This document shows, one piece after another, positions 1 to 64,000 of a stretch of DNA of 64,000 bases. The stretch covers positions 61,457 to 125,456 of the forward strand of contig DASYTJ010000012.1 in NCBI GenBank assembly GCA_036002325.1, given 5' to 3'. The notes beneath the pieces were generated by a model. That model made no database searches and had not been told where the DNA came from. It saw only the letters and a list, made by a program, of their open reading frames with translations. Each line of letters opens with the position of its first letter. Within the stretch, counting starts at the first letter, position 1. This stretch comes from Thermoanaerobaculia bacterium. GTDB taxonomy: Bacteria; Acidobacteriota; Thermoanaerobaculia; Multivoradales; UBA5704. The position numbers were made by a program, and so were the translations under genes.

Positions 1-335
1 CCGTTCTTCTTCGAGCCTTTGAGCGGAATGGAGATGTCGGCGGTGCCCGACGGGCCATTGGTCTCGACGTTACCGCTCACCCACCAGCCTTCGCGGACGG
101 GCTCGCCCAGCTCGGCCCGCACTTCCGGGTTCGCTTTGGCCCGTTCGGTGACGTCGCGGAAGACGTCCGTCGAGCGGATCACCGAGAAGACGAAGAAGAC
201 GATGGAGAGGATGAACAGGGCGAGAAGGACGACGGCCGAGCCGCAGCCGACGGGGATGAACCACTTCCAGTTCCGCTGCCACCAGTTGCGCGGCGGCACC
301 GCGGTCGGAGTAATGGTGGGATCTGAGATCGTCAT
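1..335 (-). CDS. Partial (3' end off window) membrane-anchored protein, Coa1/Tim21-like fold candidate
   Basis: Reverse-complement translation from CAT at 333-335 gives MTISDPTITPTAVPPRNWWQRNWKWFIPVGCGSAVVLLALFILSIVFF...NPEVRAELGEPVREGWWVSGNVETNGPSGTADISIPLKGSKKN: N-terminal TM anchor then NPEV..LG.P....G motif typical of Coa1-like assembly factors; runs off window start so not in ORF track. Confidence 0.4.
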   Translation of the reverse strand, partial: MTISDPTITPTAVPPRNWWQRNWKWFIPVGCGSAVVLLALFILSIVFFVFSVIRSTDVFRDVTERAKANPEVRAELGEPVREGWWVSGNVETNGPSGTADISIPLKGSKKN

Positions 336-362
336 CCGAGCTCTCCTTTCTGGCGGATCGAA

Positions 363-998
363 TCACTCCCGCACGGCCGCGCGCACGGCGAACTCCAGGT
401 ACTGCTCGCCTTCGATGAGATAGGTCCGCTTGGGATCGACGGTGAAGACGAGGACGATCTCCGGCCGCGGATCTTCCTGCTGAAGGAGTTGTTGCAGGGC
501 CGGCGGAAGGTCCTCGAGCGCGTAGACCCAGGACTCCAGCGAGAGCGTATGGGTCTGGACGGCGTGAGGGGCTCCTGCTTTTCCCGGGTTCCAGGCGGGG
601 ACCTTCTTCTGGCTATAGCGCAGCACGGGCGGCGGACCGAGGAGGATGAGCGCCCGGCCGCGGTCCGTGAGGCTGCCGCGGGTGCCGCCTTCCGAGTACA
701 GGCGGTCGGCGGCCTCGACCCGTTCGTAGAACAGCTTGGAGAACTCGTTGCCGGGAGTGTTGGGGTCCGGATCGCGGCGGCGCCAGAACGTCTCGACGAA
801 ATCGATCGCGTCCCGGGAGCTCTGGAGGTGACGAAGCTGCCGCTGCTCGTCGGGAAGCATCAGCCAGCGGGTGGGGCCATCGCCGAGCCCGGCGCCGCCG
901 GGGGGGCGAGCCGGAGCGGACCCGCAGCCCAGAGCGAGCCAGGAGAGCAGGGGCAATGCGGCGGCGAGCCGCCGGCCTGCGCGGATGCCTCCAGCCAT
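363..998 (-). CDS. GWxTP domain-containing lipoprotein
   Basis: 211 aa; lipoprotein signal LALGCGS; conserved FWRRRDPDPNTPGNEF / GWxTP-family motifs. Confidence 0.6.
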   Translation of the reverse strand: MAGGIRAGRRLAAALPLLSWLALGCGSAPARPPGGAGLGDGPTRWLMLPDEQRQLRHLQSSRDAIDFVETFWRRRDPDPNTPGNEFSKLFYERVEAADRLYSEGGTRGSLTDRGRALILLGPPPVLRYSQKKVPAWNPGKAGAPHAVQTHTLSLESWVYALEDLPPALQQLLQQEDPRPEIVLVFTVDPKRTYLIEGEQYLEFAVRAAVRE

Positions 999-1062
999 AT
1001 TCGGTCCAACCGCCTCCCAAAAACAAGAAACCGCAACCCGGGCGTGAGTGCGCCCGGGTGAA

Positions 1063-1344
1063 TCAGTGCACGCTATCGCCGCCGACCGGCTCCGGCGCTT
1101 CCTGAATCGTTCCGAAGGCTTCCTCGTAGCGTTCCAGGTTGGCGGCGAGAGCGCGGATGATGCGCTTGAAGTGTCCCGGACTGGTCACGATCCGGGAGGT
1201 CACGATGCCCTGCGGCGGAGCGAGGTTGATGAAGTCGAGGATGAACTCCTCGCGCGTATGGGTGATGCGGAGCAAATTGGAGTAGCGGCCTTTCAGCTCC
1301 TCGTCGCTGATCTTGACGTTGAGGCCCGCCTCGGGCTCGTCCAT
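1063..1344 (-). CDS. DUF3467 family protein
   Basis: 93 aa; KGRYSNLLRITHTREEFILDF motif characteristic of DUF3467. Confidence 0.55.
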   Translation of the reverse strand: MDEPEAGLNVKISDEELKGRYSNLLRITHTREEFILDFINLAPPQGIVTSRIVTSPGHFKRIIRALAANLERYEEAFGTIQEAPEPVGGDSVH

Positions 1345-1434
1345 GAGATCTCCCTGTAGTTGAGTGTCCCGATGCTATCCCAATGGGGGCAAGAGCGCTC
1401 AGTGAGGCGTCTTGCCCGCGCGACCGCCAAGACA

Positions 1435-2706
1435 CTATGCCTTCGCCGCCCGAAGATACACCGCCAGATCGCCGACATTCGTCCCGGTCGAGCCGGTTTC
1501 GAGCAGCGCGCCCGGCACGGCGGCGAGCGCTCGGCGGGAATCGTGGCCCGCGAGGGCGGCGTCAGGATCGATTCCGGCTCGCCGGACCGCCTCCCAGGTA
1601 CCGCCGTCCACCGTCGCGCCGGCGTAGCGGGTGGGACCGTCCTCGCCGTCGGTCGCCACGGTGAAGACGAGCTCGCCCGCACCGCCGGAGAGCTCCCGCG
1701 CCGCCGCCAGCGCTAACTCCTGGTTGCGCCCGCCGCTGCCGGCCCGTTCTCCCAGCGTGACGGTCGTTTCGCCGCCCAGGACGAGCGCCGCTCCGGCGTC
1801 CCCCGTCTCGCGGGCGAGGGAGCGCCCCCTCTCGACCAGCTCGCGGCCGGCCTTCGCCGCCTCGCCTTCCAGCCCGCCGTCGGCGACGTGGAAGCCTCGC
1901 CGCCGCGCCGCCGCCAGCGCCGCCGCCGCCGCCGTCCACGCGCTCCCGAGCAGAATCGTGTCCACGTTGGCGAGCGAGGGATGGCCCGGTTTCAGGGTCT
2001 CGGGGATCTCGCCCTGCGCTCCGGCCGCGAGGTGGCGCCGGACGCTCTCCGGCACGCGCAGGCCGCCGACGGCCGCGAGAGCCTCGGCGAAGGTCGTCGG
2101 GTCCGCCGTGAAGGGGCCGGAGGCGATCGCGGCGGGATCGTCTCCCGGCACGTCGGAGAGCAGCAGGAGAAGGACGCTCGGCAGGCGATCGCCCGCTATG
2201 CGCAGAGCGCCGCCGCCCTTCAGCCGCGAGAGGTGCTTGCGGACGGCGTTGACAGTCTGGATCGGCAGGCCCGCGGCCAGCAACGCGCGCTGGGTGGCCG
2301 CGAGATCGTCGAGAGTGAGGTCTCCGGCGGGCGCTTCCACGCAGGCCGAGGCGCCGCCGGAGATCAGGGCGAGGAGAGGCCGGGCGGGAATCTCGGCCAG
2401 CCATCGCTCCAGGCGCTCGCCGGCGGCGAGGCTCTGCCGGTCGGGAAGAGGATGGCCGCCGGTCTTCTGCTCCCATCCCGGATCGAGCAGCGACGACGAG
2501 AGGAGGGGACGGATCAGCAGCCGCCGCGCTCCGGGCTCCAGCGCCGCGCGCACGCCGCGGCCGAGCGCCGCACCGGCCTTGCCCAGGGAGAGGACGGCGC
2601 TGAATCGCTCTCCCCGCCGGGCCAGCTCTTCGCGCGCCAGCCGCTCCGGATCCACCGCCGCGAAAGCGGCGGCGGTCATCTGCCGGGCGAGATCGTGGAG
2701 ATCCAT
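1435..2706 (-). CDS. Glycerate kinase (MOFRL/glycerate 2-kinase family)
   Basis: 423 aa; ALISGGASACVE..., HLSRLKGG, LSDVPGDDPAAIASGPF, GGETTVTL...GRNQE motifs of hydroxypyruvate-reductase-associated glycerate kinase (MOFRL). Confidence 0.75.
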   Translation of the reverse strand: MDLHDLARQMTAAAFAAVDPERLAREELARRGERFSAVLSLGKAGAALGRGVRAALEPGARRLLIRPLLSSSLLDPGWEQKTGGHPLPDRQSLAAGERLERWLAEIPARPLLALISGGASACVEAPAGDLTLDDLAATQRALLAAGLPIQTVNAVRKHLSRLKGGGALRIAGDRLPSVLLLLLSDVPGDDPAAIASGPFTADPTTFAEALAAVGGLRVPESVRRHLAAGAQGEIPETLKPGHPSLANVDTILLGSAWTAAAAALAAARRRGFHVADGGLEGEAAKAGRELVERGRSLARETGDAGAALVLGGETTVTLGERAGSGGRNQELALAAARELSGGAGELVFTVATDGEDGPTRYAGATVDGGTWEAVRRAGIDPDAALAGHDSRRALAAVPGALLETGSTGTNVGDLAVYLRAAKA

Positions 2707-2794
2707 TTGGAAGGCTTAAGGATAGCTCCGATCGGATCGGCTATGATGAGCTACCGGCAAGATCGCATCGCAGACGGTTCCCGGAGGAAGCACT

Positions 2795-5700
2795 GTGGAA
2801 GCATTCTTCGTCCTCGTCGGGCTCGGGCTTTTGGGCATGGTGGCCGCAGCGCCGGTTCTGGCTATCATCGCCCTCGGGCGTGCGCGGCGTCTGGAGGCGC
2901 GCGTCGACATCCTGCAGACCGAGCTGACGGTCCTCAGGAGACACGTCGAGGCCTTCAAGACGGCGCCTTCCAGCCTGCCTGACGTTGAGGCGGTCGCCGC
3001 GCCGCGGCCTGAGCCGCCGCCGAAGCCGACCCCGCCGCCTGTTCCTGCCGTCGCGCCCGCGATGCCGGCCGCACCGCCGCCGGCCGCCACCGTGCCGCCG
3101 CGCCCCGTGCCGCCGATGACGGCTCCGGCGCCGCGGGTTGAGGCGAGAATCGAGCCGCGGCTCGAGCCGTCTCCGCCAATGCCTCCCGCTCCGCCGGCGC
3201 CTGCGGCGCCGCGGTTCGACTGGGAGAGCCTGCTGGGGCTGAAGGGAGCCGCCTGGCTGGGCGGCATCACGCTGGTCATCGCCGGCATCTTCCTCGCCAA
3301 GATGGCCTACGACGCCGGCTTCTTCAATCCCACGTTGCGCGCCGCCGCCATGGTGCTCGCCGGCGTCGGCGGGCTCATCTGGGCCGAGGTCAGCCTGCGC
3401 CGCGGCTATGTCACCACGGCCAACGCCGTCTCGGGCGCGGCCATCGCCGTCCTCTACACCGCCTTCTACGCGGCCCACGCCGTCTGGCACCTGCTGCCGC
3501 TCGGGCTCACTTTCCTGATGATGGCGCTGGTCACGGTGGTCGCCGGAGTGGTGGCCATCCGCTACGACGCGCTGTTCAGCGCCCTGCTCGGCCTGCTCGG
3601 CGGCTTCGCCACGCCGATCCTGCTGTCGACCGGCGAAGACCGGCCGGTGAGCCTCTTCTCCTACATCCTGCTGCTCAACCTCGGGCTCATGGCGGTCGCT
3701 GCGAAGAAGCGCTGGCATGGCCTCGTGCTGCTGGGGCTCGCCGGCACCTTTTTCATCGAGGCCGGCTGGGCCGCGAAGTTCCTGGCGCCGGAAAAGCTGA
3801 CGATCGGACTGCCGGTGTTCCTGATTTTCGGGCTGCTCTACCTCTTACTGCCGGCGATCGCCAAGCAGGAAGAGTCGCCGTCGTTGCTGCGGGCCGGCGC
3901 CGGGGGCATCGCCGTGCCGTTCCTCTTCGGCCTCTTCCTCGCCGGCAGCGCCCGCTACACCGGCGAGTGGCCGTTGCTCTTCGGCTATCTCGCGCTGCTC
4001 GACGCGGCGCTGATCGCCATCGCGCTGCTCCGCGGCCGGACCATCCTGCTGATCGGCGGCGCCGTCGCCACCGGCTTGACGCTGCCGCTCTGGGCGTTTC
4101 AGGGCCTCCGGCCGGCGGCGCTCTGGGGCCCGACGCTGGCGGTGATCGGCCTGGCGGCGCTGCTCAACCTGCCGGCGCGGCTGGCGCGACGGCTCGCGCC
4201 GCAGCGGCTGGAAGAGGACCGGGACGCCTACGAAGGCGCCGGCATCACGGCGGCGGCCGGCCTCGGCATCTACGCGCTCATCCTGGCGGAACGGGCGGCC
4301 GAACCGCCGTGGCCGTTCGCCGTCCTGCTCGCGGCGCTCACCCTTCTCCTCCTCGAACGTACCGGCGAGGAACGCCTGCGCTTCGTGATGCCCGTCGGCG
4401 CGACCGGCCTCGCGTTCCTGACGCAGATCTGGTTCCATCACGGCACGGCGGGCCCGACGCTGTGGCGCAACCTCGCCGTGCCGGTGCTCTTGGCGATCGT
4501 GCTGTCGCTCGTCGCCGCCCGCCGCGCCCGCGCGCCCATCAACGCCCTCGAGGACGAAGGAGGCGCGGTCGGGGCCACCATCGTCTCCGTACTCGGCTTG
4601 ATGGGCTGTCTGACCCCCGAGCTGGCAGCAGATCCCCTGCCGCTCTTCGCCGCGCTCGCCGTCTACGCCGTCCTGCTCGTCGTCTCGGCCCGGCGGCGGG
4701 ACTGGACTCCTCTCGTCGCGGCGGCTCTCGTTCTTTCGGCGGCCTTCGCCGTGGGATGGCAGGAAGGCTATTTCGAGGCGGCGGGCGGTGATCTCGCGGT
4801 CGTGCTGTCGATCTACGGCGTCTTCTATCTGGCGTTCCTCGTCCTGCCCTTCGCGCTCGCCGCGACGGTGGCTCCGGAGTGGCAGGAACGGCGGCTGCCG
4901 TGGATCAGCTCGGCGCTGGCCGGCCCGGCCTTCTTCCTGCCGCTCTACCGGGCGGTGTCGATCGGCTGGGGGAAGGCCTACATCGGTGCGCTGCCGCTGC
5001 TCCTGGCGGCGCTCAGCGTCGCGGCCGTGGCCGGCGTGAGGCGCCGCTTCGCCGCCGCGCCCGAGGGGACGCCGGAGGCGGGCCGCCGCCTCGGGTATCT
5101 GGCGCTCTTCTCCGCCGTCGCGCTCGGCTTCATCGCCGTGGCGATCCCGCTGCAGCTCCACCGCCAATGGATCACGGTCGGCTGGGCCCTCGAGGCCGCC
5201 GCGGTCTGGTGGCTGTTCGGCAAGCTGCCGCACCCGGGCCTGAAGTACTTCGGCGCGCTGCTCTTCGCCTTCGCGGGTGTGCGGCTGCTGGCGAATCCGG
5301 AGGTGCTGCGCTACGAGGAGCGCGGCCTGCCGATCGTCAACTGGCTGCTCTACACCTACGGCGTTCCGGCCCTCTGCTGCCTCGTCGGCGCCGTCTGGTT
5401 GAAGCGGGCGGAGGCGGCGCGGCAGGGCGCGCCGGACTACGACTTCCTCGCCGGAGACCGGAAGGTCCTGCCGCCGGCCGCGGCGGGCCTCGGCCTCATC
5501 CTTCTTTTCGCATTGATCAACCTGGAGATCATCGACTTCTTCTCCACCTCCCGGTACGTGGAGCTCAGCACGGAGCGCCAGCTCGCCCGCGACCTGACGA
5601 TGTCGTTGGCCTGGGGGCTCTACGCCATGGCGCTGCTGTTGACGGGCCTCTGGCGCAAGCTGCGGGCGCTGCGCTTCCTCTCCCTCGGCTTCCTGCTGCT

Positions 5701-5845
5701 GACCGTGGCCAAGGTCTTCCTCTACGACCTCTCGAACCTGGAAGGCGGCTACCGGATCCTCTCCTTCCTGGGTCTCGGCGTGGCGCTGATCCTCGTTTCC
5801 CTGCTCTACCAGCGCTTCATCCTGGTGCAGGAACGCTCGTCCTGA
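2795..5845 (+). CDS. DUF2339 family large polytopic membrane protein
   Basis: 1016 aa; N-terminal TM, coiled-coil, Pro-rich linker, then about 20 predicted TM helices; WESLLGLKGAAWLGGITLVIAGIFLAKMAYD region typical of DUF2339. Confidence 0.65.
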   Translation: MEAFFVLVGLGLLGMVAAAPVLAIIALGRARRLEARVDILQTELTVLRRHVEAFKTAPSSLPDVEAVAAPRPEPPPKPTPPPVPAVAPAMPAAPPPAATVPPRPVPPMTAPAPRVEARIEPRLEPSPPMPPAPPAPAAPRFDWESLLGLKGAAWLGGITLVIAGIFLAKMAYDAGFFNPTLRAAAMVLAGVGGLIWAEVSLRRGYVTTANAVSGAAIAVLYTAFYAAHAVWHLLPLGLTFLMMALVTVVAGVVAIRYDALFSALLGLLGGFATPILLSTGEDRPVSLFSYILLLNLGLMAVAAKKRWHGLVLLGLAGTFFIEAGWAAKFLAPEKLTIGLPVFLIFGLLYLLLPAIAKQEESPSLLRAGAGGIAVPFLFGLFLAGSARYTGEWPLLFGYLALLDAALIAIALLRGRTILLIGGAVATGLTLPLWAFQGLRPAALWGPTLAVIGLAALLNLPARLARRLAPQRLEEDRDAYEGAGITAAAGLGIYALILAERAAEPPWPFAVLLAALTLLLLERTGEERLRFVMPVGATGLAFLTQIWFHHGTAGPTLWRNLAVPVLLAIVLSLVAARRARAPINALEDEGGAVGATIVSVLGLMGCLTPELAADPLPLFAALAVYAVLLVVSARRRDWTPLVAAALVLSAAFAVGWQEGYFEAAGGDLAVVLSIYGVFYLAFLVLPFALAATVAPEWQERRLPWISSALAGPAFFLPLYRAVSIGWGKAYIGALPLLLAALSVAAVAGVRRRFAAAPEGTPEAGRRLGYLALFSAVALGFIAVAIPLQLHRQWITVGWALEAAAVWWLFGKLPHPGLKYFGALLFAFAGVRLLANPEVLRYEERGLPIVNWLLYTYGVPALCCLVGAVWLKRAEAARQGAPDYDFLAGDRKVLPPAAAGLGLILLFALINLEIIDFFSTSRYVELSTERQLARDLTMSLAWGLYAMALLLTGLWRKLRALRFLSLGFLLLTVAKVFLYDLSNLEGGYRILSFLGLGVALILVSLLYQRFILVQERSS

Positions 5846-5907
5846 AGCAGTATTGAGACCGCGCACCGGAAAAGACTGAGCCGCGGGCCGGCCGCCGGGG
5901 CTCGCTG

Positions 5908-6020
5908 CTAGCTCTTATCCCCGCCGCCCTTTGCCAACAGCCTCGCCCTCCCGCCGCGCCAGCTCCACCGTTGCGGCTTCCTTCCTGGCGGCTTCGCAGA
6001 ACATCCGCTTGCCCGCCTGC
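5908..6020. repeat. Direct repeat copy A (about 110 bp) flanking methyltransferase gene
   Basis: about 85% identical to 6785-6900, with a perfect ~55-nt core (cgccgcgccagctccaccgttgcggcttccttcctggcggcttcgcagaa). Confidence 0.8.
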
Positions 6021-6026
6021 GCAGGT

Positions 6027-6773
6027 CTAGATTGCGGCCTTCGAGTTTCTCCAGACCATGGTGATGCCTTCGCGAAGGGAGCTCGGCAGGAGCCGGTAAA
6101 CAGCGTTTTTGAGAGCTCCTAGGGCCACCTTCCGTCCCGCGGCCTCTCCGGATTCGTGATGCGCGAATCTCGCGTCGAAGTAGAAGGCCACCGTACACTG
6201 CTCGACTTGAAATCCCAGCTCAGCCGCCAATCCGGCGAGCTCTCTACGGGTGTACTCCCGGAAATGACCAGGATTCTGGGGGTCCAAGCGAATCATCTGG
6301 GAGGGGTTACGACCGAGCAGCAGCTTCAACCTCTTGGGCAGCGAGGCGGCGTTGGGCGTTTGCAGAACGAGACGACCACCGTCGCTCAACAGCGTCCGAA
6401 CGAAGCTCAGCACCAACTGAGGAGACGTGTAAAGGTGCTCGAGAACCTCGGCCATCACCACAAAGTCATATCTCGGGAGGTCGCGCCGCCAATTTTCTCT
6501 TCGCTGAGCCAGATTCAGATCGAACGCGAAGTGCCTGCCTTCGGCGGTCACTCGGTCCTCGCCGAACCCTAGCGAGTCGACCGCGATGCCGAATCTCTCC
6601 CGGATGAGCGTGGTCAACCGCGACGGGCCGATGTCCAGAACCTTCGAGTCTGTTCCAAGACCGTGTTTGGCCAGCACCTCCAGCAGGTAGGCATACCGCG
6701 CCGCGTGATAGGCCACATATCCTTGATCGTCGCCTCGGATGGCGCGCGCTGACAGCTCCGACGCCCTTCTCAT
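6027..6773 (-). CDS. Class I SAM-dependent methyltransferase
   Basis: 248 aa; VLDIGPS (motif I), FDFVVMAEVLEHL, GGRLVLQTPN; visibly lower GC than neighbours. Confidence 0.7.
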   Translation of the reverse strand: MRRASELSARAIRGDDQGYVAYHAARYAYLLEVLAKHGLGTDSKVLDIGPSRLTTLIRERFGIAVDSLGFGEDRVTAEGRHFAFDLNLAQRRENWRRDLPRYDFVVMAEVLEHLYTSPQLVLSFVRTLLSDGGRLVLQTPNAASLPKRLKLLLGRNPSQMIRLDPQNPGHFREYTRRELAGLAAELGFQVEQCTVAFYFDARFAHHESGEAAGRKVALGALKNAVYRLLPSSLREGITMVWRNSKAAI

Positions 6774-6784
6774 CGACGCCTAGC

Positions 6785-6900
6785 CCTTATCCCCCACCCC
6801 CCTCTGCCTCTTGCCGAAAGCCTCGCCCGCCCGCCGCGCCAGCTCCACCGTTGCGGCTTCCTTCCTGGCGGCTTCGCAGAATATTCGCCTGCCTGGGAGA
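6785..6900. repeat. Direct repeat copy B flanking methyltransferase gene
   Basis: See copy A; lies between methyltransferase start and GH47 stop. Confidence 0.8.
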
Positions 6901-6950
6901 TCCCATCGTGGTTCAGGTCCGCAGCTCGCAGCCATCCACGCCGGCCAGGC

Positions 6951-8318
6951 TCACCGGCTCCGTTTCAACGGGTGCGCTTCCGTGTTGAATACCACTTTTT
7001 TGAGGTCGAGCGTGTCGTCGGGCGCGAAGAGGAGGTAGAGGTACTTGAGCGTCTCGGCCAGGAAGTAGCTCGGCATCAGGTCGCCCTTCTCCTTGGTGGT
7101 GACGTCTTTGAGGACCGTGTAGCCGGCGTCGGTGCGGCAGTGGGCGGCGAGCCCCTCGACGAAGGTCTTTCCCATCTCCAAGTATCGCGGATCCTTCGTC
7201 AAGCGGTGGAGGATGTAGGCCGACTCCATGATCTCCGGCCGCAGTTGGTAGCCGGGCGAGGTGATCTTCATCGTCTTGTAGTCGAGGACCTCGGGCTCGA
7301 TGCCTTGGAGGTTCCACATCTTGTAGGCGGAAGCCTGGAGGCGGCGGGCGCGGCCGAGATCGCCGCCGAGCGCCAGGACCGCCGGCAGGAAGGCGTGCAG
7401 GGCGCCGAACTCGGTGGCCGTTCGCTTCCCCGTCCTCATGTCGGCCTGCCCGTACCAGAGTCCCGTCGGCGCGTCGTCGGCCAGGCGCCGGTCGAGCGCG
7501 CGGCGGCTCTCCCGCCACATCCGGTCGCAGTCCTTGTCGCCGAAGAGGAGCGAGCACTTCAGAAGGTACTCGTAATAGGAGTCGATGCCGCCGCCTACGT
7601 GGCTGGCCGGGCTCACCCACTCGCCGGTCTCGACGTCGATCTCCTCGCCGACGAGGCCGAGCGGCGAGCGGCGGTTGTAGAGCTGGACGAGGGCGTTCTT
7701 GGCCTTGTCGAAGAAAACCGGCTTGCCGGTGAGCCGCGCCAGGGTGCCGAATTCGAGGACGAGCGTGCCGATCTCGGCGGGGTTGGAGCGGGCGCCGGAG
7801 GTCTTGCCCGTCTTCAGGTTGACGTACATGTAGGGCATGCCGGTCGGCGAGCTGAAGGCGGGTAGGAGGCGCGTCCCCAAATCCTCGGCGAGGCGCAGCA
7901 GCCGCGGATCGCCGGTCATCTGGTAGCCCGAGAGCAGTCCGCCGAGGAGCCGGATGGTGATCTCGAAGTTCTTGACCGGGACGTCCTGGTCGAAGGAGAG
8001 CTTGTCGCCGACCAGCGCCTGTGCCTTCGCCGCCTCGTCCTTGAGGCCCATCAGCAGCAGCGTGTCGAGGGCGTCGACCGGCGTCATGAGCAGGGAGCCG
8101 GCGTGCCAGTCGCGCGGCGCTTTGCTCAGGGGCCGGAGCTCGTCGTGCCCCCAGGCATACTGCTCATAGGCCTGCCAGGCATGGAGCATCTCGGCGCGGA
8201 CGCGGCCGGCCATCTCGGCGCGGTTGACGGGACCGGGGCCCGCGGACGGACCGGCGCCGGCCGATGCTTCAAATAAGGAGAGGACGAGGATGGCGGGGAC
8301 AGCGGGGCGGAGTTTCAT
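6951..8318 (-). CDS. Glycoside hydrolase family 47 (alpha-1,2-mannosidase-like), secreted
   Basis: GH47 motifs (AWQAYEQYAWGHDELRP, FEITIRLLGGLLS, GGGIDSYYEYLLK, ETLKYLYLLF); likely start at MKLRPAVPAILVLSLF signal peptide (8318); ORF track extends to 8393. Confidence 0.7.
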   Translation of the reverse strand: MKLRPAVPAILVLSLFEASAGAGPSAGPGPVNRAEMAGRVRAEMLHAWQAYEQYAWGHDELRPLSKAPRDWHAGSLLMTPVDALDTLLLMGLKDEAAKAQALVGDKLSFDQDVPVKNFEITIRLLGGLLSGYQMTGDPRLLRLAEDLGTRLLPAFSSPTGMPYMYVNLKTGKTSGARSNPAEIGTLVLEFGTLARLTGKPVFFDKAKNALVQLYNRRSPLGLVGEEIDVETGEWVSPASHVGGGIDSYYEYLLKCSLLFGDKDCDRMWRESRRALDRRLADDAPTGLWYGQADMRTGKRTATEFGALHAFLPAVLALGGDLGRARRLQASAYKMWNLQGIEPEVLDYKTMKITSPGYQLRPEIMESAYILHRLTKDPRYLEMGKTFVEGLAAHCRTDAGYTVLKDVTTKEKGDLMPSYFLAETLKYLYLLFAPDDTLDLKKVVFNTEAHPLKRSR

Positions 8319-8491
8319 GGGAACGAATTCTGACAGACGCCGAGGCGAAGCACCACGGCAGGCAATCGGCAATCCAAAGGTGAAATTCCGCATGGAGACG
8401 GCAATTTAAAGATTTCTCGTGATTCTCCGCGACGGCGCCTCCCTTGCTGGAAGGCAGCACAGAAGCCCATACCGGCGGTACGTTTCTTGTC

Positions 8492-8497
8492 TATAAT
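8492..8497 (+). promoter_or_regulatory. Putative -10 element (TATAAT) in divergent promoter region
   Basis: TATAAT preceded by TGTC; located in 8394-8748 intergenic region between divergent GH47 and sensor kinase genes; no clear -35. Confidence 0.25.
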
Positions 8498-8748
8498 GGT
8501 AAGGTTGGCCTTTGGCGAGCGGGGGGGATTTAAATGTATTTCAGGCGGCCCCCCGGGTTATGGCTGCTTCGCGCAGAGCGCGGCTCCCCAGTGCACATCC
8601 TTGCTGTTTGATTCTTGCTCCGTCCGCCTCTTCCGGGGGGAGTACGGCCGCTCCCAGGAGTTGCGATGCGGAAGAATTTAGAATATTCTGACTCAAGCAG
8701 TACGAAAGTTTCGTCCGGGATCGGCGGCCGGGTCCGGGGTGGCAGGTC

Positions 8749-10440
8749 ATGGCGGTGAAGAAGCACGCGCAGCCGCGGCGGACGACGCCGACGCTCGAGC
8801 TGGGGATCGCGGGCTGGCGCGTGCCTCTCCATGCCCACATCGCCTATCTGTGGGAGACGGAAGCGGACTTCGCCGCCGCGCTGGGCTTCGTGGAGGCCGG
8901 CCTGCGGGGCGGCCAGCACAGCGTGGTGATCGTCGCTCCGCAGGACGGCGACAGGATTCGCGCCATTCTCCGCGAGCGCGGCTTGGAGGTCGAGAGCGTT
9001 CAGGTGCGCGGGCGGCTGAGCATGATCGAGCGCGGCCAGACGGCGCAGCAGATGCTCGACGAGATCGCCGCGACGTTCGAAGCGGCGCTCGCGGCCGGGG
9101 CGCCGCACGTTCGTCTCTTCGGCGACGTCGGCTGGGGCCGCGCGAACAGCACGCCCGACGCCGAGCTGCTCTCCTATGAAGCCCGGCTTACCGACATCGC
9201 GGAGAGATTTCCCTGCGTCATTCTCTGCACTCACGAGGTGCACTCCCTGACCGGCCTGATCGCGCGTCACGGCGTGTTCGCCACCCACCCGCGGATCCTG
9301 GAGGAAGGCGGGGTCCTCGGCAATCCGTACTTCGTGCCGCTCGACCGGTTCCGCGAGCGGCTCGGCGCGATCGGCGCCGATCTGGCGGAACGCCAGCGGG
9401 AGCGGGAAGCCCTGCGGCGGCAGACCGAGATCCTGCAGGCCATCTTCGCCAACAGCCCGGCGATGATCGCGTTGATCGATCCCGCGGGACGCCTGATGCT
9501 GGCCAACCGGGAGTGGGAGCGGGTGCTCGGTTGGACGCTCGAAGAAGCGCAAAGGATCGACATCGGGGCGGAGCTCTATCCCGATGCGGAATATCGCGCC
9601 GAGATGCGCCGCAGGACCGACCAGGCGGAGCGCCGCTGGACCGAGCTCACCATGCGGACGCGGGACGGCAGGACGATCGAAGCGTCATGGGCGTGGACGC
9701 GCCTCTCGGACGGCAGCCGGATCTGGTTCGGTAGGGACGTCACGGAGCGCAGGCGGGCCGAGGAAGCCCTGCGGCAGTCCTATGACGAGCTGCGGGCCTT
9801 GTCGGAGCGGTTGCGCGCCGTGCGGGAGGAGGAGAGCGCGCGCATCGCGCGCGAGGTGCACGACGAGGTGGGCCAGTCGCTGACCGCCGTGCGCCTCGAC
9901 GCGGATTGGCTGCAGAAGCACCTCGCCTCCGCGACCGGCGCCGCGGGCGGAGAGATCCCCGGCAAGCTGCGGTCGATGGTCGAGCTGCTCGATAGCGCGC
10001 TGGACTCGGTGCAGCGGGTGGTCACCGAGCTGCGGCCGGGGGTTCTCGACGAGCTGGGTCTCGAAGCCGCCGTCGAATGGTACGTGAAAGAGTTCCAGCG
10101 GCGCAGCGGCCTCTCCTGTACGCTGCGGTCCAACCTGGGCGACGCGCCGCTCGATCCCGACCGCGCGACGGCGCTGTTCCGCATTCTCCAGGAAGCGCTC
10201 ACCAACGTGGTGCGCCACGCCGAGGCCACGGCGGTCGAGATCCGGCTGTCGGCCGAGGAGGGCCGCATCGTCCTCGCGGTGAGCGACAACGGGCTGGGCA
10301 TTCCCGAGGAGAAGCTCGCGAGCTCCCGGTCGCTGGGCCTGGTCGGCATGCGCGAGCGGGCGCGCTCGCTGGGCGGTGAGGTCGCGATTCGCAGGGCTGC
10401 CGGCCGTGGCACCACGGTCGAGGCGAGCCTGCCGCTATGA
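8749..10440 (+). CDS. Sensor histidine kinase with N-terminal MEDS domain, PAS domain and HisKA_3/HATPase_c (NarX/DegS-type)
   Basis: 563 aa; MEDS-like N-terminus (HIAYLWETEADFAAALGFVEAGLRGGQHSVVIV), PAS (AIFANSPAMIALIDPAGRL), H-box VHDEVGQSLTAVRLD, ATPase G-boxes (DNGLGIP, GLVGMRERA). Confidence 0.75.
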   Translation: MAVKKHAQPRRTTPTLELGIAGWRVPLHAHIAYLWETEADFAAALGFVEAGLRGGQHSVVIVAPQDGDRIRAILRERGLEVESVQVRGRLSMIERGQTAQQMLDEIAATFEAALAAGAPHVRLFGDVGWGRANSTPDAELLSYEARLTDIAERFPCVILCTHEVHSLTGLIARHGVFATHPRILEEGGVLGNPYFVPLDRFRERLGAIGADLAERQREREALRRQTEILQAIFANSPAMIALIDPAGRLMLANREWERVLGWTLEEAQRIDIGAELYPDAEYRAEMRRRTDQAERRWTELTMRTRDGRTIEASWAWTRLSDGSRIWFGRDVTERRRAEEALRQSYDELRALSERLRAVREEESARIAREVHDEVGQSLTAVRLDADWLQKHLASATGAAGGEIPGKLRSMVELLDSALDSVQRVVTELRPGVLDELGLEAAVEWYVKEFQRRSGLSCTLRSNLGDAPLDPDRATALFRILQEALTNVVRHAEATAVEIRLSAEEGRIVLAVSDNGLGIPEEKLASSRSLGLVGMRERARSLGGEVAIRRAAGRGTTVEASLPL

Positions 10441-11069
10441 CCCGGATCCTGCTGGTCGACGATCACACGGTCGTACGTCAGGGATTGAAGCAGATCCTCG
10501 GCGAGACGGCGGAGGCCCTCGACTTCGGCGACGCGGCGAACGGCGCGGAGGCTCTCCAGCAGGCGCGCAGCGGCGAGTGGGATCTCGTCGTTCTCGACAT
10601 GTCGCTGCCGGACCGGAGCGGGCTCGACGTGTTGAAGGAGCTGCGGCAGATCCGGCCGCGGCTGCCGGTCCTCGTGCTCAGCATGCATCCGGAGGAGCAG
10701 CTCGCGGTGCGGGCCTTGCGGGCGGGAGCGGCCGGCTACGTGACCAAGAGGACGGCCGCCGCGGACATCGCGACGGCGGTCAACCGGGTACTGGCGGGCG
10801 GCCGGTACGTCAGCCCGGCGCTGGCCGAGCGGCTGGCGGCGGAGCTCCGGGCCGGCGATGGGAAGGCGCCGCACGAGACGCTCTCCGACCGCGAGTACCA
10901 GGTCTTCCGCCTGCTGGCGGCGGGGCACACGGTCAAGCACATCGGCGGGCAGCTCCGCCTGAGCCCGCAGACGGTGAGCACCCACCGCTCGCGGATCCTG
11001 GAGAAGATGGGGCTCTCGACCAACGCCGAGCTGACCCAATATGCGATCCAGAACCGTCTCCTTGGGTGA
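10437..11069 (+). CDS. Response regulator, NarL/FixJ (LuxR-HTH) family
   Basis: 210 aa; REC domain (ILLVDDH...DLVVLDMSLPDRSG) plus LuxR HTH (LSDREYQVFRLLAAGHTVKHIGGQLRLSPQTVSTHRSRILEKMG); 4-nt overlap with upstream kinase. Confidence 0.85.
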   Translation: MTRILLVDDHTVVRQGLKQILGETAEALDFGDAANGAEALQQARSGEWDLVVLDMSLPDRSGLDVLKELRQIRPRLPVLVLSMHPEEQLAVRALRAGAAGYVTKRTAAADIATAVNRVLAGGRYVSPALAERLAAELRAGDGKAPHETLSDREYQVFRLLAAGHTVKHIGGQLRLSPQTVSTHRSRILEKMGLSTNAELTQYAIQNRLLG

Positions 11070-11255
11070 TTTCCCTCACCCCGATCGTACGGCGTACGAG
11101 GCCGAAATCGTCGCGCCGCCGATACCGGCTCCTCGAAGCGGAACGGTACCCTAAGCTAGGGGAGAGGCGGGAGGTGGCAACAAGTGCTTGACCTTGGAGT
11201 CATGTCCAGGTTTTACGTTTTCCTTCATGAGGTATTTCTTCCGCCTTCAGGCAGG

Positions 11256-11693
11256 ATGAGCCATGAGCTCAAGATCGGCGAGCTCGCGGAGCGTTGCGGG
11301 GTTTCGCGAGACGCATTGCGCTTTTATGAGCGCGTGGGATTGCTGCGTCCGCCGCGCCGGACGCCGTCGGGACACCGCGTTTACGACCAGGATGCGGTGC
11401 AGCGCCTGGAGCTCATCCGGCGCAGCCAGCAGATCGGTCTCACGCTCGACGACATCCGCGAGCTGCTGCGGGTCCAGGGGCTGCCTGGGGACGAGGCCCG
11501 TGAGCGGGTCGCCGAGCGGCTGCGCGCGCGCATCGAAACGGTGGACCAGCAGCTCGCGACCTCCGGGACCTTCCACCGCAAGCTGGCCGAGGCCCTCGAG
11601 CTCTGCGAGAGCGCGCCGGCGGAATCGGAATCCTTCTCCCTTCTCGACCTCCTCACGCGGGTCTCGGAGAGCGCGGCCGGGCCGGGGCATTGA
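11256..11693 (+). CDS. MerR family transcriptional regulator
   Basis: Start at MSHELKIGELAERCGVSRDALRFYERVGLL (MerR HTH), C-terminal coiled-coil. Confidence 0.75.
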   Translation: MSHELKIGELAERCGVSRDALRFYERVGLLRPPRRTPSGHRVYDQDAVQRLELIRRSQQIGLTLDDIRELLRVQGLPGDEARERVAERLRARIETVDQQLATSGTFHRKLAEALELCESAPAESESFSLLDLLTRVSESAAGPGH

Positions 11694-11702
11694 TGTGCGC
11701 TG

Positions 11703-13314
<1,612 letters not shown>

Positions 13315-13325
<11 letters not shown>

Positions 13326-13692
13326 AACGATCCTGATCGTCGACGACAACCCGGCGAACCTCAAGCTCGCCCGCGTGGTGCTCACCTCTCAAGGCTACGA
13401 CGTGCACACCGCCGCCGACGCCGAGGAGGCGCTGGATGCGCTGCGCAGCTTCACGCCGCGGCTGATCCTGATGGACATCCAGCTCCCCGGCATGGACGGT
13501 CTGGAGCTGACGCGGCGGCTGAAGGCCGATCCCGACCTGCGCGGCATGGTCATCGTCGGCCTGACCGCCTACGCCATGAAGGGCGACGAGGACAGGGTGC
13601 TCGCGGCGGGGTGTGACGGCTACATCGCCAAGCCGATCGACACCCGGCGCTTTCCGGAGCAGATCGCGGAGTACCTCAAGGCGTCGCCATGA
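13315..13692 (+). CDS. Single-domain response regulator (CheY-like receiver)
   Basis: Start [23 protein letters not shown]...[20 protein letters not shown]...GYIAKP; overlaps upstream kinase stop by 11 nt. Confidence 0.8.
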
Positions 13693-15665
13693 AAGTGCTC
13701 GTCGTCGACGACATGCCGCTCAATCGCAAGCTCCTGCGCGTCACACTCACCACCGGCGGGCACGAGACGGCGGAGGCCGCCGACGGTCTGGAGGCGCTTG
13801 AGCGGCTCGCCGACGGCGGCTTCGACGCCGTCATCACGGACATCCTGATGCCGCGGATGGACGGCTACCGGCTGTGCTACGAGATCCGCAAGGACGAGGA
13901 CTACCGCGACATCCCGATCATCGTCTACAGCTCCACCTACGTCTCGGATGCGGACGAGCACCTGGCATTCACCGTCGGAGCCGACCGCTTCATCCGCAAG
14001 CCGGCCGCCGCGGAGGTGATCCTCGGCGCCCTGGCGGAGCTGCGGCGGGCCCGTCCGGCGCGGCCGGAGCCCGCCCGTCCGGCGCGGGACCTCGAGACGC
14101 TCAAGGAGTACAGCGAAAACCTGGTCCGCAAGCTGGAAGAAAGGAACCGCGAGCTGGAGGCCAGCGAGGAGCGGTATCGCACGCTCTTCGAGCTCAATCC
14201 GTTTCCGATGTGGGTCTACGATCCGGAGACGCTCGCCATCCTGGCGGTGAACGCCGCGGCGGTGGAGCACTACGGCTACTCGCGCGACGAGTTCCTCACG
14301 ATGACCCTCAAGGACGTCCGGCCGGCGGAGGAGGTCTCCAAGCTTCTGGCGGTCGACCGGAGCTCGCCCAACCGCCGTGCCGCAGGACTGTGGCGGCACC
14401 GGAGGAAGGACGGCACGCTGATCGACGTCGAGGTATACACCCATGAGGTGGTGCTGGAAGGCCGGCCCCTGCGGCTCGCCATCCTCCACGACGTCACCGA
14501 GCAGAAGAAACTGGAGGAGCAGTTCCGGCAGGCGCAGAAGATGGAGGCCGTCGGCCGGATGGCGAGCGGCATCGCGCACGACTTCAACAATATGTTGACC
14601 GTGATCCTCGGCTATAGCGACCTGCTCGCCCGGCGGGTGGGAGACCGCGGGCCGTTCAGTCAGGAGCTCCTGGAGATCCGCAAGGCGGGAGATCGGGCAG
14701 CGGCGTTCACCCGGCAGCTCCTCGCCTTCAGCCGCAAGCAGGTGCTGATGCCCGAGGTTCTCGATCTCAACACCGTGGTGACCGAACTCGAGAAGATCCT
14801 CCACCGGCTGCTCGGCGAGGACTTGGAACTGCGGGCGGTGCTCGATCCCGATCTCGGCCATGTCAAGGCCGATCCCAGCCAGATCGAGCAGGTGATCATG
14901 AACCTCGCCGTCAACGCACGGGACGCGATGCCGGCCGGCGGCAGGCTGACGATCGAGACCCGAAACGTCGAGCTCGACGAGGACTACGCACGGGAGCACG
15001 CCGCCGTGCGGCCGGGACCGCACGTGATGCTGGCGGTGAGCGACACGGGCACGGGCATGGACGAGGACACGCGCTCCCGCATCTTCGAGCCCTTCTACAC
15101 CACCAAGGAGCCGGGGAAAGGGACCGGGCTGGGACTGTCGACGACCTACGGCATCGTCAAGCAGAGCGGCGGCAGCATCTGGGTCTACAGCGAGTTGGGC
15201 CACGGCACGACGTTCAAAATCTATCTGCCGCGGGTCGAGGAGCCGCTGGGGAAGGAGACGCGGGAGGCACCGGCCGGCGCCGCGAGGAGCCTGGGAGGAT
15301 ACGAGACCGTCCTCGTCGCCGAAGACGACGAAGCGATCCGTCTGCTGGCCCGGCTGGCCCTCGAAAGGCACGGCTATTCCGTGCTGATGGCGAAAGGCGG
15401 AGCCGAAGCCCTGGAGGTCGTGCGTGGCCATCGCGGACCCATCCACGCCTTGGTGACCGACATGCTGATGCCCGGGATGAGCGGCCGCGAGCTGGCCGCA
15501 CAGGTGAGGGTCCTGCGGCCCGATCTCAGGGTTCTCTTCGTCTCGGGCTACTCGGAGACCGCGGTCGGCGGCGACGGGGAGCTCGGTGAAAAGTCGGCCT
15601 TCCTGGAGAAGCCCTTCACGACCGAGGCCCTGGCGCGCAAGGTCCGGCAGTTGCTGGGCGGCTGA
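13689..15665 (+). CDS. Hybrid REC-PAS-histidine kinase-REC signalling protein
   Basis: 658 aa; N-terminal REC ([15 protein letters not shown]...VITDILMPRMDGYRL), PAS, HisKA (IAHDFNNMLTVILGYSDLL), HATPase (DTGTGMD, GTGLGLSTTYGIV), C-terminal REC (VLVAEDDEAIR...LVTDMLMPGMSGREL). Confidence 0.8.
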   Translation: MKVLVVDDMPLNRKLLRVTLTTGGHETAEAADGLEALERLADGGFDAVITDILMPRMDGYRLCYEIRKDEDYRDIPIIVYSSTYVSDADEHLAFTVGADRFIRKPAAAEVILGALAELRRARPARPEPARPARDLETLKEYSENLVRKLEERNRELEASEERYRTLFELNPFPMWVYDPETLAILAVNAAAVEHYGYSRDEFLTMTLKDVRPAEEVSKLLAVDRSSPNRRAAGLWRHRRKDGTLIDVEVYTHEVVLEGRPLRLAILHDVTEQKKLEEQFRQAQKMEAVGRMASGIAHDFNNMLTVILGYSDLLARRVGDRGPFSQELLEIRKAGDRAAAFTRQLLAFSRKQVLMPEVLDLNTVVTELEKILHRLLGEDLELRAVLDPDLGHVKADPSQIEQVIMNLAVNARDAMPAGGRLTIETRNVELDEDYAREHAAVRPGPHVMLAVSDTGTGMDEDTRSRIFEPFYTTKEPGKGTGLGLSTTYGIVKQSGGSIWVYSELGHGTTFKIYLPRVEEPLGKETREAPAGAARSLGGYETVLVAEDDEAIRLLARLALERHGYSVLMAKGGAEALEVVRGHRGPIHALVTDMLMPGMSGRELAAQVRVLRPDLRVLFVSGYSETAVGGDGELGEKSAFLEKPFTTEALARKVRQLLGG

Positions 15666-15678
15666 GCCTCGCGATTTC

Positions 15679-15708
15679 GTAGGGGCGGCCCCGCAGGGCC
15701 GCCCCTAC
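15679..15708. terminator. Perfect palindrome GTAGGGGCGGCCC-cgcag-GGGCCGCCCCTAC (REP-like, related to MLRPY element)
   Basis: 13-bp stem/5-nt loop immediately after hybrid kinase stop (15665); shares GTAGGGGCG...CGCCCCTAC arms with the 26835/62258 element. Confidence 0.5.
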
Positions 15709-15760
15709 ATTCCCGGCCGAATCGGAGTACCCTGTAAGAAATCGCTGGGAGGCGCGTTTC

Positions 15761-16342
15761 ATGGGCGAAGGAGAAAGGAGGGCAGGAGGCGTGCAAGCCG
15801 CTGCTTACGAGAAACCGCTCGACGCCCCCCCGGAAGCCCTGGAAGCGCTCTTCCGGGAGAATCACGGGGCGGTTTACCGCGCCGCGTACCGGATCACCGG
15901 CGACGCCATGGACGCGGAGGACGTGCTGCAAACCGTTTTCACCCGACTCCTGCGGCGAGAGGAGCAGCCGGATCTCTCGGAGAGCGCGGGGAGCTACCTC
16001 CACCGGGCGGCGGTCAACGCCGCTCTCGACCTGATGCGGCGGCGCAAGCGGTCGCGCAGGGTCGACCTGGAGGAGGTCGGCGAGAGCCTCGTGGACCGGT
16101 CGGATCCGGGTCCTGAGCGCGCCCGGGGCAACCGCGAGCTGAAAACGCGGTTGCGGGAGGCGCTGTCGCGCCTCTCCCCCCGTCAGGCCGAGATCTTCAC
16201 CCTGCGTTACCTCGCAGGGATGGGCAACCTGGAGATCGCCCGCCTGCTCGGCGCCTCCCAGACCTCCATCGCCGTACTACTGCATCGTGCGCGGCACCGG
16301 CTCCAGAAGGAGCTCGGGCCGCTTGAAGGAGAACTGTCATGA
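15761..16342 (+). CDS. ECF (sigma-70 family, group 4) RNA polymerase sigma factor
   Basis: 193 aa; region 2 (VYRAAYRITGDAMDAEDVLQTVFTRL) and region 4 (RQAEIFTLRYLAGMGNLEIARLLGASQTSIAVLLHRARHRL). Confidence 0.8.
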   Translation: MGEGERRAGGVQAAAYEKPLDAPPEALEALFRENHGAVYRAAYRITGDAMDAEDVLQTVFTRLLRREEQPDLSESAGSYLHRAAVNAALDLMRRRKRSRRVDLEEVGESLVDRSDPGPERARGNRELKTRLREALSRLSPRQAEIFTLRYLAGMGNLEIARLLGASQTSIAVLLHRARHRLQKELGPLEGELS

Positions 16343-18978
16343 GCCTGTTCAAGAAGCACGACGACCTTCTGGACGACGCGATCGGCCAGGTGGCGAACGA
16401 GCCCATCGACCCTCGCCAGGTCGAAGCGGCGGCGGCCCGTGTCTGGGCGCGGCTGGCGCAGGGCGGAGCTGCCGAAACCGCCGCGCCGGCGGTGGCCGAA
16501 GCCGCTCCGATCTCCGGCAGCCTGCACGGCTGCGAGGACTTCCAGTCCCTGATCCCCGCCTATCTGCGGGGCGAGCTGTCCCCGGCGCGCGCGCTGCTCG
16601 TCGAGGACCATACGCGGAGCTGCGTGCCCTGCCGCCGGGCGCTCCGTGAGGCCCGTGAGGGCCACAAGGTGGCGGCCGCGCGGCCGGCGGCGGCGAAGTC
16701 TTGGAGCCGCGACCGCCGGGTGTGGATGCCGCTCGCCGCGGCTCTGGCCGTGGTCCTCGGCTACGGCCTGCTGGTGGTGATTCAGGAGATGCTGGCCGGC
16801 GGTGCCCGCATGGCCCGCATCGAATCCGTGGCAGGCACGATCTACCGGGTCGCCGCCGATTCCAGCCGGCCGTTGGCCGCCGGCGAGACGATCGACGAGG
16901 GCGAGGAGATCCGCACGGCGAAAGGCTCGACGGCGGTGGTGCGCATGGCGGACGGCTCGCTGATCGAGATGGGCGAGCGGGCGAGCTTCGCGCTCGACGC
17001 CGGCCGCAAGGGCAACACCATCGAGCTGGCGCGGGGCAAGGTGATCGTCCAGGCCGCCAAGCAGCGCCGCCGGCACCTGTTCGTGGCCACCCGCGACGCG
17101 CTGGTCTCGGTGACCGGCACGATCTTCTCCGTCAACTCCGGCACCAAGGGCTCGCGCGTGTCGGTGATCGAGGGCGAGGTGCGGGTCAAGCAGGCGCGGA
17201 CCGATGCGATCCTCCACCCGGGCGACCAGGTGACGACGCACACCAGCGTCGAGACCGTGCCGATCCGCGAGGAGATCGCCTGGAGCCGCAACGCCAAGCA
17301 GTACGACGAGCTCCTGGCCGAGCTGACCGCCCTGGGCAAGGAGATCGACGCGCGGGTGGAGCGGCCGGGACTGCGCTACTCGACGCGGCTGCTGGATCTC
17401 GCCCCTGAAGGGACGACGGTCTGGATCGCGCTGCCGAACCTGTCGCGCAGCCTCGACGAGACGCAGCGCATTCTCGATCAGAAGATCGCCGAGAGCCCGT
17501 CGCTCGCCCAGTGGTGGAGCGAGACGCTGCGCTCGACCGGCAACGAGCAGAAGTTCCACGACATGATCGAGAAGATCGGCGCCCTCGGCCGCTATCTGGG
17601 CGACGAGGTGGCCGTGGCCATGGCGGCCGGCGGCAACGACGACTGTGAGCCCGTGCTGCTGGCCGAAGTGACGAATGAGGCGTCCTTCCGCGCCACCCTC
17701 GAGCAGGAGCTCGCGGGTATCAACGCCAAAGAAGGCAAGCCGGTGCGGATCGTGGACGATCTCGCCACCGCTCCCGAGGGCGCGGGCATGCTGCTGTGGA
17801 TCCACGACGGTCTGCTCATCGCCTCGCCCGATATCGCCGAGCTGCGCGAGGTGGCGGCGATCACCGCCGGCGGCTCCAACCCGTTCACCGGCTCCAGCTT
17901 CCATGGCCGCATCGCCCAGGATTACCGCGACGGCGCCGGCTGGCTGTTCGCGGCCGATCTCCACACGCTGGTGCGCAAGGGGCAGGAGAAGGAATCTTCC
18001 GAGTCGCAGCAGATGGCCGAGAAGCTGGGCGTGCTCGACCTCGACCACTTCATCATCGACCGGCGGGAGATCGACGGCCGGGCCGAGACCCGCGCCGCCT
18101 TGACCTTCGACCAGCCGCGGCGGGGGATCGCCTCCTGGATCGCCGCGCCGGCGCCGATGGGCAGCTTGAGCTTCTTCTCACCTGACGCAAACCTTGCGGC
18201 GGCTTTCGTCGTAAAGAGCCCTGTGACGATTCTCGACGAGTTGCTCGCCATCAATCCCGAGTTCGCCCGCGAGCTGGCGGAAGCGCAGGCCAAGCACGGC
18301 TTCGATCTGCGCAGCGATCTCGCGGCGCCTCTGGGCGGCGAGATCGCCGTCGGCGTCGACGGGCCGGTGCTGCCCATGCCCTCCTGGAAGCTGGTGGCCG
18401 AGGTGTACGATCCGGCGCGCTTGCAGCAGACGTTCGAGCGGGCGGTTTCCCGCCTCAACGACGAGCTGCGGGCTGAAGGCAAGGCCGGGGTTCAGATCAC
18501 CAACGAGCAGAGCGGTGGCCGCACCTTCTACGCCGTCCAGGGGACCGAGCCGAAGGTCGAGCTCCATTACGTCTTCGAGGACGGCTACCTGCTGGCCGGC
18601 CCCAGCCGGGCGCTGCTCGAGCGGTCGCTCCAGCAGCGGGACTCGCGCGTGACGCTGGCCACCACGGCCAAGTTCCGCGACCTCCTGGGTCCGGACGGTC
18701 AGGTGAACGTCTCGGCCCTGGTCTACCACAACGTGGCGCCGCTGGCGAAATCCGCCTCCAAGGTGCTGCCGGAAGCCGCCACCCATCCGCGCGGCGGCCC
18801 CGACATCGGCAAGTTCCTGGCGTCGCAGGGGCCGACGCTCTACTACGCCTACGCCGAGCCGGACCGCATCGTCTTCGCCGGCAGCAACCAGAACCCTCTG
18901 GGCCTGAACCTCGGCACGCTGGCCGGCCTCGGCGGCATCGCGGGGTTGGCGAACTCGGGGCACGAGGAGGCCCATTAG
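16339..18978 (+). CDS. Anti-sigma factor: N-terminal zinc-finger (HxxxCxxC), TM helix, FecR-like periplasmic domain plus about 550-aa C-terminal extension
   Basis: 879 aa; [17 protein letters not shown]-like motif, TM ([20 protein letters not shown]), FecR-like beta segment ([20 protein letters not shown]...GKVIVQA); 4-nt overlap with sigma gene. Confidence 0.65.
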
Positions 18979-18994
18979 GCGGTCCGCGGGCCGC

Positions 18995-19960
18995 GTGGAG
19001 CAGCACATGTCCGATCCGAGCACGCCCGTCGTCGAGCTCCAGGGCCTGGAGGTGCGGTTCGGGAAGCGTCCGATCCTCAAAGGATTGAACGCCACCCTGA
19101 ACGGCCGCTGCATCGGCCTCCTGGGTCCCAACGGCGCCGGCAAGACGACGCTGCTCCATACTCTCCTCGGTTTCCACCCTCCAGCCGCGGGGACCGCCCG
19201 CGTCTTCGGCCACGACATCCGGGCGGAGACGCGGGCCATCCGCGGTCTGATGGGTTACATGCCCGAGAGCGACGCCTTCATCTCCGGGATGACCGCGGTG
19301 CGGTTCGTCCGGCTGATGGGCGAGCTCTCGGGTCTGCCTTCCGAGCGCGCGCTCGAACGGGCCCACGAAACCCTGTTCTACGTCGGCCTGGGCGAGGCCC
19401 GCTACCGCAAGGTGGAGACCTACTCGCTGGGCATGAAGCAGCTCGCCAAGCTCGCTCAGGCGCTGGTCCACGGCCCGCGGCTCCTCTTCCTGGACGAGCC
19501 CACCAACGGCCTCGATCCGACGGCCCGCGAGCGCATGCTCAAGCTGATCCGCGACATCCGCGACACCGGCGAGGTGAACATCATCCTCTCCTCCCACCTG
19601 TTGCGGGACGTCGAGGAGTGCTGCGAGGAGGTGCTGGTTCTGAAGCAAGGCAGCATCGCCACCTACTGCAATCTCGAGGAGGAGCGCCGGGCCAACCGCA
19701 AGTTCCTGGAGCTGGAGATCCGCGGCGACGGCGACGAATCCTTCGCCGCCGCCGTCGAAGCCCTGGGGGTTGAGATGGCGGTAGGCGGCAAGCAGCGCAT
19801 GAAGATCGTGCTGCCGGAAGGCGTCGAGATCCGCGACCTCTATCGGCTGGCCGCCGAGCGCCAGGTGCAGATCCGCCGGCTCGACTACAAGCGGGATTCC
19901 TTGCAGGACATCTTCCTCAAGGCGATGGATATGGAGGTCGGCGACCATGGCCGTGTATAA
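18995..19960 (+). CDS. ABC transporter ATP-binding protein
   Basis: Walker [10 protein letters not shown], signature LSGGMKQ-like ([15 protein letters not shown]), Walker [13 protein letters not shown]. Confidence 0.85.
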
Positions 19961-20822
19961 GAGCAACTATGGGCGGTACCGCGGCGCCCTGACGCCGGCC
20001 TGGTCGCGCTTCACGATCCTGCCGCGGTACGCCTTCGGCGAGGTGTTTCGGAGCCGCGGCTTCGTGGCCTTCTTCACCCTCTGCTTCGCCGCGCCGTTCG
20101 CCGGGCTGCTGATGATCTATCTGCACCATAACCTGGCGGCGCTCAAATTCCTCAACCTGCCGCTGGACCAACTGAAGGAGGCGTTGCCGATCAACGCCAA
20201 GTTCTTCCGCGGCGGCTTGGAGTGGCAGGGGTCGCTCTGCTTCCTGCTGTCGCTGTTCGTGGGGCCGGCGCTCGTCGCGCCCGACCTGCGCAACAACGGG
20301 CTGCCGCTCTATCTCTCGCGGCCCTTCACCCGCTCCGAGTACGTGCTGGGCAAGATGACGGTGCTGGTCGCCCTGCTGTCGCTGATCACCTGGATTCCCG
20401 GTCTGCTGCTGTTCCTCTTCCAGGGCTATCTCGAAGGGGCCGGCTGGTTGGGAGCCAATCTCAGGATTGCGGCGGCCCTCTTCGTCGGCAGTTGGGTGTG
20501 GATCCTGGCGCTGTCGCTGGTCGCTCTGGCGATCTCGGCCTGGGTGAAGTGGAAGCCGGTGGCGCGCATTTCGCTGCTGATCGTCTTCTTCGTCTTCTCC
20601 GGCTTCGCCCGGGCGCTCAACGAGGCGCTGGACACCTGGTGGGGTTGGTTCGTCTCGCTTTGGGCGGCGGTGCAGAACATCTGGGCTTCGCTCTTCGGCC
20701 TCGAGATCGACTCGGACTTGGCGGTGCCGATCTGGGCCGCCTGGCTGACGCTCCTCGCCGGCTGCACCCTCTGCCTCTGGCTGCTCTCCCGCCGCATCCG
20801 GGCCTATGAGGTGGTGCGATGA
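19947..20822 (+). CDS. ABC-2 type transporter permease
   Basis: 291 aa, about 6 TM helices; overlaps upstream ATPase gene end. Confidence 0.6.
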
Positions 20823-21814
20823 TCGCCAACGGAACCGCCCTGCCGAGCACCGAGCCGGCTGCGGGCGGCGGCGACCGCCGGGTGGTCTTCGAAAACGTCT
20901 CGAAGTTCTACGGCGACGTCCTGGGAGTGAACCGGGTGAACCTCTCGATCCCGCCGGGCATCACCGGCCTGGTGGGGCCGAACGGCTCCGGCAAGACGAC
21001 GCTGATGAACCTCATGGTGGGGCTGATCCGTCCGTCGCGAGGTCGCATCTCCGTGCTCGGCCTGGCGCCCGACGACGCCGAGCGGCTGTTCCGCCAGGTG
21101 GGCTACGCCTCGCAGTACGACGCCTTTCCGCCGGGCCTGACCGGTTATCAATTCATCGAGTCCTACCTGCGGGTACACGGCTTTGCCGCAAAGGAGGCGG
21201 AGGCCCTGACCTGGAAGGCTCTGGAGCGCGCCGGGCTGATCGACGCGGCCGGACGCAAGGTGGCCGGCTATAGCAAAGGCATGCGGCAGCGGGTGCGCCT
21301 CGCGCAGGCGATCTCCCATCAGCCCTCGGTGCTGGTGCTCGACGAACCGTTAAACGGGCTCGATCCCATGGCGCGCGCCGAGGCGATCGCCCTCTTTCGC
21401 GAGCTGGCGGACGGCGGGCTGCACGTCATCGTCTCGAGCCACATCCTGCACGAAGTCGATCTGATTTCCGACCAGGTGGTGCTCATCAACGGCGGCTACA
21501 TCGTGGCTGAGGGCGAGATCGCCGAAGTGCGTGACGAGATGGAGGAGCAGCATCCGGTGCAAGTGCTGATCCGCTGCGACCGGCCGTCGCTGCTGGCCTC
21601 GCGCGTCTTCGAGCAGGACCACGTGGTGGAAGCCCGCATCCTCGAGGACGGCCGGGGCTTGCTGGTGCGCACCCGCGACGCCGACCGCTTCCACCTGGTG
21701 TTGAACGAGATCGTGCTCGGCAGCGGCCTCGCCGTCGAGGCCATAGCGCCGGCCGACGCCGACGTCCACGCCGTTTATCAATATCTGATCGGTTCGAACG
21801 GAGAGAAGTCGTGA
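20819..21814 (+). CDS. ABC transporter ATP-binding protein (second copy)
   Basis: Walker [10 protein letters not shown], signature [15 protein letters not shown], Walker [13 protein letters not shown]. Confidence 0.85.
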
Positions 21815-22665
21815 GCGATATCGCGAGCGCGGCCGTGCCCGCCCCGAGCAGCCTTCCCTGGGGTCACTGGTGGCGCCAGGTCCGCGCCATCCTGCGACTG
21901 GAGCTGCGCAAGGGCTTCCGCCGGTCCTATGGACTGTACCTGCTGGCGCTCGCTCCGCTCTTCATCCTGCTGCTGCGGACGGTCATTCCCGACGCGGTCC
22001 GCGATGCCAGCGACATCTCGGGAGCGACCGAGTTCTATGCCGGCCTCTACCAGGCGTTCATCCTGCGGATCGTGGTCTTCCTTGCCTGTGTCGCCATCTT
22101 CGGCAACCTGATCCGCCGCGAGACGCTGGACCGCAGCCTGCATTACTACTTCCTGTCGCCCCTGCGGCGCGAGCTGCTGGTTGCCGCCAAATATCTGACC
22201 GGCCTGGTGGTCTCGTTCTTCCTCTTCGGCGCTACTACGGTTGTCGGTTTCTTTCTGGCCTACCTGCCGCATGAATCGACGGCGGTCCGGCAGTTCATCC
22301 TCCATGGACCGGGGATGGGGCACTTGGCGTCCTATCTGCTGGTGACGCTGATGGCCTGCATCGGCTACGGCGCCGTTTTCCTCTTCTTCGGTTTCTTCTT
22401 CAAAAGCCCGGCCCTGCCGGCCCTCGCCGTGTTCGGCTGGGAGACGATCCACTTCCTGCTGCCGCCGCTGCTCAAGAAGGCGAGCGTCATCCACTATCTC
22501 CAGTCGCTCTGTCCGGTGCCGGTGTCCGAGGGTCCTCTCGCCCTGCTGGCCGACGCTCCCTCGCCCTGGATCGCCATTCCCGGGCTGCTCCTCCTGGCCG
22601 CCATCCTCGTCGCCGTTTCGGCCTGGAAGATCCGCGGGATGGAGATCAGCTACGAGGAATCGTAG
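21811..22665 (+). CDS. ABC-2 type transporter permease (second copy)
   Basis: 284 aa polytopic membrane protein, translationally coupled to upstream ATPase. Confidence 0.6.
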
Positions 22666-22784
22666 CCGCAGGGAACTTCCCGCCGGCGCCTGCGTATACA
22701 GCGAAACAGGGTGACGCCCGGCCTTGCTTCCGGTATCCTGGCGCGGTTCGTCGCAACGCATTCAACCCGATCGAGGAGGACCCA

Positions 22785-23555
22785 ATGTTTCGCAAGACCT
22801 TTGCGTGGCTGCTCTTGGCCGGCCTGACCAGCGCCGCCGCCTGGGCCCAGACCGCAGACGAGATCATCGAGAAGCACCTGCAGGCGATGGGAGGCAAGGA
22901 AAAGCTCAAGGCGGTGCAGAGCGAGCGCATCACCGGCAAGATGGTGATGGGCCAGGGGATGGAAGCGCCTTTCACCATGGAGATGGCGCGGCCCAACAAG
23001 ATGCGTATGGAGTTCACCATCCAGGGCATGACTGGCGTCCAGGCCTTCGACGGCAAAACCGGCTGGTCGGTGATGCCTTTCATGGGCAAGACCGAGCCGG
23101 AAGCCATACCGGACGAGGACGTGAAGCGGATGGAGGAGCAGGCGGACATCGACGGCCTGCTGCTGGATTACAAGGAGAAAGGCCGCCAGGTCGAGTATGC
23201 CGGCAAGGAAGACCTAGAGGGCACGCCGGTGCACAAGCTCAAGGTGACCCAGAAGAACGGTGATGTGGTCTACGTGTATATCGACGCCGAGCAGTACCTG
23301 CAGCTCAAGCAGTCCGGCAAGACGAAAATCCGCGGCCAGGAGGTGGAGAGCGAGACCACCTTTGGCGACTTCAAGCCGGTCGAGGGCCTGGTCTTCCCGC
23401 ACTCGATCGAGCAGAAGGCCCAGGGCATGCCGTCCGGCATGGTGATGACCATCTCGAAGATCGAGGTGAATCCCGGTCTCACCGATAGCCGCTTCACCAT
23501 GCCCGCCGCCGAGAAGAAGGAAGCCCCGGCGCCGCCGAAGCCGCCGACGCGGTAG
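22785..23555 (+). CDS. LolA-like / outer-membrane lipoprotein-sorting fold protein (secreted)
   Basis: 256 aa; signal peptide MFRKTFAWLLLAGLTSAAAWA; beta-rich with pattern typical of LolA/RseB-like DUF proteins often found with ABC transporters and ECF systems. Confidence 0.45.
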   Translation: MFRKTFAWLLLAGLTSAAAWAQTADEIIEKHLQAMGGKEKLKAVQSERITGKMVMGQGMEAPFTMEMARPNKMRMEFTIQGMTGVQAFDGKTGWSVMPFMGKTEPEAIPDEDVKRMEEQADIDGLLLDYKEKGRQVEYAGKEDLEGTPVHKLKVTQKNGDVVYVYIDAEQYLQLKQSGKTKIRGQEVESETTFGDFKPVEGLVFPHSIEQKAQGMPSGMVMTISKIEVNPGLTDSRFTMPAAEKKEAPAPPKPPTR

Positions 23556-23641
23556 ATCGCCTTAAACCTGACGGGCGGGCGCCGCGAGGACGCCCCCCCA
23601 GAGCTCTCAGATCTTCTCCCATCTTTTGGAAGGGGACGCGT

Positions 23642-26600
23642 ATGCAATGGAAACCCAAGATGATTCTCTGCCTGGCGGCGGCCGGTCTGGCGATCATGGC
23701 CGGAGCGGCGCGTGGCGCCGAGGTGGAGATCGACTCGAACACCTTCGGCGGGCTGGAAGCCCGCTCCATCGGCCCCGCCGTCATGGGCGGCCGCATCGCG
23801 GCCATCGACGCCGTGCCCCAGGATCCGCTCACCATCTACGTGGGAGCGGCGGGAGGCGGAGTCTGGCGATCGAACGACGGCGGCGTGGCCTGGAAGCCTG
23901 TCTTCGACGAGCACGTGCAGTCGATCGGCGCGATTGCCATCGATCCCAAGAACCCCAAGACCGTCTGGGTCGGCACCGGCGAGTCGTGGACACGCAACAG
24001 CACCTCGGTCGGGGACGGTCTCTATAGATCGACCGATGGCGGGGACACCTGGCAGCGGGTGGGGCTCGAAAACTCGGAGCGCATCGCCCGCATCCAGGTG
24101 AGTCCGGCCGACGGCAATACCGTCTGGGTCTGCGCCACCGGCCATCTCTGGGACAGCCACGAGGAGCGCGGCGTCTACAAGACCAGCGACGGCGGCAAGA
24201 CCTGGAAGCGGGTGCTCTACGCCGACGCCGATACCGGCTGCTCCGATCTGGCGGTCGATCCCCAGGACCCGGCGATCCTGTTTGCGGGCCTGTGGCAGTT
24301 CCGGCGTAATCCCTGGTCGTTCAGCTCCGGCGGCAAAGGGAGCGGCCTCTACAAGTCGACCGACGGCGGCGAGACCTGGCGGCCCCTCGCCAGCGGGCTG
24401 CCGGCCGGAGAGAAGGGCCGCATCGCCGTTGCCGTAGCGCCGTCGCGGCCGAGCGTGGTCTATGCCCTGGTGGAGGCGGAGAAGACGGCCCTCTACCGCT
24501 CGGACGACGTGGGCGAGAGCTGGCGCGAGGTCAACTCGTCGTTCAACCTGCAAGTGCGCCCTTTCTACTTCGCCCGCCTCGCCGTCGATCCCACCGATTT
24601 CAAGACCATCTACAAGCCGGGCCTGATGCTGACCGTCAGCACGGACGGCGGTAAGACCTTCACCGCCGCCATCGGCCTGGGAGGTCTTTCCGGCCCGCAC
24701 GGTGATCACCATGCGCTCTGGATCAACCCGCAAAATCCGAGCGAGCTGGTGCTCGGCACCGACGGCGTCGTCTACATGTCTTACAACAAGGGTCTGCGGT
24801 GGCGCTTCCTCCGGGCACTGCCGGTCTCGCAGTTCTACCACGTCAGCTACGACATGAACCGGCCCTACCGGGTCTACGGCGGCCTGCAGGACAACGGCTC
24901 ATGGTCCGGGCCGTCGTCCGCCATCGGCGGCATCCAGAACCGCGACTGGTTCAACATTGGCGGCGGCGACGGCTTCTGGGCTTACAGCGACCCCACCGAT
25001 CCCGACCTGGTCTACGCCGAATACCAGGGCGGCGAGATCTCGCGCCGGCGGGTGTCGACGGGCGAGGAGAAGTCGATCAAGCCGCTGCCGGGCGCCGGTG
25101 AGCCGCCCTACCGTTTCAACTGGAACACCCCCATCGCCCTCAGCCCGAACGAGCCGGGGACCATCTACATGGGTGCGCAGTTCCTCTTCCGCTCGCGCGA
25201 CAAGGGCGACTCCTGGGAACGCATCTCGCCCGACCTCACCACCAACGATCCGAAGAAGCAGCAGCAGCTCAAGTCGGGAGGCCTGACGCGCGACAACTCG
25301 ACGGCCGAGAATCACACCACGATCTTCGCCATCAGCGAGTCGCCGAAGAACGGCAAGGTGCTCTGGGTGGGAACGGATGACGGCAACCTGCAGGTGACCC
25401 GCGACGGCGGCGCGCACTGGACGAACGTGGCGCCGAACGTCCCCGGCCTCCCCAAGGCGACCTGGGTGTCGTGTGTCGAGTCCGGACGTTTCGATGAGGG
25501 GACCGCCTTCGCCACCTTCGACGGTCATCAGGCCGGCGACATGAAGACCTACGTCTACCGTACGGCCGACTTCGGCAAGACCTGGACGCCGCTCGCCAGC
25601 GACGCCCTCTCGGGCTATGCCCACGCGATCCGTCAGGATCTGGAGAACCCGGAGCTCCTCTTTCTGGGAACCGAGATGGGTCTCTTCGTCTCCGTCGACG
25701 GCGGCGCCCGCTGGGCCCGCTTCACGGGCAAGCTCCCCATGGTCGCGGTGCGCGACATCGCCATCCACCCTCGCGAGTCGGACCTGATCCTCGCCACCCA
25801 TGGCCGCGGTGTCTACATCGTCGACGACATCACGCCGTTGCGAAAGCTGACCCGCGAAGCGCTCGAAGCGGACGTGACAATGCTGCCGTCGCGCACGGCT
25901 ACGATGGCCATTCCCGCCGGCGTGCAGGAGTTTCCGGGCGACGACGAGTACTTCGCAGCCAATCCCGAGGAGGCCGCCACCATCACCTATTACCTGAAGA
26001 AGCGGCATCTCTTCGGCGACCTGAAGGTCGAGGTTTACGACGCCAAGGGCCAGCTCATCTCAACCCTGCCCGGCGGCAAGCGGCGCGGCATCAACCGCGT
26101 GAGCTGGCCGATGCGCCTGCCGCCACCCAGGCTGCCGCCGGCGAACTCCCTGGTGATCGGATCCCAGTACGCGCTGTTCGGACCGCGCGTCCTCCCCGGC
26201 ACCTACACGGTCAAGCTCATCCAGGGCGATAAGACCTACACGAGCGAGGTGCGGCTCGTGCCGGATCCCCGCTCCCGGCACTCGGACGAAGATCGCGCGG
26301 CGCAGCACGAGACGGCGATGGAGCTCTACGGCATGCTCGGGCGCCTCACCTACGTCGCCGATACCGTCAAGGCTCTTGGAGATGCGGCCCAGAAGCGGGT
26401 CGAGGCCCTGCCGAAGGCAGACAGGCTGCGCCAGCAGCTCGGCTCGCTCGCCGGCGCTCTGGAGAGCTTCCGCGCCACTCTCGTCGCCACCAGCGAGGGC
26501 GGCTGGCTCTCCGGCGAGGAGCAGCTCCGCGAGAAGATGGCCAAGGTCTACGGCGCTGTCAACGGTTATGACGGCCGCCCGACCCGGCCGCAGCTCGATC

Positions 26601-26824
26601 AAACGAAGGTGCTGGCCGATCAGCTCGGCAAGGCCGAGAGCCGGCTGGAGGCGTTCGAGCGCGGTGAAGTGGCGGCGGTCAACCGCGAGCTGGCGAAGCG
26701 CAAGCTCGAGCCGCTGACGGCCAAGAGCCGCGAGGAATGGGAGAAAGAACAGGGCCAGCGAACGGCGGCGCTACCCGCCTGGCTGCCGTTCTCGTTTCTG
26801 GCTCTAGAGGTCGCGGCGGACTGA
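23642..26824 (+). CDS. BNR/Asp-box repeat beta-propeller protein (sortilin/VPS10-like), secreted
   Basis: 1060 aa; signal peptide; at least 10 Asp-box motifs (SNDGGVAWK, STDGGDTWQ, TSDGGKTWK, STDGGETWR, SDDVGESWR, SRDKGDSWE, TRDGGAHWT, TADFGKTWT, SVDGGARWA). Confidence 0.65.
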   Translation: MQWKPKMILCLAAAGLAIMAGAARGAEVEIDSNTFGGLEARSIGPAVMGGRIAAIDAVPQDPLTIYVGAAGGGVWRSNDGGVAWKPVFDEHVQSIGAIAIDPKNPKTVWVGTGESWTRNSTSVGDGLYRSTDGGDTWQRVGLENSERIARIQVSPADGNTVWVCATGHLWDSHEERGVYKTSDGGKTWKRVLYADADTGCSDLAVDPQDPAILFAGLWQFRRNPWSFSSGGKGSGLYKSTDGGETWRPLASGLPAGEKGRIAVAVAPSRPSVVYALVEAEKTALYRSDDVGESWREVNSSFNLQVRPFYFARLAVDPTDFKTIYKPGLMLTVSTDGGKTFTAAIGLGGLSGPHGDHHALWINPQNPSELVLGTDGVVYMSYNKGLRWRFLRALPVSQFYHVSYDMNRPYRVYGGLQDNGSWSGPSSAIGGIQNRDWFNIGGGDGFWAYSDPTDPDLVYAEYQGGEISRRRVSTGEEKSIKPLPGAGEPPYRFNWNTPIALSPNEPGTIYMGAQFLFRSRDKGDSWERISPDLTTNDPKKQQQLKSGGLTRDNSTAENHTTIFAISESPKNGKVLWVGTDDGNLQVTRDGGAHWTNVAPNVPGLPKATWVSCVESGRFDEGTAFATFDGHQAGDMKTYVYRTADFGKTWTPLASDALSGYAHAIRQDLENPELLFLGTEMGLFVSVDGGARWARFTGKLPMVAVRDIAIHPRESDLILATHGRGVYIVDDITPLRKLTREALEADVTMLPSRTATMAIPAGVQEFPGDDEYFAANPEEAATITYYLKKRHLFGDLKVEVYDAKGQLISTLPGGKRRGINRVSWPMRLPPPRLPPANSLVIGSQYALFGPRVLPGTYTVKLIQGDKTYTSEVRLVPDPRSRHSDEDRAAQHETAMELYGMLGRLTYVADTVKALGDAAQKRVEALPKADRLRQQLGSLAGALESFRATLVATSEGGWLSGEEQLREKMAKVYGAVNGYDGRPTRPQLDQTKVLADQLGKAESRLEAFERGEVAAVNRELAKRKLEPLTAKSREEWEKEQGQRTAALPAWLPFSFLALEVAAD

Positions 26825-26834
26825 GGGGTGGTCC

Positions 26835-26864
26835 TGTAGGGGCGCAGCATGCTGCGCCCCTACA
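26835..26864. terminator. REP-like perfect palindrome (cctGTAGGGGCGCAGCATGCTGCGCCCCTACaa), bidirectional terminator candidate
   Basis: 28-30 nt perfect palindrome between convergent BNR gene (ends 26824) and rpsU (ends 26930); identical 33-nt copy at 62255-62287, variant at 46467-46488. Confidence 0.6.
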
Positions 26865-26929
26865 AAGCAAAACGGGAGGAAGCTCAGAGGCTCCCTCCCG
26901 TCTGCTGGCGCTCGGACGGAGCTACCGTC

Positions 26930-27139
26930 TCAAGCCAGGCCCTGGCGGCGCTCCTCCGCCAGCTTGCGCAGGATCTTCTTGCGCGCTTGAACCGCCTTGC
27001 GCTTGCGCTTCACCGAGGGCTTCTCAAAGTGCTGGCGCTTGCGCAGCTCGGTCAGAATTCCCGACTTCTCGACCTTGCGCTTGAAGCGGCGCAACGCGTT
27101 CTCGAAGCTCTCTTCCTCGCGCACGTGCACAACAGGCAT
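26930..27139 (-). CDS. rpsU: 30S ribosomal protein S21
   Basis: 69 aa [48 protein letters not shown]... canonical S21. Confidence 0.9.
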
Positions 27140-27229
27140 CCGTTCTCACCTCTTTTCTTTTGCCGGATAAAGTTGCTCCCCGATTCTAGAGAGCGCAGCA
27201 CGCAAATTTCGCTCAATTCTGGGCAAAAG

Positions 27230-28003
27230 TCAAGTCGTGCTGCGCGGCACCGCGGGAGGCGCGGCTGCCGGCGAGCGCGGCCGCAGGGCGTCGAAGTCGA
27301 GCAGATAGACGGTAGACCGGCCCTCCTCGTCGTGGAACCACACGGCGGCGGCGGCGCCGCTCGCGTCCTTGGGGTAGAACCAGCCGACGACGTGCCGCTC
27401 CGGGTACTCGCGCACATTGTGGAGGTTGGGCTGGCCGAGGAGGCGGCGAACCTCCTCCTGGCTCATCCCTTCCTTGACCTGGGCGAAGGTCTCCGCGGTC
27501 ATGTAGCGCCGTGCCTGGGCCCGCGCGAGCTCCTGCCGGAGCTGCGGGTTGCCGGGATCCACCAGCAGCGCTTCCTTGAAGATGTCGATCGCGCGCTGGT
27601 AGTCCCCTGCCTCTGCGATGAACTGCCGGGCGAGCCGGATGTCCTCGTCGCTCTTCATGCGGATCGCCGCCCGCTGCCGCTCGCTCAACGGCTCGCCCTG
27701 CACCGGCGGATCGGCGTTGATGAGCTCCACGAGCCGGCGGTTGAACTCGGTCGCGAGGGCTTCGCTCTGGCGAGCGAGCTGCGGATCAGACGCAGCTCCG
27801 CCGCCGAGCCTGGCCCGCTGGTCGTCGAGGGTCCGCTTGGCCTGCTGCAGCCAGGCCCAGTCGGCTTCTCGGACCGGGCTCTGACGCGCCGTCTGGCGTT
27901 CCTCGGCCGCCGGGCCGCAGGCGACCGCCGCGCTGAGCAGCCAGCCGCCGAGAATCAGCGCCACGCGCTTGCGGGACCGAAGACGTGCGCGGCGCTGGCT
28001 CAT
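27230..28003 (-). CDS. Hypothetical lipoprotein
   Basis: Start at MSQRRARLRSRKRVALILGGWLLSAAVACG (lipobox); helical repeat-like middle region; no recognisable catalytic motifs. Confidence 0.4.
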   Translation of the reverse strand: MSQRRARLRSRKRVALILGGWLLSAAVACGPAAEERQTARQSPVREADWAWLQQAKRTLDDQRARLGGGAASDPQLARQSEALATEFNRRLVELINADPPVQGEPLSERQRAAIRMKSDEDIRLARQFIAEAGDYQRAIDIFKEALLVDPGNPQLRQELARAQARRYMTAETFAQVKEGMSQEEVRRLLGQPNLHNVREYPERHVVGWFYPKDASGAAAAVWFHDEEGRSTVYLLDFDALRPRSPAAAPPAVPRSTT

Positions 28004-28196
28004 CGATGATCTCCTCTGTTGCGCGCGGCACCGTAGCACAGGCCGCCGGGACCGGCAAGGCGAACCTCTCGCTAAGCCCTTGTTCCAGAGGGATTTTCGC
28101 GAGCTCTCAGCTTGACACTGCGTGCCGGGCTACAGAATAATCAAACTTCTTTGGATGGAATCGAGATCGCCAGTGGACGGCCGCGGAGAGTCATGG

Positions 28197-29855
28197 ATGT
28201 CGCTTTCTGAGAGTATCCACCATCTGAACCGCGAGATCGGCGCCACGGTCGAGCGTGCGATTGCCGATCTGCGGCGGGAGATTTCGCAGCGGCTGCGCGC
28301 CGGCAACGAAGAGATCCAGCGGCGGCTCGACGAGCTCGCGCCTAAGTTGCCGGCCGCTTTCCTCTCCCACGCAGACTTCGCCCACGCCGAGCGCGAGTTG
28401 GGGCTCGATGCCCGGCGCGGCACCCTGCGCGATCTGCGCGACGGCTTCGCCGCCATCGACCGTGCGCGCTCTCAGGGGGAGATCCTCACCGTGCTGCTGC
28501 ACGAGGCGTCGCGGTACGCCTCGCGCGCGGCCGTGCTGCTGGTACGCGGCGGCGAGCTGCGGGGCTGGGGGAGCGAAGGCTTCGGAGAGGCGGAGCCATC
28601 GATCCGCGGCCTGGTCCTCGAAGCGCAGGACGGCCCGTGGGGCCAGCTGATCCAGGGCCAGGGCGCGGTGAGCCTCGCCGCCGCCGATTGCGCCGGCCTG
28701 TGCAGTCGCATCGAAAGCCCGCTGCCCCGCGAGGGCGTGCTGGTGCCGCTGGTGCTGCGTGACCGCGTGGCGGCGGCCCTCTACGCCGATCGGTTGGACG
28801 GCGGCGAGCTCGACGTCGAGGCGCTGCAGATCCTCGCCCACGGAGCAGCTCAGGCGATTGAAACGCTGCCGTTCCGCGAGCGCGCCGCCACTCCGACGTT
28901 GACTCTGGCCACGGAGGGTGCCGCGGGCGGCGCCGCGCCGGCGGTCGTCATGCCGCCTCGGGAGCCGGAGAGAGCCGAGACGCCCGCCGCGGCGCCGGCT
29001 GCCGTCTCGGCGGAGCCTGAGGCTGAGGCCGAGCCCGAGGTAGAGGTGGAAGCCGAGCCGGAGCCGGCGTACCCGATAGCGGAGCCGCAGGCCATGGCGG
29101 GAACCCCCTGGACCGAAGAAGACGAGCGCTTCGCCGTGCCGGTCGAATCGGCGGAGGTCCCAGCCGCGCGCGAAAGCTGGGAGATCCCGTCGCCGCGCTA
29201 CACCGCGGAGCTGCCCGTGCCCGCCGGCGCCGAGACCGCTGCGATCCCGGCCACGCAAGAGAGCCGGCAGAGCGCCGCCGGGATGACGGAAGAAGTGCCC
29301 CGGTATCCACGCTCCGTGGAGCCGGAGCCCACGGCGCCGGTGCCGATTCCCAATCTGAGTCCGGAGGCCACCGTCCTCCTGGAGCGGCCGTCCTTTCAGC
29401 AGACGGAGCCCGAGCCAGCCGCTCCTCCGCCACAACCGCTGCGGCCCGTGCCGGCCCCCGAACCCTCCGCCGCCGGCATGGAACCGGCGGAGCGGCCGTC
29501 GCCGCTGGTCTCCGGCACGCCCGAAGTTCACCCGCCGAGCGACGTCGAGGGGCCCGGATGGGCTTTCGCGACGACCCGCGTGCCCGTTGCCTCTTTCGGC
29601 AACGAGGCGCAGCACGAGGAAGCCCGGCGGCTGGCACGGCTGCTGGTGAGCGAGATCAAGCTGTACAACGAGGAGCAGGTCGAGGAGGGTCGGCGCAACC
29701 GCGACATCTACGAGCGGCTGAAGGAGGACATCGACCGCTCGCGCCAGATGTACGACGAACGCGTCGACCCGCAGATCCTGCGCTCGACGGATTATTTTTA
29801 CCAGGAGCTGGTGCGCATCCTGGCCGCAGGCGATTCGAAAGCGCTGGGCATCTGA
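28197..29855 (+). CDS. Hypothetical protein: N-terminal GAF-like region, long acidic Pro/Glu-rich linker, conserved helical C-terminal domain
   Basis: RBS GGAGAG upstream of ATG 28197; C-terminus EARRLARLLVSEIKLYNEEQVEEGRRNRDIYERLKEDIDRSRQMYDERV is non-low-complexity and likely a conserved domain. Confidence 0.45.
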   Translation: MSLSESIHHLNREIGATVERAIADLRREISQRLRAGNEEIQRRLDELAPKLPAAFLSHADFAHAERELGLDARRGTLRDLRDGFAAIDRARSQGEILTVLLHEASRYASRAAVLLVRGGELRGWGSEGFGEAEPSIRGLVLEAQDGPWGQLIQGQGAVSLAAADCAGLCSRIESPLPREGVLVPLVLRDRVAAALYADRLDGGELDVEALQILAHGAAQAIETLPFRERAATPTLTLATEGAAGGAAPAVVMPPREPERAETPAAAPAAVSAEPEAEAEPEVEVEAEPEPAYPIAEPQAMAGTPWTEEDERFAVPVESAEVPAARESWEIPSPRYTAELPVPAGAETAAIPATQESRQSAAGMTEEVPRYPRSVEPEPTAPVPIPNLSPEATVLLERPSFQQTEPEPAAPPPQPLRPVPAPEPSAAGMEPAERPSPLVSGTPEVHPPSDVEGPGWAFATTRVPVASFGNEAQHEEARRLARLLVSEIKLYNEEQVEEGRRNRDIYERLKEDIDRSRQMYDERVDPQILRSTDYFYQELVRILAAGDSKALGI

Positions 29856-29909
29856 CGCGCCGGCCCATGTTGCAGGGCTCCGGGCGACCGGAGCCGAAGT
29901 TGGAGTACC

Positions 29910-32126
29910 GTGAGAAGTCGAAAGCCGATCCGCCATCGCGCCGCGCTCATCCTGCTGGTTCCCCTGCTGCTGGGCTCCTCCGCCACGTCCTCGCCGCCAC
30001 GCCACGAGATCGCCGGACCTCTTCCCGGACATTCGGACCGGGCTTCGCTCGCCTACGCGGACGCCGCCGCCGCCGCACGCCGGAAAGACTGTGACGCCGC
30101 CTACAAGGCGCTCGCCCCGGTTCTCGCCGGCAAGAGCTCCGAAGCCTCCTTCGCCCGCCTCCTGCTCGGCTTCTACGCCCACTCCTGCGAGCAGACGGCC
30201 TACGCCGAGGATCGGCTGTTCGCAGCCGTCGATCCCGATGGTCCGCTGGAGGACTGGCGGCTCTATATCCTGAGCGACAACGCCGCCGCGCGCGGGCACA
30301 TCCTGCTCGCCCAGACCTCCCTCGCGAGGCTCCTGGGAGACTACCCGGGCTCCGTGCTGCGGCCCCGGGCGCTGCTCAAGGCGGCGACGCTCGCCTGGCA
30401 GCGCGGCGACGCGCGGCGTGCTCTCGAGCACATCGCGGCTGGACGGAGCGAAGCGCTGCGCGGCGACGAGGCGGCCCAACTCGAGGCCCTTGCCTGGGAG
30501 ATCGGCGGCCGGCTGGCCGACCGCGGCGTGCAGTCCGAGGCCGCGCGCCGGCTGCTGGTGAATTTCCCCCTCAAGGCCGCCGAGCTCAAGGTCGTCGAGA
30601 TCTTCCGCGATCCCAGCGGCTCTCTCCCATGGCCGGATTTCCTCACCGGCGATCAGCTCAAGCGCCGGGCGCAGGCTCTGCTGGACCTGCGGCTGGATCC
30701 CAGCGCCCTGGCGACGCTCGACGTCATAGGCGCGGCGGACCGCGACCTGCAGTGGTATCTGCTCGAAGCGCAGGCGCTCACCCGCGCCCACCGGGGCAGC
30801 GACGCCCTGGAGCTGCTCGCTGACAAGGAAGCGCAGGATCCCCGCCAGGCGGCGGCTCTCGCATGGGCCCGCGCCATGTCAGCCGACGACGCCGCCACGG
30901 CCCAGCGGGGCCGGGCGAACCTCGGCTCGGCCGAGCGCAAGCGGCTGCGCCTCCTCTCGCAGCAGTATCTGGAGAAAGCGACCCAGACCGGCGCCGACCC
31001 CGATCTGGCCGCCAGAGCGCTCAAGTCGCTCTACGCCGGCTATCTTGAGGACGACCTCTTCGACCGCGCCATGGACGCGCTGCGCCGCCTGCGCCGCCTC
31101 GACCCGCGGGACACGACCGGCGCCGCCAATCTGTGGCAGGCCGGCTGGCAGGAGTATGGCCGCGGCAACTATACGGGCGCCATCGGCTATTGGACGGAGC
31201 TGTTCTCTCTCTATCCGGAGGATGCCAACGCTCGCCGGGGCCGCTATTGGACGGCGCGGGCTTTCGACGCGCTGGGGGAGGACGAACGGGCGCAGCAGAT
31301 CTACAACGAGATCGCTCAGGCCGACACGGCGGACTTCTACCGCCGGAACGCCATCGGCCGCCTGCGCGGCAAGCCGGCCGCCCTGGCTGCGGCGGCGCGG
31401 GCCCAGGAGCCCTGGCCCTCCGATCCGGCCCTCGGCCGCGCGCGGCTGCTGACCGACCTCGGCCTCGACGATCTGGCCTTGTCCGAGGCGGAGCTGGTGC
31501 GGGACAAGGTGCAGCAGCGTCCGTGGCAGGCCCTGCAAGCGATCGTCCTGGCGCGCCGTGGCGAGCGCCGCAAGAGCGTCCAGGTGATCCGCGACGCCTT
31601 TCCCGCCCTGGGAGGACCCTTCCAGGCCTCTCTGCCGGAGGAGGCTCGCCGCCTCTACTATCCGATCGATTACCTGGAGCCGATCCGCACCTGGTCGGCG
31701 ATGAACCGCCTGCCCTCCTACCTGGTGTTCGGGATCATCCGCCAGGAGAGCGCCTTCGACCGCTACGCCCAGAGCTGGGCGGGAGCCCGCGGCCTGATGC
31801 AGCTCATGCCGGCTACCGCGCGCGAGCTGGCGCTCAAGAACGGCCTTTCCTATTCGCATGACCTGCTCTCCGATCCGGCGTTCAACGTGCGGTTGGGGAC
31901 CACCTACTTCCGGCAGGTGTTCAGCATGTTCGACGAGAACCTGGAGCTGTCGTTGGCCGGCTACAACGGCGGGCCCTATCGCATCAAGCGCCTGTGGAAT
32001 GAATCCAGCGGCAGGGAGACCGACCGCTTCCTCGAGGGATTGGGCCTGGAGGAGCCGAAGACCTACGTCAAGCGGATCCTCGTCCTCTCGGACAGTTACC
32101 GCCAGCTCTATCCGCAGGCCGGGTGA
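29910..32126 (+). CDS. Soluble lytic murein transglycosylase (Slt70-like; superhelical TPR-like N-domain plus SLT catalytic domain)
   Basis: 738 aa; signal peptide; SLT domain motifs IIRQESAFDRYAQSWAGARGLMQLMPATA and GYNGGPYRI. Confidence 0.8.
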   Translation: MRSRKPIRHRAALILLVPLLLGSSATSSPPRHEIAGPLPGHSDRASLAYADAAAAARRKDCDAAYKALAPVLAGKSSEASFARLLLGFYAHSCEQTAYAEDRLFAAVDPDGPLEDWRLYILSDNAAARGHILLAQTSLARLLGDYPGSVLRPRALLKAATLAWQRGDARRALEHIAAGRSEALRGDEAAQLEALAWEIGGRLADRGVQSEAARRLLVNFPLKAAELKVVEIFRDPSGSLPWPDFLTGDQLKRRAQALLDLRLDPSALATLDVIGAADRDLQWYLLEAQALTRAHRGSDALELLADKEAQDPRQAAALAWARAMSADDAATAQRGRANLGSAERKRLRLLSQQYLEKATQTGADPDLAARALKSLYAGYLEDDLFDRAMDALRRLRRLDPRDTTGAANLWQAGWQEYGRGNYTGAIGYWTELFSLYPEDANARRGRYWTARAFDALGEDERAQQIYNEIAQADTADFYRRNAIGRLRGKPAALAAAARAQEPWPSDPALGRARLLTDLGLDDLALSEAELVRDKVQQRPWQALQAIVLARRGERRKSVQVIRDAFPALGGPFQASLPEEARRLYYPIDYLEPIRTWSAMNRLPSYLVFGIIRQESAFDRYAQSWAGARGLMQLMPATARELALKNGLSYSHDLLSDPAFNVRLGTTYFRQVFSMFDENLELSLAGYNGGPYRIKRLWNESSGRETDRFLEGLGLEEPKTYVKRILVLSDSYRQLYPQAG

Positions 32127-33558
32127 GGCCGGGCGTCTGCGTAGACCGATCGCTTCGCGGCTGGCGGTCACCGGGCTTCTCGTTCTTGTCGCCTGCAACC
32201 CCGGGACGCGGCACGACGGCCCCATCGTCCTCGTCACCTTCGACTCGCTGCGAGCCGACGTCGTCGGCGGGCTCGGCGGCCAACGGGGGCTGACGCCCCA
32301 CCTCGACGCCCTCCTCCGTCAGGCGGACTGGGCGGGACGCGCGATCGCTCCGTCGAGCTGGGGAGTGCCGGCCATGGCGTCCCTGTTCACCGGCCTGCGG
32401 CCCTGGCAGCATCAGGTCCTGCAACGAGAAAGCCGCCTCTCTCCCGCTCTCCTCACACTGGCGGAGGCGCTGCAGGCTCAAGGATATGCGACGCGCGGCT
32501 TTACCGGCGAGCCCGCGTACTCGAAGGCTGCCGGCTACGAGCAGGGATTCGATCTCCTGGGGGAGCTCGGCAAAGGCGCCGAAGCCGCCGCCGAGCTGAA
32601 GAGACTGGGCGACGACAGCCGGTTCGTCTGGATCCACATCCCCGAGCCCAAGGCGCCCTACTTCCGGCGGCCGAAGTTCGCTTCCCGGCTCGACACGGGG
32701 CGGCTCGACCTTCCTTTCCGGGTGCTGCCGCATCAGCTCGCGCCCTACTTCGACCCCGGGGTGTTCCTGCCGCCGGCCAAACGGCGGCGCTTCTGGACGA
32801 TGTACCGCTTCAACGTGGCCTGGGCCGACGAGCGGTTCGGCCGCCTCGTCGCCGCCCTGCGCGAGAGCGGCCAGTGGGATCGGACGCTGCTCGTCGTGAC
32901 CTCCACCCATGGCGAGGAGTTCGGCGAGAAGGGACAGATTCTGAATGGCGGCAACCTGGGCCGCCAGCTCATCGAAGTGCCGCTCGCCGTCAAGTTGCCG
33001 GTTGGCTTCAACCGCGCGATCGCCGCGCCGAGGGATCGCAGGGTGGCGGCGGCGGGCCTCTGGGCGACTCTGGTGGAGGCGGCAGGCGGCGAGGTCCCTC
33101 CGGCGGCGGCGCCCAGCCTCTTCCGGAAGGCTCCGGATGCCATTCTCTCGGAGCTGTACTTGACCAACGGCACCAACCAATTCTCTCTCCTAACCGGCGA
33201 CGACCAGCTCCTCTGGGAGTCGAGCTTCGCGGCGCCGGAACCGGAGTACTACCGGGCCCGTCTGGCGCTGATGAGCCGGGGCAACGCCCGCCTCGCGCGC
33301 GCCGAGCTCTCCGTGCCGCCGGCCGAGATCTTCGGCCGGCTGCTCGCCGGTTTCCTGGTCACGCCTCCGCTCACCGGCAACGGCGAGCCGCGGTTGACTC
33401 TCGAGCGATGGCTGGAGCGAGGCAGCCGCCGCGTCGACGATCCCCGGCGGACGGCCGAGCTGGCGCGGCTCCTGGCGCATACCTGGAACGAGTTTCTGCC
33501 GGCCGAGCTGACGCCCAGGGAGGAAGCCCGCGAGTGGTATACTGCCGATTCGCCCTGA
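32125..33558 (+). CDS. Sulfatase/alkaline-phosphatase superfamily lipoprotein
   Basis: VLVTFDSLRADVVGG, LTPHLDAL, VVTSTHGEEFGEKG; lipoprotein signal LAVTGLLVLVAC just after Slt stop; no canonical ATG/GTG near it, so start uncertain (possible CTG 32134 or unusual initiation). Confidence 0.55.
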   Translation, partial: EAGRLRRPIASRLAVTGLLVLVACNPGTRHDGPIVLVTFDSLRADVVGGLGGQRGLTPHLDALLRQADWAGRAIAPSSWGVPAMASLFTGLRPWQHQVLQRESRLSPALLTLAEALQAQGYATRGFTGEPAYSKAAGYEQGFDLLGELGKGAEAAAELKRLGDDSRFVWIHIPEPKAPYFRRPKFASRLDTGRLDLPFRVLPHQLAPYFDPGVFLPPAKRRRFWTMYRFNVAWADERFGRLVAALRESGQWDRTLLVVTSTHGEEFGEKGQILNGGNLGRQLIEVPLAVKLPVGFNRAIAAPRDRRVAAAGLWATLVEAAGGEVPPAAAPSLFRKAPDAILSELYLTNGTNQFSLLTGDDQLLWESSFAAPEPEYYRARLALMSRGNARLARAELSVPPAEIFGRLLAGFLVTPPLTGNGEPRLTLERWLERGSRRVDDPRRTAELARLLAHTWNEFLPAELTPREEAREWYTADSP

Positions 33559-33573
33559 AGGGGGGCTCTCCCC

Positions 33574-33646
33574 GGGTCCATAGCTCAGCGGTGAGAGCGT
33601 CCGGCTCATAACCGGCAGGTCCCTGGTTCGAATCCAGGTGGACCCA
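33574..33646 (+). tRNA. tRNA-Met (anticodon CAT; could be tRNA-Ile2 if lysidinylated)
   Basis: Cloverleaf: acceptor GGGTCCA/TGGACCC, D arm GCTC-AGCGGTGA-GAGC, anticodon loop CTCATAA, T arm CCTGG-TTCGAAT-CCAGG; CCA not encoded. Confidence 0.85.
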
Positions 33647-33733
33647 CTTCGGAAGCGCTCCGAGCCATCATGACGATGCGGCCGCGCGGCAGGGAGTGCG
33701 ATGATTTTTCTTGGAGAGGAGCGGACCTTCTCG

Positions 33734-34474
33734 ATGAATCAGAACCTCCAGAACATCCTGGAGCTGCAGGCCGCGCTCACCCGCCTGCGTGAAGCCGAGG
33801 CGCGGCTGAGCGGGATCCCCGACTGGATGCGAGAGCTGCACCAGGAGCACGAGACGCGCAAGGCGGAGATCGCCGCCCTCGAAGAGACCGCCGAAGAGGC
33901 GACCCGGCAGCGGCGGGCGGCGGAGGCGGCGGTCCAGGATGCGCAGGAAAAGCTCAAGAAATACCAGCAGCAGATCAACCGGGTGAGCACGCAGCGCGAG
34001 TATGGCGCGCTGTTGCAGGAGATCGACACCGTCAAGGGGCAGATCTCCAGCCAGGAGGACCAGGCCTTCTCCTCGCTCGAGCACCACGAACAGGCGCAGA
34101 AAGAGCTGGCGGCGCTGCGCGAGAGCTTTCGCGACGTCGAGGAGCGTTATGCCGTCGAGCTGGCCCGTTGGGAGAGCGAAAAGCCGGAGATCTCGCGCCA
34201 GGCGGACGACCTGCGCGGGCGGATCGCGGACCTCAAGCAGCGTCTCCCCCGCAGCCTCGTCTCCCAGTTCGAGCGCATCCTGGACCGGTATCCCTCGGGG
34301 GCGATAGCTCCGGTGCGGCCGATCGAGCGTCCGGGGCGAGGCCAGCGCGAATGGCACTGCGCCGCCTGCAATTACCGGGTGCGCCCCCAGGCCGTCGTCG
34401 AGATCCGCAACGGCGGCAGCCTCGTCCAGTGCGACGCCTGCAAGCGCATCCTCTATCTGGAGGAGCAGGCCTGA
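33734..34474 (+). CDS. C4-type zinc-ribbon domain protein (COG1579/DUF164 family)
   Basis: Coiled-coil N-terminal region then CAACNYRV...CDACKRIL zinc ribbon; RBS GGAGAGGAG upstream of ATG 33734. Confidence 0.7.
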   Translation: MNQNLQNILELQAALTRLREAEARLSGIPDWMRELHQEHETRKAEIAALEETAEEATRQRRAAEAAVQDAQEKLKKYQQQINRVSTQREYGALLQEIDTVKGQISSQEDQAFSSLEHHEQAQKELAALRESFRDVEERYAVELARWESEKPEISRQADDLRGRIADLKQRLPRSLVSQFERILDRYPSGAIAPVRPIERPGRGQREWHCAACNYRVRPQAVVEIRNGGSLVQCDACKRILYLEEQA

Positions 34475-35160
34475 AGGGCGTCGCCGAGCACCTGGCGGGG
34501 ATCAACGCGCGCATCGCGGAGGCCTGCCGGCGCGCCGGCCGGTCCGCCGGAGAAGTGGTCCTGGTGGGCGCCAGCAAGACCCAACCCGCCGCCGTGATCG
34601 CCGAGGCCTGGCAGGCCGGCCTCACCGTGTTCGGCGAGAACCGGGTTCAGGAAGCGCTCGCCAAGAGCCGCGAGCTGCCGCCGGGGATCGAGTGGCACCT
34701 CATCGGTCCCTTGCAATCCAACAAGGTCCGTCCCGCCTTGGATCTGTTCCGCACCGTCCACTCCATCGACCGACTCCCGATCGCCGAGGCCCTGGACCGC
34801 GGGGCCGGCGCTCGAGGCATCGAGATCGCCGGCTTTCTGGAGATCAACCTCGGTGTCGAGGAGAGCAAGCACGGCTTTCCGCCCGCGGGATTGGCCGCAG
34901 CGGTCGGCCCGCTCAGCCGCCTGGAGCATCTGCGGATCGTCGGCCTCATGGCCATCCCTCCCCAAGGCGACGCGCCCGAGGACTCCCGCCCCTGGTTCCG
35001 CAAGCTGCGCGAGCTGCGCGACGATCTCGCCTCCCGCCCCGAGTGGGCGGGCTTCCCCGGCCGGCTCTCGATGGGGATGAGCGATGACTTCGAGGTGGCG
35101 ATCGAAGAGGGTGCCACCCACGTGCGGGTGGGCACGGCCCTCTTCGGACCGCGGCATTGA
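34471..35160 (+). CDS. yggS: YggS family pyridoxal-phosphate homeostasis protein
   Basis: VVLVGASKTQPAAVIAEAWQAGLTVFGENRVQE, WHLIGPLQSNK, HVRVGTALFG; alignment with E. coli YggS puts start at CTG 34471 (overlaps upstream TGA), alternative GTG 34429. Confidence 0.75.
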   Translation: MKGVAEHLAGINARIAEACRRAGRSAGEVVLVGASKTQPAAVIAEAWQAGLTVFGENRVQEALAKSRELPPGIEWHLIGPLQSNKVRPALDLFRTVHSIDRLPIAEALDRGAGARGIEIAGFLEINLGVEESKHGFPPAGLAAAVGPLSRLEHLRIVGLMAIPPQGDAPEDSRPWFRKLRELRDDLASRPEWAGFPGRLSMGMSDDFEVAIEEGATHVRVGTALFGPRH

Positions 35161-35260
35161 GCAAGGCGTTCCCCCAATACCTATGCTAGGATAGCTATCC
35201 TTTTTCGAAGCTGATTCTCGGCAAGATACCGGCGCGAGCCCCGTGGAAGGAGATCCCAGG

Positions 35261-35767
35261 ATGGCCATCACTCCGCTCGAGATCCAGAAGATGCGCTTCT
35301 CGCAGAAGATGCGGGGGTACGATCCCACGGAGGTGGAGGGCTTCCTCTCGCTGCTCGCCGAGGAGCTGGCCGCCCGCGTCGCCCAGGCGGAGAAGCTGGA
35401 GCGCGAGAACCGCTACTACCGGCAACGGCTGGAGGAGACCGAGCATCGGGAGCATCAGCTCCAGCAGACGCTGCTGCGGGCGCAGAAGGTGTCGGACGAC
35501 ATCACCGCCAACGCCCGCCACGAGGCGGAGCTGCTGGTGAAGGAGGCCGAGATCGCGGCCGACAAGATCGTGCAGCAGGCCATCGAGCAGTCCGCCCGCT
35601 TCGAAGCGAAGATTACCGATCTGCGCACCGCCCGGCGCGAGCTGCAGCTCAAGTTCAGGAACACCCTCGACCTTTTCCAGCGCATCCTGGAGGCCGAGAT
35701 GGAGGACGAGCGGACCACGGCCACCGTCCTGACCCTGCCGCGCAAGCGGCGGGAATCTGGAGCTTGA
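35261..35767 (+). CDS. divIVA: DivIVA domain-containing protein
   Basis: MAITPLEIQKMRFSQKMRGYDPTEVEGFL N-terminal DivIVA motif followed by coiled-coil. Confidence 0.75.
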   Translation: MAITPLEIQKMRFSQKMRGYDPTEVEGFLSLLAEELAARVAQAEKLERENRYYRQRLEETEHREHQLQQTLLRAQKVSDDITANARHEAELLVKEAEIAADKIVQQAIEQSARFEAKITDLRTARRELQLKFRNTLDLFQRILEAEMEDERTTATVLTLPRKRRESGA

Positions 35768-36048
35768 GCCTTCCCGCGGCGACGCGGCGCCTCTTTCCGG
35801 ACTGCGACGAAGCGGACCTCACTCCGGAACGAGCGGGCTCTCTGCTGATGGCCCGCGTGCTCGAAGACGGCGACGCGGCGGATCTCGCCTGGCTTCTCGC
35901 AACCATCCCCGAACCTGCTCTCGCCGAGTGGTTCGCCCGCCACGGCGGACGGCAGCTCTCGGTCCGCAGCCGCGCCTTCTGGGAGATCGTGCTCGGGCGC
36001 GCGGCCGGACCGGCCCACTCGGCAGCCGAAGCCCTATGGCCGCTCTGA
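35764..36048 (+). CDS. Small hypothetical protein, candidate cognate antitoxin/partner of downstream nucleotidyltransferase
   Basis: 94 aa; ATGA overlap with divIVA stop and 13-nt overlap with downstream gene, so translationally coupled; no recognisable DNA-binding motif by eye. Confidence 0.35.
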   Translation: MSLPAATRRLFPDCDEADLTPERAGSLLMARVLEDGDAADLAWLLATIPEPALAEWFARHGGRQLSVRSRAFWEIVLGRAAGPAHSAAEALWPL

Positions 36049-36707
36049 CCCTCGCTCACCCCGAAGCGCTCTCGCCGCGTTCCCAGGAGCTGCTGGCGCG
36101 CCTGGCCGAGCGTCCCTGGGCCGAAGAACTCTATCTCGCCGGCTCGGCCGCCCTGGCGCTCTACACCGGCCACCGCCCGGTCACCGATCTCGACCTGATG
36201 AGCAACGCCAACCGGCTCACCGGTCCCGAGCGGCGCGACCTCCTCGGCGAGCTGCTGGCGCTCGACTCCGGCACCGAGGTGGAGACAGCCCGCGACGGCT
36301 ATCTCTTCGCCCGCCTGGGCGGCGTCGGTCTCCGGCTCTTCTACTACCCTTATCCGCTCGTCCGGCCCTTCGAGGACTTCGCCGGGCTCGCCGTCGCCTC
36401 CGCCGTGGACCTCGGCCTGATGAAGCTCGGCGCCGTCATCAGCCGCGGCACGCGGCGCGACTTCGTGGACCTCTATCTCCTCTGCCGCGAGCTGCCTCTC
36501 GCCACGCTGTTCGACCTCGCGGAGGACAAGTTCGGCCACGTCCGCGACTTTCCCCTCCAGGCCCTCAAGGGACTCGCCGACCTCTCGCAGATCGAAGGCG
36601 AGCCCATGCCTCGCCTCGCCCGCCCGCTGGAGTGGAGCGAGGTCGAAGAGTGGCTCCGCTCGCAGGTGCGGGAGATGGGGCGGGCGCACGTGGGACTGAA
36701 TCGGTGA
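36036..36707 (+). CDS. Nucleotidyltransferase, AbiEii/AbiGii-like (type IV toxin-antitoxin toxin family)
   Basis: 223 aa; LYLAGSAALALYTGHRPVTDLDLM (GS...D.D nucleotidyltransferase motif), FYYPYPL, VDLGLMKLGAVISRGTRRDFVDLYLL typical of AbiEii family. Confidence 0.55.
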   Translation: MAALTLAHPEALSPRSQELLARLAERPWAEELYLAGSAALALYTGHRPVTDLDLMSNANRLTGPERRDLLGELLALDSGTEVETARDGYLFARLGGVGLRLFYYPYPLVRPFEDFAGLAVASAVDLGLMKLGAVISRGTRRDFVDLYLLCRELPLATLFDLAEDKFGHVRDFPLQALKGLADLSQIEGEPMPRLARPLEWSEVEEWLRSQVREMGRAHVGLNR

Positions 36708-36747
36708 GGTTGATCGACAGGTTCGCCCGCGAAACCTCACCCCCTGG

Positions 36748-36776
36748 CCCCCTCTCCAGCTAAGCTGGAGAGGGGG
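36748..36776 (+). terminator. Strong hairpin CCCCCTCTCCAGC-taa-GCTGGAGAGGGGG
   Basis: 13-bp perfect stem 40 nt after nucleotidyltransferase stop, just before hutI start; no U-tract. Confidence 0.4.
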
Positions 36777-36787
36777 AACGCGAAATC

Positions 36788-38044
36788 ATGTCCGACCTGC
36801 TGATCCACAATCTCGCGGAAGTGGCCACTCCGGAGGGCCCCACTCCGCTGCGTGGGGCGGAGCAGCGCCGGGTGCGACGGATTCGCGATGCCGAAGTGGT
36901 CTGCCGCGACGGCCGGATCGTCTTCGTGGGGACGGCGGAGGAGCGGCTGCGCCTCTTCGGCGAGGTTTCCGACGCCGAGCGGCTGGACGGCCGCGGCGGC
37001 ACGCTGATCCCCGGGTTCGTCGATCCGCATACCCACCTTCCCTGGGCCGGCAACCGCGAGGAAGAGTTCGCGGCGCGGCTCGCGGGCAAGACCTACCAGG
37101 AGATCGCGGCGGCCGGTGGCGGCATCCTCTCCACCGTGGCGGCCACGCGCCGGGCGAGCGAGGAGGAGCTCGCCGCCAACGTCCTGCGGCGGATGGACCG
37201 CATGCTCGCCTGGGGCACCACCACCGCCGAAGCGAAGAGCGGCTACGGCCTCACCCGCGGCGACGAGCTGAAGCAGCTCCGCGCCATCCACCGCGCCTCC
37301 GAAAACCACGCCGTAGACCTCGTGCCGACCCTCCTCGCCGCGCACGAGGTTCCGCCCGAGCACCGGCAGGACCGCCGCCGCTATCTCGACCTGATCTGCG
37401 ACGAGATCGTGCCGGCCGCCGCCGAGGCCGGGCTCGCCCGCTTCTGCGACGTCTTCTGCGAGGAGGGCGTATTCACCGCCGCGGAGTCCCGCCGGGTGCT
37501 CGAAGCCGGCGTCCGCCGGGGGCTTGCCCCCCGCCTCCACGCCGACGAGTTCGCCGATTCCGGCGGCGCCGAGCTGGCGGCCGACTTGGGAGCGCTCTCC
37601 GCCGACCACCTGATGGCCGTGTCGCCGGCCGGCGTCGAGGCCCTGGCGCGCTCGGGCGTGACCGCCGTGCTGCTGCCCGGCACCAGCTTCTTCCTCATGA
37701 AGCACCGCTACGCTCCCGCCCGCAAGCTCGTCGAAGCCGGCGTGCCGGTCGCCCTGGCGACCGACTGCAACCCGGGCTCTTCGCATACCGAATCCATGCC
37801 CATGGTGGTCGTGCTGGCCGTCTTCGAGCTCGGCCTGACGATCGAAGAGAGCCTCACGGCGGCCACCCTGAACGCCGCCTGCTGCCTCGGCCTCGGCGCG
37901 GAGATCGGCTCCGTCGAGGCCGGCAAACGGGCCGATCTCGTCCTGCTCGACGCTCCCAACCTCCTTCACCTCGTCTACCATTACGGCATCAATCCGGTCG
38001 CCGCGGTCGTCAAGCGGGGACAGGTGGTCCATCGGGCCATTTGA
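36788..38044 (+). CDS. hutI: Imidazolonepropionase (amidohydrolase family)
   Basis: FVDPHTHLPWAGNREEEF, KSGYGL, HADE, DCNPGSS motifs characteristic of HutI. Confidence 0.7.
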   Translation: MSDLLIHNLAEVATPEGPTPLRGAEQRRVRRIRDAEVVCRDGRIVFVGTAEERLRLFGEVSDAERLDGRGGTLIPGFVDPHTHLPWAGNREEEFAARLAGKTYQEIAAAGGGILSTVAATRRASEEELAANVLRRMDRMLAWGTTTAEAKSGYGLTRGDELKQLRAIHRASENHAVDLVPTLLAAHEVPPEHRQDRRRYLDLICDEIVPAAAEAGLARFCDVFCEEGVFTAAESRRVLEAGVRRGLAPRLHADEFADSGGAELAADLGALSADHLMAVSPAGVEALARSGVTAVLLPGTSFFLMKHRYAPARKLVEAGVPVALATDCNPGSSHTESMPMVVVLAVFELGLTIEESLTAATLNAACCLGLGAEIGSVEAGKRADLVLLDAPNLLHLVYHYGINPVAAVVKRGQVVHRAI

Positions 38045-38102
38045 CGTAGAATCGACCCTTCACCTCGCATCGAGGCAGTCGACTCCCCAAGGAGGCTCGA
38101 CC

Positions 38103-38576
38103 ATGCACCCGAAGATCCTCCCCCGCATCCTCTTCACGGCCGTCCTGTTGACCGCCGCGTTGCTGCTCCCCGCCTTCGCCGGCCAGGCTCCCGCTCAGCC
38201 CGCCGCCAAAGAAGTCAAAGAAGTCGTCACCCCCTCCGGCCTTAGAGTCATCGACCTCAAGATCGGCCAGGGGGAAGAAGCCGCCCCCGGCAAGATCGTC
38301 GAGGTCCAGTACGTCGGCTGGCTGGAAAACGGCACCCGCTTCGACACCAGCCGCGAGCATCAGCCCTTCACTTTCCGGCTCGGCGCCGGCGACGGCATCA
38401 AGGGGTGGGACGAAGGGCTCGTCGGCATGAAGGTGGGCGGCAAGCGCAAGCTCGTGATTCCTCCCGAGCTCGGCTTCGGCAAGCAGGGCGTGGGCAGCGT
38501 GGTGCCGCCCAACGCGGTGCTGGTCTACGAGTTCGAGCTGCTGCAGGTCCGGGAGGCCTCGGGCCGGTCACGATAA
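38103..38576 (+). CDS. FKBP-type peptidyl-prolyl cis-trans isomerase, secreted
   Basis: Signal peptide; VQYVGWLENGTRFDTS...FRLGAGDGIKGWDEGLVGMKVGGKRKLVIPPELGFG canonical FKBP. Confidence 0.85.
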   Translation: MHPKILPRILFTAVLLTAALLLPAFAGQAPAQPAAKEVKEVVTPSGLRVIDLKIGQGEEAAPGKIVEVQYVGWLENGTRFDTSREHQPFTFRLGAGDGIKGWDEGLVGMKVGGKRKLVIPPELGFGKQGVGSVVPPNAVLVYEFELLQVREASGRSR

Positions 38577-38579
38577 CGT

Positions 38580-40280
38580 CTACTTTTCCGCCTCGTACAC
38601 CGGCCTGATATCCACCGGCACGTCTCCCAGGCGGGCGATGGCCTCGCGGAGCGGCGGTGTCGCCTTGCCGTAGGTGTCGAGGAAGCGCTTCGTCCCCTCG
38701 TAGTCTCCCATAGCCTGCAGCATCAGCATGTCGTGCAGCAGGTCGCGGATGGCGCCGGGGAACTTCGCGGAGACGGCGTGGACGCGGCCGCTGGCGTCGA
38801 TCTCCAGCGCTCCCTTCTCCCGCAGGTAGTTGAACTGCGCCACCACGCCCTGGCCGTGCGCCTCGTCGACGCCGAAGCGGGCGGAGCGGAACAGGCCGGC
38901 GACGTAGGTCGGCTCCAGCGACCGCCGCAGCTCGGCCGGCATCTCGTTGCGGCCGATCAGCGCCAGGATGTTGTAGATCCCCATCACGTCCGCCTTGGCT
39001 TCCTCCAGGGTGGAGTAGAGATCTTTCAGCTCCAGCCGCACTTCGGTCTTGCGGCCGTTCACCGTGATGGTGCCCGGCCCCAAGCCGTGCGACAGCTCGT
39101 GATGGAGCACCTCGTTGAAGTAGGCGTCGAACGAGACGTCCTTCACCTGCGACGGATCGAGCACGCGGTCGGCGATCGGCAGCAGGATGCGGTCGTACTT
39201 GGCCCGCATCGTGTTGTGCAGCAGCACCTTCTTCGAGCCCTTGGCCTCGCGCACCCGTTCGTCGTTCGGCAGATTGAAGGCGATCGTCTGCACGCCGGCG
39301 CGGGTCTCGCCGCTGCTGTAGACCGCGTCCACCACCCGGATCGGGCTCTCGGTGCCGCGGTTCAGGTTCTTCTGCTCGTCGGGGATCGGCAGGTTCCGCT
39401 CCAGCCAGGGGAGCCGCTCCTTGTAGCGCGCCAGCGCCGCCGACTCCTGCGGCAGGTTCACGGTGACGAACGACTCGAAGGCGGCCTTGTAGCCGAAGAG
39501 CTCGTCCTCGTAGGTCTCGTAGGGGCCGATGGTGACCTCCACCGGCGCGTCGAGGTCCATCCAGGCGACGTCGCTCGCGTAGTAGTCGTCGCTCGCGAAC
39601 GCGGCGGCGCGCAGCTCCAGGAACTTCTTGAGCGAGGCGTTGCCGGTGAGGGCGGCGGCCTCGCGCAGCAGCCGGGCCGCCGGCGTCAGCCACTCCGCGT
39701 ACTCCCGCGAGTAGGGCACGGCGGTCAGGCCCCGGTCCGCGCCGCGGCGGATCTCCGTCACCGTCGAGGTGAGCTTCTCCTTGTCCCCCGGATGTTTGGC
39801 GATCCAGCCCTCGAGCTCCTCTTTCGCCATGTCCTCGGGATAGTGGCCCGCGCCCGGCGGATGCGGCTTGTCGCCGATGAACGGCTGGCGCTCCGCCAGG
39901 CGGTCCCACGGACCGAAGTTGAGCGTGAAGTACTGCCGCGCCGCGTCCGCGTGCTCACCCTGGTAGCTCTGAAGCTGGTCACGCAACGCGGGATTGCCGG
40001 TCCACGCCTGGCGCAGGAAGATCTCGTTCATCAGCTTGCTGGCCTCCACCAGCTTGGCCAGCACCTGCCGGTCCTCGTCAGTCAGCGACGTGAGGTCCGC
40101 CGTGAGGGGAACCGGGGCGAACTGCGCCAGCCGCTTCTCGACGTCCGGCGCGATCCGCAATCCCTGCTCCTGCCTCTGGCGAGTCGCGCTATCCGAGGTC
40201 ATATCGTCCGACGCCCCGTCATGCGAGGGGCGACACGCCAAAATCGCCAGCATCGTCAAGCCGATCACCATGAGGCGCAT
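38580..40280 (-). CDS. Zinc-dependent peptidase, M49 (dipeptidyl-peptidase III)-like family lipoprotein
   Basis: 566 aa; lipoprotein signal MRLMVIGLTMLAILAC; HHELSHGLG (HExxH-like) and downstream EEAKADVMG second zinc-ligand region as in DPP3-like enzymes. Confidence 0.5.
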   Translation of the reverse strand: MRLMVIGLTMLAILACRPSHDGASDDMTSDSATRQRQEQGLRIAPDVEKRLAQFAPVPLTADLTSLTDEDRQVLAKLVEASKLMNEIFLRQAWTGNPALRDQLQSYQGEHADAARQYFTLNFGPWDRLAERQPFIGDKPHPPGAGHYPEDMAKEELEGWIAKHPGDKEKLTSTVTEIRRGADRGLTAVPYSREYAEWLTPAARLLREAAALTGNASLKKFLELRAAAFASDDYYASDVAWMDLDAPVEVTIGPYETYEDELFGYKAAFESFVTVNLPQESAALARYKERLPWLERNLPIPDEQKNLNRGTESPIRVVDAVYSSGETRAGVQTIAFNLPNDERVREAKGSKKVLLHNTMRAKYDRILLPIADRVLDPSQVKDVSFDAYFNEVLHHELSHGLGPGTITVNGRKTEVRLELKDLYSTLEEAKADVMGIYNILALIGRNEMPAELRRSLEPTYVAGLFRSARFGVDEAHGQGVVAQFNYLREKGALEIDASGRVHAVSAKFPGAIRDLLHDMLMLQAMGDYEGTKRFLDTYGKATPPLREAIARLGDVPVDIRPVYEAEK

Positions 40281-40464
40281 GCCTTCTCCTTTCCGTCCGT
40301 TGCCTCCCGCCTTCCCTCATCCGCCGTAGGATGGCACACCGCTCGCAGCCCGGCCAAGCAGGACACTCGCGGCAGCACCCGAAGGATTCCAGGCTTCCGT
40401 GCATCCAACACCACAGTGGGAGTTGGACCTCGAACCAAGCAAGGGTCAAAAAAGGAGTGTCCCG

Positions 40465-41226
40465 ATGAAGACTCAGGCGGCAAGCGGCCTTCGCAACGGT
40501 CCTCGTGCATGGCGGCTCGCGGTGGTGTTGGCGGCCGGCTTAGCGCTTCCGCAGGCACCCGGCTGGGCGGCGGCGCAGTTCACGAATGATTTTTTGCTGG
40601 AGAACTGCACCTGGTCGGCGTGGGGCCGACAGAATCCCTACCTCAGCCTTCGTCCCGGCCGCCAACTGGTGCTCGAAGGCGAGGAGGACGGCGAAGAGAT
40701 CCGGGCGGAAATCACCGTGCTGCAGCAGCTCGAAACCATCTCCTTCGTCACCGCGAGAGGCGTGCCCCTGACCGTCGTCGCCCGGGTCGTCGAGGAACGG
40801 GAATTCGCAGGCGGCGTGATCGTCGAAGTCTCGCGGAACTGGTTCGCCCGCTGCGTCGAGACCGGCAACATCTTCTACTTCGGCGAAGAGGTCGACCTCT
40901 ACGAGGACGGAGTGCTCGTGGGCCACGAAGGCGCCTGGCGGGCCGGAGAAGAGGGCGCGCAACCCGGTCTCATCATGCCGGCGTCGTTCCTTCTCGGCGC
41001 ACGGTATTTCCAGGAGATGGCGCCCGACGTGGCCGAAGACCGGGCCGAAAACACCCGCATGGGACTGCGGGTGACCGGCCCGGCCGGCACCTTCACCGAT
41101 TGCGTTGAGGTCCAGGAGACCACTCCGCTCTCGCCCAGCTCCAAGGACATCAAGGTCTACTGTCCCGGCGTGGGAGTCGTCAAGGACGAGGCGCTGAGCC
41201 TGGTCGACATCAACATCGTGCCCTAG
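40465..41226 (+). CDS. Hypothetical secreted protein
   Basis: RBS AAGGAG upstream of ATG 40465; signal peptide MKTQAASG...LALPQAPGWAA; no recognisable motifs. Confidence 0.4.
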   Translation: MKTQAASGLRNGPRAWRLAVVLAAGLALPQAPGWAAAQFTNDFLLENCTWSAWGRQNPYLSLRPGRQLVLEGEEDGEEIRAEITVLQQLETISFVTARGVPLTVVARVVEEREFAGGVIVEVSRNWFARCVETGNIFYFGEEVDLYEDGVLVGHEGAWRAGEEGAQPGLIMPASFLLGARYFQEMAPDVAEDRAENTRMGLRVTGPAGTFTDCVEVQETTPLSPSSKDIKVYCPGVGVVKDEALSLVDINIVP

Positions 41227-41315
41227 CGGCGGCGTGCACGTGGCACACCCCTCGCATCACCGCGGGTAGTTGCCTCTCCGCGCCCGGAGAGGCGCGCCGA
41301 CGCGAGGATCGAACC

Positions 41316-41789
41316 ATGGCCGAGAGAGTCAAACCCTATAAGTCCGCGATCAACTACTGGCTGCTCGCCACCGATCCGGACGAATACAGCTACTACGATC
41401 TGGAGCGCGACACTGCCACGGTCTGGGACGGCGTCACCGATTACGAGGATCTGAAGACCCTGCGGGACGTCGAGCCCGACGAGGAGGCGCTCATTTTCCA
41501 CGCGGGCACGGAGCTCGCAATCGTCGGCATCGCCCGCATAACCTCGGATCCCTATCCGAACCCTCAGGGCACGAGCCCCGACGAAGTCGTGGTCGACGTC
41601 GTCCCCGAGCGGCGTCTGGAACGACCGTTACCGCTCGTCGAGTTCGAGGATCTTCCCGAGTTCGAGGACTTCGACCTGGTGGCAAACCCCGACCTCTCCG
41701 TCGTGCCCGTCACGCCGGAGCTCTGGAACCGGCTTCTCGAGCTGAGCGGGGCCGCGCTGGCGCTGTCCACACAGGAGGATCAGGAGTAG
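41316..41789 (+). CDS. EVE (PUA-like) domain protein
   Basis: 157 aa; NYWLLATDPDEYSYYDL...IARITSDPYP pattern of EVE domain. Confidence 0.65.
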   Translation: MAERVKPYKSAINYWLLATDPDEYSYYDLERDTATVWDGVTDYEDLKTLRDVEPDEEALIFHAGTELAIVGIARITSDPYPNPQGTSPDEVVVDVVPERRLERPLPLVEFEDLPEFEDFDLVANPDLSVVPVTPELWNRLLELSGAALALSTQEDQE

Positions 41790-41825
41790 GCCCCCTCGAG
41801 AGCCACGGTCAAGAACCTCTTCCGA

Positions 41826-42235
41826 ACAAGCTTCAGGCGAGCCGATGCAAGCTTGTGGCGAGCCGATGCAAGCCTGAGGTGACGCGACTGAAGCTTGAAG
41901 TGGCGCAATTGAAGGCGCAAGTGACGCGACGACTGCTTGAAGTGGCGCGGCTGAAGCTTGCGGCGAGCGGGTCGAAGCTTCCAGCGAGGCGGCGGAAGCT
42001 TGCGGGATTTCCGGCAAGCTTCAGCCGCGACGGCGCAAGCTTCAGGCGAGTGGGCACAAGTTTGCGGCGTGACGCGCGAAGCTTGCGGTGACCCGGTTGC
42101 AGCTTGCCGGGAGACGCCTGAAGCTTCTGGCGAGCCGATTGAAGCTGCAAACGAAGCGCCTGAAGCTTGCGGGATCTCCGGCAAGCTTGAACCGCAGCGC
42201 CGCAAGCTTTCTCCCGAGCCGCCTGAAGCTTGCCG
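41826..42235. repeat. Tandem array of about 20 imperfect 21-bp repeats each beginning AAGCTT (HindIII palindrome)
   Basis: Units such as caAGCTTcaggcgagccgatg, caAGCTTgtggcgagccgatg, AAGCTTgcggcgagcgggtcg, AAGCTTcaggcgagtgggcac; occupies whole convergent intergenic gap between EVE gene and esterase gene; generates frame-shifting KL-heptad pseudo-ORFs on both strands. Confidence 0.85.
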
Positions 42236-42236
42236 C

Positions 42237-42986
42237 TCACCACCCCATCCAGTCGATCGCGTACGGCAGCATCTTGCGCCACCACGGCCAATCGTGGTTC
42301 ACGTCGTGGCCCCAGATGTCGAGGAAGTGGGGAATCCCCTTGCTGAACAGGAGATCCGAGAGCCGCCGCGAGGCGTGCGGCGCCTCGTAGGCGCCCTGGC
42401 CGGTGAGGATGTGGATCTTGCACGCCGTCTGCAGCAGATGAAGCTGCTGGCCCGCCAGGTTCGGCAGATACCAGGCGGGGTTGTTGAAATAGCAATTGTC
42501 GTCGCTGTAGCCGTGCAGATAGTCCGGCTCCAGATCGTAGAAGCCGCTCATGGCGATGACGGCGTCGAAGAGGTCCGGCCGTCGAAAAAGGATATTGGCC
42601 GCGTGGAAGGCGCCGAAGCTGGCGCCGCAGGTGGCGATGCGGAGGTCGGGCGTCTGGCAGGCCTGGCGGATGAAGGGGACGACCTCCTCCTCCACGTAAC
42701 GGGCGTAGAGGGCCTGCCGGCGCGCCTGCTCGGGCACCGGCAGGCTGCGGTCCATCCAGGCCTGCTGGTTGATGCTGTTGATCGAGAAGATCCGCACCCG
42801 GCCGGCGTCGAGAGCCTGGTCGGCCGCCCCGATCAGATGGAAGCGCTCGTTCTCCAGGAAGTCCGCGGCGGCCGTGGGAAAAAGCAGCAGCGGGTGACCC
42901 CAGTGGCCGTAGGAGACGATGGGCATGTCCTGCCCCAGGATCGGGCTGTGCCAGCCCGCAATCTCGCGCCGATCGCCATACCCCAT
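42237..42986 (-). CDS. Esterase family alpha/beta hydrolase (putative esterase PF00756-like)
   Basis: Start at MGYGDRREIAGWHSP with RBS; GASFGAFHAANILF (G-x-S-x-G nucleophile elbow variant), C-terminal His. Confidence 0.6.
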   Translation of the reverse strand: MGYGDRREIAGWHSPILGQDMPIVSYGHWGHPLLLFPTAAADFLENERFHLIGAADQALDAGRVRIFSINSINQQAWMDRSLPVPEQARRQALYARYVEEEVVPFIRQACQTPDLRIATCGASFGAFHAANILFRRPDLFDAVIAMSGFYDLEPDYLHGYSDDNCYFNNPAWYLPNLAGQQLHLLQTACKIHILTGQGAYEAPHASRRLSDLLFSKGIPHFLDIWGHDVNHDWPWWRKMLPYAIDWMGW

Positions 42987-43099
42987 GGTCCTGGCCTCCT
43001 GCGGCTGAGCCCCGCGGAAAGAAATTGCGCCGGAGGATAACACTCTTGCTTGGCGAGGGCTGCCGGTGTCACAGTCCAACTTCCAGAGAGACCGGAGCC

Positions 43100-43867
43100 A
43101 TGGAGAGAATCCCCGTCGTCGCGAACGGCCGCGAGGTGTCCCACCTCGCCGTGCGCTTCGATCCGCCTGCGAAAGGTCAGGGAACCACAGTCCTCTACCT
43201 CCACGGATTTGGCTCCGAGCAATCGGGGGAGAAGGCCGAGTTCTTTCGCCGGCAGGCGCTCGCGGCAGGCTTCGGATTCTGCTCCTTCGACTTCCAAGGC
43301 CACGGACTCTCCGGCGGCGAGATCGGCTCCCTCACCCTGACGCGCAACTTGGAGGACGTCCGCCGCGTCCACGATTTCCTGCGCGCCCGCGGGCAGGAGC
43401 GGCTCGTCCTCGTCGGCTCGTCGATGGGCGGCGGCACGGCGCTCTGGTACTCGGCGCTCCATCCCGAGGACATCGTCGCCGGCCTGCACATCGCTCCGGC
43501 GCTGGAATTGGAGCGCGGCCTCCTCGCCTGGGCGGGGCCGGAGAGGGAGCGCATCTGGCAGGAAACGGGAACCATCCATTTTGAGAACGAGTTCGTCTCC
43601 TGCGAGCTCGGCTGGTCGCTGATCGATGACCTGCGCGCCCATCCTGTCGAGGCGCTGCTCGCCCATTACCGCACTCCCTGCCTTCTGCTCCAAGGCAAGC
43701 AGGACCCCTCGGTCCCCTGGCGCGGCGTCGCCGAGTTTGCCACGCGCTGTACTTTTCAGGAGATCGAGCTGCATCTCTTTGCGGACGGCGATCACCGCCT
43801 GACCGACCGCAGGGAGAGACTCTGGGAGCTGATGATGGAGTTCCTGCAGGGGCGGGGATTGATCTAG
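43100..43867 (+). CDS. Alpha/beta hydrolase
   Basis: Start MERIPVV; HGFGSEQSG, GSSMGGGTALWY (GxSxG), C-terminal DGDHRL (catalytic His). Confidence 0.7.
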   Translation: MERIPVVANGREVSHLAVRFDPPAKGQGTTVLYLHGFGSEQSGEKAEFFRRQALAAGFGFCSFDFQGHGLSGGEIGSLTLTRNLEDVRRVHDFLRARGQERLVLVGSSMGGGTALWYSALHPEDIVAGLHIAPALELERGLLAWAGPERERIWQETGTIHFENEFVSCELGWSLIDDLRAHPVEALLAHYRTPCLLLQGKQDPSVPWRGVAEFATRCTFQEIELHLFADGDHRLTDRRERLWELMMEFLQGRGLI

Positions 43868-43915
43868 CATGGGGGCGTCAGGGTTTGCGATGAAACTTCA
43901 CCCCCACGACGCCCC

Positions 43916-43948
43916 TGCTCCGAGAGCTCCTGGATTCTCCGCGAAAGC
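43916..43948. repeat. 33-nt perfect direct repeat copy 1 (tgctccgagagctcctggattctccgcgaaagc)
   Basis: Identical copy at 44196-44228; lower-GC non-coding-looking region. Confidence 0.8.
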
Positions 43949-44195
43949 GATTGAAGCCCGTCTTGGAAACTCATCTGGTTGGTAAGGCGCTTGTCAACTT
44001 GTCGATAGCTCTTCGTTGGGAGATTATTCGACGCAGTACGCGAGCCTCGCGTAGCAGCTACCGCCTCGCATAATTTGGTCGAGTTCCTTGCGACCGCCGG
44101 CCATGTCTTGTTGGCCCAGAAGCTACTCGCTCAGGTTCGTCCCTTCTACCAGTTGTTCCGAGAGCCACAGTTCCAATGCCGACGTTTGTGGGCGG

Positions 44196-44228
44196 TGCTC
44201 CGAGAGCTCCTGGATTCTCCGCGAAAGC
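44196..44228. repeat. 33-nt perfect direct repeat copy 2
   Basis: Identical to 43916-43948. Confidence 0.8.
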
Positions 44229-44707
44229 CGCGATCTGGCCTCCGCCGTGCTCGAGTCATGCTGATCTCGCGGTGCAGAAGGGCTTGGGGTCACATCTCTC
44301 TTCAAAGCAACTGGGAAGCTTAGCCGAATCGCCGCGACACGGCAGATATAGATAAAAGCAAATATTGATGCCGGGTTGCCGGCGGGCGCGGCTTTTGTAC
44401 TGTATATTATCGGCGCCGACAACTTCCGGGCGCGGGAAGGTGGGAGGGCAGGGACAGACTACGGATGTGACGTTACCGGGAGCGAGGCATACGTGACGAC
44501 GCGGGATAGATTCTTCTCCGTGAAATGCCAGCCGGGGTAGGGAATCGATCTAGCGTAGACTAGCCTCGCCCAAGCCGGACTCCTAAAGCAGGCGAGGATC
44601 CCCTCGATATCGGATCCTCTGTTCGCCAGAGTGCGCTGCTCACACGAGGCAATCCTCGCGTGGCCGGGGTGGCCGCCGGGGTGGTTGCCCAAGGAGGGAG
44701 AGAGTTC

Positions 44708-44953
44708 ATGTCCCGTAAGATTCGATTCGCCGTCGCCTTGACCCTCGCAGTACTCACCTGCGGAAGCCTGGGGGCTCTGCCCCTGGGCTCCCCCATCGCC
44801 TCTGCCGAGAGAGGTGACTTTCTCACCGCGATTGTGGAGTGGATCGTCTCCGTTTTCGTGCCGGAGCAGCCCTCGGAAGGTGCCCCCAAGCCTGCACAGC
44901 TCAAGGACAACGGCACGATGGACCCCAACGGCGGAACGGGCGGCGGTCACTAG
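44708..44953 (+). CDS. Small secreted peptide precursor (81 aa) of unknown function
   Basis: Strong RBS AAGGAGGGAG 7 nt upstream of ATG; signal peptide MSRKIRFAVALTLAVLTCGSLGALPLGSPIASA; mature about 48 aa with amphipathic stretch and Gly-rich C-terminus NGGTGGGH; lower GC than genome. Confidence 0.4.
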   Translation: MSRKIRFAVALTLAVLTCGSLGALPLGSPIASAERGDFLTAIVEWIVSVFVPEQPSEGAPKPAQLKDNGTMDPNGGTGGGH

Positions 44954-45037
44954 TCCGCTGCGTGGACGGGAGCACTAATGTGCTCCCGCCTTGTCCCGTT
45001 TTACCCTCCTCAAGCAACCATGTTTAGTAGGGAGGGC

Positions 45038-46435
45038 ATGCCGTATTCTCTAGTTCTGGGAGGGCCTAGAGTGAAGCTTCACCCCCATGATTTGTTGCTG
45101 CAGGAGTTCGCCGCCACCTTTTCGGAAGATCGCGCGGACTGCCTCGATCACCTCATTCGGTGCCCCCGCTGCCGGAAGCAGTTCAGATCACTGCTTCACT
45201 TGCAGCTGAACCCGCTTGCCGAAAACGTCGTCCCTCTCTGGCGCCAGCAGCCTGGGCCTGTAGACTACGAGCCGGGCTTGGCCAGGGTCTCTCGAGATCT
45301 CAAGCATCTTCCTTCTGCCTACGAGAAAGAGAGGGTGGAAGCGCTAGGGCTCTTTTCGGAGCTGTCGTCTTACCACCCCAGCAAGCAGTCGCTCATGGTG
45401 CGGAACTTTGAGCGGTTCCATACCTGGGGTCTCTGCGAGCTCCTTTTGCAGCGCACTCTGGAGCAGAACTTCCAGAATCCCTCTCTCGGCGAGAGTTTCG
45501 CCCTGCTGGCTCTCGAGATCTCAGATTACCTCGCAGACACCTACTATGGCGCCGAAGCGATCGAAGACCTAAGAGCGCGAGCTTGGGCTTACGTGGCAAA
45601 TGCGCGCCGGCTAAAGGCTGATCTGCGGGGAGCCGAAGAGGCGTTTGCCCTGGCGTTTGCCTGCCTCAGGCGAGGAACTCTGCACCCGATGGAGAAGGCT
45701 GTACTTCTCGATCTTCAGGCTTCACTCCTGAGAGCGCAACGGCGCTTCGGCAAGTCGTTGTCCCTTCTTCGACGTGCCGCGTCGATCTTCCGGAAACTTG
45801 GTGAGAAGCACCGCGCCGGCCGAGTTTTGATCAACATGTCCACGGTCTTCTACGTCGCAGGTGAGCCCAAGAAAGCTATCCCTCTGATCTATGAGGCGCT
45901 CGAGCTGATTGATCCGGCCAGGGAGCCACGCCTGCTGCTGAGCGTTTGGCATAATCTCATCTACAATCTCACCGAAATCGGCCAATTCATGGAAGCACAG
46001 CGGCTTTTCGTGAGGGCCAGGCCGCTTTACCGGCAATTCCCTGAGCCCTGGGCACAGAATCGTAGCGCGTGGGCTGAAGGCCGAATCGCTCGCGGCTTGG
46101 GTTTGCGGGAGCAGGCGGAAGATCTCTTCCTCGCGGCGCGTGCCGGCTTTCTTGCCGCGAAGGCTCCTTACGAGATGGCCCATGTCTCTCTTGAGCTCGC
46201 CTCTCTCTACGCGGAGGAAGGCCGGACGGCTGAGCTGAAGCAGCTCGCCGAGGAGATGATGCCCATCTTCTCCTCCCGTCAGATCCACCGTGAGGCGCTC
46301 GCGGCCCTCGCTTTCTGGAAGCAGGCGGTCGAGACGGAGAAGGCGGGACTGGAACTTGTAACGGGAGTGGCGTCCTTCCTCAAACGGGCACAGCACGATC
46401 CCGAGCTGCGATTCGAGCGGCCCAAAGAATCGTAG
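45038..46435 (+). CDS. TPR-repeat regulator with N-terminal HxxxCxxC zinc-finger (ZAS-like)
   Basis: RBS GGGAGGG upstream of ATG 45038 (alternative GTG 45071 at conserved VKLHPHD); LDHLIRCPRCRKQF zinc motif; multiple TPR-like helical repeats; lower GC (about 57%). Confidence 0.55.
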   Translation: MPYSLVLGGPRVKLHPHDLLLQEFAATFSEDRADCLDHLIRCPRCRKQFRSLLHLQLNPLAENVVPLWRQQPGPVDYEPGLARVSRDLKHLPSAYEKERVEALGLFSELSSYHPSKQSLMVRNFERFHTWGLCELLLQRTLEQNFQNPSLGESFALLALEISDYLADTYYGAEAIEDLRARAWAYVANARRLKADLRGAEEAFALAFACLRRGTLHPMEKAVLLDLQASLLRAQRRFGKSLSLLRRAASIFRKLGEKHRAGRVLINMSTVFYVAGEPKKAIPLIYEALELIDPAREPRLLLSVWHNLIYNLTEIGQFMEAQRLFVRARPLYRQFPEPWAQNRSAWAEGRIARGLGLREQAEDLFLAARAGFLAAKAPYEMAHVSLELASLYAEEGRTAELKQLAEEMMPIFSSRQIHREALAALAFWKQAVETEKAGLELVTGVASFLKRAQHDPELRFERPKES

Positions 46436-46466
46436 CGCCAATCTGCCAATAGAGGAAAAGCGGCTG

Positions 46467-46488
46467 GGGGCGCAGCATGCTGCGCCCC
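46467..46488. terminator. REP-like palindrome variant GGGGCGCAGCATGCTGCGCCCC
   Basis: Between convergent TPR gene (ends 46435) and cupredoxin-like gene (ends 46500). Confidence 0.5.
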
Positions 46489-46499
46489 ACTTAAGAGGT

Positions 46500-47270
46500 T
46501 TACGCCTTCGGCTTGAAGTCGAAGGTGACCGTCGCGGTCTGGTTGGGGGCGATTGTCACTTCCTGGGTCTGGGTGCCCAGCTTCTCGTGCCAGGCCTCGA
46601 GGGTGTACTTGCCGGGAGGTAGCTTGTCGATCGAGAAGGAGCCGTCCTCGCCGCTGACCGCGTAGTACGGATGCGGCACCACGCCGACCCAGGCGGTCAT
46701 CCAGGGGTGGACGTCGCACTTGATGTGAACCGCCACCTCCGGCTTGTCGAAGACCTTGTCGATCGGCGGCAGACCCTGCGGCTGCGCCTGGTTGAACTCC
46801 TGGTTCGTCGTCGGCAAGGCATGGACGTTGTGCAGCGTCGCGTCGGTGTTCTTGACCGACAGCGTCTGGCCCGTCTGCATGCCCTGGACGCGCGGCGTAT
46901 ATTGGCAGCCGACCTGGTCGATCTCCTTCTTCTCCGCCGGCGCCGGGAAGGTTTTCCCCTCGAGGCCGGTCTTGACGTAGACGAAGACGTTGCCCAGCTT
47001 GCCGTCCTTGACAGCGATCTCGTTGGTGTCGACCGGGGTCGGGTGCAGGCCGGCGCAGATCGGATCGGCGTTCATGGCGATCGGCGTGTCGGTGTCCGGC
47101 CCCGCGTAGGTGACCGTACCGCTGATGCCGCCGGCATCGGCCGGCGCCGCAGCCGGCGCGCTGGCCGCCGGGGCCTCCGTGGTCTGCTCCTCATCCTTGG
47201 CTCCCCCGTGGCAACCTGCCAGCACCGGCAGCGCGCAGAGCGCCAGAATCCACAATCTGTTCCTGCTCAT
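46500..47270 (-). CDS. Cupredoxin-like (type-1 copper site candidate) lipoprotein; carboxypeptidase-regulatory-like beta-sandwich
   Basis: 256 aa; RBS AAGGAGG; lipobox LAGC; candidate Cu ligands HNVH ... C-DV-H-PW-M (C-x2-H-x2-M); last gene of cytochrome bc operon; ORF track merges it into a 1297-aa artefactual ORF. Confidence 0.5.
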   Translation of the reverse strand: MSRNRLWILALCALPVLAGCHGGAKDEEQTTEAPAASAPAAAPADAGGISGTVTYAGPDTDTPIAMNADPICAGLHPTPVDTNEIAVKDGKLGNVFVYVKTGLEGKTFPAPAEKKEIDQVGCQYTPRVQGMQTGQTLSVKNTDATLHNVHALPTTNQEFNQAQPQGLPPIDKVFDKPEVAVHIKCDVHPWMTAWVGVVPHPYYAVSGEDGSFSIDKLPPGKYTLEAWHEKLGTQTQEVTIAPNQTATVTFDFKPKA

Positions 47271-47389
47271 ACGAAAACCTCCTTGTTGGGGTGGAAGACT
47301 TTGTCGATAGGGAGAAATCCTGCAAGACGCGAGCCGGCCGCGGTAGCACCGTGGCCCGGACTCCGGCTCAAATTTACTACAACTCACGG

Positions 47390-50300
47390 TCAACGGCCGC
47401 CGGCTCCTCCCGCAGTGACCGCCGCCCCGGGAGCCGCGACGGGGACCATCGGCTGGCGGCCGCCGGAGATCGCCCAGATATGGTCGCGCAACGCCGTCGA
47501 GACCTTGTCCGCATCGGCAAGCCAGGCGTTCATCTCCGCCTCGGAGGAGAACCACCGGAGGATCTGCTGCTTCTGGGCGGCGAAGGCCGGCGAGGCGAGC
47601 TGGAACGGCACGGGGGACACGAGCTTGCCGGAGGGATCTCGCGAGAAGAAGTTCGGCATCCGCGTGCTCGGCACCCAGGCTTGCGGATCCTGAATCCACA
47701 ACGGCACCCAATCGTAGCGCAGGCGGTCGTGGGCCATCAGCAGCGATGGCGCCAAATCCCCCGAGGCCGCCGCCGCCGAAACCGGCGCGGTCGGATGGCA
47801 GCGCGCGCACTGCAGCATGCCGAACACCACGCCGCCCACGGCGAGGCTCCGCGGATCGGGTGCCGGCGGCTCGGAGAGGAAAGGCGAGCGCTGCTCGCGG
47901 GCCTGGAAATAGGAGATGACGGTGTTGGCCTGGTCGTCCGTGAAGCCGAACGTCGGCATGCGGACGGTGAGCCACGGCCGCATCTTCACCCGGCTCGGGT
48001 CGTGCAGATAGCTGAACAGCCAGTCGCCCTGCACGCGCGCCCCTTCGGCGGCGAGGTTCGGCGGCAACGAGGCTTCGTTGTCGCCGAGCAGGCTCTTGAT
48101 GGCGCGGCCGTGCCCCTCGATCAGGTGGCAGCCCTGGCAGTTGTAGCGGGTGATCAGCTTGCGCCCCTCGGCGAGCGCCGCCGTCCGCGCGTCGTTGCCG
48201 GCGCGGCGGGGCGCGAGCGCCGATTCCTTGGTGAAGCCCATGACGTTGGCGAGCACCGCCGTGGCCTCGCGCTGCGACATGCCGAAGTTCGGCATCTTGA
48301 GCAGCTCGTTGTAATCCTTGGCGGCCTCCTTGCCTTCGTCCCACATCCGCGGCCGCAGCAGCTTGTTGAACACCCAGTCCTGCCGCGTGTGCGGCACTTC
48401 GTGAACGTGGCCGAAGTCGAGCTGGTGGAGCGGCTTCGAGCCCTCCTGCGTCAGCTCGGTGCCGATCGGCTTGGTGTTCTCGAAGCCCTTGATGTCGTGG
48501 CAGCCGTAGCAGCCATACTTGGCGATCGTCTGCTCGCCGAGATAGACGTTGCGCTCGGCCTCTGACATGGCGGCGAGCTTGGCGCGGCTGCGATCCATGG
48601 TGTAGAGGTTCTGGAGATAGCCGAGCGCCAGCTCGTCGCGCACGCCGCGGTCGACGGCCGGCAAGGCCGCGTTCTCGTACGCGCGGTTGTGGTTCGGCGC
48701 GTCGAGCAGGTACGCCGTGATGTCCGCCGCCTCCTGATCGGTCAGGCGGAGGTTCGGCATGTTGGTGTCGGGGAAGTACTGCTTCGGGTTCCTGATCCAG
48801 GCGTAGAGCCAGCCGCGCGACACCTTGCTGCCGGTGTTGACCAGGTTCGGGCCGTGCAGGCGGTTGATCAGAGGAAAGAAATCGTCGCGCTTGGCCTTGG
48901 CGTCGAGGAGATGGCAGCCGCCGCAGCCCACAGTCTCGAAGAGCTGCTTGCCGTGCGCCGGATCGCCCATCGGCACGGCCACGTCGTCGTAGACCGGCCG
49001 CTCCGACTTCGCCCACAGGTAGGAGACGATGCCGTTGATCTCCGCCTGCTGCCGCTTCAGGTTGGCCGGCGTGGTGGTGTTCTCCTGGTTGAAGAAGTGG
49101 GGCATCCAGGTCGTGGGATGGAAGTTGCGCGGCGCCTCGATCCACTTGTAGGCCCAGCCGGGATTCGTCTTGCCGGCGAGGCGCAGCAACGAAGGGCCCG
49201 CCTTGCGCAGGCCCGTGAAGCCCGGCAGGTTGATGTTGTGGCAGCCGTAGCAGCCCATGTGCGCGATCAGCTCGCGCCCCACCTCCTGCTCGTCCGACTT
49301 CGGCGTCCAGACGCCGCTGGCGTGACAGCCGACGCAGCCGGACTCGGCGAGGTTGGCCGGCAGGATGGGGTAGTCGAGGAACTGCGGCTGCGACCAGCCC
49401 CACTTCCGCTGCCACTCCCCCTTCTTCTCCTCCCAGGCCTTCTTCGACGCCTCGTCGTGAGCCTGCAGCAACGGCAGGTTGTGGCCGGCGCGGGCGAATT
49501 CGGTGGCGCGGTCGAGGCCGCCGTGGCAGATGGTGCAGCCGAAGCGGCTGTAGGGGTGGGGCGAGGAGTCGCCCACGAACAGGTCGATCCGCGGATGGCT
49601 GCGGAACGGCTCCGGCCACTCCACCTCTTTGGTGTTCGGGTCGTCCAGGAAGCCCGGACGGTTCGCCGCCACGTGGCAGGTCATGCAGCGGTCGACGCGG
49701 TCGATGTTGGTGAAGTTGATGTTCTGGTAGAGCCCCGGCAGGATGACCTGCTCGACCTTGAGGCTCGGCTTCAGGAAATCCATCAGCGGCGCGTTGAGGA
49801 GGAAGTAGTCGACCCCTTTGCCGAGGCTGGCGATGCGCGTCTCGATATTTTCGACGCCGCTCTGCAGGTCCTTGAGTTTCTTCTCCGCGCCGGTGAGCAG
49901 CGCCTGCTTGTCGGCCAGCCGGCGCTGCGCGTCGTCGAGGCCGTCCTGCGCCTCCTCCTTCTTGTGCTGGGCGTCGATGAACGCCTTCCGCGCCTCCTCG
50001 TAGTCCTCTGCCGCCGCCGCCGCGGCGCCCTTGTCGCCCGTCTGCAGCGCCGTGTCGTACTGGAACTTGTAGGCGTCGGAGCGCGCCTTGGCGCCCTTCC
50101 ACGCCGTATCGGCGATGTTGTACTGGGTCTTGCGGTCCTTGATCTCGTCCTCCAGCTTGTCGAGATCCTGGCGGTGCTGGTCGAGCTCCGCCTGCGCCCG
50201 CTGAATCTCCTGCTTGAGCTGCGCGAGGTCGTTCTGGTTCAGCCGCTGCTTCTCCGCCTCGGCCTCCTTCTCCAGCTTCTGCCGCTCCAGGCTGCGGAAC

Positions 50301-50461
50301 TCCGACTGGATCCGCTTCCACGGCTGCGCGTAGTCCGCGAAGGCCATCCACAGCGTCACCGCCAGCAGCGCGAGGGAGCTGATGGCGAACCACATGTTCA
50401 TACGGCCGAAGTTGTAGTGGCGGTCGGGACGCTTCTCAGGCGGTGTAGTGGGCGGTGTCAA
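47390..50461 (-). CDS. Octaheme c-type cytochrome with N-terminal TM anchor and coiled-coil
   Basis: 1023 aa; eight CxxCH motifs (CMTCH, CTICH, CVGCH, CYGCH, CGGCH, CYGCH, CQGCH, CARCH). Confidence 0.8.
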
Positions 50462-50476
50462 CGTGGAGCTCCTGTG

Positions 50477-51556
50477 CTAGATATTGAAGAAGTACTCCTG
50501 GACGTGGACGAAATACTTGAGGTTGAACAGCCAGCGGCAGTACATCTTGATCGGCAGCAGCATCATGAACAGGAACAGCGTCACGCCGACGTAGTAGCGG
50601 GGCGGCCCCATCTTCTCGTAATACTTCTTGAACCATTTGGTACGGCGCAGCAGCACCGGCAGGCCGATGAAGTAGAAGCCGATGAGCAGGATGCCCGGCA
50701 GCTCGCGCACGAACCAGTTGCCGGGCAGGCCGACGTTCAACAGCTTGATCCAGAAGTACTCCGAGAGGTCGACGTTGACCAGCGCCTCGACCTTGTTCTG
50801 GTCCCAGAACTCGTACGGCCCGAAGAAGTTCCAGTTGGGGCCGCGCAGGAAGGTGCCGATGACGATCATCTGGCTCCACAGCACCAGCCAGCCGAAGAAG
50901 AAGAGCGTGATCTCCACCTTGCGCTCGCGGAAGGTGTAGTAGCCGTTGCCCTTCGGGTTGGTGTCGATGTAGGGGATCGCCATCAGCCCGAGGATGATGA
51001 GCCCCGGCAGCACGACGCCGGCGAGCCAGGGGTCGAAGTAGACGAGCATCTCCTGCAGGCCGAGGAAGTACCACGGTGCCTTCGAAGGGTTCGGCGCCAG
51101 CGCCGGGTTCGCCGGCTCCTCCAGCGGCGCCCTCAGGACGATCGACCAGACGACCATCACGACCGTCAGGATCACCATGCAGATGAACTCGGAGAAGACG
51201 AGGTCCGGCCAGGTGAAGATGCGGTCCTCCACCTCGGTGGTCTCGAACAGCGGCTCGCCGTTGGCGGTCCGCGCGTCGTTGGCGGTGGCCTTGCTCATCG
51301 CGAACCAGACGAAGAAGCCCACCAGGAAGACCATCATCACGATCGGCACGTTGTCCGGCTTGGCCACGATCGAACGGAAGTTCGGATCGAGCAGCGAGGC
51401 GAGGAAGTAGGCGGTGCCGGCCGCCAGCAGGATGAGGCCCCCCCGCTTCGTCCACAGCCGCTTCGACCGCAGCATGAGGATGAAGAGGATCACCGACAGG
51501 GTGAACGACCAGTAGGGATACGCGAGGACGTTGATGGCTTGCTTGATGAAGTCCAT
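50477..51556 (-). CDS. Cytochrome b C-terminal domain protein (subunit IV-like, extended)
   Basis: 359 aa polytopic; PEWY-type motif [11 protein letters not shown]. Confidence 0.75.
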
Positions 51557-51577
51557 GGCTGTCTCCGCCCTCCTCGA

Positions 51578-52357
51578 CTACATGGGCCCCGAGATGCCGC
51601 CGTCCTTGCGGACGCGCCAGAAGTGGACGGCGATCAGGAACGCCGCTACCAGCGGAATCCCCACACAGTGCAGCACGTAGAAGCGGATCAGCGTGGCGTT
51701 GCCGATCGTGCGGCCGCCGATCAGCGCGAAGCGTGCGTCGCTGCCGGCGTGGATCAGACGTTGCCCCCCCAGCTTGAGGAGGGCGGCACCCGGTCCCTCG
51801 TTGCCTAACAGCGGTGTCGCCCGCGCCATGTTGGAGCCCACGGTGATCGCCCAGATGGCGAGCTGGTCCCAGGGCAGCAGGTAGCCGGTGAAGGAGAGCA
51901 GCAGGGTCAGCACCAGCAGGATGACGCCGACGTTCCAGTTGAACTCGCGGGGCGGCTTGTAGGAGCCGGTCATGAAGACGCGGAACATGTGCAGCCAGAC
52001 CGCGATCACCATGGCGTGGGCGCCCCAGCGATGCAGCTCGCGCATGATGCCGAAGGCGGCGGCCTCGCGCAGGTCAACGATGTCCACGAAGGCGTACTCC
52101 ACGGACGGCCGGTAGTAGAACATCAGCAGCAGTCCGGTGATCGTCTCGACGAGGAACAGGAAGAACGCCGTTCCCCCCATGCACCAGGTGTAGCTCATCC
52201 GGATGCCGGACTTCTTCACCTTGATCGGGTGCAGGTGAAGCACCACGTTGCCGAGCATGGCGAGGGCGCGCTTGCGGTTGTCCGTCGGGATGCCCACCCG
52301 AAAGATGGACCTCCAGATCTGTGACTTGGTGACGCTCTTGGACAGGTTGCCGATCAT
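51578..52357 (-). CDS. Cytochrome b N-terminal domain (b6-like, heme-binding)
   Basis: 259 aa; His ligand pairs in helices B and D (HRWGAH...H, HCVGIP...HFWRVR); [11 protein letters not shown]. Confidence 0.8.
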
Positions 52358-52373
52358 GAGTCCTCTTTCGTGG

Positions 52374-53060
52374 TCAGGCGGCCGGGATGAAGGCGTTGGG
52401 GTCTTCCCACTGCCCCAGCTCCCATTGGAACTTCTGCGACTTGTCGACGACGATCTGGCCGTCGTCGGGGCTGATGAAGATGCGCGCGCGCTCCAGCGGC
52501 CGCGGCGTCGGCCCCTCGAAGTTGACGCCGCTCTTGTAGTAGCCGCTGCCGTGGCAGGGGCACTTGAACTTGTTCTGCGTCTCCAGCCAGGCAGGCGGGC
52601 AGCCCAAGTGGGTGCAGATGGCGATCAACGCGTAGATCCGCCCCTGGTCGTGGACGATCCACACGCCATACTTGTCGACGAAACGTGTATCCACCACGCC
52701 CGCCTGAAAGTCCTCCGGCTTGCCGACCTTGAAGCTGGTCGGCGGCTCGAACAGCACGTTGGGGAACATGAAGCGGGTCATCGCTGTGACGCAGCCGCCG
52801 ATCGCCACCGTGAAGCCGACCCAGGCCACGGCGGCCCAGGAGAAGAAACCGCGGCGCGTCATGTCCGCCGCGGCGGCCGGCTTGGCCGCCGGCGCAGGTT
52901 TGGGCGCAGGTTTGGTGGCGGGAGAGGCAGGCGCGGAAACTGCGGCCGGGCTCGTCACCGGCGAAGCGGACGCAGCCGTAGCTTCCCCGCCGGCCTGGGC
53001 GCTGGGCGCCTGTGGAGCGGTCGGTTGGGACGGAGGGCTGCCTTCGGGTTCGTCAGCCAT
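52374..53060 (-). CDS. Rieske [2Fe-2S] iron-sulfur protein
   Basis: CTHLGC...CPCHGS boxes; N-terminal Ala/Pro-rich region and TM. Confidence 0.8.
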   Translation of the reverse strand: MADEPEGSPPSQPTAPQAPSAQAGGEATAASASPVTSPAAVSAPASPATKPAPKPAPAAKPAAAADMTRRGFFSWAAVAWVGFTVAIGGCVTAMTRFMFPNVLFEPPTSFKVGKPEDFQAGVVDTRFVDKYGVWIVHDQGRIYALIAICTHLGCPPAWLETQNKFKCPCHGSGYYKSGVNFEGPTPRPLERARIFISPDDGQIVVDKSQKFQWELGQWEDPNAFIPAA

Positions 53061-53155
53061 GGGGCCCCTTTCGTTACGACGATTCGGCTACCTCGGAGTA
53101 CATCTTTTGCGACTCTTTATGGGCTGCGCTGTTCTAAGCGAAACGCCGTAAGGTG

Positions 53156-54040
53156 TCAAGAGCGTCCTCGCGCGTCAACCGCCTGGCGGGCCTCGATCGC
53201 CGCCTGGCGGACCTTGAGGCTGGGGTCGTCCTTGGCGAGGGCCTCGAACGTCGGCCGATAGCGCACGCCTCCGACCACGGCTAGCGCTCGTATGGCGCTC
53301 ACCATCGCTTCCTCCTGCTGCTCGCGGGTGATGTCGGGTACCTGTGTGAGCAGCCGGCGATCCACCATGGTCTCCAGCACCGGCAGCCCGGCGTCGCTCC
53401 CCAGGCGGGCGAGCGCCAGGGCGGCGTTCCAGCGCACGTCGGCCGCCGCGTCGTCGAGCGCCGCCGTCAGGCGAGGTACGGCGGCGCGGTCGCCCATCTC
53501 GCCGAGGGCGAAAGCGGCGATCTTGCGCAAACCCGGGTCTTGATCCTCCAGCGCGGTCTCGAGGGCCGCCCGGCCGCGTGGATCGCCCAGCGTGCCGAGC
53601 GCCCAGAGGGCGTAGATGCGGGTCTTGTCGTCGGGATCCTGGAGCGCTGCGAGCAGCAGGGGCACGGCCTCGCGATCGCGCGTCCGGCCCAGCACCAGAG
53701 CCAGGTATTGCCGCATCTCCGGTTCTCTGGTTTCGAGGAAGAGCCGCCGCACCTCCTGCTTCGCGCCGGACTCTTCATCGAGCGCCCGGGGATCGGAGAC
53801 CAGGATCTTCGACAGCTCGTAAGCCGCCTGTACCCGCCGCGGCTTCCACCACGACTGCAGGTCGTTGACATAGTCGCCGGTCGTCTGCCGATCGTAGGCG
53901 ATCCAGCCAAAGCCGATGAAGACGGCGACGCAGAGAATGACGACCAGCAGCGGGACGATGAAGAGGCCGAGGAACGAGCGCAGAGCGCCGCTCCCGGCCT
54001 CTTCGCTTACTTCCTCGGGGGGTACCTCCGGTTCGGACAT
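53156..54040 (-). CDS. HEAT-repeat (PBS lyase-like) protein with N-terminal TM anchor
   Basis: Repeated AVPLLLAALQDPDDKTRIYALWALGTLGD / AVPRLTAALDDAAADVRWNAALALARLG units. Confidence 0.65.
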   Translation of the reverse strand: MSEPEVPPEEVSEEAGSGALRSFLGLFIVPLLVVILCVAVFIGFGWIAYDRQTTGDYVNDLQSWWKPRRVQAAYELSKILVSDPRALDEESGAKQEVRRLFLETREPEMRQYLALVLGRTRDREAVPLLLAALQDPDDKTRIYALWALGTLGDPRGRAALETALEDQDPGLRKIAAFALGEMGDRAAVPRLTAALDDAAADVRWNAALALARLGSDAGLPVLETMVDRRLLTQVPDITREQQEEAMVSAIRALAVVGGVRYRPTFEALAKDDPSLKVRQAAIEARQAVDARGRS

Positions 54041-54091
54041 CGGGAGCTCAGCATAGCCGAACGGCGGATCGGCTGCCAGGGAGTTCAGAGG

Positions 54092-54895
54092 TCAAGCCGG
54101 CTCGCCCGCGAGGCGGGCCCTGAAGCGGCGCCATACGTCGGAGATCCCGCCTCCCGCCGCGCCGCCGCCGAGCAGGACGTCGAAGCGGGCCGGTTCGCGG
54201 GCGAGCGACTCCGTGGCCAGCGCCTCGAGCGCTGCGTCGAGGGCGTCCTCCAGCACGGCCGTCCAGTCGCTCGCGCCCATGCCGGCGTCTCCCGTCGGGA
54301 TCTCCTCGCCGAAGCGGGCCAGGATTTCCGGTAGCTGCTCTTCCCAGAAAGGGACTTCCAGGGCGAGCGGCAGCAGAACGGCTTGACGTGCTCGCGCCGC
54401 GAGATGGCCGATTCCTGAACGTACGCGGACGGGCCGCTCGCGCGGATCGGTGAAGCGCCCCTCGGCGGGTATCCACAAGGCCGAATCGGGCCGCGAGAGG
54501 ATCTCCCGCGAGAGGGTGAGAAAGCGCCGCGCGCCGCGCGCCGTGGCGGGGTCGACGCCGATGAAGCCCATGCGTTCGAAGAAACGGTACCGGTTGATAC
54601 CCGCATCGATCGGGCCATAGTGCCGGCGGTCGGGAAAGAGATGTGCCGCGAGCTGCAGACAGATCAGCGGATCCCACCACGAAGGGTGGTTGAGATAGAT
54701 GATCAGCGGCTTGCCGCGGGCGGCCACGAGATCCGGCCGTTGCGCTTTGGAGAGGCGGAGGGTGTTGAAGTGCCGGGCGAGATGACGCTCGCTGTAGCCT
54801 CCGAAGAGAGAAACGAGCAGCGGCGAGACCTCGTTCGCCTTGCGTGACCGCTCCTGCCGGCTTTCCGGCGGTCGCTTCTTGTCCGCCTCATCCAT
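54092..54895 (-). CDS. Lysophospholipid acyltransferase (PlsC/LPLAT family)
   Basis: NHPSWWD (HX4D acyltransferase motif), IPAEGR. Confidence 0.65.
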   Translation of the reverse strand: MDEADKKRPPESRQERSRKANEVSPLLVSLFGGYSERHLARHFNTLRLSKAQRPDLVAARGKPLIIYLNHPSWWDPLICLQLAAHLFPDRRHYGPIDAGINRYRFFERMGFIGVDPATARGARRFLTLSREILSRPDSALWIPAEGRFTDPRERPVRVRSGIGHLAARARQAVLLPLALEVPFWEEQLPEILARFGEEIPTGDAGMGASDWTAVLEDALDAALEALATESLAREPARFDVLLGGGAAGGGISDVWRRFRARLAGEPA

Positions 54896-54910
54896 CGTTA
54901 CAGTCTACTG

Positions 54911-55708
54911 CTAGGAGGGTGCCTCCATGGTGAACGGCCGCAGATTCAGCTTCACCTGATGCTGGGGGGCCGCCGTTCCCGACGGCGAGGTGCCGTGGAA
55001 GTAGTGCCTCTGCCACTGGGTCTCCACGACTGTAGGATCGCGGCGTTGCAACCCTTCGTTGAAGCGTTCCCGTTCGCTGCTCCACCGGCGGTAGGCCAGC
55101 TCTAGGTCCGGATCGCTCGCGATGGCGCGCACCGCCGGGTCGAATCGTTCGAGGTCGTAACGCGGTTGCGGCACGATCATCGCGACCGGAAAGCCCTTGG
55201 GGAAGACTACCTCGCAGTCCGGCCGCGTCAACTGCCAGTTCATGGTGAACGTGGCGACCGACCAGTCCGCCTCGACGATCCCCTCGAGCGGCGAGGCGCC
55301 GTCCAGCGGCCAGTTGGCCGGTCCGCGCACCAGGAGGTTGTAGCCGGGAGGCGTACGGAAGAGATAGGGAATGTGCCAGGTGAGGATCCCCGAGCCGAAA
55401 TGACTTCCGGCGACCGCCGGCGGCCCGGCGGGATCAGACAATACCTGGACATCCTCTTTCCTCACGCCGCCGTTCCATCTGGCACGGACCTCGGCCCCGG
55501 CGGTGATGGACCAGCCGGCCTGATTGGCGACGACCATGGGAAGGCAGCGATAGGCGAATCGCTCGGGAGTGTGGTCCATCCAAGGGCGATGGTAGGCCGC
55601 CGGCACGACGTCGAATGGCCCGCCGGAAACCCGGTAAGCCGTGAGCGCCGGACGGGGCTGATCGGGGTGCGCAGCTTCAGCAGGGGAAGGGCCCATAGCA
55701 TCCTCCAC
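54911..55708 (-). CDS. Hypothetical conserved protein (DUF-type)
   Basis: 265 aa, non-repetitive, good coding periodicity; no catalytic motif recognised. Confidence 0.4.
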   Translation of the reverse strand: MEDAMGPSPAEAAHPDQPRPALTAYRVSGGPFDVVPAAYHRPWMDHTPERFAYRCLPMVVANQAGWSITAGAEVRARWNGGVRKEDVQVLSDPAGPPAVAGSHFGSGILTWHIPYLFRTPPGYNLLVRGPANWPLDGASPLEGIVEADWSVATFTMNWQLTRPDCEVVFPKGFPVAMIVPQPRYDLERFDPAVRAIASDPDLELAYRRWSSERERFNEGLQRRDPTVVETQWQRHYFHGTSPSGTAAPQHQVKLNLRPFTMEAPS

Positions 55709-55757
55709 TTCTCGCGGACTTACGGTCCGCCGTAAATGTACGACAGTCTGGGGAAGG

Positions 55758-56387
55758 CTAGATGAATAGGCGCTGCAGCCAACCTCTCCAACCTGTGAAG
55801 AGATTCGGCTTCTCGATGCGGAAGAGGATCCAGCACTCCTCGTCGGGCTCGGTCAGCGGGCGATGGCGGGTCCCTGGGGCATAGGAGGCGAAGGAGCCGG
55901 CTTCAAAGGTCCCGAAGTGATCAGCGTAGCCGCCGGCCAGGACGAGCACGTCTTCAGGCCCTTGATGCAGATGCTCGGGAAAGAATCGCCGGGCGGGCAT
56001 GTGGCCGGCGTAAAGGGCGCTTCCGGAAAGCGGATCGCGGAGGAGCGCAGCGTAACGAGCGCCGCGTGCCGGCAGAGGCCGCCAGCGGACCGTGCCGAGC
56101 TCCGGCAGCTCGCGCCGCGATCCCGCGGGCAGAGGGATCTCCGCCAGGAGCGGGCACTCGGTCACCGGCTGAGAAGTGGCGATCCGCGCCTGCAGGCGCT
56201 GCCAGAGATCGTCCGGCGGAGGCTCGGCGGGGAGGCTGAAGAGGAAGGCCCCGCCGGAGGCGCTCAGCTCGCCCAACGCGGTGCGGCAGGAGGAGCAGGT
56301 ATCGAGGTGCCCTTCCACCAGCACCCGGTGCGGAAGATCGGCTTGTCCGGAGGCCACGGCGAGCAGGATCTCTTCGGAAGGGTGCAT
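55758..56387 (-). CDS. ChrR-like anti-sigma factor (zinc-binding N-domain plus cupin C-domain)
   Basis: HLDTCSSCR zinc motif, C-terminal cupin-like region; start at MHPSEEILLAV. Confidence 0.55.
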   Translation of the reverse strand: MHPSEEILLAVASGQADLPHRVLVEGHLDTCSSCRTALGELSASGGAFLFSLPAEPPPDDLWQRLQARIATSQPVTECPLLAEIPLPAGSRRELPELGTVRWRPLPARGARYAALLRDPLSGSALYAGHMPARRFFPEHLHQGPEDVLVLAGGYADHFGTFEAGSFASYAPGTRHRPLTEPDEECWILFRIEKPNLFTGWRGWLQRLFI

Positions 56388-56503
56388 GGCGGCGGTCGGC
56401 GTCAGCGGCTTTCCAGCACGGTCACGTGAGCGCACGGAGTCGGCCGGCGTAGACGCTCGCGCTCTCTGCCTCTACGTAAGCATCGGGCGGTTCGGATGAC
56501 GGA

Positions 56504-57067
56504 TCAGAGGACCTCCGCGCCCTGGCTCTCCAGTTCGAGCAGCCAGAGCTTCCGCTTGCAGCCGCCGACGTACTCGCCCAGCCCGCCGTCCTCGGCGATG
56601 ACGCGGTGACAGGGGATCACCACCGGAATCGGATTTTCGCGCAGGATCGCAAGCACCTCAGGGCGGCACTCCGACCGGCCGCAGGCCTCGGCCACCTCTT
56701 GATAGGTGCGAGTCCTGCCGTAGGGGATCTTGGTGGTCTCCCTGAGCACCCGGCGGACGAACGCGGCGACTCCGCACACCGCCAGATCGAATTCCAGGTC
56801 GAGCTTGCGCCGGGCGCCGGCGAAGTACTCGGCAAGCCGGCCGAAGATCTCGTCAAGGGAGTCCGATCCATCGAGAAGGTGGAGTGGCACGAACGACGAG
56901 CGGTCGGGCTCTGCCGGCTCGATCGTCAATCGCGTCAAGGCCGTGCCCAAGAGCTCGACTCCCAGCGATCCAATGGGCGAAGGCATCAGCACCCGCAGGA
57001 AATTCGCCGGGGACTCCGGCACAGGAGTGATCCGCGGCTGGGCTTCCATCACCAAAGAGGTTAGCAC
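56504..57067 (-). CDS. ogt: Methylated-DNA--protein-cysteine methyltransferase
   Basis: IPYGRTRTYQEVAEACG...VVIPCHRVI (PCHR active site). Confidence 0.8.
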   Translation of the reverse strand: MLTSLVMEAQPRITPVPESPANFLRVLMPSPIGSLGVELLGTALTRLTIEPAEPDRSSFVPLHLLDGSDSLDEIFGRLAEYFAGARRKLDLEFDLAVCGVAAFVRRVLRETTKIPYGRTRTYQEVAEACGRSECRPEVLAILRENPIPVVIPCHRVIAEDGGLGEYVGGCKRKLWLLELESQGAEVL

Positions 57068-57300
57068 GGTCAGCGTGTCCAGGTACCCCAGCCGCGCGCC
57101 ACGAAGCCGCTTCTATTACAGCTCTCAAACATTTCCGCGGCAGGCCTCTTTCTTGCCGATTGAGCGGCCGAACGCAAGGTAAAGAGATCTACAAACGGCA
57201 ATAACTCTCCTCAACAGGAAACGGAGCGCTTCGTCCAAATCTTTCGCGACAAAGGACTTACGCTTGCCGAGCGCAGGGTCTCCCGGATACATTCCCCGGC

Positions 57301-57843
57301 GTGCAAATGTTCGACCTGATCGGCGAGACCCTGCGGCGGCTGCGTAAAGAGCGCGGCTTGACGCTGGAGGATCTGCGCACGGCGGCCGGCCTCGGCCGCG
57401 GCCAGCTTTCGCGCATCGAGAACCGCAAGCAGGAGGCGACGCTCTCGACGCTCGCCAAGATTCTCGAGTGCCAGGGAGTGAGCCGGCGCGAGTTCCTCCG
57501 CCGCTACGAGCTCGTGGAGGCGGAGGCTTTGGCGGTCGAGCGCCAGGAATCGGGAGCAAGCGCTGAAAAGGAGGACTGGCCTGAGGAGGTCCGCGCTGTT
57601 CTGAGCAAGGTCGATTCCTTCGTCCACATGACTCTCGACCAGCCGCGCTCGGTCGCTCAAGGGGCCATCGAAATCGGCGATCTGATGGTCCTCTTCCGGG
57701 TAGTTCCGAAGGACGCCGCAGCTCCGCAGGTCAAGCCGAAGGGCGAGACCGGCGAGCTGCTCAAGTCACGCGCGTCGAAGCTCAGGACCGCCGGCAAACC
57801 CGGCCGACCGGCCGCATCTTCCGGCAGGAAAAGGAAGCGTTGA
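57301..57843 (+). CDS. XRE-family helix-turn-helix transcriptional regulator
   Basis: LRKERGLTLEDLRTAAGLGRGQLSRIENRKQEATLSTLAKIL HTH_XRE; basic C-terminal tail. Confidence 0.7.
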   Translation: MQMFDLIGETLRRLRKERGLTLEDLRTAAGLGRGQLSRIENRKQEATLSTLAKILECQGVSRREFLRRYELVEAEALAVERQESGASAEKEDWPEEVRAVLSKVDSFVHMTLDQPRSVAQGAIEIGDLMVLFRVVPKDAAAPQVKPKGETGELLKSRASKLRTAGKPGRPAASSGRKRKR

Positions 57844-58057
57844 CGGGCTTTACTTCCCCCTTCGAGCACCATCCTCTCACACCATCATTCGGCGCCGGAT
57901 CAGGGGCGCAATTGGCCCGATCGGCCACGCTTGACTGTGTTGCGTTTCTTGAACGCGCTACTAATCGCCGTTATCAGATACGGATCTTCGGCTGTAAGTA
58001 TTGTGATTTCAGGTACTTGTGCTTGCATCGTACCCCTGAAGCCGCTACATTTCGCCG

Positions 58058-58567
58058 GTGGCCATGTTTGGCAACATTCCATTGACGCTCAGCATCCTCC
58101 GCGAGCTGCGGAGGAAGAGCCAGGCCGGCCTCGCCCGGGACGCCGGTATTGGCAAGAGCCAGCTCTCGAAGTATGAGACGGGCAAGGAGCTGCCGAAGCT
58201 CGACTCTCTGGAGAAGGTACTGAACGCCCTCCAGGTCAGCTATCCCGAGTTCTTCTACGCTCTGCGTCTGGTGGATCGCTTATGTTCCGAGCTGGCGGAA
58301 GGCAAAGGCCGGGGCGCCGCCGAGAGCGGTAAGCCGCTTGCTCTGCCGGCCCTGATGGAAGGGCCCTCCGTGCTGGGCGAGAACACCCGGCAGGCGTTCA
58401 CTCAGGTCTTCTCCGACCTGCTTCATCTCCATCAACGGATGATCGAGCAGACGGTGCTCGCCGGCGGCCCGGCTCAAGCCTCCCGGCCGCGCTCCGCGAC
58501 GCGAAGGCGCAAATCTTCCCATCGCGCGGCCGCGAGCTCGCCCCCAAGATCCGCGTCTCCACGATAG
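58058..58567 (+). CDS. XRE-family helix-turn-helix transcriptional regulator (paralog)
   Basis: [39 protein letters not shown]; C-terminal about 30 aa overlap convergent gene and may be read-through. Confidence 0.6.
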   Translation: MAMFGNIPLTLSILRELRRKSQAGLARDAGIGKSQLSKYETGKELPKLDSLEKVLNALQVSYPEFFYALRLVDRLCSELAEGKGRGAAESGKPLALPALMEGPSVLGENTRQAFTQVFSDLLHLHQRMIEQTVLAGGPAQASRPRSATRRRKSSHRAAASSPPRSASPR

Positions 58568-59190
58568 ACGCGGCGCGGGATGCGCCGGCACGGAACCTTG
58601 AAGCTGGTAGCCCCCGCCAAGGGACAAGGATCGAGAGCGATCTCTCCGTTTCGCGGCTCGATCCGTATTCCGTACCGCTCGACGGGTTCCTGCCAGTTGC
58701 TGCACGCGGCAAGCGAGATCTGATCGGCAAGATCGATCAACCGGTAGTCGTCCTCCAGCGCCTGCCGCGTCACCCCGGTCTCCTCCAGCAGGCCGTGCGC
58801 GAAGTCGTCGAGGAAAGCGACGAACGAGGACCATCCCTCCTCTCGGCGCCGACTTCCAAAGAGGTTGACGGCGTGGCGCGTGATCAGCAGGGCGGCATAG
58901 GGGCGTTCGGCGGCGAACCTGCAGGCGCCGCGCTGCCAGATCTCGATCCGATCCTCTCTGGGAAGGGTGAGGAAGTCGTGCGGCCGGCCGCGATCCGCGT
59001 CCCAACGCGGCGCGGCATCCGCCTCCCGCCAGCCGTTATCGTGCTCGCGCGCGGCGAAGATCAGGTCGTCTCGCCGCGGGTGAGCCGCGAGTCCGCCGGC
59101 CCGCCAGAGGGAGAGCAGCTCGCCCGAAAAATGGGCGTGGTCGGGCTGGGTGATGAAGCGAAGGCTGGAATCCTCCGGAACGACGATCAC
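58474..59190 (-). CDS. DUF3891-like hypothetical protein
   Basis: 238 aa; MIVVPEDSSLRFITQPDHAHFSGELL...REHDNGW pattern. Confidence 0.45.
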   Translation of the reverse strand: MIVVPEDSSLRFITQPDHAHFSGELLSLWRAGGLAAHPRRDDLIFAAREHDNGWREADAAPRWDADRGRPHDFLTLPREDRIEIWQRGACRFAAERPYAALLITRHAVNLFGSRRREEGWSSFVAFLDDFAHGLLEETGVTRQALEDDYRLIDLADQISLAACSNWQEPVERYGIRIEPRNGEIALDPCPLAGATSFKVPCRRIPRRVYRGDADLGGELAAARWEDLRLRVAERGREA

Positions 59191-59231
59191 GTCGCAAGCT
59201 TATCCGCTCCGCGAGATAAGATCTGCTCGTC

Positions 59232-61511
59232 ATGAGCCCGAAGAAGATCAGCCGCGAGGATGCGCTTGCCTATCACTCCCATGGGAGGAAGGGCAAGATC
59301 CAGGTCGTTCCGACAAAGGCCACCGCCACGCAGTGGGACCTCTCGCTCGCCTACAGTCCGGGCGTTGCGTTCCCCTGTAAGGACATCGAGAAAGATCCGC
59401 TTTTGGCCTACGACTACACCGCCAAAGGCAATCTGGTGGCGGTGATCAGCAATGGCACGGCGGTGCTGGGGTTGGGCAACATCGGCGCCCTTGCCGGCAA
59501 GCCGGTGATGGAGGGCAAGGGGGTTCTGTTCAAGCGCTTCGCGGATATCGACGTTTTCGATATCGAAGTGGCGACCACCGATCCCGAGGAGTTCATCCGC
59601 ACCGTGAGGCTGCTCGAGCCGACCTTCGGCGGCATCAATCTGGAGGATATCCGCGCTCCCGATTGCTTCGAGATCGAACGCCGTCTGAAGGCGGAGATGG
59701 GTATTCCCGTGTTCCATGACGATCAGCACGGCACGGCCATCATCTCGGGCGCCGCGCTGCTCAACGCTCTCGCGATCGTCGGCAAGCGGCTCGAAGAGGC
59801 GCGTATCGTCTTCTCCGGCGCGGGGGCGGCGGCCCTCTCCTGCGCTCGGCTCTACGTGCAGCTCGGGGCGCGGCGCGAGAACATCGTGCTGATCGATCGC
59901 GGCGGGGTCATCTACCATGGTCGGCAGGAGCACATGGACCCCTACAAGGAGGAGTTCGCCGCCGACACCCCGGTGCGCACTCTGGCCGAGGCGATGGCGG
60001 ACGCCGACGTGTTCATCGGCCTCTCCGTCGCCGGTATGGTGACGCCCGAAATGGTGCGCTCGATGGCGCGCGATCCGATCGTCTTCGCCATGGCCAATCC
60101 CGATCCCGAGATCGGTTACGAGGAGATCCGGTCGGCGCGGCCGGACGCCATCGCCGCCACCGGCCGCAGCGACTACCCGAATCAGGTCAACAACGTCCTC
60201 GGCTTTCCCTTCCTCTTCCGCGGAGCCCTCGACGTGCGGGCGAGCGACATCAACGAGCCGATGAAGCTCGCCGCGGTGAAAGCCCTCGCCGAGCTGGCCC
60301 GCGAGGACGTACCGGATGCGGTGCTGCGGGCCTACGGCCTCAAGTCGCTCCGCTTCGGCCGCGAGTATCTGATCCCCAAGCCTTTCGATTACCGAGTGTT
60401 GCTGCGCGTTCCTCCGGCGGTGGCGCAGGCGGCCATGGCAAGCGGCGTGGCGCGGGTGCCGATCCAGGATTTCGCAGCCTACCAACGGCGGCTGGAGACC
60501 CTGATCTCGCGCCGCCTGGAGCTGATGCGCGGCGTCATCGACCGGGCCAGGCATTCACCGCGGCGCGTGGTTTTCCCCGAAGGCGAGCACGAGCAGATCC
60601 TTCGGGCGGCGAAGATCCTGGTCGAGGAGGGAATCGCCCACCCCATCCTCCTCGCCCGCCGCGAGATGATCGCCGACCGGCTGCGCGAGCTCGATCTGCC
60701 AGAGGAGCGCCTCACCGTCATCCACAACGAGAGCAGCGACCGCTTCGACGTCTATGCCCGGCGCTTCCATGAGCTGCGGCGGCGCGATGGCATCACCCTC
60801 TCGGATGCCCGCAAGCGGATGCGCCTGCGCAACTACTTCGGCACGATGATGGTCGAGGCGGGAGACGCCGACGGTCTGATCTCGGGCCTCACCCAGCATT
60901 ATCCTGACACCATCCGCCCGGCGCTGGAGATCGTCGGTACGCGCGGCGACGTCAAACGGGTCTCCGGCACCTATGTTCTCATCCTCCAGGACCGCGTCTT
61001 CTTTCTCGCCGACACGACGGTGAACATCGAACCCACGCCCGAGGATCTGGCCGAGACCGCCCTCCTCACCGTGGAATTCGTCCGCCGCTTCGGCATCGTG
61101 CCGCGGGTGGCGATGCTCTCGTTCTCCAACTTCGGCTCCAACAAACATCCGTCGGCGCGCAAGGTGCGGCGCGCCGTCGAGATCGTCAGCGCCGCCGACC
61201 CGGAGCTGGAGATCGACGGCGAGATGCAGGCCGACACGGCCGTCTTCGAGCAGATCCTGCAGGAGAACTATCCCTGGAGCCGCCTGAGGCAGCCGGCCAA
61301 CGTGCTGATCTTCCCCGAGCTGCAGTCAGCCAACATCGCCTACAAGCTGATCTGGCGCCTGGCCGGTGCCGAAGCGATCGGGCCGATCCTGCTGGGCATG
61401 GCCAAACCGGTGCACGTGCTGCAGGCCGGTCTCGAGGTGAGCGACATCGTCAATATGGCGGCCCTCTGCGTCGTGGACGCGCAAGAGCTGGAGAGGTCTG
61501 AGGACCTTTAG
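59232..61511 (+). CDS. maeB: NADP-dependent malic enzyme (malic enzyme domain plus phosphotransacetylase-like domain)
   Basis: 759 aa; [47 protein letters not shown](P) site, C-terminal PTA-like domain. Confidence 0.9.
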
Positions 61512-61604
61512 TGGGGCCTTCGAATGAGGGAAGGAGTGGAAGACGAGCGTTGTTCCGGGTTAGACTTACCCGAAAGCATTGTCATTCCTGAAGGAGGCTC
61601 ACCC

Positions 61605-62237
61605 ATGAAGCGTATTTCGACCCTCGCCCTCTGCGCCGCTCTGCTCCTCGCGATGTTCGCGGCGCCGAACCTGACTCGGGCGGCCGGCAAGAGCGACAAG
61701 CCGCGCCTCGCCGTCCTGGAGTTCAAGAACAAGGCTGATAATCAATGGTGGTGGCACGGCGGCGCCGAGGCGGCGCAGGACGTGTTCGTCACCGAGCTCG
61801 TCAAGAGCGGCAAGTTCCGCGTCGTCGAGCGCGAGCAGCTCCAGGCCCTGATGCAGGAAAAGAACCTGACTCTCTCCGGCGATGTCGATCCGGCGACGGC
61901 GGTGAAGGTGGGCAAGCTCCTGGGCGTCAACTACCTGCTGACCGGCGCCGTGACCGAATACGGAGTGACCGACAAGAGCGCTCATGGTTCCGGCGTCGGC
62001 CGCCTCCCCGGCTTCTCTGCCGGCAAGCGCAGCTTCGTCGCGGCCCTGAACGCCCGGCTGATCGACACCTCGACGGGCGAGATCGTCTGGGCTGACGAGG
62101 CGAGCGAGGAAGAGAGCAGCGTGAAGGTCTCGGTGGGCGGCTTCGGCGGCGGCGTCGACGACGACCGGATGTTCGACAAGGTCATGAAACCCTGCATCCA
62201 GAAGCTCACCGCCAGCCTCAAGGCGGCCGACCTGTAA
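61605..62237 (+). CDS. CsgG-like (curli production assembly/transport component family) lipoprotein
   Basis: RBS GGAGG; signal MKRISTLALCAALLLA; LAVLEFKNKA, VVEREQLQALMQE, YLLTGAVTEY typical of CsgG/DUF fold. Confidence 0.55.
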   Translation: MKRISTLALCAALLLAMFAAPNLTRAAGKSDKPRLAVLEFKNKADNQWWWHGGAEAAQDVFVTELVKSGKFRVVEREQLQALMQEKNLTLSGDVDPATAVKVGKLLGVNYLLTGAVTEYGVTDKSAHGSGVGRLPGFSAGKRSFVAALNARLIDTSTGEIVWADEASEEESSVKVSVGGFGGGVDDDRMFDKVMKPCIQKLTASLKAADL

Positions 62238-62257
62238 GCCTCCGCCTCCTCGCCTCC

Positions 62258-62287
62258 TGTAGGGGCGCAGCATGCTGCGCCCCTACA
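62258..62287. terminator. REP-like perfect palindrome, identical copy of 26835-26864 element
   Basis: Between convergent CsgG-like gene and kinase-TonB gene. Confidence 0.6.
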
Positions 62288-62293
62288 ATGGTC

Positions 62294-64000
62294 CTACCGC
62301 AGCGGCGGCTTGAAGTTCACCCGCATGGTCCGCCACATCTTCACGCGGATCCCATCCTTGGTGGCAGGCTGGAACACGGCCCGCCGGGCGGCGTCGAGGG
62401 CCGCCTCATCGAAACCGAAACCGGCCTTCGCTCCCAGCAGCTCGGCATCCAGAACCCGGCCCCGCTCGTCGACAAGAACCTTGATATCCACCTGAGCCGA
62501 ACGGTTCAGCCGCTGCGCCGCCGGCGGATAGCGGGGATCGGGCTGCGAGACGAGCTTCGGCGCGACCACACCCGGACCCGTCTGCACCAGATCTCCAACC
62601 TGCACCTGCGGCTGTCGCGGAGGAGCGGACTGGACCGGCGCCGGGTTGGCCGGCGCCGTGGCGCTGTCGACCTTCGTGTCTCCTTGGCTGCTGGCGGCAC
62701 CCGGCTGCGGAGCGGGCGCGCTGGTCTGCGGCGGCGCCGGCGCCGCCGCCGCGGGCTCGGTGCGCTGGGCGGCGCGGGTGTCCGCGGGCGCCGGCGTCGG
62801 CTCCTGCTGAAGCGCCGGCCGTTCCTGCCTCGGCGCCTCGGCGGTCGCCCGCTTGCTGTCCTCGAGCTGCTGTTGGAGCTGCTTGATGCGGTCGTCGTAC
62901 TGCGCCTTGTACTTGGCCTCCATCTCCTTCTGACGCGCCTCGAACATCTGCTGGATCTGCGCCTGGATCTCCTCGGGCGTCAGCGCGGCCTGCGTGGGGG
63001 GCGCGCCGACGGGAGGAACGGCGGCTCCCGGCATGGTGGCTGGCTGCGCGGCGGGCGAAACCGCGGGCGCTGGCGGCTTCGCCGCCGGTTGGGCGGACTT
63101 TTTGCCGCCGGACTGGACCCACAGGAAATAGCCGCCGACGGCGAGGGCGATCACGGCGGCCGCCGCGATGCCGATCCATAGCGGCTTCCGCGAAGGCTCG
63201 GCTTCCTTCGCCACCTGCGCCCTCGTCCCCGGCCAGGTGGCTTCGCGCACTCCGGTTACCTCGCGCAGATCCTGCGGCGCCGGGGCCGGCGCGACCGTCG
63301 GCGCCGTGACGACCGGGCGCTGCGGCAGCTCGAGCTTCTTCTCAGCCTGGATCTCCTGGTTCTCCCGCTCGATCTCGTCGCGGAAGAGGTTGTGCATGAA
63401 GAAAGCCAGATTGAAGGTGGTCGGGCTGAAGTGGCCGTCGATCATCAGCTTCGACAGCGTCTTGTGCCAGGTGACGGCATCGGCGATCCGCTGTTCGCGG
63501 GGCACCAGGCTCTTCTTGAGGAGGGCCGCGACGGGAGCCGGAAACGGCGTGCCGTCGTTGGCCAGGACGGCGCCGTCGATCCGCGCGCCGTGCCCTTCCG
63601 GCGGCGCGGCGGGGAGCCGCTCGCCGGTCAGCAGCTCGAAGAGAATGGCGCCGAGGGAGTAGACGTCGTCTGCCTTTGTGAGCGGCGCGCCGGTCAGGGT
63701 CTCTGGCGAGAGATAGGGGCGGATCGAGTCGTCCTGCCAGCCGCCTGCCTGATCGCGCAGGCCGGGCGCCACCTCGAAGCCGAGCAGGCGGGTCTCGCCC
63801 TCGTTGGAGATCATCACCAGGTGCGGCACCACGAAGCCGTGCAGCACCCGTTCGTCCTGCATCCGGCTCTCGTGGGCGGCGGCGAGGGCGAGCGAGATGC
63901 GCTCAGCGATCAGCAGCGCATGGTCGGTGGGAATCGGAGAATGCTGCCGGGCGGCCTGCGCGAAGAGAGTCGCCAGGTTCTTGCCCGAGATGTAATCGTA
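62294..64000 (-). CDS. Protein-kinase-like (likely pseudokinase) domain / TM / Pro-rich linker / TonB C-terminal domain fusion; 5' end beyond window
   Basis: In-frame translation continues upstream of the first Met to the window edge (YDYISGKNLATLFAQAARQHSPIPTDHALLIAERISLALAAAHESRMQDERVLHGFVVPHLVMIS...DVYSLGAILFELLTG); catalytic HRDLKPxN replaced by HGFVVPHLV; C-terminus matches TonB_C. Confidence 0.6.
   Translation of the reverse strand, partial: YDYISGKNLATLFAQAARQHSPIPTDHALLIAERISLALAAAHESRMQDERVLHGFVVPHLVMISNEGETRLLGFEVAPGLRDQAGGWQDDSIRPYLSPETLTGAPLTKADDVYSLGAILFELLTGERLPAAPPEGHGARIDGAVLANDGTPFPAPVAALLKKSLVPREQRIADAVTWHKTLSKLMIDGHFSPTTFNLAFFMHNLFRDEIERENQEIQAEKKLELPQRPVVTAPTVAPAPAPQDLREVTGVREATWPGTRAQVAKEAEPSRKPLWIGIAAAAVIALAVGGYFLWVQSGGKKSAQPAAKPPAPAVSPAAQPATMPGAAVPPVGAPPTQAALTPEEIQAQIQQMFEARQKEMEAKYKAQYDDRIKQLQQQLEDSKRATAEAPRQERPALQQEPTPAPADTRAAQRTEPAAAAPAPPQTSAPAPQPGAASSQGDTKVDSATAPANPAPVQSAPPRQPQVQVGDLVQTGPGVVAPKLVSQPDPRYPPAAQRLNRSAQVDIKVLVDERGRVLDAELLGAKAGFGFDEAALDAARRAVFQPATKDGIRVKMWRTMRVNFKPPLR

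Follow-up and report, generated by a model that had tools for sequence, protein, structure and literature searches.

The usual regulators of ECF sigma factors are anti-sigma factors that span the membrane, and zinc anti-sigma (ZAS) domains such as those of RsrA and ChrR need no peptide to sense redox or singlet-oxygen stress. In Bacillus, many Rap-Phr pairs converge on Spo0F and ComA. The use of genetically encoded peptide signals that are recognized by TPR receptors in the cytoplasm is considered a speciality of the Firmicutes (PMC10075063), and Bernard et al. (2023) gave the RRNPP systems an operational signature, namely a propeptide of 10-100 aa, a Sec signal, a receptor of 250-500 aa, the presence of TPRs, and adjacency of the two genes (PMC10075063).

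The locus discussed here lies in a 64-kb stretch of DNA from a Thermoanaerobaculia bacterium (the window, by which the whole stretch that was analysed is meant). The analysis confirmed a two-gene arrangement, in which an 81-aa peptide gene is followed, after a gap of 117 bp, by the gene of a zinc-finger/TPR protein (ZAS-TPR; Table 1). The explanation that we prefer, and to which we give about an even chance, is that the pair is a copy, lacking the sigma gene, of a module that is specific to Thermoanaerobaculia and in full consists of a peptide, a soluble ZAS-TPR anti-sigma factor and an ECF sigma factor, and that it works by a peptide-ligand mechanism.

Table 1. Features of the peptide/ZAS-TPR locus and its flanks, in window coordinates
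Feature	Positions	Strand	Basis or remark
Relic fragment of a second ZAS-TPR paralogue	44024-44270	+	Corresponds to about family residues 279-362
Block 5' of the peptide gene, consensus (A)AAGTGCCACTCTT	44628-44649	+	About 90 nt before the ATG
Small G+C-rich hairpin GGCC-GGGGT-GGCC, presumed peptide 5' UTR	44659-44690	+	
Shine-Dalgarno of the peptide gene, AAGGAGGGAGAG	44691-44702	+	Read from the sequence
Gene of the exported peptide precursor, 81 aa, stop included	44708-44953	+	ORF list, homologues, HMM
Sec-type signal peptide, residues 1-23 (MSRKIRFAVALTLAVLTCGSLGA)	44708-44776	+	Rule-based; cleavage site inferred
Amphipathic hydrophobic Trp helix, residues 37-52 (DFLTAIVEWIVSVFVP)	44816-44863	+	Conserved as FLxAxWxWLxSL
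C-terminal signature K66-D-N-G-T-M-D-P-N-G75	44903-44932	+	Followed by the tail GTGGGH
9-bp G+C-rich hairpin CGGGAGCAC-TAAT-GTGCTCCCG	44967-44988	+	14 nt past the peptide stop
Bipartite promoter-like motif TGTCCC-N16-GCAACC before the ZAS-TPR gene	44992-45019	+	
Cytoplasmic zinc-finger/TPR gene, 454 aa, GTG start, stop included	45071-46435	+	Equals NCBI model P0001
ZAS-like zinc domain, residues 1-45, proposed ligands H4, H27, C31, C34	45071-45205	+	
TPR superhelix, residues ~80-400	45308-46270	+	Pfam TPR_12 and structure model
Palindrome GGGGCGCAGCA/TGCTGCGCCCC	46467-46488	.	Between the convergent TPR and CarboxypepD_reg genes

A Family of Paired Genes

The original prediction called the locus an orphan pair, which, in the sense of a pair without relatives, was wrong. 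A word-index search with the TPR protein gave more than 1,378 matches, and the family amounts to 2,906 representative clusters at E <= 1e-30 (about 2,900 at 50% identity), the named sources of which are all Thermoanaerobaculia, Acidobacteriota or Holophagales MAGs. Judged by these sequence comparisons, the pair is part of a large, previously undescribed Thermoanaerobaculia family that combines a small exported peptide with a cytoplasmic zinc-finger/TPR protein; a literature search did not find a description of such a family.

In nearly all of the 79 related loci that had enough upstream sequence to be counted, a same-strand small ORF recognized by the peptide HMM lies directly 5' of the TPR gene, and the linkage, which far exceeds what chance would give, is seen in 12 paralogue groups with TPR identities as low as about 44%. 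The original prediction had made co-occurrence of the two genes elsewhere its own test, and the pairing proved to be kept in all paralogue groups. Besides the peptide gene, no neighbour is conserved among the 79 loci when they are compared by GC3-based gene calling, the remaining neighbours being group-specific housekeeping genes. Cognate interacting pairs are co-inherited through many duplications, and because the peptide and TPR genes have been co-inherited in this manner, they are read as a cognate pair.

The same adjacency would also be seen if it were kept solely because the module duplicates as a unit. The TPR protein, as an anti-sigma factor or another kind of regulator, would then sense a cytoplasmic protein, a metabolite or, through its zinc site, the redox state, and the exported protein would be a mere output that acts in the periplasm or outside, on metal, surfaces, membranes or other cells. 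We regard this arrangement of a regulator with its regulated product as somewhat unlikely, and the observations for and against it are given below with the features to which they belong.

The lower GC of the pair, noted originally, was also found here (G+C of 0.58-0.63 versus 0.65-0.70), and its GC3 is 0.69 versus 0.83-0.97 in the neighbours. A low GC3 characterizes the whole family, as in 65 of 72 loci the TPR gene lies below the genes around it, and is therefore no evidence for recent transfer. A horizontally acquired island was rejected on this ground and because the locus is syntenic in orthologues, in which its position between abhydrolase and CarboxypepD_reg genes is conserved. No match to the TPR protein was found in plasmid and phage collections.

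An otherwise empty gap of 840 bp 5' of the peptide gene contains a relic that resembles the window protein (42% identity over 57 aa, E = 2e-8 by tblastn) and that gave E values down to 1.7e-13 when 40 other family members served as queries. It is taken as a pseudogene remnant because the matches cover just a fragment.

Family copies do decay at this locus, as this paralogue relic 0.8 kb upstream indicates, and the T-tract of the terminator in the window is degenerate; the sigma-less pair might accordingly have lost its signalling function and be turning into a pair of pseudogenes. This is very unlikely, however, given that both ORFs are intact and that the sigma-less orthologue group, which comprises many species, retains 59-81% identity, its zinc ligands as well as more than 100 positions being invariant. 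The abhydrolase/CarboxypepD_reg position, the peptide motif and the cis-elements are all conserved as well.

Features of the Peptide

The 81-aa product is annotated at NCBI as hypothetical protein VGX68_02770, and searches of Pfam, NCBIfam and PADLOC gave no family match for the peptides. It has 13 database homologues, several of which share contigs with TPR homologues, and the precursors of 65 relatives are 59-106 aa long. Nearly all loci have a site of the GGAGAGGAG type before the start codon.

At the N-terminus, K/R residues lead into a hydrophobic core (Kyte-Doolittle 19-residue maximum of 1.91), and a rule-based prediction recovers K/R, a hydrophobic core of at least 10 residues and then an AxA-type site in 62 of 65 family peptides. 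Cleavage of the signal peptide is more likely after G22-A23 than after A31-S-A33, because the former position aligns with the canonical AxA sites of paralogues (AQA/LP, AYA/LP, cut at the slash), and the predicted mature part is revised from the ~48 aa first proposed to about 58 aa. A lipoprotein was rejected, as the Cys18 'lipobox' is unconserved and has Thr at position -1.

The mature part is predicted to contain an amphipathic Trp helix, which is present in most groups and absent in the loci L076 and L078. A second transmembrane helix was rejected here: the hydrophobic stretch has just 13-15 residues, and its hydropathy falls to 1.1 over 19 residues, which is too short for a membrane span. 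Segments of this type are covered by chaperone-like TPRs, and the type III TPR class II chaperones IpgC and SicA bind their own substrates. The TPR protein could likewise bind the unexported precursor, via the C-terminal motif or the hydrophobic helix, so that slowed export would let the precursor accumulate and titrate the anti-sigma-like protein, thus reporting export or envelope stress. Such a scheme would make processing and re-import unnecessary. Nevertheless, it appears quite unlikely, as Sec export is normally fast and the substrates normally leave quickly, and as the helix is missing in L076 and L078; moreover, we know of no experimental precedent for a Sec pre-protein that regulates an anti-sigma factor.

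The C-terminal signature has the family consensus K-[EA]-G-[SC]-x-[ML]-D-P-[ND]-G, with G at -4 in 71 of 81 motif copies; the D, P and G in this 81-copy table are fixed by the search pattern. Each peptide carries 1-3 copies, the last of which ends at most three residues from the C-terminus in 47 of 65 peptides. The flanking residues differ between paralogue groups, and the D-P-N-G core is almost identical in all paralogues. In several groups the motif is bracketed by Cys pairs (C-x3-DPNG-x1-5-C), which suggests a disulfide-stabilised loop acting outside the cytoplasm. An oxidised, extracytoplasmic functional form of this kind would argue against binding of the precursor before export, and Cys pairs around the DPNG turn, together with a Sec signal, would be expected of a folded extracytoplasmic product that is an output of the regulator.

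A small exported product with an amphipathic Trp-rich helix and, in some copies, Cys pairs might also be a Sec-dependent bacteriocin or a RiPP precursor with the TPR protein as its 'immunity' or maturation partner, an alternative that the original prediction had entertained. It found no support and is barely credible: the conserved surroundings include neither a modifying enzyme nor a dedicated transporter nor an immunity protein of the membrane, there is no PADLOC or Pfam match, and the partner is soluble with a zinc domain of the anti-sigma type. RiPP precursors normally lack Sec signal peptides, so that the Sec signal would be atypical too.

Features of the ZAS-TPR Protein

The larger protein was first taken to be 466 aa long, with an ATG start at 45038. 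The length is corrected to 454 aa and the start to GTG 45071, because all homologues begin with [MVL]-K/R-x-H-P and because the NCBI model P0001 (100% identical) has 454 aa; a Shine-Dalgarno sequence, GGGAGGG, precedes this codon at 45058-45064. The protein is without a hydrophobic segment (Kyte-Doolittle 19-residue maximum of 0.86).

The H-x3-C-x2-C motif reported earlier is indeed present, as H27-x3-C31-x2-C34, and all four proposed ligands, including H4, are invariant in 25 diverse paralogues. The likeness to zinc anti-sigma factors holds as well. When a family profile was compared with PDB sequences, the top four matches were all ZAS proteins: ChrR (E = 0.004, residues 2-77 against 4-80), RsiW (0.035), DdvA (0.036) and RslA (0.24). 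Pfam zf-HC2 is significant in the family member P0206 (29.6 bits versus a cut-off of 22.2); the window protein gave no zf-HC2 match at E <= 0.1, and the N-termini of paralogues reached E = 0.07-0.23. The N-terminus was modelled as three short helices with low AF2 confidence. ChrR-like ZAS domains work without a peptide, which favours the view that the exported protein is an output rather than a ligand.

The TPR repeats, also part of the original prediction, were recovered by Pfam (TPR_12, 43.6 bits versus a cut-off of 30.1) and in a confident all-helical superhelix model. By model comparison, the closest structures are LGN/Pins and then NprR and Rap, so that the nearest bacterial neighbours of the modelled superhelix are peptide receptors. 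If the exported protein were a mere output, this superhelix of 320 residues, which resembles that of peptide receptors, would be left without a ligand. Homology to RRNPP receptors was sought in two ways: the full-length profile found generic TPR proteins only among PDB sequences (Pins, kinesin light chain, SNAP), and NCBIfam gave no RRNPP family and only a weak AfsR TPR match. Of the RRNPP-like arrangement first proposed, the conserved adjacency of peptide and TPR genes therefore stands, but a sequence relation to RRNPP receptors does not.

Relation to ECF Sigma Factors

As stated originally, no sigma factor is linked to the pair: none is adjacent, and the only ECF sigma gene in the 64-kb window (15761-16342) is 29 kb away and has its own FecR-like ZAS anti-sigma factor (16339-18978). 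Among the 79 loci, 73 have no sigma factor within 6 kb, and the other six have an ORF with sigma region 2 only in the sigma position. An insensitive search with E. coli RpoE and the window ECF sigma factor as queries gave no match near the 79 loci; the remnants were detected by a later HMM built from sigma-linked loci, which had no match in the window-type group.

The sigma-linked loci belong to a sister subfamily, the ZAS-TPR proteins of which match the window family with 38% identity and E = 7e-74. The gene order there is peptide, ECF sigma factor, ZAS-TPR. The ECF sigma gene precedes the ZAS-TPR gene in all six sister loci examined, with a 4-nt overlap in five of them, and these sigma genes pass TIGR02937. 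The operons begin with a signal-peptide protein of 67-74 aa ending in ...IDPDGNH or ...MDPNGGG.

Because the sister homologue is translationally coupled to an ECF sigma factor, the ZAS-TPR protein descends from a genuine anti-sigma factor. A TPR protein found consistently with a sigma partner had been named as the sign of a plain anti-sigma role; this is what the sister subfamily shows in six of six loci, but the window-type copies are sigma-less. The anti-sigma reading does not dispose of the peptide, since the peptide gene is part of the sigma-linked operon too, and on this comparison of gene orders the peptide-sensing and anti-sigma ideas merge. The loci are, as far as their gene content tells, an evolutionary series that leads from sigma-linked through copies with a sigma-region-2 remnant to sigma-less ones.

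This series bears on the possibility that the peptide is nothing but a regulated product. Loss of the sigma factor left the peptide gene in place in every paralogue group, which is hard to understand if binding between sigma and anti-sigma factor were the sole specific interaction, and a soluble anti-sigma factor without a DNA-binding domain gains nothing from an adjoining target gene.

Candidate Transcription Signals

The block 5' of the peptide gene was recognized by eye in aligned upstream regions from 65 loci and most paralogue groups, and might function as a promoter element. The best hairpin of the presumed 5' UTR lies, in most loci, 41-48 nt before the ATG, often with an A-N-GG-N loop, and by inspection its stems vary compensatorily (CGGCC/GGCCG, GGCAGC/GCTGCC, GGCGGCA/TGCCGCC, GTGGCTG/CAGCTAC).

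The hairpin past the peptide stop has the position of the intrinsic terminator of the family, and its T-tract in the window is weak and fails the T-tract criterion; the intergenic RNA fold of the window has z = -3.3. By strict criteria, 35 of 65 loci have a hairpin plus T-tract after the peptide gene, as against 11 of 1,300 control windows. The MFE z-scores of the post-peptide spacers did not discriminate them from random windows (median z = -0.1), a generic promoter/terminator scan of 43800-46600 gave no match, and an Rfam scan of 43500-47000 gave two sub-threshold chance matches only (46678-46768 and 46455-46495). In most window-type loci an upstream block and a terminator-like hairpin belong to the peptide gene itself, which would make it a separate transcription unit and again suits a regulator that merely lies beside its product.

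The motif before the ZAS-TPR gene is nearly confined to that position. Its general form, TGTC[CA]C-N15-17-G.A[AT]C[CT], has 57 matches in 1.94 Mb on both strands, about 54 of which lie just before a TPR gene, and the match listed in Table 1 is the sole one in the 64-kb window. A related motif, TGTCYY-N15/16-GCGGNAAC, occurs about 95 nt before the peptide ATG in five of the six sigma-linked loci. A sigma-54 promoter reading of the conserved motifs was rejected by inspection because the spacing is unsuitable. The palindrome past the TPR gene is likely a bidirectional terminator hairpin; being without a T-run, it was left unscored by a simple terminator scan.

A Candidate Signalling Mechanism

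In the preferred reading, that of a sigma-less copy of an anti-sigma module with a peptide ligand, the peptide probably supplies the ligand of the TPR domain by a logic like that of Rap-Phr, and the pair may, by the same analogy, be a peptide-sensing signalling system outside the Firmicutes. According to the pathway that we infer, the 81-aa precursor would be exported and its signal peptide removed, and a fragment with the C-terminal K-x-G-x-x-M-D-P-N-G motif would reach the cytoplasm, as Phr and NprX do, by re-import. There it would bind the groove of the TPR superhelix and alter how the ZAS domain holds its partner, which would most likely be an ECF sigma factor whose gene lies at another site of the genome. 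This binding in trans is an assumption because neither the window copy nor the majority of relatives has a sigma factor within 6 kb. Many peptide/anti-sigma pairs per genome would converge on few shared sigma factors, and that sigma factor would recognize the TGTCCC-N16-GNAACY motif before each TPR gene as its promoter, which would create feedback.

Several points weigh on this pathway. The near-invariant D-P-N-G core would lead to cross-talk unless the flanking residues confer specificity, and an extracytoplasmic disulfide loop, as suggested for the groups with Cys pairs, does not agree well with binding to a TPR domain in the cytoplasm. Acidobacteriota possess an outer membrane, so that a Sec-exported peptide reaches only the periplasm and cell-to-cell signalling would need additional steps. 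No oligopeptide permease or processing protease was found linked to the examined loci.

A broader proposal, which we put forward tentatively as a possibility only, is that Thermoanaerobaculia have a network of the peptide-pheromone type that evolved independently of RRNPP. Each genome would have several pairs of exported peptide and soluble anti-sigma factor, every TPR domain would sense its own re-imported motif peptide, and all pairs would act on a few shared ECF sigma factors from one 'master' locus. If true, signalling through a cytoplasmic peptide receptor would for the first time be known from a diderm, non-Firmicute phylum, and an anti-sigma factor would for the first time be seen under the control of a genetically encoded peptide; it would also explain how the soluble anti-sigma factor of an ECF sigma factor reads the condition of the envelope or the population.

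The family joins the peptide/TPR and ECF anti-sigma ideas in a poorly studied phylum of soil and sediment, where the pair has multiplied into thousands of sequence clusters, mostly detached from a sigma factor. Should the peptide be the ligand, RRNPP-like peptide sensing reaches diderm bacteria, ECF sigma factors gain a new mode of input, and MAGs can be mined by a signature that combines a signal peptide and a C-terminal KEGSxMDPNG with an adjacent H-x3-C-x2-C/TPR protein. If it is not, there is still a large regulatory module that has gone unannotated, with a clear series of sigma loss and conserved cis-elements.

Comparison with Described Systems

The type III TPR class II chaperones (IpgC-MxiE, SicA-InvF) and the export of FlgM are similar in that export of a small partner sets a cytoplasmic regulator, which is the logic of a TPR protein that binds the unexported precursor. 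Export here would be by Sec, and the likeness is one of logic; TPR class II chaperones are also much shorter, at about 150 aa. LGN/Pins, which bind extended peptides along the inner groove, provide the best sequence-profile TPR matches to the ZAS-TPR protein, but these are eukaryotic proteins with an unrelated function and context, and the likeness is that of a generic TPR_12-type repeat.

With the ZAS proteins (ChrR, RsiW, RslA, RsrA, DdvA) the family shares the N-terminal H...H-x3-C-x2-C, spaced like H6/H31/C35/C38 of ChrR, and, in the sister subfamily, translational coupling to a bona fide ECF sigma factor. It differs in that the ZAS-TPR gene of the window and of most relatives has no sigma gene beside it, in that the protein is soluble and has a TPR superhelix as its sensor instead of a transmembrane/periplasmic or cupin domain, and in that each copy is paired with a small exported peptide in a family expanded to several copies per genome.

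Compared with RRNPP systems, the pair fits the five criteria of the operational signature, that of the Sec signal by rule-based prediction (PMC10075063). The effector is, however, a ZAS zinc domain and not an HTH or the three-helix bundle of Rap, the peptide gene, with a terminator-like hairpin of its own, lies upstream of the receptor gene rather than downstream, the host is a diderm acidobacterium and not a Firmicute or a Firmicute mobile element, and the motif core is nearly invariant between paralogues. What the pair has in common with Rap-Phr and NprR-NprX of Bacillus is a cytoplasmic receptor and a short conserved motif, sometimes repeated, at the C-terminal end of the propeptide. The likeness to Rap extends further, as the ZAS-TPR protein also lacks an HTH and as its many paralogous pairs could converge on shared targets.

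The gene pair in the window

Two ORFs occupy the + strand between 44708 and 46435, one encoding a small peptide predicted to be exported and the other a protein with a head like that of zinc anti-sigma factors (ZAS) and a TPR body. Several start codons are possible for the second ORF. Its homologues all open with [M/V/L]-K/R-x-H-P, and these N-termini, together with the deposited 454-aa NCBI model of the protein (P0001, 100% identical), place the start at GTG 45071 and not at the upstream ATG from which a 466-aa product had originally been predicted. The strong ribosome-binding site proposed for the peptide gene is present. So is the lower GC of the pair: its G+C lies below that of the flanks, and GC3 is 0.69 versus 0.83-0.97 in the adjoining genes. 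In 65 of 72 related loci the TPR gene likewise has a lower GC3 than the genes around it, thus this is a family trait and no sign of recent import. The ZAS-TPR protein reaches a Kyte-Doolittle maximum of 0.86 and has no hydrophobic segment, thus it is cytoplasmic; the N-terminus of the peptide is signal-peptide-like, with a maximum of 1.91.

The 840-bp gene-free gap 5' of the peptide gene holds a fragment of a second ZAS-TPR paralogue, which looks like a decayed tandem copy; its identity to relatives reaches 50% (lowest E 1.7e-13). Elsewhere, a 21-nt unit repeated in tandem (~15 degenerate copies, 61-92% match) lies between an EVE-domain gene and an esterase gene and gives rise to repetitive spurious ORFs in several frames.

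Coordinates of the features in the window and in related loci (L numbers)
Locus	Feature	Position	Strand	Remarks
Window	ECF sigma	15761-16342	+	TIGR02937, 115 bits; canonical; 29 kb from pair
Window	FecR-like ZAS anti-sigma	16339-18978	+	879 aa; H-x3-C-x2-C (HTRSCVPC), membrane segment; overlaps ECF sigma by 4 nt
Window	EVE-domain gene	41316-41789
Window	21-nt array	41827-42137
Window	Esterase gene	42237-43079	-
Window	ZAS-TPR paralogue fragment	44024-44270	+	Family residues ~279-362
Window	Conserved block, GTGCCACTCTT-like / (A)AAGTGCCACTCTT-like	44628-44649	+	~90 nt before peptide ATG, most paralogue groups
Window	Small G+C-rich hairpin, presumed 5' UTR of peptide mRNA	~44659-44690	+	41-48 nt before ATG in most loci
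Window	Peptide gene	44708-44953	+	81 aa; strong Shine-Dalgarno AAGGAGGGAGAG; GenBank: hypothetical protein, Thermoanaerobaculia MAG
Window	Post-peptide hairpin	44967-44988	+	T-tract weak in window
Window	ZAS-TPR gene	45071 (GTG)-46435	+	454 aa; GGGAGGG ahead of start
L082	Sigma-linked locus	3656-7728
L083	Sigma-linked locus	3212-8016
L084	Sigma-linked locus	2738-7380
L085	Sigma-linked locus	1411-5779
L086	Sigma-linked locus	537-5365
L087	Sigma-linked locus	1693-6867
L022	Sigma-region-2 ORF	5748-6017	+
L045	Sigma-region-2 ORF	5760-6017	+
L052	Sigma-region-2 ORF	5631-6017	+
L053	Sigma-region-2 ORF	5691-6017	+
L063	Sigma-region-2 ORF	5751-6017	+
L072	Sigma-region-2 ORF	5396-6001	+
L001	Inverted repeat at second box	~5948-5970
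L014	Inverted repeat at second box	~5856-5880
L060	Inverted repeat at second box	~5877-5895

Family size and peptide-TPR linkage

The pair is far from being the orphan that it was first taken for. More than 1,378 relatives of the ZAS-TPR protein came up in a word-index search, the best 120 of which are 58-81% identical to it and of equal length. At E ≤ 1e-30 an exhaustive profile search of 1.84 billion representatives gave 2,906 clusters, a number that rises to 6,409 at E ≤ 1e-10; almost all are 440-465 aa long, with the match running over the full length. All named sources are Thermoanaerobaculia, Acidobacteriota or Holophagales, and no similar protein was found in the plasmid and phage collections searched. 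Scanning one genome per species yielded 79 loci, whose TPR proteins form 12 groups at ~55% identity; the family is multi-copy, as several genomes contribute two or three loci.

Two members have unusual architectures. In P0206 (916 aa) the whole TPR body is tandemly duplicated in one ORF behind a zf-HC2 head. P0259 (1,090 aa, on an 8.3 kb contig) is an apparent fusion to an XRE-type HTH (HTH_31/HTH_3, residues 627-679) followed by further TPRs; it may be two neighbours joined by gene calling or a true HTH-TPR partner beside the module.

A peptide HMM, built from 13 database homologues and run on six-frame translations of the 79 loci, located a same-strand peptide ORF in almost all of them, with its end 100-400 bp ahead of the TPR start, so that the order first noticed in the window, a small-peptide gene 5' of the TPR gene, extends to the family. 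A stricter pattern-based extraction recovered 65 peptides; most other loci were covered by the HMM, and a few have the TPR gene at a contig edge. Gene calling and clustering of the other neighbours gave group-specific housekeeping genes only, namely abhydrolase, CarboxypepD_reg and the alternative-complex-III operon in the window ortholog group, and S9 peptidase, aroA, rhodanese, SPFH, lpxH and others elsewhere. The peptide gene is the one constant neighbour of the TPR gene, and the two therefore make up a self-contained module that was duplicated and dispersed.

In group 11 (L024 5718-7850 and 11 other loci), a secreted S9 prolyl-oligopeptidase/dipeptidyl-peptidase-like protein is encoded ~470 bp 3' of the TPR gene on the same strand. 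It is conceivable as a processing enzyme, given the D-P bond in the peptide motif, and may equally reflect plain synteny.

Anatomy of the peptide

By simple rules, 62 of the 65 peptides open with K/R residues, continue in a hydrophobic core and have a site of the AxA type. Cleavage of the window peptide had been placed after Ala33; alignment to canonical sites moves it, probably, to after Ala23. A lipoprotein was considered and rejected, since Cys18 in the window peptide shows no conservation. Most peptides then contain a short, very hydrophobic but amphipathic helix with Trp (FLxAxWxWLxSL in the family, DFLTAIVEWIVSVFVP in the window), absent from those of L076 and L078, which at 13-15 residues is too short for a membrane span. 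Common to all is a 10-residue motif, K-[EA]-G-[SC]-x-[ML]-D-P-[ND]-G, present in one to three copies. In 47 of 65 peptides the last copy lies no more than 3 residues from the C-terminus, and many peptides finish in ...DPNGxH. In several groups a Cys pair brackets the D-P-N-G turn, which suggests a disulfide-closed loop and hence an extracytoplasmic life. No Pfam, NCBIfam or PADLOC model matched any family peptide; a bacteriocin is one of the rival readings of such a small exported product.

Predicted structure of the ZAS-TPR protein

Pfam recognizes only TPR_12 in the window protein. AlphaFold2 predicts a confident all-helical superhelix over residues ~80-400, with low confidence for the first 45 residues (three short helices), the disordered linker 43-66 and the C-terminal 50 residues. 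The closest structural neighbours of the model are LGN and Pins (ranks 1-2, scores 23.8 and 23.6), followed by NprR with NprX (rank 3, 20.3), Rap105 with its peptide (rank 4, 20.3), RapH (rank 5, 19.8), RapI (rank 6, 19.6), Rap of pLS20 (rank 8, 19.2), MalT domain III (rank 13, 18.0), AimR (rank 23, 17.2) and PlcR (rank 27, 16.7). From this ranking the predicted fold is of the peptide-enclosing TPR type, TPR solenoids being mutually alike in general; sequence-profile searches with the window protein found no RRNPP receptors.

In the head, H4, H27, C31 and C34 are invariant in 25 diverse paralogues. When a profile of residues 1-95 was compared with PDB sequences, the best match was ChrR (E = 0.004, residues 2-77 on 4-80), with H4 and H27-x3-C31-x2-C34 falling on the ChrR zinc ligands; RsiW (0.035), DdvA (0.036), a copper-ATPase (0.19) and RslA (0.24) followed. 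Pfam zf-HC2 is significant in P0206 (29.6 bits, cut-off 22.2) and sub-threshold in the paralogues tested. Thus the likeness of the zinc motif to that of anti-sigma factors is borne out by ChrR and P0206, whereas the window protein's own zf-HC2 score stays below threshold.

Sigma-coupled relatives

A sister subfamily, characterized by H-x4-C-x2-C and a longer linker, is linked to sigma factors; its member P0397 and the window protein share 38% identity over residues 66-452 (E = 7e-74). In all six loci examined (L082-L087) the order is constant: two ECF sigma genes stand at the front, followed by a 67-74 aa gene, another ECF sigma gene (175-197 aa) and the ZAS-TPR gene. The leading two sigma genes show exceptions: in L084 one is split and a TPR gene lies between them, and in L086 a TPR gene comes after the first. 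The 175-197 aa sigma gene and the ZAS-TPR gene share 4 nt in five loci and directly adjoin in the sixth, and the sigma proteins of L082 and L084, those tested, pass TIGR02937 and Pfam Sigma70_r2/r4_2. The 67-74 aa product has a signal peptide and a hydrophobic helix, ends in ...GVRIDPDGNH, ...ISMDPNGGG or ...VMIDGNG, and on these features is assigned to the same peptide family. This gene order defines the full module: a peptide, an ECF sigma and a soluble anti-sigma of the ZAS-TPR type.

Searched with an HMM of these sigma factors, six of the 79 loci yielded 85-130 aa ORFs that match by sigma region 2 only (HMM positions 7-74 of 176). These ORFs are placed exactly between the peptide and TPR genes, and in five of the six the overlap with the TPR start is 17 nt and identically placed, a constancy that suggests real "sigma-2-only" mini-proteins rather than debris. 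No match was obtained in the window's group, and the sole match in the 64-kb window is an unrelated ECF sigma. That gene and the FecR-like gene overlapping it form an ordinary ZAS arrangement in the same genome as the pair. The absence of a sigma link, as originally noted, holds for the window copy but not for its sister-subfamily homologue, which is sigma-coupled in 6/6 loci. Sigma-linked, remnant and sigma-less loci form an evolutionary series in this order; as read from gene content, the window pair is its end.

The sigma-linked loci L082-L087 represent a conserved "master" locus of Thermoanaerobaculia genomes, beside metK/ahcY and lptF/G, in which a single DPNG peptide gene accompanies two or three ECF sigma paralogues in tandem and from one to three copies of the ZAS-TPR gene. 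The sigma-less pairs dispersed elsewhere may draw their sigma factors from this locus. Complete genomes with such sigma-less pairs include OY969112.1, OY970330.1 and OY970373.1.

Putative regulatory elements around the pair

Under strict criteria, 35 of 65 loci have a G+C-rich hairpin plus T-tract 3' of the peptide stop, versus 11 of 1,300 random control windows, and bulged versions occur in many further loci; the peptide-TPR spacer of the window folds better than shuffled sequence (z = -3.3). Directly 3' of the hairpin lies a bipartite motif, TGTC[CA]C-N15-17-G.A[AT]C[CT], with 57 matches in 1.94 Mb (both strands), ~54 of them at this position before a TPR gene; the 64-kb window contains it once only, at 44992. 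A related TGTCYY-N15/16-GCGGNAAC stands ~95 nt ahead of the peptide ATG in five of the six sigma-linked loci. The fixed spacing and position of the bipartite motif fit a putative promoter read by a dedicated sigma factor; a role at the RNA level is also possible. An inverted repeat 3' of the motif, overlapping its second box, varies by compensation between subgroups (ACCACTTC/GAAGTGGT, GCATCCTTA/TAAGGATGC, GCATCT/AGATGC) and has another geometry in group 11.

The conserved AAGTGCCACTCTT-like block recurs in L082, where it separates the second sigma gene from the bipartite motif; it may represent another type of promoter. Stem changes in the 5' UTR hairpin are compensatory between loci. Its loops are often A-N-GG-A (ATGGA, ACAGGA, ATAGGA) and are followed by GGA-rich Shine-Dalgarno sites, a pattern that recalls CsrA-type binding sites.

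Proposed mode of action

Decay is a rival reading of the window pair; in sigma-less copies the zinc ligands and surrounding residues stay invariant, and the peptide gene is kept at every stage of the series. Given this invariance, the ZAS head would still bind a partner, most simply an ECF sigma factor encoded elsewhere. The TPR body would be the sensor. Its ligand would derive from the co-inherited peptide, whose gene is the only partner never parted from the TPR gene through many duplications and sigma loss; such inseparability is, to judge from the genomes, the behaviour of cognate interacting pairs. Many peptide/receptor pairs could then feed a few shared targets, here sigma factors, and through a peptide that is exported and taken up again a soluble anti-sigma factor would be able to sense conditions outside the cytoplasm.

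This peptide-ligand reading has weak points. The near-invariant motif core poses a cross-talk problem. The Cys-bracketed loops point to an extracytoplasmic function, and a regulated secreted product is here the rival. The outer membrane is a further difficulty, and no permease or protease is linked to the pair. Sensing of the unexported precursor is another alternative.

Comparison with known systems

Full-text searches found no description of the peptide/ZAS-TPR family, and a large ECF reclassification states that undetected soluble anti-sigma variants probably exist, no more (PMC7826278). As far as sequence can tell, the pair shows all five features of the published signature of RRNPP, the Firmicute peptide quorum-sensing receptors, the Sec signal being a rule-based prediction, and to this extent the arrangement is RRNPP-like as first proposed; the ZAS-TPR protein is, however, no sequence-level member and lies outside the RRNPP host range. 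Among ZAS anti-sigma factors, the window copy stands apart in lacking the defining co-transcription with its sigma and in its sub-threshold zf-HC2. The ZAS-TPR protein fits best among the ZAS anti-sigma factors, as a derived and soluble member that bears TPRs. The proposed picture of many pairs and shared targets resembles Rap-Phr, and it is conceivable, if rather doubtful, that the family is a form of peptide-receptor signalling with an anti-sigma output, invented independently in a diderm phylum.

Follow-up and report, generated by a model that had tools for sequence, protein, structure and literature searches.

On the minus strand of a Thermoanaerobaculia (Acidobacteriota) contig, of which a 64-kb stretch (the window) was analyzed, lie in order the genes for a HEAT-repeat protein, a Rieske protein, the N- and C-terminal parts of a split cytochrome b, an octahaem cytochrome c, and a lipoprotein (Table 1). 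An initial annotation had proposed the five genes from Rieske to lipoprotein as an operon, and all five are present on this strand, preceded by the membrane-anchored HEAT-repeat protein and the acyltransferase that it had also reported. Its dismissal of a 1297-aa open reading frame (46500–50393) as an artefact holds as well: it is a read-through that runs across the cytochrome c gene in a different reading frame, and the 256-aa lipoprotein gene is called by gene callers on two public contigs. Two start codons have alternatives, with independent gene callers beginning the Rieske protein later (194 aa) and Met21 of the cytochrome c, at 50401, giving a product of 1003 aa.

Table 1. Features of the locus, in window coordinates.
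Feature	Position	Strand	Length	Supporting evidence
Terminator-like hairpin	46451–46488	−		GGGGCGCAGC-AU-GCUGCGCCCC, then CUUUUCCUCU; read from sequence
Lipoprotein	46500–47270	−	256 aa	GGAGG ribosome-binding site, LAGC lipobox, CDVHPWM
Membrane-anchored octahaem cytochrome c	47390–50461	−	1023 aa (TTG start)	8 CxxCH
Subunit-IV-like cytochrome b C-terminal half	50477–51556	−	359 aa	Pfam Cytochrom_B_C, E = 1e-5
Cytochrome b6-like N-terminal half	51578–52357	−	259 aa	Pfam Cytochrome_B, E = 4e-42, 144.7 bits
Rieske [2Fe-2S] protein	52374–53060	−	228 aa	Pfam Rieske, E = 1e-11, 45.1 bits (cut-off 20.3)
HEAT-repeat protein, single TM anchor	53156–54040	−	294 aa	Pfam HEAT_2, E = 2e-29; HEAT_PBS, E = 4e-20
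Acyltransferase	54092–54895			Upstream of the HEAT gene

The terminator-like hairpin falls between the stop codon of the lipoprotein gene and a convergent TPR gene, and marks the end of the operon; a terminator consensus scan missed it because its T-run begins 6 bases past the stem. At the other end, the acyltransferase belongs to the local context only and does not recur with the operon: among the loci compared, it and DUF6065 occur only in the window's own sequence (L001), and we rejected both as members of the module. We likewise rejected a candidate regulatory RNA in the gap that separates the cytochrome c gene from the lipoprotein gene, its folding energy being the same as that of shuffled sequence (z = −0.03).

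The bc core and its octahaem partner

The Rieske protein has a Tat-type TRRGFF signal anchor and, as read from the sequence, both cluster-binding boxes of the superfamily (CxHxGC and CxCHxS), here CTHLGC and CPCHGSGY; it matches the NCBIfam Rieske models of both b6f and bc1 complexes, in each case under the cut-off. Cytochrome b had been described as split and b6-like with a PEWY-type motif, and it is indeed encoded by two separate genes. The N-terminal part contains both histidine pairs expected for haems bL and bH, H-x13-H in helix B (LHRW...WLHMF) and H-x14-H in helix D (LHCV...AVHFW), together with a haem-ci-type motif, WCMGG, that is kept in relatives as WC[MA]GG. Against NCBIfam it scores 260.7 bits with ExtP (cut-off 290) and 182.8 bits with cytochrome b6. 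The C-terminal part is extended, with about 7–8 hydrophobic segments by hydropathy; its NCBIfam matches, to ExtQ and b6f subunit IV, are under cut-off, and its Qo motif APWYF is invariant in 12 aligned relatives. APWY is a natural variant of the PEWY Qo motif (PMC4122944). To judge from these features, cytochrome b belongs to the b6f-type subgroup, being split and having the helix D H-x14-H spacing and the cysteine of CxGG, and the APWY and WCMGG motifs would assign the bc core to the published APWY clade.

No homologue of cytochrome c1 or cytochrome f was detected in the operon by Pfam and NCBIfam searches; the octahaem gene comes next. This agrees with the initial proposal that a membrane-anchored octahaem cytochrome replaces c1. 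The protein contains CxxCH exactly eight times, and neither CxxxCH nor CxxxxCH occurs in it. An N-terminal TM helix and a coiled coil of ∼170 aa precede the haem-binding part, in which three multihaem-type haems are followed by five haem domains of class-I type; its domains match CcoO, class I cytochrome c, ActA, and c7. Across 17 sequences that represent six phyla, the eight CxxCH motifs, three extra histidines, and five methionines (Met or Met-Pro) are all invariant, a pattern in which the first three haems probably have bis-His ligation and the five class-I domains that follow His/Met ligation.

A predicted cupredoxin domain nested within the lipoprotein

The lipoprotein has a lipobox (LAGC, residues 17–20) and a disordered Ala/Pro linker. 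The lipobox cysteine, Cys20, is conserved in 102 of the 139 relatives, most of the others being gapped at the N-terminus. A cupredoxin domain (residues ∼115–198) is nested inside a carboxypeptidase-regulatory-like sandwich (∼47–101 plus 201–252). The outer, transthyretin-like domain is identified by its fold and by a Pfam match (PF13620) above the gathering score. For the inner domain, no cupredoxin model was matched in Pfam and NCBIfam searches, and a single-sequence phmmer search against the PDB gave at best E = 0.26, to 5fc9. The alignment to amicyanin required a profile, which places residues 118–196 onto amicyanin 24–103 and aligns His147, Cys185, His188, and Met191 with amicyanin His53, Cys92, His95, and Met98. 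Identity to solved cupredoxins is 12%–27%, and the model predicts a Greek-key cupredoxin β-sandwich.

Alignment with known cupredoxins, by structure as well as by sequence, suggests that the four ligands cluster in three dimensions. Among 139 representatives of the family, clustered at 50% identity, each ligand is kept in 138 or 139, and this near-invariance across diverse relatives argues for a functional metal site. The type-1 copper-like arrangement (His...Cys-x2-His-x2-Met) claimed at the outset is thus borne out at the level of conserved positions, and the protein would bind copper and transfer electrons. Two findings could have spoken against the copper-site reading, a plain carboxypeptidase-regulatory-like sandwich with ligands scattered in space and homologues devoid of the ligands; in the event the sandwich holds a predicted cupredoxin and the homologues retain the ligands, and neither refutes it.

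Conservation, synteny and the proposed electron path

The gene order HEAT–Rieske–bN–bC–octahaem–lipoprotein recurs in Acidobacteriota, Omnitrophota, Latescibacterota, Verrucomicrobiota, Gemmatimonadota, and Bacteroidota/Ignavibacteriales, that is, in at least six phyla, with eight CxxCH motifs every time. With this order found again in dozens of loci across several phyla, chance can be dismissed as the origin of the cluster. Its first conserved gene encodes the HEAT-repeat protein, whose conservation with the operon the initial annotation had singled out for checking: the gene lies upstream of Rieske in nearly all related loci with enough upstream DNA, and its presence tracks the CxGG cysteine of cytochrome b. 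An exception, L124, has an IS110-like transposase gene upstream of its Rieske gene, which explains the missing HEAT gene. The protein has a single TM helix (residues 24–42), and positive-inside counts over 51 homologues (K+R of 2.0 at the N-flank versus 1.4 at the C-flank) favor a periplasmic HEAT domain. We therefore think it unlikely that the protein is a haem ci lyase, a role considered by analogy with HEAT-type bilin lyases, since haem ci lies on the cytoplasmic side.

The lipoprotein gene is less tightly bound to the bc operon. A search by the octahaem gene gave 55 operons: in 31 the lipoprotein gene is adjacent, in 8 it lies within 1–8 kb, and in 16 (∼30%) there is none within reach. These last operons would suit a scheme in which CuA, or another reductase, takes its electrons straight from the octahaem cytochrome, a protein with five class-I-type domains that might do the docking on CuA. 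The lipoprotein would then be a structural or docking subunit with an incidental copper site, or else serve a different acceptor such as a nitrite or nitrous oxide reductase. Alternative complex III (ACIII) is likewise reported to be able to pass electrons to an aa3 oxidase without its monohaem subunit (PMC8552683). The near-invariant copper ligands of the 139 relatives weigh against an incidental site, and nir or nos genes were not seen among the recurrent neighbors, and we consider this scheme very unlikely.

Homologues of the lipoprotein usually lie directly upstream of ctaA-ctaB or of COX1/COX2/COX3, whether or not a bc operon is present. By this measure of gene neighborhood, the family is associated more closely with the genes for aa3-type oxidase and haem A than with the bc operon. 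Of the initial view of a blue-copper acceptor dedicated to the bc complex, the copper-site motif stands, but the dedication is not strict. Where a neighboring COX2 gene is complete, its product has the CuA motif (43/43) and, in all but one case, lacks CxxCH and hence a cytochrome c domain (42/43); such an oxidase needs an external one-electron donor, and the cupredoxin is the sole small carrier encoded in the oxidase-linked clusters.

The frequent position right before ctaA and ctaB would also fit an assembly or maturation factor of the aa3-type oxidase, one that delivers copper to CuA or CuB or supports the insertion of haem A and that sits beside the bc operon here as the relic of one former respiratory cluster. 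The conserved His...Cys-x2-His-x2-Met set, however, has the ligand loop spacing of amicyanin, an electron-transfer protein, and not the Met/His-rich PCuAC motif, and a donor is what the 42 c-less COX2 neighbors would predict. The lipoprotein gene also closes bc operons that have neither cox nor cta genes as neighbors, among them the one in this window and those of L083, L087, L099, and L104. On balance we judge an assembly role unlikely. For this organism the oxidase link would be carried over from its relatives, as tBLASTn with COX1, COX2, COX3, CtaA, and CtaB over the 64-kb window returned nothing.

We consider it reasonably probable that the six-gene module encodes a Rieske/cytochrome b superfamily enzyme, acting as quinol:acceptor oxidoreductase, together with its tethered carrier, and feeds an aa3-type oxidase. 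The analysis shows which genes are present, their motifs and predicted fold, their conservation, and their synteny; from these, cofactor occupancy, direction of flow, order of carriers, and partner oxidase may be drawn as follows. Quinol, presumably menaquinol, would be oxidized at the Qo site with its APWY variant, one electron passing to the cluster of the Tat-exported Rieske protein (CPCHGSGY) and the other crossing the membrane in the manner of a Q cycle, by way of haems bL and bH and, probably, a haem ci bound covalently to the WCMGG cysteine. From the Rieske cluster, electrons would enter the membrane-anchored octahaem cytochrome, in place of cytochrome c1 or f, and continue to the lipid-anchored type-1 copper protein. 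From the copper protein they would reach oxygen through an A-family (aa3-type) haem-copper oxidase, entering at the CuA of a subunit II that lacks a cytochrome c domain.

An operation in reverse, in which a high-potential periplasmic donor feeds the quinone pool through the cupredoxin and the octahaem cytochrome at the expense of the proton-motive force, the cupredoxin branching to the oxidase, seems highly improbable. Its precedent lies with Kao and Hunte, who suggested that complexes with an APWY Qo motif operate in reverse and noted the independent PPWY motif in A. ferrooxidans (PMC4122944). The layout of bc complex, cytochrome c, cupredoxin, and aa3 oxidase also resembles the iron-oxidation system. 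In Acidithiobacillus ferrooxidans, rusticyanin is the branch point to the oxidase. Here, however, no donor-oxidizing enzyme occurs in the window or among the conserved neighbors, nor does an outer-membrane cytochrome or dehydrogenase; the phyla with the module are known mainly as aerobic heterotrophs, and where the cluster is joined directly to an entire oxidase operon, this agrees with downhill respiration of the ordinary kind.

A more ambitious form of the forward path, which we regard as fairly unlikely, is a hard-wired supercomplex: a phylum-spanning complex III that has gone unrecognized, in which the octahaem cytochrome, with a long coiled-coil hairpin, and the lipid-tethered nested cupredoxin bridge the Rieske/cytochrome b dimer to a cytochrome-c-less aa3 oxidase, so that a diffusible carrier is not required. 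The HEAT protein would there serve the complex specifically, as a subunit or as a maturation factor linked to covalent haem ci, because its presence tracks the CxGG cysteine.

Significance and comparison with known systems

Acidobacteriota, Verrucomicrobiota, and Gemmatimonadota rank with the most abundant bacteria of soils, and their aerobic chains have been annotated mostly by analogy. If the forward path is true, the module would provide in these phyla a link from the quinone pool to aa3-type oxidases that lack a cytochrome c domain. It would also give a probable function to a large family (1,632 clusters at 50% identity, E < 1e-30), in which the NCBI label "carboxypeptidase regulatory-like domain-containing protein" conceals a probable blue-copper electron carrier. 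In a full-text literature search, we found no description of the full octahaem/HEAT/cupredoxin module or of the nested cupredoxin family, and the arrangements in the Caldithrix and Ignavibacterium genome papers differ from it. The APWY clade, to which the bc core would belong, has been published, though not characterized.

That core resembles the APWY-clade complexes of Kao and Hunte 2014 (PMC4122944), for example those linked to Ext/Pcm in Geobacter, in its split cytochrome b, its APWY and WCMGG motifs, and its Ser/Tyr Rieske signature, which those authors classed as mid-to-high potential; Geobacter ExtP and ExtQ are the best NCBIfam matches of the two cytochrome b parts, just under cut-off. 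The phyla listed in that paper do not include Acidobacteriota, Verrucomicrobiota, Gemmatimonadota, Latescibacterota, or Omnitrophota, and the octahaem, HEAT, and cupredoxin partners are not described there (PMC4122944). Whereas reverse operation was proposed for the clade, the operon here is linked to an aa3-type oxidase, which would place the uncharacterized clade in a concrete physiological setting, oxygen respiration.

With cytochrome b6f and the b6c-type menaquinol:cytochrome c reductases of Bacillus and Heliobacterium, the locus shares the b6-like/subunit-IV-like split, the helix D H-x14-H, and the CxGG cysteine of haem ci; b6f, like the path proposed here, has a type-1 copper protein, plastocyanin, as acceptor. 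In contrast to both, the subunit IV here is more than twice as long, and a TM-anchored octahaem cytochrome takes the place of cytochrome f or of a subunit-IV/cytochrome c fusion. The copper protein, a lipoprotein, has two domains, one nested in the other, and the setting is respiratory, not photosynthetic.

Multihaem partners of Rieske/cytochrome b complexes are already known. The anammox R/b-2 and R/b-3 are such complexes with multihaem subunits, and in them, too, a multihaem cytochrome c replaces c1 as the Rieske acceptor, an arrangement that reportedly figures in the scheme of Dibrova et al. 2013. The present cytochrome differs in combining three multihaem-type haems, five class-I-type domains, a TM anchor, and a coiled coil, and the operon is linked to oxygen respiration, with the HAO-like or NAD(P)-linked subunits of the anammox complexes absent. 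Pfam and NCBIfam searches of the operon for ACIII subunits (the molybdopterin-family ActB/ActC and NrfD-like proteins) found none, and a single cytochrome c domain alone resembles part of ActA.

Finally, the lipoprotein can be set beside the tethered respiratory cupredoxins, namely auracyanin with ACIII, AcoP and rusticyanin of A. ferrooxidans, sulfocyanin, halocyanin, and amicyanin. It shares with them the predicted fold, the His/Cys/His/Met ligand set, the tether, and neighbors of complex-III type or oxidases, and with amicyanin the identical C-x2-H-x2-M spacing of the ligand loop. What sets it apart is that its cupredoxin domain is inserted in a carboxypeptidase-regulatory/transthyretin-like sandwich.

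Gene layout and the bc core

The feature is real and was rightly read in the initial annotation. Open reading frames, domain matches and motifs bear out its minus-strand operon, gene order and gene sizes in all particulars, together with the HEAT-repeat protein and acyltransferase said to precede it, and the intergenic gaps from the DUF6065 gene through the lipoprotein gene, all on the minus strand, measure 15–119 bases. The last gene had been described as hidden inside an artefact, and the 1297-aa ORF (46500–50393) of the mechanical ORF list is indeed an out-of-frame read-through and no gene. The 256-aa gene is called on two public copies of the same DNA and is preceded by a GGAGG ribosome-binding site of its own. 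Past the lipoprotein stop codon, and before a convergent TPR gene is reached, come a terminator-like hairpin and T-rich run, and the operon thus ends there.

Features of the bc operon and its surroundings (window positions)
Feature	Position	Strand	Remarks
DUF6065 protein	54911–55708	-	strong match, E=2e-89
Acyltransferase	54092–54895	-	
Single-TM HEAT-repeat protein	53156–54040	-	
Rieske protein	52374–53060	-	Tat motif, cluster boxes
b6-like cytochrome b	51578–52357	-	259 aa
Long subunit-IV-like protein	50477–51556	-	359 aa
Cytochrome c	47390–50461	-	exactly eight CxxCH motifs
Coiled coil of cytochrome c	49800–50330		residues about 45–215
Lipoprotein	46500–47270	-	256 aa
Terminator-like hairpin	46451–46488	-	10-bp GC-rich stem, then T-rich run
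TPR protein	44978–46435	+	485 aa, Cys/His pairs near N-terminus
TPR-like stretch	44024–44194		57 residues
21-bp tandem repeat	41827–42137		degenerate, ~15 copies, 61–92% match
tRNA-Met (CAT)	33574–33647		sole tRNA gene within window

The DUF6065 and acyltransferase genes are tightly packed 5' of the HEAT gene, with spacings of 15 and 51 bp. Of the loci compared, L001, with the window's own sequence, is the sole one to have them beside the operon, and they lie outside the conserved unit; the HEAT gene belongs to that unit, a point that the initial annotation had proposed to check. On the 3' side, the TPR gene is kept beside the lipoprotein gene in the closest relatives (L003–L008) among the matches listed, and ~800 bp upstream of it a short stretch shows 42% identity to the TPR protein. 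Gene calls of the public contig place the 21-bp repeat array between an esterase gene and an EVE-domain gene that converge, and overlapping ORFs with SPQAS-like repeats are probably artefacts of it.

The split b6-type cytochrome b with an APWYF motif, as first proposed, is encoded by two separate genes. The 259-aa protein carries H-x13-H in helix B, H-x14-H in helix D, which is the b6-type spacing, and WCMGG at the site of the single cysteine that holds haem ci in b6-type proteins. The 359-aa protein has APWYF at the Qo position and roughly double subunit IV's number of hydrophobic segments; the Rieske protein displays a TRRGFF Tat motif and the boxes CTHLGC and CPCHGSGY. APWYF, WCMGG and the Rieske boxes match the marks of the APWY clade (Kao and Hunte, PMC4122944). 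Members of that clade have APWY at Qo and in most cases WCMGG, their Rieske proteins have a predicted potential in the mid-to-high range, and no complex among them had been characterised when that paper appeared. Hence, judged by its motifs, the bc core belongs to this known, uncharacterised branch; among curated models, ExtP and ExtQ of Geobacter come closest, with scores just below the cut-offs. The complex falls within the Rieske/cytochrome b superfamily; having no c1 or f, it differs from a canonical bc1 or b6f. Multihaem partners of such complexes are an established idea, credited to Dibrova et al. (2013).

The octahaem cytochrome and the nested cupredoxin

The membrane-anchored octahaem cytochrome c of the initial annotation has a single TM helix before its eight haem motifs. 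We aligned 17 sequences (27–76% identity, residues numbered from Met21) from Acidobacteriota, Omnitrophota, Latescibacterota, Gemmatimonadota, Verrucomicrobiota and Bacteroidota/Ignavibacteriales. The alignment shows each of the eight CxxCH motifs to be invariant, as are exactly three histidines outside them (H269, H282 and H307) and five methionines. Four of the methionines occur in Met-Pro, and each of the five lies 45–68 residues past haems 4–8. The simplest bookkeeping would be three bis-His haems followed by five His/Met class-I-type domains, a reading that agrees with the profile matches (c7/NrfA-like over 240–358, CcoO-like over 372–450, class I cytochrome c and ActA over 470–567). A coiled coil of ~170 residues, found in 17 of 17 aligned homologues, separates the TM anchor from the first haem; its sequence is poorly conserved, with a conserved glycine-containing break near the middle, and the octahaem profile matches the EmrA α-hairpin weakly over it.

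The lipoprotein shows 100% identity to an NCBI protein from a Thermoanaerobaculia (Acidobacteriota) metagenome-assembled genome, which is also the source of the window. It begins with a standard lipobox (LAGC) followed by a disordered Ala/Pro-rich tether. Pfam recognizes only a carboxypeptidase-regulatory-like domain at residues 201–251, corresponding to model positions 29–80, and an NCBIfam search gave no match. As this C-terminal segment gives only ~52 residues to the sandwich, the N-terminal strands 47–55 and 96–101 must complete it, and the cupredoxin domain (~115–198) is therefore nested inside. The lipoprotein-family profile matched 5fc9 at E=1.7e-4, and the profile alignment sets lipoprotein residues 118–196 on amicyanin 24–103, such that H147, C185, H188 and M191 fall on the amicyanin copper ligands His53, Cys92, His95 and Met98. 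These residues are kept in 138, 138, 139 and 138, respectively, of 139 representatives clustered at 50% identity, and the superposition predicts that they cluster as a copper site. We tested both outcomes that would speak against the initial annotation, namely homologues without the Cys/His/Met positions and a plain sandwich with scattered ligands, and neither overturns its reading. C72 and C122, as invariant as the four ligands, probably form a disulfide. H76 is kept in 106 and H228 in 129 of the 139 relatives, and a second metal site may exist.

Distribution of the module and its variants

A scan with the lipoprotein alignment, taking one genome per species, confirmed at least 596 loci (596 of 600 candidates listed). 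Among the best 80 of these, about 27 have the bc genes, identically arranged, immediately upstream, and they span Acidobacteriota, Omnitrophota, Latescibacterota, Verrucomicrobiota, Gemmatimonadota and Bacteroidota/Ignavibacteriales, among others. Within this set, all complete cytochromes c have eight CxxCH motifs, APWYF is kept in 21 of 21 complete bc loci (including three from Bacteroidota/Ignavibacteriales) and WC[MA]GG in 16 of the 21.

The reverse scan, with the octahaem alignment against metagenomes, confirmed at least 540 loci (540 of 600 candidates listed). For 55 octahaem loci among the matches listed, at least 1.2 kb is available 3' of the cytochrome gene; the lipoprotein gene adjoins it in 31, lies 1–8 kb away in 8 and is missing in 16. 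Thus, the lipoprotein is a frequent, non-obligatory partner of the bc operon, and not strictly the "dedicated" blue-copper-like acceptor originally proposed. One variant (L157 5716–6893, also L161, L125, L118, L126 and L162) places two extra genes between the octahaem and lipoprotein genes, one encoding a polytopic membrane protein of ~257 aa and the other a protein of ~136–154 aa with CxxC pairs and one TM segment; Pfam matched no family to either protein of this L157-type variant. In another locus (L146 102–6500) a HEAT-Rieske-cytochrome b set comes immediately after the octahaem gene, which suggests two bc operons in tandem.

In the compared loci among the matches listed, presence of the HEAT gene goes along with a cysteine in the CxGG haem-ci motif. 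Every HEAT-bearing locus has WC[MA]GG, and five HEAT-less loci (L027, L040, L047, L057 and L061) have WGMGG instead; they represent two clades, one in Bacteroidota/Ignavibacteriales and one in Acidiferrales, and only four of them are informative, as L061 ends just upstream of the Rieske gene. The one HEAT-less locus among the matches listed that keeps WCMGG is L124. At the usual HEAT place upstream of its Rieske gene lies a 364-aa ORF (2533–3627) whose sequence, judged by eye, resembles an IS110-type transposase. Bilin lyases, which form Cys-vinyl thioethers, are among the HEAT-type proteins. Charge counts favor placing the HEAT domain in the periplasm, which would put it across the membrane from haem ci.

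Gene link to cytochrome-c-less oxidases

The main new finding is the link between lipoprotein and oxidase genes. In the 53 genome loci with a lipoprotein homologue and no bc operon (among the best 80 of at least 596), COX15/CtaA lies directly downstream in 22 and COX1 nearby in 15 among the matches listed, and COX4_pro and DUF420 are among the other recurrent neighbors. Across all loci among the matches listed, ctaA-ctaB or COX1/COX2/COX3 usually follow the lipoprotein gene directly on the same strand. One continuous cluster of HEAT, Rieske, b6-like, subunit-IV-like, octahaem, lipoprotein, COX subunit, ctaA and ctaB genes occurs in Verrucomicrobiota (L075, L078 and L081), Latescibacterota (L054 and L062), a Gemmatimonas contig (L069) and soil contigs (L096, L100, L101 and L103). 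The CuA motif C-x3-C-x3-H-x2-M is present in 43 of 43 complete neighboring COX2 proteins among the matches listed, and CxxCH is absent from 42 of them. As read from these motifs, the neighboring oxidases are CuA-containing, cytochrome-c-less enzymes needing an external one-electron donor, and the cupredoxin is the sole small carrier encoded beside them in the loci compared.

We consider a forward respiratory chain the probable reading. Quinol would be oxidised at the APWY Qo site, with one electron passing to the Rieske cluster, along the octahaem cytochrome to the tethered type-1 copper protein, and on to CuA of an aa3-type oxidase; the second electron would be recycled through bL, bH and probably ci. 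The tight adjacency of the lipoprotein gene to ctaA-ctaB speaks for a factor in oxidase assembly, a reading that we regard as unlikely; the ligand pattern, its near-invariance and the pairing with c-less COX2 point to a carrier. That the octahaem cytochrome donates directly, leaving the copper protein another role or acceptor, seems improbable, and reverse operation, as proposed for the APWY clade by Kao and Hunte (PMC4122944), slightly more so.

No cox/cta genes were found within the 64-kb window, or within the stretch covered in L001 and the near relatives L083, L087 and L104, and we therefore infer the partner oxidase of the window's organism. In L005 and L007, somewhat more distant relatives of the same class and of Holophagales, ctaB and COX genes lie 4–10 kb downstream, past the convergent TPR gene.

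Our search of full-text literature outside the subscription journals turned up no account of the conserved six-gene module and its invariant octahaem arrangement, and none of the association with c-less aa3 oxidases. Nor did it yield one of the nested cupredoxin family, a large family with 1,632 clusters at 50% identity (E below 1e-30). Its wide occurrence in major soil phyla gives the module moderate interest for bioenergetics; a mis-labelled protein family gains a probable function, and the APWY clade becomes experimentally approachable. The window's system is proposed to work like b6f with plastocyanin, ACIII with auracyanin, or the cytochrome c/AcoP/aa3 system of A. ferrooxidans.

Follow-up and report, generated by a model that had tools for sequence, protein, structure and literature searches.

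The SxxxH motif (SHLS) defines the membrane anchor of E. coli TonB, where it is needed for the coupling with ExbB/ExbD and holds the only functionally essential side chain of that anchor, and the tonB genes are often unlinked from exbBD. TonB is the textbook force transducer, essentially without a cytoplasmic part. In GltJ, a protein of the Agl-Glt gliding machine of Myxococcus, a cytoplasmic switch domain is followed by one transmembrane (TM) helix and a TonB-C domain (PMC11135422). For the membrane-anchored Ser/Thr kinases of the PASTA type it has been reported that a PASTA kinase phosphorylates MltG (PMC12369325). The bacterial pseudokinases have been catalogued only recently; the membrane pseudokinases EssB/YukC (of the T7SSb) and MviN act as scaffolds, and the pseudokinase domain of MviN/MurJ (ActPs3) is tied to peptidoglycan synthesis (PMC12599244). 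None of the seven catalogued pseudokinase families is described as having a TonB domain or as coming from Acidobacteriota (PMC12599244; bioRxiv 10.1101/2025.01.12.632604). TonB and Acidobacteria are nowhere mentioned in the texts of the bSTK atlas and of the pseudokinase review, and literature searches for a pseudokinase or protein kinase domain joined to a TonB C-terminal domain returned nothing relevant. The combination of a pseudokinase with TonB_C, as found in the acidobacterial gene described here, is undescribed in the searchable literature.

The window is the whole stretch of 64,000 nucleotides that was analysed, and the 3' part of the pseudokinase-TonB_C gene (residues 90-657 and the stop codon) is located at its end, on the minus strand, at 62294..64000, with the stop codon at 62294-62296. 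The frame is open from position 64000 down, in agreement with the preliminary description, in which it continues beyond the first Met to the window edge; the start in the list of open reading frames, Met136 (63862), is assigned solely because the ORF runs off the window. An intact public protein of 657 aa from Thermoanaerobaculia (P0001, annotated as "TonB family protein") is 100% identical to the window ORF. The window therefore encodes the last 568 of the 657 residues, the first 89 codons are past the window edge, and the kinase part is unbroken: the stop codon or frameshift upstream of it, which the preliminary description had considered as evidence of a pseudogene, is absent. Residue r of the protein corresponds to window position 64000-3(r-90).

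The protein is built from a kinase fold (residues 1-280), two packed helices extending to residue 310, a disordered linker, a TM helix, a periplasmic stalk (a helix of 47 residues between two Pro-rich linkers) and the TonB_C domain. The topology proposed earlier, with a cytoplasmic kinase domain, one TM helix, a periplasmic linker and TonB_C, is reproduced in the AlphaFold model (mean pLDDT 82.9), in which the cytoplasmic part comprises about 360 residues, 310 of them folded. This model was calculated with 50 diverse sequences as input; with 21 close orthologues, the pLDDT of the N-lobe is 54. The pLDDT is 91-98 over residues 11-310. For the part of the pseudokinase domain visible in the window (residues 90-280, being the end of the N-lobe, the hinge and the whole C-lobe; 63428..64000, minus strand), which is delineated by the Pfam Pkinase match and the alignment with StkP, PknB and PknA, it is at least 95 for nearly all residues, with lower values at 171-180 (91) and 221-230 (92). 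When considering the 568 in-window residues, Pkinase (PF00069) is matched over profile positions 79-196 with an E-value of 7.4e-10 and 39.1 bits (cut-off 31.7), and the full-length protein reaches 42.3 bits against the same cut-off; Pkinase alone is found in the cytoplasmic part by the Pfam search. The Foldseek matches of this domain are PknA, PknI, PknB and Stk1, with target-normalised TM-scores of 0.72-0.81 versus PknA and PknI, the value of 0.81 being obtained with the kinase domain of M. tuberculosis PknI. The Pfam score above threshold, the StkP alignment, the AlphaFold model and the Foldseek matches all agree with the kinase fold that had been claimed, and the failure against kinase-fold HMMs that had been named as counter-evidence did not occur.

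The segments that follow are also on the minus strand. At its C-terminus the pseudokinase is extended by residues 281-312 (SPTTFNLAFFMHNLFRDEIERE...; 63332..63427), which are modelled with high confidence as two helices (pLDDT 95-98). It is followed by the cytoplasmic juxtamembrane linker (residues 313-360; 63188..63331), which is disordered (pLDDT below 50 over 332-359) and bears the clade-specific motif RE.TGVRE.T..G, and by the single TM helix (residues 361-385; 63113..63187), which is preceded by basic residues and lacks SxxxH, as judged from AlphaFold and the column read-out of 50 sequences. In the preliminary description, the periplasmic region is one long linker; its disorder is not uniform, and it includes a confidently predicted helix of 47 residues (431-477; 62837..62977; pLDDT 90-94), flanked in the model by Pro/Ala-rich disordered linkers (62978-63112 and 62603-62836). 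This helix has weak matches to coiled-coil Pfam families and is probably a coiled coil, for which we infer the pairing. The C-terminal domain (residues 556-657, Pfam match 577-653; 62297..62602) is a TonB_C domain (PF03544; for the in-window residues, E-value 1.7e-14 and 54.4 bits against 24.6), which also matches TIGR01352 (E-value 6e-15, 55 bits against 27.1). Its pLDDT is 95-98, with 90 for the first block and 88 for the last, and it aligns to the C-terminal domain of E. coli TonB (1u07/2gsk), the YP motif being present as RYP opposite the QYP of E. coli.

The strings HGFVVPHLV and DVYSLGAILFELLTG, previously assigned to the catalytic loop and to subdomain IX, are both present, and phmmer aligns them to IVHRDLKPQNILL and DIYAMGIIFYEMLTG, respectively, of StkP, whose kinase domain has been solved. 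In the degenerate catalytic loop H143-G-F-V-V-P-H-L150 (63818..63841, minus strand), which stands in place of HRDLKPxN, the StkP alignment shows that Asp is changed into Phe145, Lys into Val147 and Asn into Leu150. The DFG motif is degenerated into G163-F164-E165 (63773..63781, minus strand), with RLLGFEVA aligned to KVTDFGIA of StkP. The preliminary description had suggested a pseudokinase from HGFVVPHLV in the place of HRDLKPxN and had asked whether the VAIK Lys or DFG survive. Neither does: in the same alignment, the β3 VAIK Lys is replaced by Arg42 and the αC Glu by Arg61, and the Gly-rich GxGxxG loop is replaced by L-T-E-D-P-L-G-E, so that the HRD change is accompanied by loss of the VAIK Lys, the αC Glu, the Asn, the DFG Asp and the Gly-loop. 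There are no conserved Ser/Thr phospho-acceptors in the activation loop. Of about 115 diverse full-length relatives with 30-63% identity, almost all show the same catalytic losses. Nearly all of these representatives have HG[FALM], and at the β3 position Lys is replaced in nearly the whole family, by R, Q, H, C, Y or another residue; a few relatives retain single catalytic residues, such as the β3 Lys in P0240. As judged from these alignments, the residues for ATP binding and phosphotransfer are all gone, and the kinase domain is catalytically dead.

The dead domain is the best conserved part of the protein. The mean pairwise identity is 88% for the N-lobe, 80% for the C-lobe, 91% for the C-terminal helices and 77% for TonB_C, as compared with 41-55% for the linkers. 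The C-terminal helix extension (281-312) is the most conserved segment, with 91%, 73% and 48% identity in three alignments, and its F285 is invariant in 50 diverse sequences, in which H143, G144, P148 and G163 are each at least 90% conserved. Among close orthologues, the 47-residue helix is 71% identical and the linkers on either side of it 41-44%. In the juxtamembrane linker, R335, E336, R341, T344 and G347 are invariant in 21 close orthologues, and the segment is poorly kept in distant members (21% identity). When using a 20-sequence alignment as the query of a genome scan, relatives are found encoded in at least 354 species genomes, and within the Acidobacteriota the protein is conserved throughout the class Thermoanaerobaculia. 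Since the dead domain is the best conserved part, the gene is taken to encode a selected pseudokinase and not to be decaying; the purifying selection on it is strong.

The gene context upstream, beyond the window edge, is taken from orthologues. The pseudokinase gene lies directly downstream of ruvX-mltG, and mltG, the gene of the peptidoglycan glycan-strand terminase, is found on the same strand and immediately upstream in 67 of the 74 genome loci. This neighbour is kept, at 31-36% protein identity, in deeply diverged subgroups whose other flanks have changed. It is missing in two distant lineages, and in one distant lineage the gene of a LysM protein and bamD are found upstream in its place. 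The envelope genes among the neighbours are mltG, lptD and a CsgG/LpoB-like gene, with bamD and the LysM gene in another lineage. The adjacency to mltG could be inherited synteny, and the two genes may or may not be co-transcribed, since a hairpin and a promoter-like sequence separate them in one relative.

A paralogue family with an apparently active kinase domain is also present in Thermoanaerobaculia. These proteins of 1000-1250 aa (for example P0230 and P0438) are uncharacterised and annotated as 'TonB family protein', and VAIK, HRD, N and DFG are intact in 120 of the 120 members. The identity with the pseudokinase protein is 31% end to end (residues 5-653) and 50% for TonB_C, and the TM helix, the stalk helix and TonB_C are common to both. 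The active paralogue is longer at the N-terminus by about 400 aa, comprising a Pro-rich linker and, in some members, a receiver-like domain, and it differs in its gene context, with ruvC or yebC upstream and a 77-aa ORF, accD and folC downstream; ftsEX is found 7-8 kb upstream of its gene. In one verified genome, the active paralogue and the pseudokinase orthologue are encoded on the same 1.59-Mb contig, and we infer that they co-occur in a second genome.

When compared with TonB of the E. coli type, the protein has in common a TonB_C domain with the YP motif and the β-α-β core, a Pro-rich spacer and a single N-in anchor. Unlike TonB, it has a folded cytoplasmic domain of 310 residues, as compared with a few residues in TonB, a long helix within the spacer and an anchor without SxxxH, and its linkage is with mltG, no linkage with exbBD being seen. 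The best sequence and structure matches of the cytoplasmic domain are with the Hanks-type kinases PknB, StkP and PknA, and the succession of kinase, juxtamembrane linker, one TM helix and extracytoplasmic sensor is that of the PASTA kinases. Unlike in the PASTA kinases, the catalytic residues are all lost and the sensor is TonB_C instead of PASTA repeats, to which no match is found in Pfam or NCBIfam; the NCBIfam model NF033483 (PknB_PASTA_kin) gives 61.5 bits against a cut-off of 450. With GltJ and GltG the protein has in common a cytoplasmic regulatory domain, a TM helix, a flexible periplasmic region and TonB-C, the switches of those proteins being linked to outer-membrane partners (PMC11135422). 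The cytoplasmic modules of GltJ are, however, ZnR and GYF, binding MglA and AglZ, and Pfam finds neither of these modules here; glt or agl genes are absent from the gene contexts examined. A dead kinase fold on a membrane anchor, having a scaffold role, is also known from EssB/YukC, MviN/MurJ (ActPs3) and GLW, and in the GLW family the TM helix is C-terminal to the pseudokinase, as it is here (PMC12599244). The GLW family, compared by its description alone, is proteobacterial and has HRD changed into GLW and a poly-Leu β3 (LLLL/W), whereas HGF and VVLLR are found in the present protein from Acidobacteriota.

The mltG neighbour and the active-kinase paralogue point to a role in envelope or cell-wall signalling, or as a scaffold. 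The reading that we prefer, to which we assign a probability of about 45%, is that the protein is a non-catalytic, envelope-spanning signalling receptor or scaffold of the inner membrane, and not an enzyme. In such a protein, the docking site of TonB_C would be either the cell wall or an outer-membrane protein, bound by β-strand or 'TonB-box' pairing. The stalk helix would mediate homo- or hetero-oligomerisation, and in the cytoplasm the pseudokinase would serve, without catalysis, as a switch or a docking platform. It would most plausibly act either by pairing with the active kinase-TonB_C paralogue and modulating it, or by recruiting cell-wall factors such as MltG. The state of the envelope and peptidoglycan would thereby be tied to cytoplasmic signalling, and the system would be for diderms what the PASTA-kinase/MltG axis is for Firmicutes, as well as a counterpart of GltJ-like proteins, in which a cytoplasmic domain is combined with TonB_C. 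That a pseudokinase and TonB_C are joined in a strongly conserved, class-wide protein, with an active-kinase paralogue and a persistent mltG neighbour, suggests an unexplored route by which diderms may tie the state of the outer envelope or cell wall to cytoplasmic Ser/Thr signalling, and a function of TonB_C outside nutrient uptake. It also suggests a naturally occurring kinase/pseudokinase pair with which the allosteric function of a bacterial pseudokinase could be studied. The hosts, Acidobacteriota that abound in soil and sediment, are known almost exclusively through metagenomes. A more far-reaching proposal, which we consider unlikely, is that the kinase and the pseudokinase of Thermoanaerobaculia are a pair of envelope-spanning, TonB_C-tipped receptors, being the diderm analogue of PASTA-kinase signalling. 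Both would contact the outer membrane or cell wall by their closely related TonB_C domains, hetero-oligomers would be formed through the stalk helices and kinase domains, and the dead partner would allosterically set the activity of the live one towards cell-wall targets, for example the adjacent MltG. If this is true, TonB_C would be put to a new use, sensing for Ser/Thr phosphosignalling instead of transducing force, and receptor kinase/pseudokinase heterodimers of the eukaryotic style would have their first example in bacteria.

It is doubtful that the protein is a genuine TonB paralogue, which ExbB-ExbD would energise to open outer-membrane transporters, the pseudokinase gating or tuning this process. 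Such a function would agree with the complete TonB_C domain and its YP motif, aligned to E. coli TonB, with the Pro-rich periplasmic spacers, which are long enough to cross the periplasm, and with the single N-in TM anchor; in one relative, the gene of a TonB-dependent receptor is found about 8 kb from the pseudokinase-TonB_C gene. However, the TM helix not only lacks SxxxH but is without a conserved Ser or His, His being present in 1 of the 50 diverse members. The cytoplasmic domain is also at variance with this function, as TonB proteins generally have no such domain (PMC8262864), and the conserved neighbour is mltG. ExbB, ExbD and TonB-dependent receptors are absent from the approximately 40 window ORFs, and in those related loci of which the gene calls were read, no exbB, exbD or receptor gene is adjacent; the search of 80 genome loci was for ten reference neighbours other than ExbB, ExbD and receptors. 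For the coupling with the energisation of outer-membrane transporters or with TonB-dependent trans-envelope signalling, as suggested in the preliminary description, the anchor motif is lacking, and the exbBD or receptor genes for which that description had proposed to look are not adjacent in the window or in the related loci read. The TonB-energiser reading of the protein is weakly supported, and the C-terminal domain may bind a TonB-box.

Somewhat less probable again is a passive tether, by which the inner membrane would be stapled to peptidoglycan or to the outer membrane in the manner of Tol-Pal or OmpA, and in which the kinase fold would be no more than a stable cytoplasmic anchor or oligomerisation knob, without any information to pass on. 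The envelope-spanning architecture with its probable coiled-coil stalk, as well as the envelope-gene neighbours given above, would suit such a tether, but conservation is strongest in the cytoplasmic domain and extends there to segments that form the surface and to the remodelled active-site residues R26, R42, R61, H143 and G144, which exceeds the needs of a passive knob. A signalling context is also favoured by the active-kinase paralogue, whose periplasmic module is the same.

The catalytic pocket itself has been considered as well. Some pseudokinases retain nucleotide binding. Ligand binding is kept by some pseudokinases according to reviews (PMC12599244; bioRxiv 10.1101/2025.01.12.632604), and the remodelled pocket (R26, R42, R61, E18/D19/E23 and E165) is at least 90% conserved in the clade of 40-100% identity, such that it could mark a new ligand site. 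Nevertheless, an enzyme that is atypical but active, or a sensor of a nucleotide or ligand, with a rewired site as in the WNK, CASK, SelO and SidJ-type 'pseudokinases', is very improbable, since the β3 Lys, αC Glu, HRD Asp, Asn, DFG Asp and Gly-rich loop are all lost together, the acidic loop TEDPLGE should repel phosphates and an alternative catalytic constellation is not evident. That the gene is decaying, is an assembly chimera or arose by a chance kinase-tonB fusion, for which nothing speaks except its being cut at the window edge, is refuted by ORFs, identical and related, that run unbroken for about 650 aa on hundreds of independent contigs and in at least 354 species genomes, and by the strong purifying selection.

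The convergent neighbour of the pseudokinase-TonB_C gene, on the plus strand at 61524..62237, is the gene of a CsgG/LpoB-like secreted protein (Pfam CsgG 4.6e-35, LpoB 2.6e-12), which, as judged from its translation, probably starts with the Met at 61602 and continues with a signal-peptide-like segment. In 42 of 60 genome loci a homologue of this gene is found within 700 bp downstream, and 40 of these 42 have it in convergent orientation; it is set aside as an operon partner. The 57-bp gap between the two convergent genes contains a 28-bp perfect palindrome, GTAGGGGCGCAGCATGCTGCGCCCCTAC (62259..62286), of which there are two exact copies in the window versus 0 expected. The palindrome is not called as a terminator by the consensus scan, the T-run being missing; a hairpin serving the 3' ends of the two genes is possible, as is a dispersed REP-like element. 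In the gap between mltG and the pseudokinase gene of one relative, a hairpin and a promoter-like sequence, TTGACA-N17-TATCAA, are observed.

The minus-strand frame of the pseudokinase gene is open from the window edge at 64000 to the stop codon at 62294-62296, and its 568 encoded residues contain two Pfam domains, Pkinase (39.1 bits versus a cut-off of 31.7, with a match to the last two-thirds of the profile) and TonB_C (54.4 bits versus a cut-off of 24.6). The NCBIfam comparison agrees, the TonB C-terminal model TIGR01352 being matched fully and the PknB-type kinases partially. A database search returns P0001, a public "TonB family protein" of 657 residues that is 100% identical to the window product and comes from a 230-kb contig of a Thermoanaerobaculia metagenome-assembled genome; 89 codons of the gene thus lie outside the window. 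It is accompanied by more than 100 full-length relatives (63-86% identity), all with both Pfam domains. In P0001 the frame is intact from the N-terminal Met and continues unbroken through the kinase part, and the preliminary description of a fusion ORF reaching the window edge is correct in every particular.

In the AlphaFold model, built with a 50-sequence alignment (mean pLDDT 82.9), residues 1-280 form a complete bilobal kinase fold (pLDDT 91-98, and 85 for the first ten residues), which is followed by two extra helices (284-310, pLDDT 95-98), a disordered linker (313-360), a transmembrane helix (361-385), a disordered Pro/Ala-rich segment (386-430), a single 47-residue helix (431-477, pLDDT 90-94), a second, Pro-rich disordered segment (478-555) and the TonB_C fold (556-657, pLDDT about 88-98). 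Foldseek comparison with the PDB matches the model to the bacterial Hanks kinases PknA, PknI, PknB and Stk1 and to eukaryotic kinases, the target-normalised TM-score reaching 0.81 at best. The TonB_C domain can be aligned, YP motif included, with its counterpart in E. coli TonB (1u07, 2gsk). The lack of a signal peptide, the basic residues before the helix and the single transmembrane segment suggest that the kinase fold is cytoplasmic and TonB_C periplasmic. The disordered juxtamembrane linker (63188-63331, minus strand) has a clade-specific conserved motif, R-E-x-T-G-V-R-E-x-T-x-x-G, in which Thr338 and Thr344 are conserved. Active Hanks kinases have juxtamembrane phosphosites that look similar, and one may speculate that the motif is a target of the active paralogue described below.

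The suggestion that the kinase is dead is well borne out. When aligned by phmmer to the solved StkP kinase domain, the Gly-rich loop reads L-T-E-D-P-L-G-E, the β3 Lys is replaced by Arg42, the αC Glu by Arg61, HRDLKPxN by H143-G-F-V-V-P-H-L150 and DFG by G163-F-E165, with the structural core (APE Glu189, subdomain IX Asp201 and subdomain XI Arg260) being kept. Searched exhaustively, 1.84 billion cluster representatives yield 413 clusters at E<=1e-30, and the family alignment comprises the query and 121 representatives of at least 560 residues. After the active-kinase paralogues are set aside, almost all of the remaining ~115 have HG[FALM] where HRD is expected and lack both the Asp of DFG and the Lys of β3; a few depart at single positions, such as the relative P0240, which retains the β3 Lys. 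Among 21 orthologues the dead kinase domain is the best-conserved part, the mean pairwise identity being 88% for the N-lobe, 80% for the C-lobe, 91% for helices 281-312, 77% for TonB_C and 41-55% for the linkers. The protein is a pseudokinase under purifying selection, which has been strong on both the kinase fold and TonB_C.

When each GTDB species is represented by one genome, at least 354 genomes have a relative. Of the best 80, one carries a Deltaproteobacteria label and two have no phylum label; the others are labelled Thermoanaerobaculia, Thermoanaerobaculaceae, Thermoanaerobaculum, Holophagales or Acidobacteriota. A subgroup that has diverged deeply, with HGA/AGQQ motifs and about 31% identity, is also labelled Thermoanaerobaculia wherever the source names the organism; in many of its members the kinase falls below Pfam detection.

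Six of the 150 listed matches of the representative search have intact VAIK, HRD and DFG motifs; these match query residues 5-653 (22-428 in the shortest, P0261) after an N-terminal extension. With one of them, P0230, as query, a large family of 1000-1250 residues is found, again from Thermoanaerobaculia wherever the organism is named, in which the β3 Lys, HRD, Asn and DFG are intact in all 120 aligned members. The order is a receiver-like N-terminus, which Pfam identifies as Response_reg in some members, a Pro-rich stretch of about 300 residues, kinase, transmembrane helix, stalk helix and TonB_C, the last being 50% identical to that of the window protein; this architecture is uncharacterised in its own right. 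The active paralogue P0438 and the pseudokinase orthologue P0089 are encoded on one 1.59-Mb contig, about 1.06 Mb apart, so that a kinase/pseudokinase pair with the same periplasmic module occurs in at least one genome. A second genome probably has such a pair too, since the contig that encodes P0484 (active) equals the contig of locus L044 (pseudokinase) in length. At both loci seen for the active copy (L094 10001-13219 and L085 8001-11264), yebC or ruvC lies directly upstream, with ftsEX at 7-8 kb, and a 77-aa ORF, accD and folC lie downstream.

The pseudokinase gene is convergent with a gene for a CsgG/LpoB-like secreted protein (61524-62237), with maeB and DUF3891 next. The upstream context, beyond the window edge, is taken from orthologous loci, where ruvX, mltG (yceG) and the pseudokinase gene are on one strand, preceded by divergent lptD and a thiolase gene. 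Of the 74 genome loci whose upstream sequence is long enough, 67 have mltG directly upstream and on the same strand by tblastn; the median HSP gap is 173 bp. The ruvX-mltG-pseudokinase order (on cut contigs, at least its mltG-pseudokinase part) persists despite otherwise changed surroundings: a 36%-identity member retains the whole block, the 31%-identity HGA subgroup has T2SSE ATPase and topoisomerase IB genes as flanks, and in another 31%-identity subgroup the contig starts within mltG and a thioredoxin-like gene is downstream. One distant lineage has bamD and a LysM-protein gene upstream, and a second has unrelated genes. Since the pairing survives this turnover of flanks, the linkage, as gene order, is more than local synteny. 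The two genes are not necessarily co-transcribed, however: the mltG/pseudokinase gap of one relative contains a hairpin and a promoter-like TTGACA-N17-TATCAA. Separately, a perfect 28-bp palindrome, GTAGGGGCGCAGCATGCTGCGCCCCTAC, occurs in the window at 26836-26863 and 62259-62286, each just past a gene end (0 expected), and unchanged at 9799-9826 of L001, between mltG and the pseudokinase gene of another genome, which encodes an orthologue of about 68% identity; its appearance is that of a dispersed REP-like or hairpin element common to these Acidobacteria.

The favoured reading, at a probability of roughly 0.45, is a non-catalytic signalling or scaffold protein that spans the envelope. In this reading TonB_C would bind a partner in the outer membrane or cell wall, oligomerisation would run through the stalk helix and the kinase folds, and the pseudokinase would act by modulating the active paralogue, by recruiting cell-wall factors such as MltG, or in both ways. 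MltG is phosphorylated by PASTA kinases in Enterococcus (PMC12369325), and PASTA kinases are the closest sequence relatives of the window kinase domain. GltJ likewise combines a switch domain in the cytoplasm with a single transmembrane helix and TonB-C (PMC11135422), and EssB/YukC and the pseudokinase of MviN serve as scaffolds at the membrane (PMC12599244). The function is a proposal, and the host organisms are largely uncultured.

A regulated TonB energiser, as proposed in the preliminary description, is unlikely. The TonB_C domain is canonical, but the anchor helix lacks SxxxH, the defining motif of the TonB anchor in E. coli TonB. No exbBD linkage is seen either, as none of the about 40 window ORFs encodes ExbB, ExbD or a TonB-dependent receptor, and a cytoplasmic domain is normally absent from TonB proteins (PMC8262864). 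A passive tether is somewhat less probable still, and an atypical enzyme or ligand sensor is improbable. An artefact has a negligible likelihood: given the strong conservation of the dead domain, the gene is neither decaying nor an assembly chimera.

The architecture is already visible publicly, since these proteins are annotated automatically as "TonB family protein" and both Pfam domains are precomputed; a literature search found no paper describing a Pkinase-fold and TonB_C combination. A recent atlas that covers 300,000 bacterial Ser/Thr kinases, together with its companion review, lists seven pseudokinase families, ActPs1, ActPs2, ActPs3, GLW, CP1, DYD and DLHK (PMC12599244; bioRxiv 10.1101/2025.01.12.632604), for none of which these two sources describe a TonB domain or Acidobacteriota origin. 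GLW is nearest in layout, having a transmembrane helix C-terminal to the domain, but is set apart by its described motifs and taxa. The window protein belongs with two known kinds, membrane pseudokinases of bacteria and TonB-like proteins that bear cytoplasmic effector domains, and unites them in a surprising combination that is conserved class-wide, and the kinase/pseudokinase pairing is testable.

Elsewhere in the window, 6951-8405 (minus strand) encodes a member of glycosyl hydrolase family 47 (class I α-mannosidases, E 1e-123), which is unusual for a bacterium since this family is mainly eukaryotic. The gene at 16327-18978 (plus strand) encodes an 883-aa protein with zf-HC2 (an anti-sigma zinc finger), FecR and DUF3352 domains; two ABC ATPase genes come next (18908-19960 and 20810-21814), and together these may form a trans-membrane signalling module, unrelated to the pseudokinase gene. 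The region 47390-52624 (minus strand) is an unusual bc-type respiratory cluster, in which split cytochrome b genes (50477-51577 and 51578-52624) adjoin the gene for a multi-haem cytochrome c of 1028 residues that includes a FixO-like segment. Directly downstream of an EVE-domain gene (41316-41789), about 3 kb (41833-44950) could be foreign or non-coding DNA: the scanned ORFs of 160-360 aa (41958-43040 plus, 42833-43870 minus and 44459-44950 minus) have no Pfam match and, unlike the rest of the window, none passes the GC3/GC2 coding filter. Two further plus-strand genes encode large envelope or secreted proteins, a 1111-aa Sortilin/Vps10-BNR repeat protein (23489-26824) and a 1031-aa DUF2339 membrane protein (2750-5845).
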